Shown piece after piece: positions 1 through 34,355 of a stretch of DNA of 34,355 nt. This DNA comes from Jimgerdemannia flammicorona (lineage: Eukaryota), in the NCBI GenBank assembly GCA_003990765.1, contig RBNJ01000276.1, positions 1 through 34,355 on the forward strand. The letters are read 5' to 3'. The position numbers were made by a program, and so were the translations under genes. The notes below the pieces were generated by a model, which saw nothing but the letters and a program-made list of their open reading frames with translations, searched no databases and was not told the origin of the DNA. The stretch's first letter is position 1; every line of letters starts with the position of its first letter.

Positions 1-5
1 AAAAA

Positions 6-538
6 GAGAGTGGTATCTTGTAGCTCTTGAGTACTGGCCTGTGGGAACTCCTGGCAGAGGAGGTTTTCTATTTTGTACTCCTGCCACATTTGGAGGCATT
101 CAGTAGCAATGGTGATCCTTGTTTCCATTTTGTAGTTGTAGAGAATAAAGTGATAAGGGTCTGCAGTACCCAGGTTGACACTAGGAGTCCTTCTTGAGTG
201 AGTCCTCATGGCTCTTCTGATGTCTTGGAACATCCTTTCTTCAACTGAGGTATCTTGGTAGTTCCTTGACCTTGAGGTTTGGCAGGCAGCAGATATTTCA
301 TTTGTGGTAAGTCTTTGAGCTATTTTGGGATTGGTGGTTCTTGTTGGTTGCTGCTACTATAGTTTCTTAATCCTTTTTTTATATTCTTCAGGATGCTTGT
401 ACTGTGGTCACAATGACTCACAGTTGGTCATCATTGCTCATCTCATATACCATATGATCTTCTTGTACTCCAATCTGGTGGCTTGCAAGGAAAGGCTGTC
501 TCCTGTGCTGATGTCATTATTCTGGGGTCACCGTTACA
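6..538 (-). mobile_element. 5' portion (about 530 bp) of a Gypsy family A LTR, minus strand, inserted into the Copia element
   Basis: Reverse complement starts TGTAACGGTGACCCCAGAAT at 538 and matches 11878-12410; outer flank reads ATAT. Encodes the N-terminus of the LTR ORF (MFQDIRRAMRTHSRRTPSVNLGTADPYHFILY...). The match ends at about position 6, next to the window edge. Confidence 0.92.
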
Positions 539-3500
539 ATATATATGTACCAGATAGTCAAATGCTATTTTTATTACTCCTACTGTTGCCATTACCCAAT
601 ATAAGTATATGGTACTCCATATACTTAAGATACCTAAATATTCTATTAATAGTACTCTAATGTAAATTATTTAAGTTAGAGGAATACTTATCACTTTATT
701 TACAATATAAGATATATCTAGCCTTATTTCTAGCATGAAAAATATAAGAGAATCAATTGCTTGTCAATAGGATATGTCTTTGATACTATTTTTGACTAAT
801 GCATTATCATCATCCTCAGAAGTTATATCTAGCTTCCTTAACTTTATGGAAGTATTCATAGGAGTATCAATGGGCTTGTATTCATTTATATTGAAATATT
901 TGAAAATTGTTTAAGTATATGTTGCTTGTGAGAGATATATAGTATATACATTTCTGTCATATATAATAGATATCTCCAAAAGGAAGAATGTATCACCTAT
1001 ATCTGTCATCTTGAATTCTCTGTATAGAGTTTCTTTAACTCTATTAAGCCTATTATTGCTTGTAATAATGATTATATCATTAACCCAGATATCAATAAAG
1101 ACTATGCTACCATTATTATAGTAATGGATATATATATAATTATCTTCTTTGCAACAGATGAATCTATCATCAAAAAGATATATATCAATCCTTTTATTTC
1201 ATAATTATACTACTTACTTAATGCTATATAATTCTTTACATAATTTGTATATGAGCTCACCTTTTTTATATCCTTGCAATTAATAGAAATATAGTTTGAT
1301 ATCTATATCACTATTCAGAAATACTATCTTGATATCCATTTGATGAATTTTCAGATTATATAGCATACTGATTGTAAGGAGTATTTTAAGCAAAGTAAGC
1401 TTCAATACTGATAAAAATATCTCATTATAGTCTATGCCATAATCCTGCAAATAACCCTTAGCAATAAAATGAGTATTATATTACTCTATTCTTCTGTTAC
1501 TCTTATACTAAATTCTATAAACCCACTTTGATTCAATCATTTGACAATTTGGCAGAAGAGGTATGAGATCTCATATACTATAATAAGTAAATCATATTCG
1601 TCATCTATTATACATTCACATTTTTTGCTATCTAGAGATTGCATAGCTATATTATATATATTTGACTCACTAAATATTGCCATATATATATATTCATATG
1701 CTTCAGTATAACTTACATAGTCTTTATATTACTACTGTCTAAGATTTACTAGTATATCTAAATAACTTTCTAATTTAGAATGGGTTTTTCAATGAATATT
1801 GGAATATTTTTGCTTATTCTTTATAGAAGATTCTATAGTATTGGATCTGCTATCATCTTTATCCTTGATCTTCATTATTCTTAGCTCAGGTAACTCTGGC
1901 TCAGACTCAGGTATATATAGTATTTGAAAATAATTTTGATTGACTACTGAAAAGGTTAATATTGATTATTTCTTTAGTTACTGCATTTACATTAGCTGAG
2001 AATATAGATGTAGATGTATTGACTAGTATATCTATATAGATTTCTGATCTATTTTTTTTTTTTTTCAGAACTATATATTATATGAAATAATGATATGACA
2101 TTTGTGTAGATCTCTGAGTCTATATGTCTTACCAGTACTAGAATACCCAAGAAATATATGCTTGCAAGCTTTTAGTTTAAATTTGTACCAATTGATATTA
2201 CTTTAATTAAGAAAATATATCTTACAATCAAATTTATATAGATGTAATATATCAGACTTAGTTCTGCTCTATAATTCTTCAGGGCTAAGATCATCATTCT
2301 TATACTTATTATTATTGCTGGCTTCTTTGCTTAGCACTTGAGATATGCATTATTTATATATATATGTTACTATATTGATAGCTTTAACCCAATAGAAGTA
2401 TTCCAATCCTACTGTATTAATCATTGTATGAGCTATTTCTATGACTATATAGTTAAATTGCTTGGCCATACCATTCTGCCAAGATGTATAAAGAGCAATC
2501 ATTTGATGTTATATACTCTATTTTTTCAGAAATTACCTAAATATATCATTAATATATTAGTGTCCATTATCTGATCATATAGTATATATTTTATATCTTA
2601 TTTTATTCTTGGTAATTACTTTGAATCCTTTAAATTTCTCCAGTACTTTGTTCTTTACTGATAGGAAGTATATACATATATGCCTTATATATATAATCAT
2701 TGATGAATATGATGAAATACTTCTTTTTTAAGTATGATAGTATATGCATTGACCCACAAATATCCATATGTATAAGATCAAAGATCCTGGATATGCACTT
2801 TAACTATTCTTCAAATGGTTACTGAGATGTTTTATTTTTTATACATACTTTGCAAAAGTCATCCTTCAATTATATATATAATAGTAGTTCATTTACAAAG
2901 CTGCTTCAGAACATCCTTCTAAGGCTTAATTTGCCAATATATCCTAAGTATTGATGCTATATATTAGATATATCAGATATAGTTATTATATATATATATA
3001 GAGACTTTAATACTATTTGGCATCCTATTGATCATATAGAGATCATCATATTTCAAAGCTATTATTACCTTATTATTATGTAAATCATATATAGTTATAC
3101 TCTTTATATATATATATATTTCTTTATTACAATAGGATATTATTTTTGCTATCAAAAAGAGGGTTTTACTGATTTCTGGAATATGTATATAATATATCTA
3201 GAAAGATACTGGTAAGTTCAACAAAATTACCATAGAGATATATCCCTATATTTTCCTTTTCTTAAGTATAGATGATATTGTTGTCTCCTAATTTAATAGG
3301 TACAGAGTGTTCAAAAGGCTCATATGTAGAGAACAATTTTCTATATAGTATTATATATTATATAACTCCAGAATTCATTAGCTAGACATCATTGTATCAG
3401 CTATATTTGCAGGAGTATAATTATTACTAATAGTACTTACATCATTACCACTTTTTATTGAGTAAAAAGTATTTACTATTGATCAGAATTTGTAGATGAT

Positions 3501-3688
3501 GGGTTAGTAGATTTGGTAAATTTAGTAGTAGAACTATGTATATATGTAGATCTCATACTGGCAGACCTAGCAGTAGATCTATGATTATCTATATATATTA
3601 CTTATATGAAGAACATACTGCTTTCATCAGTTATAGTAGTATTGATATTGTCATATTTCTCTTTTCCATAATAATACTTTCTACTATC
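539..3688 (-). mobile_element. Heavily degenerate Ty1/Copia retrotransposon internal region (gag end-PR-INT-RT), pseudogenised
   Basis: Minus-strand motif remnants in Copia order: DLIHMDICGSM (about 2750-2780), PWQNGMAKQFNYIVIE (integrase QNGxAER, about 2440-2485), FIAKGYLQDYGIDYNEIF (about 1410-1470), IHQMDIKIVFLNS (HQMDVKTAFLNG, about 1310-1350), and SY*QAIDSL...RLDISY...RIFRYLK (about 625-775). Boundaries approximate. Confidence 0.88.
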
Positions 3689-5061
3689 TTTTTTTATAGT
3701 CACTTGGACTCCTTTATTCCACTAGTCTATATGAATTTAACTACAAATTTATCCTACCAACCACCTATTCCATACTATAAAGATAAAATAAACCTAACAG
3801 GTCCTATCAACCCACCCCAATTTTTCACTGCACCCCACCCTCACCTAGTACCAGATGACCCTGACTCCCCAATACAATGTCTTATATCTTCTTCACCACC
3901 CCCAACTCCTGCCTCCTCCCCTGGTGCCACCAATCCTATACTACTTCTCTTACAAGTCAGTGCTATTGCTCCACCAGGTCCCCAATATCCATCCAACATT
4001 TACCTTTAAAGACCTATTGCCAGTATATTGCCATTAAGACCCACACACCCAAGATCTGCCCAACACCTCCCCAAATGTCTCCAACATCCCCCACCAGTCT
4101 CCTCCAGGTGACTACACTGATAGAATCTCCCAGCCTCCTTCTATCAGTACCCCAATATTCCTCCAGCATCTGCCAATAACCCTTCACCCCTGGGCAGGCC
4201 TCAATGACATGCTCTGGGGTCTGAATTACTTCTCCAGAGATCTCGGCACACCATTTACAATCTCTGCACCCATTGACCACCATCCATCCTGTCTGATAAT
4301 TCGACATCATATTCCTTCTCAGGAACCACCACCAAACTACTCAATATTTAGGAGGTACCACCTTATTCAAAGTAGCCACCCATCTCTAAATTCGACCCCA
4401 TTCCCACATCTCACCAATGCCAGCTGTCTGCCATCCTACTGGCCACTGCTCAAGAGGGCCTGATCTGGCCTCTTCTATAGCCTCTACTAGAGAATAGTCC
4501 TTCAGCTCCTTCTCTTCTACTCTGTGTAGTCCAAGTTGCCACTACTACTGCTTGGGGTCAGTCCCCTCTCCTATTGCCTCCACCTCTGGCCCTGTTAGTC
4601 CCATCATAAGCCAGGTCTCAACAATGCCCCACCAGAACCCTTTGAACCTCATCCTCCCCACTGATCCAACTTGAAGTAGCCCTTGCAAATCCTTCCTCTC
4701 TGCACTCCAAGGGCAGAATCTGATCTCCCAATTGTCCATTACCAATCTGCCCCAACTTTCTTCCCCTAACTCTACTAATCGGTGACCCTACCAGCCTCTT
4801 AGTGCCTTCAACCTTCATCAAAAGTCCACCAACCCAACCTCTATCAGTAATCAGCAGCACTAATGCTTCTCATCCAATCTGTGGCCATCTACCCCTCCAG
4901 AGCTATCCTTCAATAGCCTTTTTGAGCTGCTGCACCACCCACCTAGGGAAATCTAAGTGGTAATCCAGATACCACAACTTCAGCAGCCAGTACCCATTCA
5001 GGACCACCACTCTCTCCACCAGGGAGAAGTTTCGGCCAGCTCAGCCTATCAGCACACCTTC
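3689..5061 (-). mobile_element. 5'-truncated L1/Tx1-like non-LTR retrotransposon (3' part of ORF2), degenerate
   Basis: Minus strand: RNFSLVERVVVLNGYWLLKLWYLDYHLDFP (homologous to 34080-34170), a C-terminal CCHC finger CKWC...PEHVIEAC (ORF 4014-4310), AATAAA at 3713-3718 and an A7 tail at 3689-3695. Confidence 0.85.
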
Positions 5062-5690
5062 AGTTCCCACAGGCCAGCACTCAAGAGCTACAAGATGCCA
5101 CTCCCATGGATATATGCGAAATGAGAACAGCTAAGAAGATCCATCAGATCTTCAGGCATGCACTATGGTCGATCCCCAACTTGGAGTATGTTAGAGTCTC
5201 AGATTTCAGAGATCTGTCATCCTACCATATCAATTCACTAGAAGCCAGAGTAGCTACAGAAGCCCAGTCCACTATCACTCTCAATAGTGATGAAGTAGAA
5301 GACTTCTGGCATCCTATTCTCCAGAATAACCCAGACCAATTCCTGCAAGGATTGATCTCAGTATTCCAAGGCTCAAGCATCCAGGTTAGATCTCCACAAG
5401 ATCCCACATTTGTCCCCTATTTTGTGGAAGAGAACCTTATAGACTGGAGAGCTCCAGATCTCCTTGTTTCCAATTTCCCTGCTGCCGAATGTAATGATAT
5501 CATCAGCAATGACATTATCCCACATGATATCGACATATGTGAAATGCATGATGAAGCATGCAAAGTACATGAAATACGTGACCTACATGACAAATTCTCA
5601 GACCTCATCTCCTTCGAAGATATCCTGATCTCTGATGACGAGGATGAAGCCCCTATGGTCCTGAAAATTCTGCTCTAAGTTCCTTGTTAT

Positions 5691-5820
5691 ACTGAATAAT
5701 TCCAGCACCAGCATTCTGAAGTGATGTGGAATTGTTCCAGCACTGGTATTTGATGTAATACTGAATAATGCCAGCACTGGTATTCTGATGTGATACCAAA
5801 TTATACCAGCATCCTGAACC
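5691..5820 (+). repeat. About 3.5 tandem copies of a 34-35 bp unit (core CCAGCACYRG) in U3; also at about 12995-13125
   Basis: Units ctgaataattccagcaccagcattctgaagtgatg / tggaattgttccagcactggtatttgatgtaata / ctgaataatgccagcactggtattctgatgtgata. Confidence 0.75.
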
Positions 5821-5937
5821 TGTACAACCATCAGTGCCAACCCTGGAACTTGGCAGTTTTCCTATACTGGCATTTTATTTTAGTTATTGGAATTTATATT
5901 TAGCTTTATATCTTAGCAATCATTGAATTATATTTTG

Positions 5938-5970
5938 TATAAATATCACTCTTATTTCCTCTGAAATAAA
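5938..5970 (+). promoter_or_regulatory. Putative LTR TATA box (TATAAATA) and polyadenylation signal (AATAAA)
   Basis: TATAAATA at 5938-5945 and AATAAA at 5965-5970; the same pair is retained in the other family A LTRs (13242-13274, about 15291-15323, about 22498-22530). Confidence 0.6.
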
Positions 5971-6179
5971 TTCAGTTCTATCTGGTTTACTTATACAATC
6001 CCTTACAAGTAATCTAAGAGATAACAAGATAGTTAAAGATACGAAGTTTGAGGACTATAAGACCTTGAGAAAGTACTCCAATAAGAACTTACTTATAACA
6101 AACTTGAGTTAGTCTAAGAGATATACCTTGAAGAGAATTTGGCATATTTGAAGGACTCAGCGACCACTATGTGACAACT

Positions 6180-6197
6180 TGGTGTCCATTGACTGGT
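6180..6197 (+). promoter_or_regulatory. Putative primer binding site of family A (tRNA not assigned)
   Basis: TGGTGTCCATTGACTGG begins 3 nt after the LTR end; a similar sequence is at 15580. Confidence 0.6.
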
Positions 6198-6296
6198 GAT
6201 TCAAGATGAATCCCTCACTTTCAAGCTGAAAAACGAACAACCCCCACAACAACCACCCTGACTACAAGAGTCACCCCTGCAAAAATTCAAGACAAG

Positions 6297-9200
6297 ATGG
6301 AAATGCATCCCCCAACATTCTATGGATATACTACTAAAGAGTCAATCCTGACCTTCATTGAAGACTTTGAACAATTTGCTGCCATACAAGCCCTTGATGT
6401 GGATGCACAATTGACCCTTCTACCAGTCAGCCTCAGAGGACCTGTCAGAGACAAGTTCAATGCAGCCACCATTGCTGATGCTGGTGCAGCCAAACTTGCC
6501 AACATGAAGGCCTTCCTCAGAACAACATACTATACTGAAGAGATCAAGCAAGCTCTCAAGGATCAACTCAATACTATCTGCCAGGGACTTAGTGAAGATC
6601 CCAACTCATTCTATATCTGAATCTGCCACCAGATTGTCCTGGCTAGCTATGATGACCACCTCAAGGAACAAATAGCAGATTCAACCTTTCTCAAAAGAGT
6701 TCACCCTGAAATTGCCCTAGCAATCTGGTCTACCCTAGCTGCACTGACCCTTGATCAGAAAGTGGTCTTTGCACAGAGATATTGGACTGCCAGACATCTT
6801 GCTGAACACTTAATAGAGAAAATAACTGGCATCAAGATGGAGCCATCAAAGCCAACTAGTATCATACCTGCTACAGTTGTAAACAGACAACCAACCCCAC
6901 CTACCCCCAAGACAGCCAAAGCTGACCCAGTGGAAGAACTCACCAAGCAGTTTTCCAAGATGACTGCACATCTTGGTAATGTTGTTAGAGAAGTCTGAAG
7001 CACTAATAGGAGACCAGTGCAGAGATTTGCAGCTGCTACAGAAGAACACAATATCATATGCTTTAGATATAGAGAAGAAGGCCACTATGCAAAGAATTAC
7101 ATGACCAAAACAAGATGCAAAGCCCAACCAAGCAATGCTAGCAGAACTAGAGAACAAACCAATGCAGTAGTCATCAAGGAGATTGGTGATACTGATGATA
7201 AAGAATACTATGAGGAGCTTGAATTCTATCCTGCTACTGAAGGTACCAGAACCTGGTCCAAGCCCTATGACAAGAAGAGCAACAGCAAGCCAGTTGGAAA
7301 ACCAAAGAAGACCCCAGCTATTACTATCCAAAGCAAGACCCAATCTGAGGAAATTGATCAAGACATGGAGTTAGATGAAGCTGCCCACCAAATCATTGAA
7401 GACACTACTCCAGTCTCAGGAGAAAGCGAAAGCAAGAAGGAACAGAAGCTGTACAAGACCAAGATCCATCAGTATGATATCTACAAGAACCTCAAGAAAC
7501 AGAAGATCAATGCCACTTTGGGACAGCTAGCCAAAGTCCCTGCCTTTAGATAGTAGTTGAGAGTAAGACTTATAACTACTACTAAGAATTAAAAGTACAA
7601 GATTGTAGAAGCTCACAATGTACAGGAAGAATTCAAGAACTCAGGTGAAAAATCTAAAAGACTAGTGCAAGACATCAGCCTATACCCCATGTCAGATTGA
7701 AGACTATATCTTTGATGCTATCATTGATACTGGTGCTGGAGGATGCCTTATGAGCAAGAAGACAATTGACTGCCTAGGTTGGGACATTGAAGAGTCCACC
7801 AAGATGGTCTATGTTATAGCAGATGGTACATAAGCTACCCTCCTTAGCAAAATCCGAGAAGTCTCCATTAAGATAGGAGGAGCTATCATCCCAGTAGATG
7901 TGATTGATACAAGTACCACCAACTATAACATTCTCATTGGCAACCAGTGGCTCCACAAGGCCAAGGCCATCATTGACCTCAATGTACAGAAGATGCAGAT
8001 CAACTATAGAGAGAGAAAGGTATGAGTCTCTATCAATGTTCACAAAGGAGTCCTACCAGACATGGAGGAAGGAGATGAAGAGAGCATAGAGGTCTTCATA
8101 CACTCAGTGAACAAGAACAAGAACAAGACACCTAAGCTCATAGATGAGTAGTGGTACAACAAGATCATTGATGGCTATGCCTCTCAAAAAAGATGCCCCT
8201 ATGGTACTAGGATGTACTGCTCTGAACACCTGAATGACTGCTGGTCCTGTATTAGTGAAGTCAGGAAAATCTGCCAACAGAAACATGAGCAAGAAGCCAC
8301 TGAAGCAAAAAGGAAAGCCGAAGAAGATGACCAGCCCCCAGAGCTTCAGACTGACAGTGATGATGAGGAGGAACAAGAATCAGACATCACCCTCAAGGTC
8401 AAGAAGTTTCACCCTGAAGCCAAGATCCCAGAATATAAGACTGAAGGAGCCATAGGAATAGACCTTGCCAGCATTCAAGATGCTACCCTCGAACTACAGA
8501 CCACCACCCTACTTGGCACTAGAATTGGAGTCAAGTTACCAGAGAACCATGCTGGAATTATGAAGACCAGGAGCAGTCTGGCCAAAAGCAAAATCGCAGT
8601 TGAAGGAGGAGTAATTGACCCTGATTACACTGGTGAGATCTTCCTCATAGTCAGGAATCACAACCCCACCACCCCATTCGAAGTCAAGAAGCATGATAGG
8701 ATTGGCCAGATGCTGATCTGTGAAATCAAAAAACCCAAGATAATAGAAGCCATTGAATTCATCAAGACCAAGAGAGGAGAACAAGGCTTTGGATCTACTG
8801 GAAGAGGAGCCTATACTGCCACCAAGATTACCAAACTTGAGCACAAGAAAGATAAGGATCAGATCAAGCACACATATACTATTGGAGAAAACTTTCCTCT
8901 GGAGGAACAACTTTTCAAGATCCTGCACCAGAATGAAAGAGTACTTGCTACAGACTTCAGGGATATCCACAATCAAGAACCCAAGTACTATCATGAAGTT
9001 GACACTGGTGATACCAAGCCTATCTACCAGAAAGCCAGATCCATACCACCTGCTTACAAAGAATGGCTGCAAGCAGAACTCAAGGAAATGGAAGAAGCCA
9101 GAATCATCAAGCAAGCTATCAGCCTCTGGACCTCACTCATTGTCCTTGCCCTGAAGAAAGGAAGCAAACCTGGAGAGTTTGTGCCAAGACTCTACATTGA

Positions 9201-10323
9201 CTACAGGAAGCTCAATACCATCACCAAGAAGAATAGGCAGCTCTTGCCAAATATTCAAGAAATCCTTACCACTCTTGGAAGCAAAGCCAAATACTACACT
9301 ACCTTGGATCTGTTCTCAGGCTTCCATCAGATTGGTCTCACTCAAGATGCCAGTGAGAAATCAGCCTTCATCACACCTGATGCCACCTACATCTACCTGT
9401 GAATGCCATTCAGAATGTGCAATGCCCCAGCAAGCTTCCAGCGAATGATGAATAGAGTCTTCAGCAATGAGATTGGAAAATGGTTCTTTGTCTATATTGA
9501 TGATATGATCATCTTCAGCAACACTATATGGGAATATGTCAATCACATACAGCTAGCCCTCAAGAAGCTCAAGGAGCATGGCCTCTATATCAAGCCCAAG
9601 AAATGCAAGTTTGTAACTCAAGAAATTGCCTATCTAGGACACCTCATCAACCAGACCAGAATCCATACAGACCCTATGAAGATTTAGGCTATTGTAGCCT
9701 ACCCAAGACCCAGAACAACTACAGAAGTCTATGCCTTCCTTGGACTGGCCAGTTACTACAGAAGGTTCATCAAAAGATACTCCAACATTGCAGCACCTAT
9801 CTATGAGCTACTGAAGAAGTAGACTAAATTCAAATGGATCAAGGAGCACTAAGAAAACTTCAATGAACTCAAGACCAGGTTGACCCAAGCACCTATCCTC
9901 AGAAGACCAGATTGGAACCTAGAATTCATCCTGCAGACAGATGCAAGTGCTATAGGACTTGGAGCAGTTCTAGCTCAGAAGAAAGATGGATATGAATATG
10001 TCATCTCCTATGCAAGCCAAGATACCCATGGAGCAGAATAGAACTATAAGTCATACAAGCTTGAATACTTAGCAGTAGTTTAGGCAGTAGACAAGTTTCA
10101 CTACTACCTAGCCAGGAAACACTTCACCATTCAAACAGACCATTCTACTCTTGTCAGGCTATTCCACACTCTGAACCCCAAAGGAATATATACCAGATAG
10201 ATCTATAGGCTGCAAGAGTATGACTGTGCTGTCAAATACCACTTAGGAAAGACCAACACCAATACTGATGTACTCTCAAGGATACTCTGAAACACTCTCA
10301 TCAAGACTATTCAACATGAATAA
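6297..10323 (+). pseudogene. Gag-PR-dUTPase-RT-RNase H polyprotein of family A copy 1, disrupted by point stops and a frameshift
   Basis: Gag PPTFYGY...FIEDFEQF; decayed zinc knuckle CFRYREEGHYAKNY; protease AIIDTGA (about 7717-7737); RT LYIDYRKLN, LDLFSGFHQ, MPFRMCNAPASFQ, YIDD (9493); RNase H LQTDAS, TDH, NTDVLSR. The frame break near 7655 is absent from copy 2. Confidence 0.93.
8386..8802 (+). other. dUTPase domain inside pol (open frame here)
   Basis: All five trimeric dUTPase motifs: AIGIDL, GIMKTRSSLA, GVIDPDYTGEI, HDRIGQML, RGEQGFGSTG. Confidence 0.95.
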
Positions 10324-11564
10324 GGAGCTATACTATGGATTAATCAGCTACCTTGGGCAGTAGAAGATGCCCAACCACCTCAAACTCTGGACAATCACCA
10401 TCATCAACCAGACTTGGAAACAGTTTGAACTAGACAACACTACACTCAGAAAAGGAGGAAAGCTAATAATATCTGAACACAAGAAGTATCAAGTAATGAA
10501 GGAAGTACATGAGCAAGGATACTTAGGAGAAACCAATACATACGACAAAGTAAGAAGAACCATGTGGTGGCCCAAGATGGAAGATGACCTGTGCCAATTT
10601 GTCAAAGGGTGTGATAAGTGTCAAAAATAGAAATAAGATTAGCAAGACCAGGTACCTGGGTCATCAAGAATTGAGCCTATCCCCTTCTACCACATTACAA
10701 TGAATATCATTGGATCACTACCAGTAATACTATCAGGAAACTACTATATTATAGTTATTGTAGACCTCTTCACCAAATGGATAGAGGCAGGAGCATTACA
10801 AGAGGCCAATGCCTTCTCTATAGCTGACTTCCTGTACTGAGAAATCATCTGTCACTACAAGATACTGAAGCAAATCACAACAGACCATGGCACAGAATTT
10901 GTCAATGGATTCTATGAGATAATGTATCAGAAATATAAGATCCAGCACATCAAGACTACTGCATACCACCCTCAAGGAAATGGACAGACAGAGAGAACCA
11001 ATAAGAACCTCAAGAACATCCTAGTGAAGATCTCAGAGACATATGAGAATTGGGATAACTATCTCCCAACCACCCTCTCTGTCCTATGAGATATATGGTC
11101 ACAGAGTACACACTTTACCCCCAAGAGAGCTGCTCTTCAGAGAAGAAGATTCTGATGGAACCTCAGCCACAAATCTAGACCTAACTTAGAGATAGATTGA
11201 TGCAGAAATCCAGAGACTATACCAAATCAGGAAGAAGGCTGAAGATTACATCACCAAGTCACAAGCACTGATAAGAAAGAATGTGGAAAAGAATTACAAG
11301 GCCCTAGAACCCATCTGAATCAGAGAAAAGGTTCTACTGTATCAAAATATAGTAGAAGCCTCATGGTTGCAAAAACTGGAGCCCAAATGAGAAGGACCCT
11401 TCTATGTGCAAGATATCAAGAAAACTACCTTCTGGCTTAGAAAAATCTCAGGAAATATACTGCCTACCATAGTACATAGGAACAGACTTAAGATGTACCA
11501 CAAACCTATACAAGAGAAGTAAAACATGATGACTGCCCATGAGGTTCTAGTCCACGAATCATAA
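10316..11564 (+). pseudogene. Integrase as a separate ORF, family A copy 1
   Basis: Starts MNKELYYGLISYL in the +1 frame relative to RNase H; HHCC region (EVHEQGYLG...WWPKM...CDKCQK); core VDLFTKWIEA, TDHGTEF, YHPQGNGQTERTN; GPF motif; ends VHRNRLKMY...HES*. Confidence 0.9.
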
Positions 11565-11568
11565 CAGT

Positions 11569-11839
11569 ATGTCCCATGACCAGCAGGCTATCTGTCTGGA
11601 CCATTCTCTAAGAGATATGATACTGGCAACTACTCATCTATAAGACTTTCGAAGTCAGAGGAGTTTGAACTGTCAACTGATTGGTCAAGATCAGAATCAG
11701 GCCCTTGCTCTATATGAAGGGAGAGACCCTTCACCATCACACCAAAATACAAAAAGAAGACACTAGTCCATAAATACCACTTTTTGACCCCTTGCCAGAG
11801 GTTTTGGGATCAGCAAATTTTTCAGTACTGGACCAATGA
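11569..11839 (+). pseudogene. Putative accessory ORF3 (about 90 aa) between integrase and PPT, family A; counterpart at about 20897-21166
   Basis: ATG 4 nt after the integrase stop in both copies (MSHDQQAICLDHSLRDMILATTHL...); internal stops are explicable as C-to-T changes. Confidence 0.5.
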
Positions 11840-11867
11840 ATAAGGATGCTCAAGAAGATCTTTATTC

Positions 11868-11877
11868 AGAAGGAAGA
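11868..11877 (+). promoter_or_regulatory. Polypurine tract of family A
   Basis: AGAAGGAAGA immediately precedes the 3' LTR; identical at 21197-21206. Confidence 0.75.
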
Positions 11878-13480
11878 TATAATAGTGACCTCAGAATGAT
11901 GACATCAGCACAAGAGACAGCCTTTCCTCACAAGCTACCAGATTGGAGCACAAGGAGATCATATGGTATACAAGATGAGCAATAATGACCAACTGTGGGT
12001 CATTGTGACCACAGTATGAGTATCTTGAGGAATATAAAAGAAGGATCAAGGAACTACAGTAGCAGCAACCAATAAGACCCACCAATCTCAAAATAGCTCA
12101 AAGACTTACTACAAACAAATACCTGCTGCCCACCAAACCTCAAGGTCAAGGAACCACCAAGGTACCTCAGTAGAAGAAAGGATGTCCTAAGACATCAGAA
12201 GAGCTATGAGGATCTGCTCAAGAAGGACTCCTAGTGTCAACCTGGGTACTGGTGACCCTTATCATTATATCCTCTACCACTATGAAATAGAAACAAGGAT
12301 CACTATTGCCACTGAATGCCTCCAAATATGGCAGGAGTATGAAATAGGAAACCTTCTCTGCTGGGAGTTCCCACAGGCCAGCACTCAAGAGCTACAAGAT
12401 ACCACTCTCATAGATATATGCAAAATGAGGACAGCTAAGAAGATCCATCAGATCTTCAGGCATGCACCATGGTCAATCCCCAACTTGGAGTATGTTAGAG
12501 TCTCAGATTTCAGAGATCTGTCATCCCACCATATTAATGCACTAGAAGCCAGAGTGGCTACAGAAGCCCAGTCCACTATCACTCTCAATAGTGATGAAGT
12601 AGAAGACTTCTGGCATCCTATACAACAGGATAACCCAGACCAATTCCTGCAAGGATTGATCTCAGTATTCCAAGACCCAAGCATCCAGGTTAGACCTCCA
12701 CAAGACCCCAAATTTGTCCTCTATTTTGTGGAAGAGAACCTCATAGACTGGAGAGCTCCAGATCTCCTTGTTCCTGATTTCTCCACTGCCAAATGTGATG
12801 ATGTCATTGGCAATGACATCATCCCACATGACTTCAACATATGTGAAATACATGATGAAGCACACGAAGTATGTGAAACGTATGATCTACATGATGAATT
12901 CATGGACCTCATCTCTTTCAAAGATATCCTGACCTCTGATGATAAGGATGAAGCCCCCATGGTCCTGAACATTCTGCTCTAAGTTCTCTGTTATATTGAA
13001 TAATTCCAGCACCAGCATTCTGAGGTGATGCAGAATTGTTCCAGCACTGGCATTTGATATAACACTGAATAATGCCAGCACTAGTATTCTGATGTGATAC
13101 CAAATTATACCAGCATTCTGAACCTATATAACCATTAGTGCCGACCCTGGAACTTGGCAGTTTTCCTGTCCTGGTATTTTATTTTAGTTATTGGAATTTA
13201 TATTCAGCTTTATATCTTAGCAACCATTGAATTATATTTTGTATAAATACCCCTCTTATTTCCTCTGAAATAAATTCAATTCTATCTGATTCACTTACAC
13301 AATCCCTTGCAAGCAATCTAAGAGATAACAAGACAGTTAAAGATAAGAAGTTTGAGGACTATAAGACCTTGGGAAAGCACTCCAATAAGAACTTGCTTAT
13401 AACAAACTTGAGTTAGTCTAAGAGATACATCTTGAAGAGAATTTGGTGTATTTGAAGGACTCAGTGACCACTATGTGACA
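11878..13480 (+). repeat. 3' LTR of family A copy 1 (about 1.6 kb)
   Basis: Starts TATAATAGTGACC (decayed TGTAACGGTGACC), ends GTGACA, followed by ATAT. Confidence 0.95.
12206..12982 (+). CDS. LTR-encoded accessory protein of unknown function (258 aa, acidic C-terminus; possible alternative start at 12182)
   Basis: Open frame wholly inside the LTR; same frame open at 5106-5678 and in the 6-538 fragment; decayed homologues in both LTRs of copy 2, with the 3' LTR copy ending at the same NILL* stop. Confidence 0.75.
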   Translation: MRICSRRTPSVNLGTGDPYHYILYHYEIETRITIATECLQIWQEYEIGNLLCWEFPQASTQELQDTTLIDICKMRTAKKIHQIFRHAPWSIPNLEYVRVSDFRDLSSHHINALEARVATEAQSTITLNSDEVEDFWHPIQQDNPDQFLQGLISVFQDPSIQVRPPQDPKFVLYFVEENLIDWRAPDLLVPDFSTAKCDDVIGNDIIPHDFNICEIHDEAHEVCETYDLHDEFMDLISFKDILTSDDKDEAPMVLNILL

Positions 13481-13799
13481 ATATCAATAACTTGATAAAT
13501 AATCATCTAAATTTGATGATCTTTATTTCATTTGAAAGCCCTTAATAAGGGCTATCTAATGATACCAAGAACATTGAAATCAGATCATGCATTACTGAGT
13601 TATGAAGGAAAACATATGAATTGCCAATTTTGGAAATTATTCAATTTGCTGATTTTGGAAATTTTGTCATATAGAATGTTTACCTTAATATCTCAGTAAT
13701 GCATAATCTGATTTGTATCATTAGAAAGGGCTTATTACAGGCTTTCAAAGAACACTAAGATTATCAAATTTGGATAATTATTCATTAAGTTATTGATAT
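13481..13799. repeat. AT-rich fold-back palindrome (arms about 125-135 bp), MITE-like
   Basis: ATATCAATAACTT (13481) pairs with AAGTTATTGATAT (13787-13799); AAATCAGATCATGCATTACTGAG pairs with CTCAGTAATGCATAATCTGATTT; TTTGAAAGCC pairs with GGCTTTCAAA. Confidence 0.85.
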
Positions 13800-13855
13800 A
13801 AACATTTAATTATCTAATTTAAAAATCACAACAAAGGTTGATTCAAATCCACCCA

Positions 13856-13907
13856 GATGGGATTTGAATTCCATCAAAGTTGATCTGGATGGGATTCAAA
13901 TTCCATC
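13856..13907. repeat. Two copies of a 20-bp near-palindrome GATGGGATTYRAATTCCATC
   Basis: Copies at 13856-13875 and 13888-13907. Confidence 0.7.
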
Positions 13908-13968
13908 TAAATTGACTCATTTAGAGCACTAATTAGAGTATATTTTATATTCTTTTTTTTTTATATAC

Positions 13969-15576
13969 TGTAATAGTGATCTTAGAATAGTGACATTATT
14001 ACAGGAGACAGCCTTTTCTTATAAGCCACTAGATTGAAATATAAGAAGATCATATGACATAACTCACCCAGGCTATAAGGTGATCAATGATGATAAATTA
14101 TAAGTTATGATAACTACAAGATAGATATCTCAAGAAATATAAGAAGGACCAAGAAACTGTAATAATTTAAACAAGACTCACAAAATCCTAAAATAGTTCA
14201 AAAGACTCACTATAAACAAATATCTGCCACTCACCAAACCTCAAGGTCCAGGAACTACTAAGAATTCTCAGTCTAAGAAAGGATATTCCAAGATATCAAG
14301 AGAGCTATAAGGATCTATACCAGAAGAATTCCTAGTCTTAACCTAGATACTAGTAACTCTTATCACTTTATTCTCTACTACTATAAAATGGAGACAAGGA
14401 TCACTACCACTACTAAATACCTCTGGATATAGTAGAAATATGAAATAGAGAATCTCTTCTGTCAGGAATTCTCTCAGGCCTATCCCCAGAAGATACAAGA
14501 TGCCACCACTATAGATACATATATATGAACTGAGGATAGCCAAAAAGATCCATCAGGTCTTCAGGTATACACCTTGATTAATTCCCAACTTAGAGTATAC
14601 TAGAGTCTCAGACTTCAAGAAATTGTCAGCCCACTGCACAGATGCACTAGAGGCTATAGTGGCCACAGAAGTCCAATCCACCATCACTCTCAAAAGTAAT
14701 GAGGTAGAAGAGTTCTGGAATTCCATCCTCCAGAACAATTCAGATCAATTTCTGCAAGAATTAATCTCAGTATTCTAAGGCCCCAGTATCCAGGTTAGAC
14801 CCCCTCAAGATTCCATCTTTATCTCCTACTAAGTGGAGGAAAATGTTATAGATTAGGGAGCCTCTGATCTCCTTGCTCTCTCTGCTACTACCAAACTTGA
14901 TTATATCATTAGTAATGATATCATCTCACTAATCAATATGTGAAACATATTAAATACTTGAAATAGATAGAACACTTATAGAAATATTCACTGACCTTAT
15001 CTCCTTTAAAGATATTCCAACCTCTAGCCTTAATGATAGTAATAAAGATGAAGTCTCCAGAATTCTGAACATTCTGCTCAAAGTTCTTTATACAACTGTT
15101 GAAATTATTCTGGTATTCTGATCTTATATAACTATCAGAAATTATTTCAGTATTCTGATCTTATATAACCAATTATATAGATACTCAAATTTGTACTTAT
15201 AACTTGAAGTTTTCTATTATCAAATATCTTATTTGGTTATTAAATTTTATATTTAGCTTTATAACTTAGCAACTATTGAATTATATTTTATATAAATACC
15301 CTTCTCATTTCCTTTGAAATAAAGTCAGTATTAAAATACTCAAGTATTTAAGTACTCAACTACTCAAGAACACAACTGTTCCAGTCCTGTACTTAATTCC
15401 AAGTAAGCAAATCCAAGAGACATCAGAATAGTTTAAAGATAAGAAGTTTGAGGACTATAAGATCTAGGGAAGGCACTCTAATAGAACTTGCTTATAAGAA
15501 ACTTATAGTTGGTCTAAGAGATATATCTTAAAGAGAATCTGATATACTTAGAGAACTTAGTACCTACTATGTGACA
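13969..15576 (+). repeat. 5' LTR of family A copy 2
   Basis: TGTAATAGTGAT...CTATGTGACA, followed by ACTTGG. Confidence 0.93.
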
Positions 15577-15697
15577 ACTTGGTTACTATTGACTGGTAAT
15601 ACTATTAGAATCCCTCACTTTCAAGCTAAAAAATGAATAACTACTATAACAACTACCCTGACTACAAGAGTCATCCTCTGCAAGAATTCAAGATAAG

Positions 15698-18600
15698 ATA
15701 GAAATATATCCCTTCATATTCAATGGATTTACTACTGAAGAGTAAATTCTGACCTTCATTAAAAACTTTAAACAATTTGCTACTATACAAGCTCTCAATA
15801 TTGAAGTACAATTAGCCCTTCTATCTATTAGCCTCAGAGGATCTGCCAGAGATAAGTTCAATACAGCCACCATTGCTAACACTAGTATAGCCAAACTCAC
15901 CAACATGAAGAACTTACTCAGAACTACATACTATACTGAAGAGATCAAGCAAGCTCTCAAAGATCAACTTAACACTATCTGCCAAGGACTCAACAAAGAC
16001 TCCAATTCATTCTATACCTGAATCTATCACCATATTGTCTTAACTGACTATGATAATGCCCTCAAGGAACAGATAGCTGATTCAATCTTCCTAAAAGGAG
16101 TCTATTATGAAATTGCCTTAACAATCTGGTCTATTCCAGCTACTTTGACTCTTGATCAGAAAGTGGTCTTATATAGAGATATTGGACTATCAGACATCTC
16201 ACTGAATACTCAATTGAAAGGATAACTGATATCAAGATAGAGCCACCAAAGCCAACCAATATTATACCCACTATAGCTCTCAACAGACAACTATCTCCAC
16301 CTATCCCCAAGATAACTATATACCTTAGTGTTATTGTTAGAGAAGTACAAAGTGCCAACAAGGGACTAGTGCAGAAGTTTGCAGCTACTACTAAGGAATA
16401 TACCATCATATACTTTAAATGTGAATGTGGAGAAGAAGGCCACTATATAAAGAATTATATAACTGAAGCAAGATATAGAGCCCAACCAAGTGATGCTATC
16501 AGAACTAGAGAGCAAACCAATACTGTAGTCATTGAGGAGATTGGTGATACTGATGATGAAGAATACTATGAGGAGTCTGAATTCTACTCTGTTACTGAAG
16601 CTACTAGAACCAGTCTAAGCTCTATGATAAGAAGGACAACAGCAAGCCAGTTAGAAGATCAAAAAAGACCTCAACTATCATTATTCAAAGTAAGACCCAA
16701 CCTGAGGAGATTGATCAAGATATGGAGTTAGATGAAGCTGTCTACCAAATTATTAAATATACTACTTCAGTCTTAGGAGAAAGTGAAAGTAAGAAAGAGC
16801 AGAAGCTATGCAAGACTAAGATCCACTAGTATAATATCTACAAGGATCTCAAGGAATAGAAGATCAATGTTACTTTTAGACAACTATGAAAGTCTCTGCC
16901 TTTAGATAGTAGTTGAGAGCAGGACTTGCAACCACTATTAAGAACCAAGAGTACAAGATCATAGAAGCTCACAATATACAGAAAGATGAACAAGAAGACT
17001 CAGGTGAAGAAGCTGAAGATCAGCACAAGATCTCACTCTATACTTAATATCAGATTGAAAATTATATCTTTGATGTTATCATTGATACTAGTGCTAGAGA
17101 ATACCTTATGAGCAAGAAGGCAATTGACCATCTAGGCTGAGACATTGAAGAATCTACCAAAATAGTCCATGTGACAGCAGATGGTATACAAGCTATCTCT
17201 CTAGATAAGATTCTAGAAGTCCCCATCAAGATTAGAGGAGCTGCTATCTTAGTAGATATGTTTATTATAAGTGCTACCAAATATGACATCCTCATTAGTA
17301 ACCAATGGCTTTATAAGGCCAAGACTATTATTGACCTTAATGTTCACAAGATACAGATTAACTATAGAGGAAGAAATTTACAAGTCTCTATCAATGTCCA
17401 CAAAGAAGTATTACCAGACATGGAGGAAGAAGATGAAGAGAATACAGAAGTCTTCATGTACTCAGTATATAAGAATAAGAGCAAGACAACTAAGCTCACA
17501 TTTGAGTAGTGGTATAATAAGAGCATCAATAGCTATGCCTCACAAGAAAGATGCCCTCATGGTATCTGAATGTACTGCTTTGAACACCTAAATGACTGCT
17601 GGTTCTGTATCAGTGAAGTTAGAAAAATCTATCAACAAAGGCAAAAATAAGAAGCTACTGAAGCAAAAAAGAAAGCCAAAGAAGATGTCCAGCCTCCAGA
17701 GCTTCAAGCTGATAGCAATGATGAGGAGGAATAAGAACCAGACATTACTCTTAAGGTTAAGAAGTTTCACCCTGAAGCCAAGATCTCAGAATACAAGACT
17801 AAAAGAGCTGTAGGAATAAACCTTGCTAACATCCAAGATGTTATCCTCAAACCACAGACCACTACTCTACTTGACACTGAAATTGGAGTCAAGTTACTAG
17901 AGAACCATGCTAAAATTATCAAGACCAGGAGCAGTCTGGCTAAAAGTGAAGTCTCAGTTGAAGGAGAAGTCATTGACTCTGATTACACTAGTGAGATCTT
18001 TCTTATAGTTAGGAATCACAACCCCACCACCCCATTCAAAGTTAAGAAGTATGACAGGATTGGCCAGATATTGATCTATAAAGTCAAGAAGCATAAGATC
18101 ACCCAAGCCATCAAACTCATCAAGACCAAAAGAGAAGAACAAGGCTCTGGATCTACTGAAAGAGGAGCCTATACTACTATCAAGATTACTGAACTTGAGT
18201 ATAAGAAAGACAAGGACCAGAACAAGTATACATATACTATTGGAGAAAATCTTCCCCTAAAAGAATAACTTTTAAAGATTCTATATCAGAATAAAGGAGT
18301 TCTTGCCACAGACTTCAGAGACATCCATAATCAAGAACTCAAGTACTACTATGAAGTTGACACTAGTGATACTAAGCCCATCTACCAGAAAGCCAGACCC
18401 ATAACACCTGCCTACAGAGAATGGCTATAAGCAAAACTCAAGAAAATGGAAGAAGCTAGTATCATCAAGCAAGCTATTAGCCCCTGAGCTTCACTTATTA
18501 TCCTTACCTCAAAAAAAGGAAGCAAGTCTGGAGAGTTTATCTCAAGACTCTATATTGATTACAGGAAGCTTAATGTAATTACCAAGAAGGACAAGCAGCC

Positions 18601-19655
18601 CTTACCAAATATTCAAGAAATTCTTACCACTCTTGGAAGCAAAGCCAAATACTACACTACCTTGGATCTATTCTCAGGCTTCCATCAGATTGATATCACT
18701 CAAGATGCCAGTGAGAAATTAGCCTTTATCACACCTGATACCACCTATGTCTACTTATGAATGCTATTTGGAATATGCAATGCCCAGCAAGTTTTTAGCA
18801 AATGATGAATAGAGTCTTTAGTAATAAAATTGGAAAATGCCTCTTTGTCTATATTAATGATGTGATCATCTTCAGTACTACATGAGAATATATCAATCAT
18901 ATATAGCTAGCCCTCAAGAAGCTCAAGAAGAATGACCTCTATATCAAGTCTAAGAAGTGCAAGTTTATAGCTCAATCTAGGATACATTATCAACCAAACT
19001 GGAATTTATATGGACTCTATGAAGAATGAGGCTATTGTAACCTACCCAAGACTCAGAAGTTCATGCCTTCCTTGGGTGGGCCTCCTACTATAGAAGATTT
19101 ATCAATGGATACTCCAATATTACAGCACCTATCTATGAGCTACTGAAGAAGGAGATTAAATTTGAATGGATCAAAAAACATCAAGAAACCTTCAACAAAC
19201 TCAAAATCAGATTGACCTAAGCACTCATCCTCAGAAGATCAGATTGGAACCTAGAGTTTATTCTGCAGATAAAATCAAGTGCTATAGGACTTAGAGCAGT
19301 GCTAGCTCAGAAGAAAGATAAATATAAATATATCATCTCCTATATAAGCCAAGATACCTATAGAGCAGAATAGAACTATAAGTCATATAAGCTTAAATGC
19401 TTAGCAGTAGTCTAGATAGTAGACAAGTTCCACTACTATCTAGCTGGGAAATACTTCACTATTCAAACAGATCATTCTGCTCTTATCTGGCTATTCCACA
19501 CTCTAAACCCTAAAGAAATATATATCAGATTGATCTACAGACTGTAAGAGTATAACTGTACTATCAAATACTACTCAGGAAGAATCAATGCCAAAACTGA
19601 TATACTTTTAAAGATACCTCAAAATATCCCCATCAAGACTATTCAATATAAATAA
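15698..19655 (+). pseudogene. Gag-PR-dUTPase-RT-RNase H pseudogene, family A copy 2 (dUTPase about 17744-18160)
   Basis: Colinear with 6297-10323: IIDTSA, VIDSDYTSEI, DRIGQIL, DYRKLN, LDLFSGFHQ, YIND; many stops. Confidence 0.9.
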
Positions 19656-20892
19656 GAAGCTATACTATAGATTAATTAGCTACTTTGGGCAGCAGAAGAT
19701 ACTCAATTACCTTGAACTCTGGACTATCACTATTATCAATCAGATATGGAAACAATTCAAACTAAATAATATCATACTTAGAAAAGGAGAAAAGCTCATC
19801 ATACTCAAATATAAGAAGTATCAAGTAATGAAGGAAGTACATGAATAAGAATACTAGGAGAAATCAACATATATAATAAGATAAAAAGAACCATATAGTG
19901 ATCTAAGATAGAAGAAGACCTGTGCCAATTTGTGAAAGAGTATGATAAATATCAAAAATTGAAACAAGATCAGTAAGATCAGATACTCAGGTCATCAAGA
20001 ATTGAACATATCCTCTTCCACCACATCACAATGGACATCATTGGATCACTACCAGTAACTCTATCAGAAAACCACTATATCATAGTTATTGTAGGTCTCT
20101 TTACCAAATAGATAGAAGCAGAAGCATTACAAGAAGCCAATGTACTCTCTATTACTAACTTCCTGTATCAAGAAATCATCTGCTACTACAAGACACCAAG
20201 ACAAATCACTACAGACTGCAGCACAGAATTTATCAACAGATTCTATGAGATAATATATCAGAAATATAAGATTCAGCATATCAAGACTACCATGTATCAC
20301 CTTTAAGGAAATAGACAGATAGAAAGAACCAACAAGACTCTTAAGAACATCCTGGCTAAGATCTCAGATCCATATGAGAATTGGAATAACTATCTCCTAA
20401 CTGTCCTCTCTGTCCTATAAGATATATGCTCACAGAGTATACACTTTACTTTAAGAGAACTGCTCTATAGAGAAGAAGATTCTGATGGAACTCTAGCCAT
20501 AAATCTAGATCTAACTTAGTGATAGATTGACTCAGAAATCTGGAGACTACACCAAATCAGGTAGAAGGCAGAAGATTATATTATCAAGTTTCAAGTACTA
20601 ATAAGAAAGAATACAGAAAAGAATTACAAGACTCTAGAACCTATTCAAATTGAAGAAAAGGTTCTTATATCAAAATATAGTAGAAGTCTCATAGTCACAA
20701 AAACTGGAGCCCAAATGAGAAGAACCCTTCTATATACAAGATATCAAGAGAACTACCTTTGGGCTTAGAAAACTCTCAGAGATCATACTACCTACTATGG
20801 TACACATAAACAGACTTAAGAACTATCATGAACCTATATAAGAGAAGCAAAATATGATGACCACCTGTGAGGTTCTAGTCTGTGAATCATAA
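19648..20892 (+). pseudogene. Integrase ORF pseudogene, family A copy 2
   Basis: Colinear with 10316-11564 and has the same frame offset from RNase H; start codon reads ATA. Confidence 0.85.
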
Positions 20893-21206
20893 CAGCATGT
20901 CTCATGACTAGCAGATAATCTGTCTGGACCATTCTCTAAGAGATATAGTACTAGCAACTACTTATCTATGAGACTTTTGAAACTAGAGGAGTTTGAACTA
21001 TCAACTGATTAATCAAGATTAGAATCAGACTCTTGCTCTATATGAAGAAAGCTACTCTTTATCATTATGCCAAAATATATAAAGAAGATGCCAGTATATA
21101 AAATCCACTTTTCAACCCCCTGCCAGAGATTATGGGATCAGAAAATTTTTCAGACTAGACAAATAAATAAGAATATTTAAGAGAAGATCCTTATTCAGAA
21201 GGAAGA

Positions 21207-22783
21207 TATAATAGTAACCTTAGAATAGTGACATCATTATAGAAGACAGTCTTTCCTTACAAGCCTCCAGATTGGAGCATGAGAAGATCATATAGTATAA
21301 CTCACCCAGGATACAATTTGAGCAATGATGATAAGAAGGACCAAGAAACCACAGTAGCAGCAACTCAAACAAGACTCACAAAATCCTGAAATAGTTCAAA
21401 AAACTCACTATAAATAAATATCTACTACTTGCCAAACCTTAAGGTCCAGGAACCACTAAAGATTTTCAGTCTAATATAGGATTTTCCAAGATATTAAGAG
21501 AGCTATGAGGACTTGTATCAGAAGGATTCCTAGCCTTAACCTGGATACTGGTGACTCTTATCACTTTATTCTCTATCACTGTAAAATGGAGACAAGGATC
21601 ACTACCACTACTGAATACATACCTCTAGATGTGGCAGAGATATAAAATAGAAAACCTTCTCTGCTGAGAATTCTCTCAGGCTAATATCCAGGAGATACAA
21701 GATGCCACCTCTATGGATATATATGAACTGAGGGTAGTCAAAAAGATCTATCAGATCTTCAGACATATACCTTGATCAATCTCTAACTTGGAGTATACCA
21801 GAGTCTCAGACTTTAAGAAATTGTCAGCCTACTATACAGATGCACTAGAGGCCATAGTGGCCACAAAAGTCCAATCTACCATTACTCTCAAAAGTGATAA
21901 GATAGAAGAGTTCTGAAATCCCATCCTTTAGAACAATCCAGATCAATTTCTGCAAGGATTAATCTCAGCATTCTAAGGCTCTAGTATTCAGGTTAGACCT
22001 CCTCAAGATCCCACCTTTATTCCCTACTTTGTAGAGGAAAATATCATAGATTGGAGAGTCCCTGATCTCCTTGCTCTCTCTACTGCTGCTGAATGTAATG
22101 ATATCATTGGCAATGATGTCATCTCACTAATTGATATGTAAAAATATGTGAAACATATGAAATATGTGAAATAGATAGGATGCTTATAGAAATATTTACT
22201 GACCTTATCTCCTTTGAAGATATTCTAACCTCTGATCTTGATAATAGTGATGAAGATAAAGTCTCCAGAATTCTGAACATTCTGCTCTAAGTCTTTATAC
22301 AACTGTTGAAATTATTCTAGTATTCTGATCTTGTATAACTGTTAGAAATTATTCCAGTATTCTTATCTTATACAATTAATTATACAGACACTTGAATTTA
22401 TACTTATAATCTGAAGTTTTCTATATTCAAATATCTTATTTAGTTATTGGATTTTATATTTAGCTTTATAACTTAGCAACTATTGAATTATATTATGTAT
22501 AAATATCCTTCTCATTTCCTTTGAAATAAAGTCAGTATTAAAATCCTTAAGTATTCAAGTATCCAACTACTCAAGTATACAATAGTCCCAGTCCTCTACT
22601 CAATTTCAAGTAAGCAAGTCCAAGAGACAATAGAACAGTTTAAAGATAAGAAGTTTGAGAACTATAAGATCTTAGAAAGGCACTCTAATTGAACTTACTT
22701 ATAAGAAACTTATAGTTGGTCTAAGAGATATATCTTGAAGAGAATCTGATTTACTTGGAGAACTTAGTACCTACTATATAATA
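21207..22783 (+). repeat. 3' LTR of family A copy 2
   Basis: Follows the PPT; terminus GTGACA decayed to ATAATA. Confidence 0.92.
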
Positions 22784-22949
22784 ATACTTATCTTATTGAG
22801 CAGGAGTATTGAGATAACAACTTGATATATAAATATATGATTATATCATTTTATCAGTTTTATATCATTTTTCAATAATATATACAATATATGATCTATA
22901 TAAGTTTAATAAAATAATTTTCTTCGTCTGTTTGTTACAATAGTTACTA

Positions 22950-23870
22950 TGAGAAAGAACTTCTAACAATTATATATATCTTAGATTAGTAGAGATACTA
23001 TCTAGAAAATATTAAGTTTAATATTAATATCTAATTTACTCTATTATATTAAAAACTAAATAAAGCCAAAATCTTCAAACCTTCAACTTAATAATTATTT
23101 ACAAGTCTGATAAGATACTTATAGTACTAGATATCTTATTAAGATACTCAAACCTTGCTAAAATAATATAAGTTATCTTAATACTAGAATTCCTAGACCA
23201 AATCAGACAAGTCTTTAAGATAGATACTATTACTACTAGAGTTTTCTCAAATAAGCTTAAAAATATATACATATTACATTGAGAATAATCTGATTCATCT
23301 TTAAGATAAAGTCTATCTGTTATATAAGTAATATAGAACTTTACTATATGATATTATAAGGATATCATAACTCTCTTAGAAAAATAGTATTTTGTAGTTA
23401 GATATATATATAGTAATCAGTTGGTAACTAAATTTGTATAAAATACTCTAGAGATTTAAGTAAATAAACTCTAGTCTGAAATCTGAGTTAAAAAGTAAAA
23501 GATATATCTATCAAGAATTAATTAATTTAAGAAAAGAATTACAATACTTAGAAGAAAAGTCTACTCAAGAGCTACTATAAGGAATTTGTAAGCTTTCTTC
23601 CTCTGATTTAACTCTGATCTACTTGATAAAACTAAGTTAGAGAGATCTACTATCTATAATATATTTATTGGACTAAGCCTGAAGAATCACCATCAAGTTC
23701 TAAGAAATATACTTTATCTTTTAAGATTATTCTAGAGAATTAACTGAGATAAATAATTGAAAAATTTTGTCATTTTTTGATAAAGTAACTGAGGGCTCAA
23801 ACTAATCTAAATTATTATTCTATCTTATAATATATCTTATTGCATCAGTTTATTATAATAGCTACAAATA
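22950..23870 (+). mobile_element. Old remnant (3' internal region plus LTR) related to family B
   Basis: TTTTGATAAAGTAACTGAGGGCTCAAACTAATCTA (about 23775-23810) matches about 25001-25036; TCTACTCAAGAGCTACTATAAGGAATTTGTAAGCTTT (about 23560) resembles about 24402-24438. Boundaries uncertain. Confidence 0.55.
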
Positions 23871-24004
23871 TAACTCTTACTGAACCTCATAGATTAAAGA
23901 GAATGAGAGCTACTTATTATATTATACTTAAAGTCCTTATAGTAATATATTACTCAAAATTATTAAAAAAGTTAATAATTAATTTATTAGAGATATATAT
24001 ATAT

Positions 24005-25085
24005 TGTGACAATCTATAAAAATGCAGTACCTAAAAACTTAGCCAGATGATACAAACATTAGCACAGCATAGTATCCAGTAATTGCTGTGGAAAATGTAT
24101 AAATAACCCAGATAGCTAAGGAAAGGAAAACATTGACAGTAGTTGTCACTCTGACAGTAGTTGTCACCCTAATAGTGGCTGTCACTCTGATAGTAAAAGT
24201 TACCCTATGAATAGTATTCTATAGTTAGCCAGATAGCAACCAAGATAGCAACCACAATGTATAAAATACCCCAGAGACAAGAGTGAATAAACCTCAGTTC
24301 CAAAATACAAAGCAAAAGACAAGTCTGCCTACTACACTTCAAGAGATATGTCTGCTCAAAGCCACTTGATCCAGGAACAATTGTAATACTTAGAAGAAAT
24401 GTCTGCTCTACAGTCACTACTAGGAGATTGTGAGCTTTGCCCCTTTCCCACTCTGGTCTACTTTCCATTACAAAGAATGAGTCCATTTTGGTTCGCTTGC
24501 CAGATAAGCCTGAAAAATCTGAGTTTGCTGCCCAAGTTCAAGGAAGAACTTCACAGCCTTTTGAGTAATCTGCCACTTGAGGAATAAGCTGCTGTTTTTA
24601 ACCACTATTTAAGAAAGTCCGCCATGTTTTGTCCACCAATCTGCATCATTCTATATCCTGTCCACTTGTCTGCTGCATTCCACCACACTGCAACCCACAC
24701 TGTTCAAGTAAACCATATTTAAGAAACCTGCTGCATTTAGTCTACTATCAGAAAAGGAACCCAATCACTGTCACACCAGTAACCTGATTCTCAGAGAACC
24801 CACACTTTTAAGAAAATCAGCTAAATTTGCTATATACAAGATTGCTGTATCACACAAATTAGTTCACTACCTAAGAGAGAACTCCATTTATACACAAAAG
24901 ACCAATAACTCAAGAATGCCACCAAATTAGGAAGTCACATGCAAGAATTCTCCAGTTTGAATATTATACCACTAGATACAATACCTGAACATTTTGTTGC
25001 TTTTGACAAAGTAACTCAGGGCTCAAGCCAATCTACACAGGTGCCCAACCTTGTAATTTACCTCTATTGAGTCAGGCACATTACA
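24005..25085 (+). repeat. 5' LTR of family B (about 1.08 kb)
   Basis: TGTGAC...ATTACA; right end inferred from the adjacent PBS because the 3' LTR does not cover it. Confidence 0.8.
24133..24204 (+). repeat. Four tandem 18-bp units with an internal inverted repeat TGACA-N5-TGTCA
   Basis: ttgacagtagttgtcact / ctgacagtagttgtcacc / ctaatagtggctgtcact / ctgatagtaaaagttacc. Confidence 0.85.
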
Positions 25086-25087
25086 TT

Positions 25088-25105
25088 TGGAAGCTCAACT
25101 GGGAA
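25088..25105 (+). promoter_or_regulatory. Primer binding site of family B, tRNA-Pro-like
   Basis: TGGAAGCTCAACTGGGAA lies 2 nt after the LTR end and resembles the tRNA-Pro PBS TGGGGGCTCGTCCGGGAT after G-to-A and C-to-T decay. Confidence 0.6.
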
Positions 25106-25477
25106 GATTTCAAATCAATGTGACTTTTCAGCTCACAAGAACCTACAGTCAAACTGGATACATTTGATATAATACCAATTTCTACCACTACAGGAGAACC
25201 AGTCATCACTAGTATTTGGACAGGAAGAGAAGTAATTACATCAAGACTTGCCAACTACCCAGCATCAGAATGATCCCAACCAGAACCAGAAGGCAGTGCA
25301 GCCTGAAATCTCCAACCAGATCAACCAGACAATACAGGCAGTCCTACTAGAAATTTCAAAGAACTTGCACAAGAATTAGAAGATCTTATCACATGAACCT
25401 GAGACCTTACAGCCAGACACCCCATATTAGTCCCACCAATCTCATCAATAGAATCTTTACCACAACCCCTTGCAGAG

Positions 25478-28400
25478 TTGAAAGAAGCTCCTATAAGAAT
25501 ACCTAGGCTTATTCCACTTCATCCAAGATTCAGAATACCATCCTCAAGATATCCAAGCACCCCCATCTCCAGTAACAGTTCAGAAAGTGAATCAGAATCA
25601 GAATCTGAACCTGAATCAGAATCAGAAGAAAGTGACAACAAAATGGCCACCTCATTGCCAACCTTTGCAGGATACCTGGAGGAAGACCCCAGAGAATTCC
25701 TTGACAGAATTGAAGGAATTGCAGCCTTGAGGAATCTCTCAGATGAAAGAAAAATCACTATCTACAAGGCTCAGCTCAGAGAACCAGCCAGAGAAATTTT
25801 CTATTAAACAGCAAATAATCCAGATTTAGAACTGGTGAGACAGATATAAGCAGCAATATCTTATGAGCTAGAATATGAGGCCATGGTCCACTGGCTCATT
25901 GAAAAGTATGCAGGAAATGAAACCCAGTACAAGGCTCAAGAATCCATCATAGGAATGAAGATAAATTTTGGAGAATCACCCAGAGCCTTCTCTACAAGAA
26001 TCCAGAAGAGAATGCATACTGCCAGATTCAATGCCACCAATTAGGACATCATCAGTCCAATGACCTTCATGAATGGAATTCCCCCAAACATTGCTCAGCA
26101 TGTTTGCACCCTAGGTATTAGAAGGTCTGAGGAGTAAGTAGATGTGGCTCAGAGATTCTTTGATGTCAGACAAAGAACTACCTAGAGTATCATGACAAGA
26201 AGGAAGATAAAGAAGACATCCTGGTCAAAGCCCTACAAGGACTCCTTCAAGGATAAGAAAGATCTGAAGAAAGAAGGCCAGCCAAGGAAGGAAAAAAGAA
26301 CAGAAGTGAAATTCAAGACCTCAGCTCCAAATTGGACTGATTGGTTGGACAGATTGAAAAACTTACCACATGTAAAAATTGGGGCTACCAAGACAACAGA
26401 GGATACCCACCACAGAGGAGCCAAGGTTATACACCAAGAGATAATAGGAATTACCAGCAAGAAGAAAGAAGGTACTCTGTCTGAGACAGAGCCCAAGTCC
26501 AATGCTTTCACTGTGGACAATTTGGACACTATGCTACTGAATGTGACAACAAAAGAAGTAACCAAAGGGACTCAGAATCATCAAACCAAAGGAATGACAC
26601 TCAGTATAAGAAGACTGAAGCCTATTCTGTTGAAGATTTTGAGGAAGTAAGCAATAGCAAAAACTACAGTGACCTGGATCTGTACTCTACCAAGGTCACT
26701 ATCTGAAAAACAGTCTACCCAGCAGAGAACATATAGGAAGACCATCCAGGAATATTAGCCAAAGAATTATCCAAGAAGAAGATGAAGAATGTGAGGAGGA
26801 ATAAGTAGAAATATCTCTCTGGACTCCTTTACCTTTTGTCCTTAAAACAAATGAGCTGCCACCAGAGGATGAAGAGATGGAATAAGAAAAACAGCAACCT
26901 GTTGCTGCAAAGTCCAGAAAAAGTACACCCCAAAGACCATGCCTAGAGACATCTACAATGAAGTCTGGTAGAAGATTCAAGAGACCAAAATAGATGTCCC
27001 TCTCCTGCAGTTCCTGCAACTGACACCAGCTGGAGTCCAAAACAAATTGCTGAGAACCACCAGGTCTAGCACTGGCCAAGTTCCAATCCTACAGCAAGAA
27101 CCAGTTTCCATCTCTGTCCAAGCAGCTGAAAGACATGTCAGCACCTACTTACATGGAGATATTGGAGAACAAAAGGTGAAGATCCTCATAGACACAGGAG
27201 CAGCTGTCTGTGTCATTGCCAAATGGTACCTGGACACCCTTCAATGGCCCATTGATGGACCATCCAATCCCAGCACCATAGTGGCAGATGGAGCCTGAAC
27301 TCAACCCCTTGGAGAAGTGTGAAACATCACTATCTCTCTTGGACATATTTAGTTCTCTATCCCCAAAGCTGTTATCACAGAAGCCATTATCTATGACATG
27401 ATTCTTAGCACTAACTAGATGAAGGAAATGAATGCAGTCATTGATATTGATCAACAAGTACTCAAGTTTGACTATAGAGGCAAGAAGTATAGAGTTAAGG
27501 TGACCAGCTATGAGCAATTGAAGAAGAAGAAGAAGGTTACTATTCAGAAAGAATATGCCAGCAGTGAGGAGTCTACTACAGAAGAGAAAGAAGAATCTGA
27601 AGACAGAAATGATCCCAGACTCAATCTCTGAATTAACCTGGTGGATGACAGACTAGAAGACAATATATGGGCCAAGAACACTATCCCTATCACCATTGGA
27701 GCTATTGCAGAAGAAGCCAAAGGATGCCCTACCTGCCTCAAGAGACACAAGTGTTCTGAGCATTCCTCCAAGATCATGGGAACAAGGAAATCGCCTGGCA
27801 CAGCCTGCCCAGAATGCAGAAAGAAGAAGAAGAAATGCAGACATGTTCCAGAAACACCTGCAACTAAAGCTGCAGAAGTACAAACAATTTGGAGTCAAGA
27901 ATCATCTGAGAAAGAAGAAACTTCTGATCAAGAAGTCCCTGAACAAGAAGCACCTAAAGAAGAAGAGGTCCCTGAACTCATTCCCTGGGATGATCCTTGT
28001 TGGATACCACCTGAAGAAAATGACCCTTGAAATATAGAAGAAGGACCCAGTACAATCACCATTATCCCTAAGAAAGAAACTCACTAAGAAAAGGCTTTCT
28101 GGCTAGGAAGATGTCCACACCAAATAGTCTTCCACTCTCCTTGAGACTACTGCTACCAGTGCCATTTACTAGACCAATAGGAAAGATAGAGACCCCAGAG
28201 ACCAGAATCCCTGAACACACTTGCACAGTCAACTACTTTTCAAGAAATTACCACCAAGTTGCAAAGCCAATTCAGGGGACAAGGCTTCTTCACCCAGACA
28301 GAAATATATCCCTTGTCTACTCTTCTACTCACCTATAACCAAGATGGGTACCGTTTCCCAAGACAACAAGAGATCAATAACTGGGAACATCATTTCTGAG

Positions 28401-31044
28401 CAATGGGATATTGTAACCATGGAAGACACCCAGACTGCCAAGACTGTAGACATCAGAAGATCTATCTCAGTCATAATGTTGCAGTCCACACCTTGAAGAG
28501 AGGAGATAACCAAAGCCAGATCCAAAAAAGCCAGATCTGAAAAAGCCAGACCAAAAAGCCAGGAAGAAGGACCCTTAAGATCTATGATTTAGGCAAAGAC
28601 ATCCTAGCTCTCATCAGACATACAATCTACTAAAAATGGGCAGAAGATGCTACCAACTTCATGGAAGCCCTTGACCCTATAGGAAGCAGGGGAATCAACT
28701 ATCTCTGAGACCCCTCTACTGGAGCCAGATGGCCACACTTCAATCTTAGAGCTTGGAGGCTCTCTGCTAGTGGAGCTTCAGTCTTAGGAAAGTCCGAACT
28801 CAGTAAGGATATTGCTCAGTATGCCCTGCTGCACTCTAAGGCCAAACCCCCAACCAAAGCCCACTCAGAAGATATAGGGTATGACCTCCACAGTCTGGAG
28901 GATGAATCTATCAAACCTGGAAAGACCTTCATGATCAGAACCAGATTAGTCATGCAGCCACCTCAGGGAGCTTATATCCAACTGACCTCAAGGTCTGGAC
29001 TTGTCAGACAAGGAATAACTGTGGAAGGAGGAACTATTGACTCAGGATATATAGGTGAGATCAAGGTCATCCTACACAACAGCAGTACAGAATAGCACTG
29101 AATCATTAGAGAACAGAAGATTGCCCAAGCAGTCTTTATGAAGATCAAAACTCCACAATTGGAAGAAGTCTCTGAACTAGTTGAAGGAACAAGACAAGCC
29201 AAAGGATTTGGAAGTTCAGACAGGAAGGAAGTACATCTCCTTCAAGTCAACCACCTCAAAAGGAATGTTTCCCAGCAAGTGTATCAGCAATCAGTCAGAC
29301 TGCACAAGAATCTGATCCTGGAGCCTGAAGAACAAACTACCTTCAAAATCTTTGTACCATCCGACCCCAGAAACCTTTTCTTTGAACCCAAGGAAGATAT
29401 TCCCCACCTGAACATAGAGGGACACACATTCCCTGACAAGATGAACTCAGTACACTCCCAAGCAACCAACCAAAGTTGGGAAACCATAATTTTGCCAAAA
29501 GGAATCATCATAGGACACTTGGTACCTTTTCTTAACTGAACTCATAGGGAAGTTTATGAACTAAACCTATTGGGAAATGGCAAAAGGTCCCAGAAGAAAG
29601 GAAAGGCCCCTCTGCAACCCAGGAGACAGTGAAGCCTTTCACTAACATTGGAGAAGAATTGACACCCCAACAACAATAACAACTTATAGAACTTCTCAAC
29701 AAATATCAAGATATCTTCACTACCAATTATGGCAACCTGCTATATAATCCATCATATCACCACAGCATAAATACAGGAAATATAACACCCATCCAACAGA
29801 AACTCTATAGAATACCTCATCACTTGAAAACATTTGAAAAGGAGCACATTCAAGAACTCCTAGACAATAGAGTTATCTGACCCTCTATCAGCCCCTGGGC
29901 TAGCCCTATACTTATTATACCAAAGAAAGGAGAATGGAGACTCTGTGTGGACTACAGGAAACTCAATTCAGTTACCAAAAAAGATGCCTATTCTTTGCCC
30001 AGAATCAATGACCTTTTGGATCAGTTACAAGATGCCAGATACTTCAGCAGTATGGACCTCTTTGCAGGATTTCACAAGATCTCCATAGACCCCAAGAACA
30101 TTAAAAAAAACAGCCTTCCTTGCTCTAGGAAAACTGTTTGAGTACCTCCAAATGCCCTTTGGACTTTGCAATATACCCCCCACCTTCCAGAGAATGATGA
30201 ATTCAGTCTATGCCCCCTTGATCCACTACTGTCTGATCATATACATGGATGATTCCAATATCTATTCAGCAAATTTCAAAGAATACCTGTACCACCTAGA
30301 GGAATTCTTCAAGCTCACCTGCAAAACCACTTGAGACTGAATGCAAAGAAATGTTACTTTGGAAAACAAAAACTCAAATTCCTCAGATTCATAGTTTCAA
30401 AAGAAGGAACTCATGTGGACTCAATGAAGACTGAGAAGAACAATTGGCCAGTACCCAAGACCCAAAGGAAACACTATCATTCCTGATACTAGTATCCTAC
30501 TATAGAAGATTTATCTAGGATTTTGCCCAAATTGCAGCCCCAATCCAAATCCTTCTCAAGAAAGAAGTACCTTATAAATGGACAGAATCACAAGAAAAAG
30601 CCTTCAAAGAACTCAAGAACTGCATGACTACAGCACCAATCCTTGTGCACCCCAATCTACAGAAGCCATTTATCTTTTATACAGATACTTCTAAAGATGG
30701 TCTTAGAGTAGTTCTAGTCCAAGAAGGACCCAATCAACAGTACCATATGATATGTAGCTTCTGCAAGTAGAGCTACTAATCAGCAGCAGATGAACTATGG
30801 TAGCACTAAACTGGAATGCCTTGCAGTCATATAGGCAGTCACCTTGTTCAAGCATTACCTCATTGAAAAAAGGTTCACCTTGATCACAGACCATATAGCC
30901 CTGAAATGGCTATTCAACTGTAAGGAACCCACCAGAATCCTAGCCTGCTGGATCCTTATTCTTCAGGATTACAAAATCACCATCATCCACAAAGCAGGGA
31001 AAGCTCACAACAATATTGATGTACTTTCCTGGCAGCCCCAATAA
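25478..31044 (+). pseudogene. Gag-PR-Cys/His region-dUTPase-RT-RNase H pseudogene, family B (likely start ATG at 25643 or upstream)
   Basis: LPTFAGYLEEDPREFLD; intact knuckle CFHCGQFGHYATEC (26503-26544); ILIDTGAAVCVI; LCVDYRKLN, MDLFAGFH, MPFGLCN, YMDD (30242); LYTDTS, LITDHIALKWL, HNNIDVLS. Confidence 0.92.
28817..29221 (+). other. dUTPase domain inside pol, family B (two point stops)
   Basis: AHSEDIGYDL, LTSRSGL, GGTIDSGYIGEI, QKIAQAV, RQAKGFGSSD. Confidence 0.92.
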
Positions 31045-32103
31045 ACCAGAAGAAGGGTGTCCCAAGGAGCTACACCCTAAAGGAAGTCCCTGTGGCCATC
31101 AATAAACAAGAAGATCTCATCTGAAAAGAACATCAGAAAGCCCACCAAGGACAGACAAGTACAGAAGACAAGATTTGAAAACTATATCAATACTGGCCCT
31201 GCCTCAGAACCTAAGTCCAAGACATCATCCAGAAATGTGACACTTGCCAGAAGTACCAAGGAAAGAAGAACTATCAAGCCCCTTTATAACCAATTCTCCC
31301 ACCCACTCATAACTTTCAGAGATAGGGAGTAGATATAATAGGACCCCCGCCAATAACACCAAAATGAAACAGATATATCCTAGTATTTATTGAACACTTG
31401 ACCAAATGGCCTAAAGCACCCCATGGAGATCTCAGATGCCCTTTCCATCATTGGACATTTTCATGACCTCATCCTCTGATATGGACCCTCTGAAGAACTC
31501 ATCTCTGATAGAGAAACTGAATTTGTGAATAACATAATCTCAAGTTATGCACGAATTCATAGGATCCACCTGAAACAAACCACCTCTTATTATCCTCAAA
31601 CCAATGGAATGACCAAAAGAATGAACCAGACTATCAAGAAAGGACTTGCCTGAGTCAATCCTACTAATTGAGATCTCTGCTTACCTGAGATCCTATGGGA
31701 AATTCGAAATACCACTGCTGCATCCACCAAACAAAAGCCCTTTGAAATGATGTTTGCCAAAAAGACCAGAACTGCTGACCATGAGAACCTCAGAAAGCTC
31801 TTTGAAAAAGGAGATCAGCTGTAAAATGAAGCCCAAATTCAGATTATCAAAGCCCAGGAAAGACAAAAGAAGTATTATGACCAGAAACAGAAAGATCAGA
31901 AGATCAAGATTGGCAATCAAGTCCTAGTTTAGAGAAGCATGATAGAAACAAACTTTGCTGCTAAACTGGAACTGAAATAGGAAGGACCATACCTTGTACA
32001 CAACATCAGAGGAACCAGTATCCATATAAGAAGCATGGATGGACATGTCTTGAGAACTCCAGTCCACATCAATTGCCTCAAGATATACCTGTACAAACTA
32101 TGA
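31041..32103 (+). pseudogene. Integrase as a separate ORF, family B
   Basis: EHQKAHQG...YWP...CDTCQK; GVDIIGP; LISDRETEF; PQTNGMTKRMNQTIK; EGPY; ends PVHINCLKIYLYKL*. Frame differs from RNase H. Confidence 0.88.
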
Positions 32104-32603
32104 CTCAGAGGATAGATCAATGCCTTCAGACCCTCATCCTTAGCTCTTTCCAAGCCCTGCCGATTCCTCTGTCCCAGTTTTGCCAACTTGAAGGAACCTC
32201 CATACAATTAATCCAGAAGCATCAAGAGAACATTGCCATTGCCCAGAGATTGCTTCAGATCCACCATCTACAAGCCTTCTACAATATTGGACAGCTATTG
32301 ATAGAACAATCTTATATAAGGAGCCCAACCAGAATTACTCTCAGAGAAGCAAGCACTGCCAAATGAATCTACATCCTGTACAATCGAAATATTGGAGCCC
32401 TGGTGTAGTCTCACTTCTATCTCAGTGATAGCTATCTGATAAATGAGACCATCTTTCAGAGTATCCTCCAACAACTAAACATACTATTTCCTGAAGAACA
32501 AGAAGAAGATCCAGAATTAGAATGGAGTAGCCCAGATATAGAAGGAGATGATAAGATGGGTATAGATGCAGAAGATGTCTATACTTATTGAAATGATGAC
32601 TAA
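32100..32603 (+). pseudogene. Accessory ORF (about 167 aa) between integrase and PPT, family B
   Basis: MTQRIDQCLQTLILSS...AFYNIGQLL...EASTAK*IYILY...acidic tail, in one frame with three internal stops explicable as C-to-T; its ATG overlaps the integrase TGA. Confidence 0.7.
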
Positions 32604-32630
32604 AGGATAGCCTGGGACAGACTACCCTTT

Positions 32631-32642
32631 AGTGGGGGCTGA
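32631..32642 (+). promoter_or_regulatory. Polypurine tract of family B
   Basis: AGTGGGGGCTGA directly precedes TGTGACA. Confidence 0.65.
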
Positions 32643-33280
32643 TGTGACAATCCATAAAAACACAGTACCTAAAAACTTAGCCAGATGACACAAACATTAG
32701 TACAGCATAGTAACCAGCAACCATTGCTGCAGAAAATGTATAAATAACCCAGATAGCTAAGGAAAGGAAAACCCTGACAGTGTTTGAGAGATAGGCCTGC
32801 CAAAAGCCACTTGATCCAAGAAGGATTGCAACACTTAGGAGAAATGCCTGCTCTACAGCCACTATTAGGAGATTGCAAGCTTTGCCCCTTTCCCACTCTG
32901 GTCCACTTTCTGTTACAAAGAATGAGTCTATTTTGGTTCACTTGCCAGATAAGCCCAAAGAATCCAAGTTTACTATCCAAGTTCAAGGAAGAACTTTGCA
33001 GCCTTTTGAGTAATCTGCTGCTTGAGGAATAAGCTACCATTTTCAACTGCCATTTAAGAAAGTCCGCCACATTTTGTCCACTGATCTGCATCATTCTATA
33101 TCCTGTCCACTGGTCTGCTGCATTCCACCACACCACAACCCACACCATTCAATTAAACTGCACTTAAGAAACCCACTATATTTAGTCCACTATCAGAAAA
33201 GAAACCCAATCACCATCATACTAGTAACCTAATTCCCAGAGAACCTGTGCTTTTAAGGAAATCAGCTAAATTCACTGTAT
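32643..33280 (+). repeat. 3' LTR of family B, with an internal deletion of about 200 bp and a truncated 3' end
   Basis: Aligns with 24005-24140 and about 24337-24835, then similarity stops. Confidence 0.88.
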
Positions 33281-33460
33281 AGTACACCACACTTATACTC
33301 AACCTTTTTGCTACTCCTTTTTAATGTATTTAATAAAAAAATATAAAAAATCATAAATTGATATAAAATCCTGTCAAGTTTAATCAAATAGAGAGCTTTT
33401 ATTATTATTATATATAATATTTTAATAAAAATAGTTTTTTTTACTATTTTATAGTGGATA

Positions 33461-33585
33461 CCATAACTGGTCACAATTTTAGCCTTAAATTAAGCACTTT
33501 CACAAAGCCAAATTAATCAAAAAGGCAACTCATGAGACCGGTCACAATTTCAGCAGGCCTAAAAGTCACTTTTACAAAGCCAAAT
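33461..33585 (+). repeat. Imperfect tandem duplication (period about 70 bp)
   Basis: GGTCACAATTT...CACTTTYACAAAGCCAAAT occurs twice. Confidence 0.55.
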
Positions 33586-33591
33586 CTCAAA

Positions 33592-34355
33592 CTGCTGGAA
33601 GGTAGTCGGGCCGCACTGACGTGTAATGGTCACCGCGGGAGGGCGTTTTCCTTGGGAAGAGGAGTGCCTCAGGGGGACCCTCTGTCCCCTATTCTCTATG
33701 CCCTGTCGCTGGAGCCATTGATGGATAGAATTCGGTGGAAGATAGCAGGGCTCTCTATCTATGGTATAGTGTGGAAGGTGGGGGCCTTTGCTGATGATAT
33801 GGTGGTTGGACTTGGGTCTGTGGTGGATGTCGGGGAACTTCGGGAGACGGTGGAATGGTACGAGGCTCATTCTGGGGCAAAACTCAACTGGCATAAGTGT
33901 GAGACGATGGTGCTAGGGAATGGGTTAGTGGGTGGGGACGTCATTGGAACAATTGTCCCTACGGGTGAGGTGGTGCGATATCTGAGCATCTTCCTCTCTG
34001 TCTATGGTTCTGTCTTGCCAAGGGTGTGGTGGGAGAGCATGGTGCATAGTTGGGGGGAGGCCCTTCGAGGTTGGGGAGGCCGCCATATCTCTTTGGCAGA
34101 GCGGGTGTCGATCCTGAATGTGTATTGGTTCCCTAAGCTGTGGTATGTGGCGTATCATCTGGACTTCCCGGCATGGGTGGTGAAGAAGCTCGTAAAGGTG
34201 GCTAGGGATTGGATTTGGGCAGGGAGGAGGTCCCAGGTCAGTTGGGATACTCTTGCGAGACCAGTAGTCAGGGGAGGTCTTGGCCTGGTGGATTTCCCTA
34301 AGAGGCTGCACTGCTTGAGAGCCTGGTGGTTGAAGAGAGCTGTGGAATTGCGAGG
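33592..34355 (+). mobile_element. Young 5'-truncated L1/Tx1-like LINE; ORF2 reverse transcriptase open to the window edge
   Basis: Stop-free frame: RGVPQGDPLSPILY, AFADD, SGAKLNWHK, VRYLSI, SLAERVSILN, RGGLGLVDF. Missing from the ORF track because it has no stop in the window. Confidence 0.93.

Follow-up and report, generated by a model that had tools for sequence, protein, structure and literature searches.

Accessory genes in and next to LTRs

Apart from the case described here, genes carried inside an LTR are known chiefly from a small number of complex retroviruses. In MMTV, sag is a complete ORF in a long (>1 kb) LTR, situated before the TATA and poly(A) signals and duplicated at both ends, and its product is a type II membrane glycoprotein. 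Foamy viruses possess the accessory genes tas and bet, which reach into U3 and are served by an internal promoter, and Tas has an acidic activation domain. The nef gene of HIV and SIV is a 3′ accessory gene that overlaps U3 with its start upstream of the LTR, and its product carries an N-terminal myristoylation signal. According to the available sections of the source, the additional ORFs (aORFs) of plant and fungal LTR retrotransposons (Athila, Bagy2, Grande, RIRE2, Retand, Boty) are family-wide, of unknown function and without outside homologs, and are internal, lying in the 5′ LTR–gag or pol–3′ LTR intervals (PMC7264820). Rotifer elements, in the excerpts at hand, have LTRs of 159–551 bp and internal extra ORFs (ORF3) (PMC5408684). 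The accessible parts of the descriptions of PosPlaTy3-5 and of the rotifer elements mention no LTR-borne gene (PMC2864245, PMC5408684), and a literature phrase search for ORFs inside LTRs returned, for the wordings used and in the portions of text retrieved, no retrotransposon case and only a review of MMTV.

The window studied here is the whole 34,355-nt stretch of Jimgerdemannia flammicorona DNA (contig RBNJ01000276.1), in which an element designated E1 carries an ORF in its 3′ LTR. As stated in the preliminary description, such an ORF is not a standard Ty3/Gypsy feature. Like MMTV sag, it lies wholly within the LTR and upstream of TATAAATA and AATAAA (Table 1). However, the carrier is a Ty3/Gypsy element and not a betaretrovirus, and unlike Sag the protein has no hydrophobic segment and no detectable similarity, so that it does not belong to the Sag family on these grounds. 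With foamy virus tas and bet it would share a 3′/U3 position, a candidate promoter of its own and an acidic C-terminus, as judged from sequence features; it differs in that the whole gene is in the LTR and in that 13 family members showed no Pfam similarity to them. Unlike nef, the family begins with MP.., and no similarity was found. Env-like ORF3 proteins of errantiviruses and Athila-type elements, which have a signal peptide and/or a transmembrane domain and are encoded between pol and the 3′ LTR, also differ, since the product has no membrane segment and its gene is positioned inside the LTR past the polypurine run. The gene resembles the aORFs, as these are presented in the sections consulted, in being a conserved extra ORF of orphan type (PMC7264820), but it is located past the polypurine tract, in the LTR itself.

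The carrier element and the reading frame in its LTR

The structural features of an LTR/Ty3-Gypsy element were all found, namely direct LTRs, a primer-binding site, a polypurine tract and a short target-site duplication. The LTR ends read T[G/A]TAAT...GTGACA, the 3′ copies beginning with TA and not TG. After the 5′ LTRs follows ACTTGGTG... (primer-binding site), and contigs from sequencing runs X1, X2 and X5 contain the LTR end followed by primer-binding-site sequence. A second element, E2, is flanked on both sides by a 4-bp ATAC duplication. Along 7666–11086, Pfam domains occurred in the order aspartyl protease, dUTPase, RVT_1, RT_RNaseH_2, Integrase_H2C2 and rve, which identifies the carrier as a dUTPase-bearing Ty3/Gypsy (Metaviridae) element; no chromodomain was detected in pol. 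The PR-dUTPase-RT-RH-IN order and the GPF-type integrase end are shared with basidiomycete PosPlaTy3-5 and bdelloid Juno, Vesta and TelKA, as far as the available portions of their descriptions go (PMC2864245, PMC5408684). A search with pol gave an 88% metagenome match and generic RT matches. The E1 LTR pair has diverged by 8.8% and E1 pol contains many stops; the element is dead.

The gene is separate from pol. Pol ends with GPF...HRNRLKMYH near 11440, and in-frame stops lie between this point and the gene. Both occupy frame 2 of the window, and a reading of the ORF as a continuation of pol was rejected because of the many in-frame stops and because the relatives of the protein begin with MP... 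None of these relatives, the longest of which has 342 aa, is fused to pol.

The preliminary description had placed a 258-aa ORF wholly within the E1 3′ LTR, traced it in all five LTR copies of the window and put the tandem repeat, TATAAATA and AATAAA downstream of it, and each of these points held. The E1 3′ copy is open across its 258 codons from ATG to stop, within a stop-to-stop run that begins at 12191. In the E1 5′ LTR, 204 homologous codons are open (5064–5675 of the ORF copy at 5064–5678); this copy and the fifth are seen in part, and the two E2 copies are decayed. The LTR copies that contain the ORF are preceded by three different flanks, and its location within the LTR is virtually certain. 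A neighbouring dUTPase-bearing family (24005–33281) is without the gene, which is thus family-specific; this fits either a captured gene or a gene of the element. Neighbouring family B has an antisense 159-aa ORF in one LTR; it is interrupted in the second LTR copy and was taken as a chance frame.

The ORF is itself the remnant of a longer gene of ~287 codons that started at 12119, which corrects the earlier account. Contigs from runs X1 and X2 have ATG at the position equivalent to 12119 (the loose contig ends there), and five diverged relatives place their MP.. start (MPxxR) at the same point, 29 codons ahead of the start in the window copy. The window copy is therefore damaged at its N-terminus, with the start codon lost and an early stop gained. 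Coverage by the sequencing-run contigs was thin over 12758–12905, a length-variable acidic region, and no conclusion was drawn from this.

Table 1. Positions of the LTR copies, of the gene and of neighbouring features in the window.
Feature	Position	Strand	Basis or remark
3′ LTR of E1, 1,603 bp	11878..13480	+	Whole gene within; self-comparison, copy alignment, boundary read-out
5′ LTR of E1, without first ~480 bp	5062..6176	+	Homology begins at 5062
5′ LTR of E2	13969..15576	+	Decayed ORF copy 14220–15079, 9 stops and 2 frame changes
3′ LTR of E2	21207..22783	+	Decayed ORF copy 21433–22287, 7 stops and 2 frame changes
Fifth LTR copy, cut by left edge of window	6..537	-	First 96 codons of gene (296..9) open
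Polypurine run just before E1 3′ LTR	11867..11877	+	Also before E2 3′ LTR; read-out; presumed polypurine tract from its position
TATAAAAG	12033..12040	+	86 nt before ancestral start; candidate promoter
Leader and start block	12100..12136	+	80% DNA identity with L001 over 41 columns; remaining flanks do not align
Ancestral start-codon position	12119..12121	+	ATA here and in the other three covering window copies (4/4)
In-frame TAA, E1 3′ copy	12188..12190	+	Gln in reverse-strand copy, P0001 and P0002
C-terminal 258 of ~287 codons, plus stop	12206..12982	+	ORF call, shuffles, codon-position and omega tests
69-bp tandem repeat, 2 copies	12997..13132	+	Between ORF and downstream TATA
TATAAATA	13242..13249	+	Kept in 4/4 covering LTR copies; presumed genomic RNA promoter
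AATAAA	13269..13274	+	Kept in 4/4 covering copies; presumed poly(A) signal

Coding constraint, relatives and product

Between E1 and E2, whose subfamilies differ by ~25% in DNA, substitutions in the ORF were distributed over the three codon positions as 57/44/94 (p = 3.5e-5). This signal matched that of the integrase control in strength (34/36/64, p = 0.002), and the LTR downstream of the ORF had no codon-position signal (37/44/30, p = 0.29). NG86 omega was 0.18–0.29 in the ORF frame vs. 0.35–1.7 in the other five frames, the ORF frame having the lowest omega of the six in all four E1–E2 pairings. Between the LTRs of one element, omega was 0.53–0.56 and the ORF frame was lowest in neither of the two pairs, as expected for neutral decay after insertion. 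The signal thus lies between two LTR-borne subfamilies, and the gene was therefore kept while being carried in the LTR.

The claim of a real gene also withstood the refutation check set in the preliminary description, the removal of transitions in CpG and CpA(TpG) contexts: the third-position excess stayed in 4/4 E1–E2 comparisons (p = 0.014–0.018), which share ancestry and are not independent. With transversions alone the excess was weak (17/11/18 and 13/11/17). Codon position 1 had a higher G+C content than position 3, so deamination bias alone cannot account for the third-position excess; third-position base use was the same as in pol. Taken together, a real gene kept by selection is very likely.

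Relatives of the protein came from metagenomes. Five and then 11 related protein clusters were obtained from 5.8 billion proteins and five related representatives from 1.84 billion. About 14 metagenome-only clusters, with 23–83% identity to the window ORF, have the same architecture; no homolog was present in any named proteome among these 1.84 and 5.8 billion proteins. The relatives measure 87–342 aa and have motifs and the MPxxR start in common, and invariant residues are kept down to 23% identity. Because proteins from metagenomes are picked out as open frames, the share of intact copies is overstated. When metagenomes were scanned with P0008, a single locus was obtained, L001 (1,535 nt), a natural intact homolog with DNA that encodes 291 aa with 43–45% identity to the window ORF. 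Its flanks are unlike this LTR except for the leader block, and it is not CpG-depleted. Searches of metagenome contigs and of viral contigs with the family alignment found no related loci. The distant homologs could be host genes that are not LTR-borne.

The product is best explained as a soluble orphan protein. A Pro/Arg/Ser-rich N-terminus, a conserved and mostly helical front half, the conserved core W.P.LQDNPDQ.LQ..FEGPPI and an acidic, poorly ordered tail with the short hydrophobic motifs DLISF.D and P.VLNF make up the chain; the net charge over its last 80 residues is −10 to −17. No membrane segment was found in seven family members (maximum Kyte-Doolittle(19) ≤1.07). Pfam gave no match for the ORF, and among 13 family members the sole row with E ≤ 1 was ATG5_HBR (best E = 0.088, in 3/13 members), which was treated as noise, as were PHROGs matches with E of 0.02–0.09. 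A sequence profile search of the PDB produced no matches at E ≤ 10, and a profile comparison with the gag of the element gave a probability of 0.2%. No confident fold was predicted. The AlphaFold2 models from 6 and 13 sequences (pLDDT 33.9 and 42.3) were too poor for use, and the best Foldseek match of the second in the PDB (E = 0.82) was meaningless; in the ESM Atlas the best feature scores were 0.89 and 0.83, and the Atlas model of P0002 had a pLDDT of 0.35. We take the protein to be neither a replication enzyme nor an envelope protein; our best guess, from composition and architecture only, is that it may be a regulatory or adaptor protein of the life cycle of the element. An activator-like role in particular is unlikely. 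As to the real accessory gene proposed in the preliminary description, a coding sequence inside the LTR under purifying selection is supported, and the accessory role is kept at the level of this guess.

Expression of the gene and competing readings

From its start, the LTR contains, in order, TATAAAAG, a conserved leader of ~50 nt, the gene and the 69-bp tandem repeat, after which come TATAAATA and then AATAAA, ~210 nt short of the LTR end. In the usual reading of such signals, the downstream TATA would start the genomic RNA and AATAAA would end it, which would place the gene in U3. With the position of TATAAATA and AATAAA as the sole guide, U3 rather than R is the probable location of the ORF. 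Reverse transcription would then copy the gene to both ends of the element in each cycle. In the most likely mode of expression, every LTR would be a small transcription unit with the upstream TATA as promoter and the poly(A) signal of the LTR itself. The same TATAAAAG octamer occurs 80 nt before the ATG of L001, and its recurrence together with the leader in a 43–45%-identical homolog may, at slightly less than even odds, mark a promoter of the gene's own. The chance of TATAAA at −60 to −110 is 0.056 in the window and 0.027 in L001, two estimates that cannot simply be multiplied because both occurrences share a common ancestor. In both E2 copies, the upstream TATA has degenerated or been deleted in part. 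The reading as a whole, i.e., a damaged LTR gene of ~287 codons with a U3 position, its own promoter and a role for the element, is given a probability of about 0.5.

The gene might instead be expressed by splicing of the full-length transcript to a subgenomic RNA, as are the env and accessory genes of retroviruses; it would then be an 'ORF3' enclosed in the LTR since the polypurine tract is upstream, and the TATA would be irrelevant. It is downstream of pol in sense orientation, where the presumed genomic RNA has its 3′ end. In the window as in L001, a C-rich stretch is followed by an AG and a CTTAC-like element 20–35 nt before the start, which could form a 3′ splice site. GGTGAT comes after the primer-binding site. 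Sense additional ORFs are expressed by splicing in barley Bagy2, according to the accessible sections (PMC7264820). However, these signals are weak and were identified by eye, and splicing would leave TATAAAAG at the same distance in the distant homolog unexplained; we regard it as somewhat unlikely. Promoter activity of TATAAAAG could also be read the other way round, as the main promoter of the element, which would put the ORF in an R of ~1.25 kb as the cistron nearest the cap, either in the genomic RNA or in a short transcript ending at the AATAAA of the same LTR. The TATA box is at the right distance and kept in the distant homolog, and AATAAA, 1.2 kb downstream, is placed for efficient use. 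On the other hand, no non-coding part of the LTR is better conserved across both subfamilies than the TATAAATA/AATAAA block (13190–13300), which has the distance from TATA to poly(A) signal usual for a short-R LTR. An upstream ORF of 287 codons would strongly hinder gag translation from the same RNA by scanning ribosomes, and we know of no R regions >1 kb, which makes this arrangement quite unlikely.

Two further readings concern the ORF itself. It may be a host gene that was transduced with its promoter into the LTR, is useless to the element and is decaying. A TATA box and leader that travel with the ORF are what a captured intronless gene would show, the flanks and CpG content of L001 also fit, and gene capture by LTR elements is documented in the available part of PMC7264820. 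Against such a passenger stand the selection signal between two LTR-borne subfamilies ~25% apart, the lack of a homolog in the named proteomes searched and the third-position base use equal to that of pol, and we consider it very unlikely. Finally, the frame might be a non-coding product of chance: the strand is rich in A and poor in T (AT skew 0.16), which lengthens random frames, and no known domain or fold was found. Yet the longest stop-free run in the LTR has 263 codons, a length reached by none of 300 dinucleotide-preserving LTR shuffles (mean 88, maximum 156), and codon-position asymmetry and lowest omega in the ORF frame only, together with invariant residues in relatives down to 23% identity, render chance extremely unlikely.

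Under the preferred reading of a U3 gene with its own promoter, 3′, 5′ and solo LTRs could all provide the protein in trans, which might activate the LTR promoter or act against host silencing. We offer only tentatively, as a possibility that is on balance doubtful, that every LTR, including solo LTRs and those of dead elements, is an autonomous cassette of TATA promoter, 287-codon gene and poly(A) signal, whose orphan protein serves the family in trans, e.g., by activation of the genomic promoter in the LTR or by anti-silencing in a heavily repeat-methylating host. The earlier suggestion that solo LTRs spread the gene was dropped, as such LTRs would do no more than keep a copy and possibly express it.

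Significance for LTR retrotransposons

The internal region is where extra genes of LTR retrotransposons have usually been sought and found; LTRs count as non-coding and are masked, and genes inside them are therefore systematically missed. A conserved LTR gene alters how such elements need to be annotated. The protein family is an orphan one, in which no member is annotated and for which no fold was predicted with confidence, so that whatever it does would be new biology. Given the U3 position assigned here, the retroviral solution of an accessory gene in U3 would also have arisen in Ty3/Gypsy elements. If the cassette reading is true, no earlier example of an accessory gene of the sag/tas/nef positional type would exist for a Ty3/Gypsy retrotransposon, and the LTR relics, in their hundreds, would together be a reservoir of the factor that is distributed and visible to selection. 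The finding thus raises the idea that solo and dead LTRs may go on supplying a trans-acting factor.

Retroelements of the window and their decay

The window was eukaryotic and extremely depleted in CpG (observed/expected 0.06). It contained two copies of one Ty3/Gypsy family on the same strand, E1 and E2, together with a fifth LTR copy and an element of a different family, here called family B (Table). Pfam domains along E1 followed the order aspartyl protease, dUTPase, RT, RNase H and integrase; gag of E1 had no Pfam match, and a domain search of pol detected no chromodomain in the E1/E2 family. The dUTPase lay between protease and RT in both Gypsy families of the window (8152–9399, Pfam E=6e-27, and 28709–29536, Pfam E=2e-16). 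Pol of E1 contained many stops and its LTR pair was 91.2% identical, while E2, flanked by ATAC on both sides, shared 72–75% LTR identity with E1 and had lost every CpG (observed/expected 0.00). Both elements are dead. Relative to E1, E2 had also lost TG/CA and gained TA. Together with the CpG values, this base composition indicates very strong C-to-T decay of host repeats, caused by deamination linked to methylation or by a process resembling RIP.

Positions of the retroelement features and state of the ORF copies
Feature	Position	Remarks	ORF copy
E1 5' LTR	5062–6176	first ~480 bp missing	204 homologous codons open
E1 3' LTR	11878–13480		open
E2 5' LTR	13969–15576		9 stops, 2 frame changes
E2 3' LTR	21207–22783		7 stops, 2 frame changes
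Fifth LTR copy	6–537	reverse strand; cut by left window edge	96 visible codons open
258-aa ORF	12206–12982	in E1 3' LTR
Tandem repeat, 69-bp x2	12997–13132	3' of ORF
TATAAATA (TATA motif)	13242	3' of ORF
AATAAA	13269	3' of ORF; about 210 nt from there to LTR end
Third dUTPase-bearing element (family B)	about 24005–33281	different family from E1/E2

Both 3' LTRs began with TA (11878, 21207), and the E2 5' LTR (13969) and the reverse-strand copy (533–537(-)) with TG, a split that was consistent between the 3' LTRs and the other copies. A palindromic element of ~320 bp (foldback or MITE-like; 13481–13800) adjoined the end of the E1 3' LTR and is itself a repeat, since contigs from three runs stopped matching at 13483 and continued into another flank common among them. 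The missing part of the E1 5' LTR was replaced by a G+C-rich (49%) stretch (3500–5061) without Pfam match, with frames of 100–170 aa overlapping on both strands, into which the frame of the E1 5' gene copy was open by chance (4947–5061). An antisense 159-aa frame in the family B 3' LTR (32672–33148 (-)) is probably due to chance, since its 5' LTR counterpart (24034–24700 (-)) has several stops. Beside family B, an open frame of 279 aa with an RT match (33517–34353) left the window at its right end and represented a further retroelement.

An open reading frame inside the LTR

The 258-aa ORF lay entirely within the E1 3' LTR, of which it took up 48%. Its placement there, upstream of the tandem repeats, TATAAATA and AATAAA, agreed with a preliminary description, as did its presence in all five LTR copies of the window, although those of E2 are decayed. 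The stop-free run in its frame (263 codons) far exceeded chance length, the maximum among 300 dinucleotide-preserving LTR shuffles being 156. We put the probability of a gene inside the LTR at about 97%. The ORF and integrase both occupy window frame 2; membership of pol was ruled out by the end of the pol GPF...HRNRLKMYH module near 11440, by in-frame stops both in the ~440 nt between that end and the polypurine run and in the initial 240 nt of the LTR, by the TAA within the 5' TATA motif TATAAAAG, which closes the ORF frame just upstream, and by a stop 17 codons 5' of the ATG in L001, a distant metagenome homolog.

Substitutions between E1 and E2 were distributed 57/44/94 over codon positions 1/2/3 of the ORF (p=3.5e-5), as compared to 34/36/64 in the integrase core used as positive control (p=0.002) and 37/44/30 in the LTR 3' of the ORF (p=0.29); a sliding-window scan showed that the third-position signal extended from near 12040 to near 12900. 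The dN/dS between the two subfamilies, proposed as a check in the preliminary description, was not near 1: NG86 omega was 0.18–0.29 in the ORF frame, the lowest of six frames in all four E1–E2 pairings (other frames 0.35–1.7). Within-element LTR pairs gave 0.53–0.56 in the ORF frame, which was not their lowest; because such pairs diverged only after insertion, these values constitute a neutral baseline under strong transition bias. Transitions in CpG/CpA(TpG) contexts, whose exclusion had likewise been foreseen, were removed before the codon-position test as a deamination control. The third-position excess was kept in the four E1–E2 comparisons, which share ancestry and are not independent (p=0.014–0.018), and was absent from within-element pairs and the downstream LTR. 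Transversions alone showed a weak third-position skew. Deamination bias alone does not create this pattern, since G+C in the ORF was higher at codon position 1 than at position 3. The ORF is very likely a real gene maintained by purifying selection.

The 258-aa frame exists as previously described; as a complete protein it did not hold. Judging from the alignments, it is only the C-terminal part of about 287 codons in a damaged copy, because five diverged relatives begin 29 codons 5' of the window ATG, where all four covering window copies have ATA (12119–12121), and because an in-frame TAA (12188–12190) follows in the E1 3' copy. Contigs of sequencing runs X1 and X2 have ATG at the equivalent start position, and the reverse-strand copy and the metagenome relatives P0001 and P0002 have Gln in place of the TAA.

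Relatives and possible expression

A search of 5.8 billion proteins yielded 5 clusters (59–77% identity), a full HMMER search against 1.84 billion representatives matched 5 (longest 342 aa), none of them a pol fusion, and a wider profile gave 11 clusters. Every relative originated from metagenome collections, and none was named or carried a Pfam domain. Alignments revealed a single architecture, kept down to 23% identity: the start MPxxR...QT, W.EYEI, AKK.HQ.F.H.P, a core W.P.LQDNPDQ.LQ...FEGPPI, I.W..P, and an acidic tail of varying length with DLISF.D and P.VLNF motifs at its end. L001, the one homolog obtained with its DNA, was a 1,535-nt contig that carries an intact ORF of 291 aa and shows no CpG depletion. 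When contigs of four runs (three labelled soil metagenome, one coded organism) were aligned to 11500–13700 at ≥85% likeness, 2008, 431, 252 and 122 pieces matched; the LTR family is abundant in these runs. Primer-binding-site sequence followed the LTR end (13480/13481) in the contigs. Most differences were G/C in the contigs against A/T in the window copy, which is thus deaminated.

In the window, TATAAAAG was located 86 nt 5' of the start position; in L001 the distance was 80 nt. The shuffle-based chance of TATAAA at -60 to -110 was 0.056 and 0.027, respectively, for two occurrences that are homologous and not independent. Window and L001 were 80% identical over the ~40 nt surrounding the start, more than in the protein (43–45%), and the remaining flanks did not align. 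Given the recurring distance and the better conservation of the start region, we prefer a reading in which the gene has its own promoter within the LTR, to which we give slightly below even odds. The TATAAAAG promoter would drive the gene, the LTR AATAAA would serve as terminator of its transcript, and each LTR would be a self-contained transcription unit. Alternatively, a spliced subgenomic RNA may express the gene, and possible acceptor features occur 5' of the start in both the window and L001. As a further alternative, the upstream TATA may drive the genomic RNA, placing the gene in a long R; however, no other non-coding stretch of the LTR is as well conserved as the TATAAATA/AATAAA block, and this argues for a conventional layout with the gene probably in U3.

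The protein and comparison with known systems

No membrane segment was found in the LTR-gene protein, which is therefore neither env-like nor Sag-like. Net charge over the first 50 residues was 0 to +7 (neutral to basic) in the relatives; the last 80 residues carried -10 to -17 (strongly acidic). Low-confidence structure models agreed that the front half is helical and the tail disordered, but in nothing else. Family, solved-structure and fold searches gave no match, and comparison with the element's gag showed the two to be unrelated. The conserved folded front with an acidic tail bearing short hydrophobic motifs, and the gene's position directly upstream of the tandem repeats and presumed genomic promoter, weakly suggest a regulatory or adaptor protein; an activator-like role is unlikely.

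The whole ORF of MMTV sag lies within a long U3. The LTR gene resembles sag, foamy-virus tas/bet and nef by position, and belongs to none of these families. Extra ORFs of LTR retrotransposons are placed in the internal region in excerpts of a review (PMC7264820), in contrast to the location inside the LTR here. Gypsy elements bearing dUTPase are described from basidiomycetes (PMC2864245) and bdelloid rotifers (PMC5408684), in excerpts that do not mention an LTR-borne gene. A literature search of limited coverage and wordings found no retrotransposon with an ORF inside its LTR. The LTR gene is clearly interesting for transposon and retrovirus biologists.

Follow-up and report, generated by a model that had tools for sequence, protein, structure and literature searches.

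Two accessory genes at the 3' ends of Ty3/gypsy retrotransposons in Jimgerdemannia flammicorona, one of them inside the long terminal repeat

RESULTS AND DISCUSSION

Three decayed Ty3/gypsy elements of two families

The window, i.e., the whole 34,355-nucleotide (nt) stretch of DNA that we analyzed (contig RBNJ01000276.1 of the Jimgerdemannia flammicorona assembly GCA_003990765.1, positions 1 to 34,355 of the forward strand), contains three decayed Ty3/gypsy elements, all on the plus strand, which were recognized by self-comparison and a Pfam scan of the open reading frame (ORF) pieces. Elements 1 and 2 belong to one family (family A), and the third element represents another (family B). Their long terminal repeats (LTRs) and associated features are as follows.

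3 to 531, minus strand: inverted family A LTR fragment, first ~530 bases (blastn, 89% to 11885 to 12409)
5062 to 6176, plus strand: 5' LTR of family A element 1, 5'-truncated (blastn, 5062 to 6177 matches 12366 to 13481 at 91%)
11867 to 11877, plus strand: polypurine tract of family A element 1, CAGAAGGAAGA, directly 5' of the 3' LTR (four-way alignment of LTR starts)
11878 to 13481, plus strand: 3' LTR of family A element 1, ~1.6 kb (1604 nt; four-copy alignment of LTR starts)
13971 to 15570, plus strand: 5' LTR of family A element 2 (self-comparison blastn)
21209 to 22777, plus strand: 3' LTR of family A element 2 (self-comparison blastn)
24005 to 33281, plus strand: family B element
24005 to 24839, plus strand: family B 5' LTR, with ~200 extra bases (24141 to 24341) absent from the 3' LTR
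31897 to 32103, plus strand: 3' end of family B pol (integrase C-terminus, GPY module; sequence reading), stop TGA at 32101 to 32103
32631 to 32639, plus strand: purine-rich run AGTGGGGGC, putative polypurine tract of family B, directly 5' of the 3' LTR (sequence reading)
32640 to 33281, plus strand: family B 3' LTR, starting TGATGTGACA, matching 24005 to 24140 (90%) and 24342 to 24836 (85%)

The Pfam domains of both families occur in the order zf-CCHC, Asp protease, dUTPase, RVT_1, RT_RNaseH, and Integrase_H2C2 or rve. Based on this PR-dUTPase-RT-RNaseH-IN order, the flanking LTRs, and the polypurine tract before the 3' LTR, both are Ty3/gypsy (Metaviridae). The dUTPase (PF00692) of family A (E 6e-27) is encoded upstream of RVT_1 within the same ORF (8152 to 9402), and that of family B (E 2e-16, at 28709 to 29095) follows a protease at 26972 to 27298 and precedes the RT, which begins at 29881. 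The two pols are colinear, with 38% identity over 811 amino acids (aa) and 40.6% over 64 aa at their 3' ends. In both families pol stops ~35 to 40 codons past the GPY/GPF motif (in family A at 11520 to 11522), too soon for a chromodomain to fit, and on this measure neither family is a chromovirus.

The family A 3' LTR start at 11878 adjoins the polypurine tract AGAAGGAAGA, and the same 5' edge is found in four LTR copies, two of which follow unrelated flanking DNA and begin TGTAAT or TGTAAC. For family B, the LTR edge was set by alignment of the 5' and 3' LTR starts. No blastn match was found between the LTRs of the two families, and the bases that follow the 5' LTRs differ, in agreement with the proposal in an earlier note on this DNA that the LTRs are unrelated and the primer binding sites distinct.

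An ORF3 between pol and the polypurine tract in family B

32100 to 32603, plus strand: family B ORF3, 167 codons (translation; true stop TAA at 32601 to 32603)

The ORF3 start codon (32100 to 32102) overlaps the pol stop codon TGA (32101 to 32103) as ATGA, leaving no spacer, and 36 nt separate the end of the ORF from the 3' LTR. Its translation contains LQAFYNIGQLL (32268 to 32300), followed after 18 residues by TAK (32355 to 32363), an in-frame TGA, IYILY, FYLSD (32415 to 32429), and an acidic tail. Decay of the window copy shows in three in-frame stops, 32364 to 32366 (TGA), 32406 to 32408 (TAG), and 32589 to 32591 (TGA); the first of these is R in intact relatives. Upstream of the ATG, the frame is also open for ~45 codons, across the pol end.

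A profile search recovered 20 ORF3 relatives of 42 to 183 aa, including a second subfamily, and 4 of them are full length (169 to 183 aa). Within family B, the leucine/proline-rich stretch at residues 9 to 27 is invariant, TAK varies (AAERIY, AADRLY, and ATKRIH are also read), and FYLSD varies too. Scanning metagenome contigs for family B yielded a single locus, L001, which has 79% nucleotide identity to the window over 28283 to 32353 and the same pol-end/ORF3 arrangement; a scan of viral contigs confirmed none. Of the 12 relatives that cover the region, 11 retain the ATG; P0010 and L001 lack it.

A family A ORF entirely within the LTR

12182 to 12982, plus strand: family A ORF, contained in the 3' LTR of element 1, ~265 codons (translation)
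5061 to 5678, plus strand: ORF copy in the truncated 5' LTR of element 1 (tblastn, 82% over 205 aa)
14292 to 15079, plus strand: ORF copy with stops and frameshifts in the 5' LTR of element 2 (blastn/tblastn)
21490 to 22287, plus strand: decayed ORF copy in the 3' LTR of element 2 (blastn/tblastn)
3 to 224, minus strand: N-terminal 74 codons of the ORF in the inverted LTR fragment (tblastn, 84% over 74 aa)

The putative start codon of the family A ORF (ATG at 12182) is LTR position 305, and the stop codon (12980 to 12982) ends at position 1105. Both fall between the LTR edges, so the ORF lies entirely within the LTR. In the element 1 3' LTR the third codon is TAA; an uninterrupted frame of 263 codons spans 12191 to 12982, and the next ATG is at 12206. 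The encoded motifs are WQEYEIGNLL (12329 to 12358), TAKKIHQIF 24 residues further on (12431 to 12457), VRVSDF (12494 to 12511), and an acidic tail. These translations reproduce the motifs that the earlier note had quoted for both proteins, and the coordinates and LTR-edge alignment confirm its placement of one ORF after the integrase and before the polypurine tract and of the other inside the LTR.

Between the family A pol stop and the ORF ATG there are ~650 nt, and the part of this spacer that runs from the pol stop to the polypurine tract holds no clearly outstanding coding frame. Within the element 1 LTR, TATAAAAG occurs at position 154, TATAAATA at position 1363, and AATAAA at position 1390. 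As TATAAATA and AATAAA lie ~260 to 290 nt 3' of the ORF stop, these motif matches suggest that the ORF is in U3. The string TGATGTG just 3' of the ORF was considered as the relic of an LTR start like that of family B. This was rejected, as the window has 8 occurrences of the 8-mer (3.9 expected) and element 2 lacks it.

Five relatives of the family A ORF have intact frames (161 to 271 aa), and one begins 21 codons earlier. Scanning for family A gave 243 pattern matches in metagenome contigs, none of which was confirmed, and no confirmed match in viral contigs.

Both ORFs are real accessory genes

The pattern of substitutions shows that each ORF is a genuine accessory gene encoded by its element. 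For family A, the ORF core compared between the 3' LTRs of elements 1 and 2 (160 codons; Sd 54, Nd 62) has an omega of 0.20 (binomial p 1e-9), and three further segments of 42 to 133 codons compared between the elements give 0.19 to 0.24; shifted frames give 0.94 and 1.33. The frame-specific constraint extends ~150 nt 5' of the ATG (omega 0.23, 42 codons), to a TAA inside TATAAAAG at LTR position 154. For family B, ORF3 compared with L001 (82 codons; Sd 39.5, Nd 24.5) has an omega of 0.06, and shifting the frame raises it to 0.61 and 3.7. Between elements 1 and 2, the accessory ORF is 67% identical, gag 68%, and pol 71%; between the family B element and L001, the accessory ORF is 76% identical and pol 64.5%.

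It is very improbable that the ORFs are not genes at all, i.e., that decay of the repeats happened to leave these frames open or, in family A, that constraint on regulatory DNA of the LTR preserved the frame. The window copies do hold stops (three in the family B ORF3 and many in element 2), and between elements the family A ORF region is not better conserved at the nucleotide level (~72 to 75% identity) than the remaining LTR. However, constraint at the DNA level would lack frame specificity, so a synonymous excess restricted to the ORF frame counts against this explanation, as do the intact frames in 5 (family A) and 20 (family B) independent metagenome relatives with 52 to 89% identity.

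Acidic proteins with no Pfam match

Both proteins are acidic (pI 4.5 to 4.7) and contain much more R than K. Their last 40 to 50 residues are strongly acidic, with W, Y, F, and L interspersed. The family A N-terminus is arginine rich, with a net charge of +5 over the first 20 residues and 6 R in 13. Averaged over 19 residues, Kyte-Doolittle hydropathy peaked at 0.59 to 1.36 in 6 of 6 proteins, below the usual threshold of 1.6. Given that no hydrophobic segment was found, neither ORF is Env-like on this measure, and the earlier note's reading on this point stands.

No Pfam-A family (Nef and Sag included) matched the A or B proteins at E<=10. The relatives of both ORFs are few, with a narrow distribution; all come from metagenome assemblies, and a Pfam domain is found in none. 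Profile searches of the PDB gave no match for the family A protein and, for the family B protein, only dynein regulatory complex subunit 4 (E 0.004), a weak match of coiled-coil type. In the ESM Atlas, the best score for family A was 0.86, to unnamed fungal clusters and below the useful range; family B had no usable feature match (TM <=0.36), and its Atlas model has a pLDDT of 0.43. The AlphaFold2 models of both proteins are all helical, with mean pLDDT values of 34.1 (A) and 43.3 (B) that are too low for fold comparison.

These results bear on the suggestion that the proteins contain a conserved, possibly undescribed helical domain. Conservation is borne out by selection in the ORF frame, and the domain may well be undescribed, as no Pfam family matches; its helical nature is a prediction of low-pLDDT models. 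The structural comparison proposed in the earlier note thus yielded two all-helical models, of too poor quality for their folds to be compared.

Are the A and B proteins one family?

The earlier note had read the two proteins as members of the same accessory family. HHalign of five natural sequences from each family aligned 63 columns in the register that it had proposed, with 25% identity, a score of 30.3, a P value of 7.8e-4, and a probability of 25%. None of 245 column shuffles and none of 232 local (12-column) shuffles reached this score, and reversed controls scored 14.1 and 17.7. HMMER aligned the same core in both directions (single-comparison E 6e-5 to 0.04). When the family B profile was compared with 785 six-frame fragments of the window, the family A ORF ranked first among the 783 non-B fragments with 7.1 bits, all others scoring <=3.5; the next two ranks were further copies of the family A ORF, and unrelated fragments scored <=3.3 bits. 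The starts and ends of predicted helices agree within ~2 residues across the aligned core, both models being of low confidence.

The score depends on the sequences included. With the decayed window copies added, it fell to 23.0 (P 0.014). Family A against a 16-sequence family B set scored 22.9 (P 0.015, probability 3%), and against a 15-sequence, all-intact B set it scored 21.6 (P 0.024, probability 2 to 3%), with 1 of 110 shuffles reaching that score both locally and globally. These larger sets add 10 to 11 natural B sequences, and the effective diversity of the alignments is 1.3 to 1.8. The profile alignment thus recovers the proposed register and, with the larger B sets, comes close to a nonsignificant score. 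Using the family A profile, the noise level in the window (8.5 bits) was similar to the score of the best B protein (8.4 bits), and the decayed B ORF3 of the window scored 2.0 bits. Smith-Waterman comparison with shuffles was null for 4 of 5 A-B pairs (z 0.3 to 2.1), and only P0003/P0008 stood out (z 4.5 to 4.8). BLASTP of the two window proteins found nothing in the proposed register, its best match (E 0.26) being in another region. As a positive control, gag from the same two elements, compared as single decayed copies, gave z values of 7.4 and 5.8, with 0 of 300 shuffles reaching the score in each case. Since accessory ORF and gag are similarly conserved within the family (67% versus 68%), an orthologue that diverged at the pace of gag should be easier to detect than this.

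An HMMER scan of 1.84 billion representatives with the family B profile returned six proteins, none of them from family A. The outsider among the six, P0016, was rejected as an unrelated repeat protein that matches the same core, a match that points to a core pattern low in information. Furthermore, ~100 strongly conserved family A residues are without a counterpart in B.

We conclude that the A-B resemblance appears to be a real but weak signal, at about P 0.01. As originally stated, the claim of a single family is not supported, since the HHalign probability of 25% drops to 2 to 3% (P 0.015 to 0.024) when more B sequences are included. The prior for kinship is nevertheless fair, given the same clade, element end, strand, and general character, and we regard common ancestry of the two genes as nearly an even matter.

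A serious alternative, which we rate as plausible and somewhat short of even, is that both ORFs are real but unrelated and were gained or born separately, the shared motifs reflecting chance and a common helical, acidic makeup. This would account for the low HHalign probability with fuller B alignments, the null pairwise tests and blank BLASTP register beside a far stronger gag control, the variation of TAK and FYLSD within family B, and the match of an unrelated repeat protein to the core. The layouts also differ, with 0 versus ~650 nt from pol to the ATG and 167 versus ~265 codons. In rotifers, related retrotransposon families are known to have acquired ORF3s independently (Rodriguez, Kenefick and Arkhipova 2017, PMC5408684). 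Separate origins would have to explain, however, why HHalign, HMMER in both directions, and Smith-Waterman all arrive at the same register, why 0 of 477 shuffles reached the five-by-five score, why the family A ORF is first of 783 non-B fragments, and why two elements of one clade each carry such a gene in sense orientation at their 3' end.

A possible history: capture of the gene into U3

Both ORFs are 3' accessory genes of one non-chromodomain, dUTPase-bearing Ty3/gypsy clade. In the reading that we prefer, they derive from one ancestral post-pol ORF3, with a core of ~55 to 65 residues still shared. In family B the gene would have stayed between pol and the polypurine tract, and in family A the plus-strand priming site would have come to lie upstream of it. 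With the priming site in that position, the family A gene would be part of U3, be copied to both LTRs in each round of reverse transcription, and stay on solo LTRs. The LTR lengths are consistent with such a capture: 1604 nt minus the 1105 nt to the ORF stop leaves ~500 nt in family A, near the 640 nt of family B. A bare shift of the polypurine tract does not explain the layout, given the ~650 nt between the family A pol and ATG. Of the earlier proposal that the gene moved across the polypurine tract into U3, the two positions are thus observed, and the move is one possible history.

Taken as a whole, the reading of an undescribed accessory-gene family of a dUTPase-bearing Ty3/gypsy clade, taken whole into U3 in one lineage by relocation of the priming site, is tentative, and we hold it to be less probable than either common ancestry or separate origins considered singly. 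If true, the gene is doubled at both element ends, survives on solo LTRs, and could still be expressed there; family A would be a retrotransposon counterpart of retroviruses with U3 genes, with the ancestral state (before the polypurine tract) and the derived state (in the LTR) in one genome. If the proteins are one family, the window captures an LTR boundary shifting to swallow a gene, with a change in gene copy number and possibly also in expression, since solo LTRs would keep the gene, and the two proteins offer a natural pair for probing what such proteins do. If they are unrelated, the window contributes another two orphan accessory ORFs, of which one has an unusual location.

Proposed function and expression

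What is observed would suit a small, soluble, and probably nuclear regulator. The helical core would tether the regulator to element or host factors, and the C-terminal D/E-rich tail with its W, Y, F, and L residues would act as an acidic activation domain that boosts element expression. Complex retroviruses encode transactivators at their 3' end, and it is on this analogy and on composition that the idea of a small nuclear regulator with an activator-like tail rests; taken alone, we consider it unlikely.

A weaker rival to the activator idea, and a decidedly improbable one, is that the products are Rev- or Rem-like adaptors for RNA export or handling, which would help unspliced element RNA to leave the nucleus. 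The arginine-rich N-terminus of the family A protein would suit such a role, the stretch at residues 9 to 27 of the family B protein fits the spacing of nuclear export signals, and the genes are at the 3' end, as are those for retroviral Rev and Rem. On the other side, the two candidate motifs never occur together in either family, and Pfam detects no RNA-binding domain.

Both proteins would be expressed from the 3' end of the element RNA. The message could be spliced or subgenomic, and in family B ribosomes could instead re-initiate at the AUGA overlap. For family B, a spliced message is as possible as re-initiation.

Comparison with known systems

Both ORFs are orphan accessory genes, and the gene inside the LTR is the notable, more unusual part. 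Extra genes are known in LTR retrotransposons, with a known function for few of them. A narrow literature search found no report of a selected protein-coding gene wholly inside a retrotransposon LTR.

Several retroviruses have accessory genes in or overlapping the U3 of the 3' LTR, including MMTV sag, lentiviral nef, and foamy-virus bel/tas. Like these, the family A gene, which is predicted to be in U3, lies past the polypurine tract and downstream of pol, in sense orientation at the 3' end of the element, and is carried in the LTR; its product shares an acidic C-terminus with foamy-virus Tas. Unlike them, it has no Pfam match, its host element is a Ty3/gypsy without env, and the whole ORF is inside the LTR.

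Additional ORFs (aORFs) of plant Ty3/gypsy and Ty1/copia elements have been reviewed (Vicient and Casacuberta 2020, PMC7264820); they are encoded on the sense strand, lie 3' of pol and 5' of the 3' LTR, and in most cases have no known function. Family B ORF3 is similar in place and strand, a likeness by description, and the available text of that review contains no passage on an ORF in, inside, or within an LTR.

A similar layout is that of the rotifer elements Juno, Vesta, and TelKA, which carry a dUTPase between PR and RT, an integrase that ends in GPY/F without a chromodomain, and family-specific post-pol ORF3s, with the same ORF3 type recurring across retroelement lineages (PMC5408684). 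They thus share with families A and B the dUTPase position, the integrase end, and the extra 3' ORFs. As described there, the rotifer ORF3s differ in having domains (Env-like, GDSL esterase, or DEDDy exonuclease), of which the A and B ORFs have none, and the rotifer LTRs are 159 to 551 bp long versus 640 bp (B) and 1600 bp (A), with an ORF inside the LTR in family A.

In fungi, basidiomycete Gypsy elements such as PosPlaTy3-5 likewise have a dUTPase between PR and RT (Novikova et al. 2010, PMC2864245). In the part of that paper available, these elements are surveyed among chromodomain-bearing clades, unlike families A and B, which are without a chromodomain. Its Figure 3 legend notes that some fungal elements have an "additional ORF with unknown function", which may be the same as the A or B ORFs.

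CpG depletion in the Gypsy elements

CpG dinucleotides are nearly gone from the three Ty3/gypsy elements of the window (5062-33281), with observed/expected ratios of 0.06 and 0.00 in elements 1 and 2, the two copies of family A, and 0.03 in family B, and this loss is accompanied by a surplus of TpG and CpA. The ratio reaches 0.36 in L001, a metagenome relative of family B that is more intact than the copy in the window, and 0.47 in a LINE-like open reading frame (ORF) at the window end. At sites where intact relatives have arginine codons, the window copies encode histidine, cysteine, or a stop. The pattern resembles CpG hypermutation of repeats, either driven by methylation or RIP-like.

Domains within and beside the elements

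Both Gypsy families encode a dUTPase, and a reverse-transcriptase domain lies at the window end:

8152-9402, dUTPase of family A, between protease and RT (PF00692, E = 6e-27)
28709-29095, dUTPase of family B, between protease and RT (PF00692, E = 2e-16)
33517-34353, open frame of 279 codons that continues past the window end (RVT_1, reverse-transcriptase domain, E = 1e-11)

In those parts of the literature compared here, a dUTPase between protease and RT is reported only from basidiomycete (PMC2864245) and rotifer (PMC5408684) elements. The frame at 33517-34353, with a G+C content of 54% and far less CpG loss than the neighboring elements, is a younger non-LTR (LINE-like) element adjoining the family B 3' LTR.

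Constraint upstream of the family A LTR ORF

Constraint on the accessory gene inside the family A LTR extends 5' of its first ATG (12182 in the element 1 3' LTR). Across 12030-12181, dN/dS between elements 1 and 2 is 0.23 on 42 codons in the frame of this ORF, and the constraint is frame-specific; its upstream limit, at LTR position 154, is a TAA within TATAAAAG. In one metagenome relative the ORF begins 21 codons earlier. The protein may have its start upstream of the first ATG, or an exon junction may lie there.

Rearrangements and repeats around the LTRs

The 5' LTR of element 1 (5062-6176) lacks its first ∼490 bases, and the missing part sits in an inverted LTR fragment (5-531, minus strand) 4.5 kb upstream. 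Fragment and truncated LTR overlap by ∼44 bases (11885-12409 versus 12366 onward, in 3' LTR positions), an arrangement that a plain inversion fails to explain. The interval separating them (532-5061) is first AT-rich and then carries proline-rich ORFs, for which we found no Pfam match.

In element 1, three ∼35-base head-to-tail units (CCAGCAC...TGATGT...; 5700-5800 and 13005-13105) lie just 3' of the stop codon of the family A ORF; element 2 lacks these units, which could be U3 enhancer-type repeats. Immediately 3' of the element 1 3' LTR, ∼320 bases (13481-13799) match their own reverse complement at 73%, which marks a possible foldback or palindromic element separating elements 1 and 2. In family B, ∼200 bases of the 5' LTR (24141-24341) are missing from the 3' LTR, and comparison of the window with itself revealed a 63-base piece (23534-23596) similar to 24376-24438.
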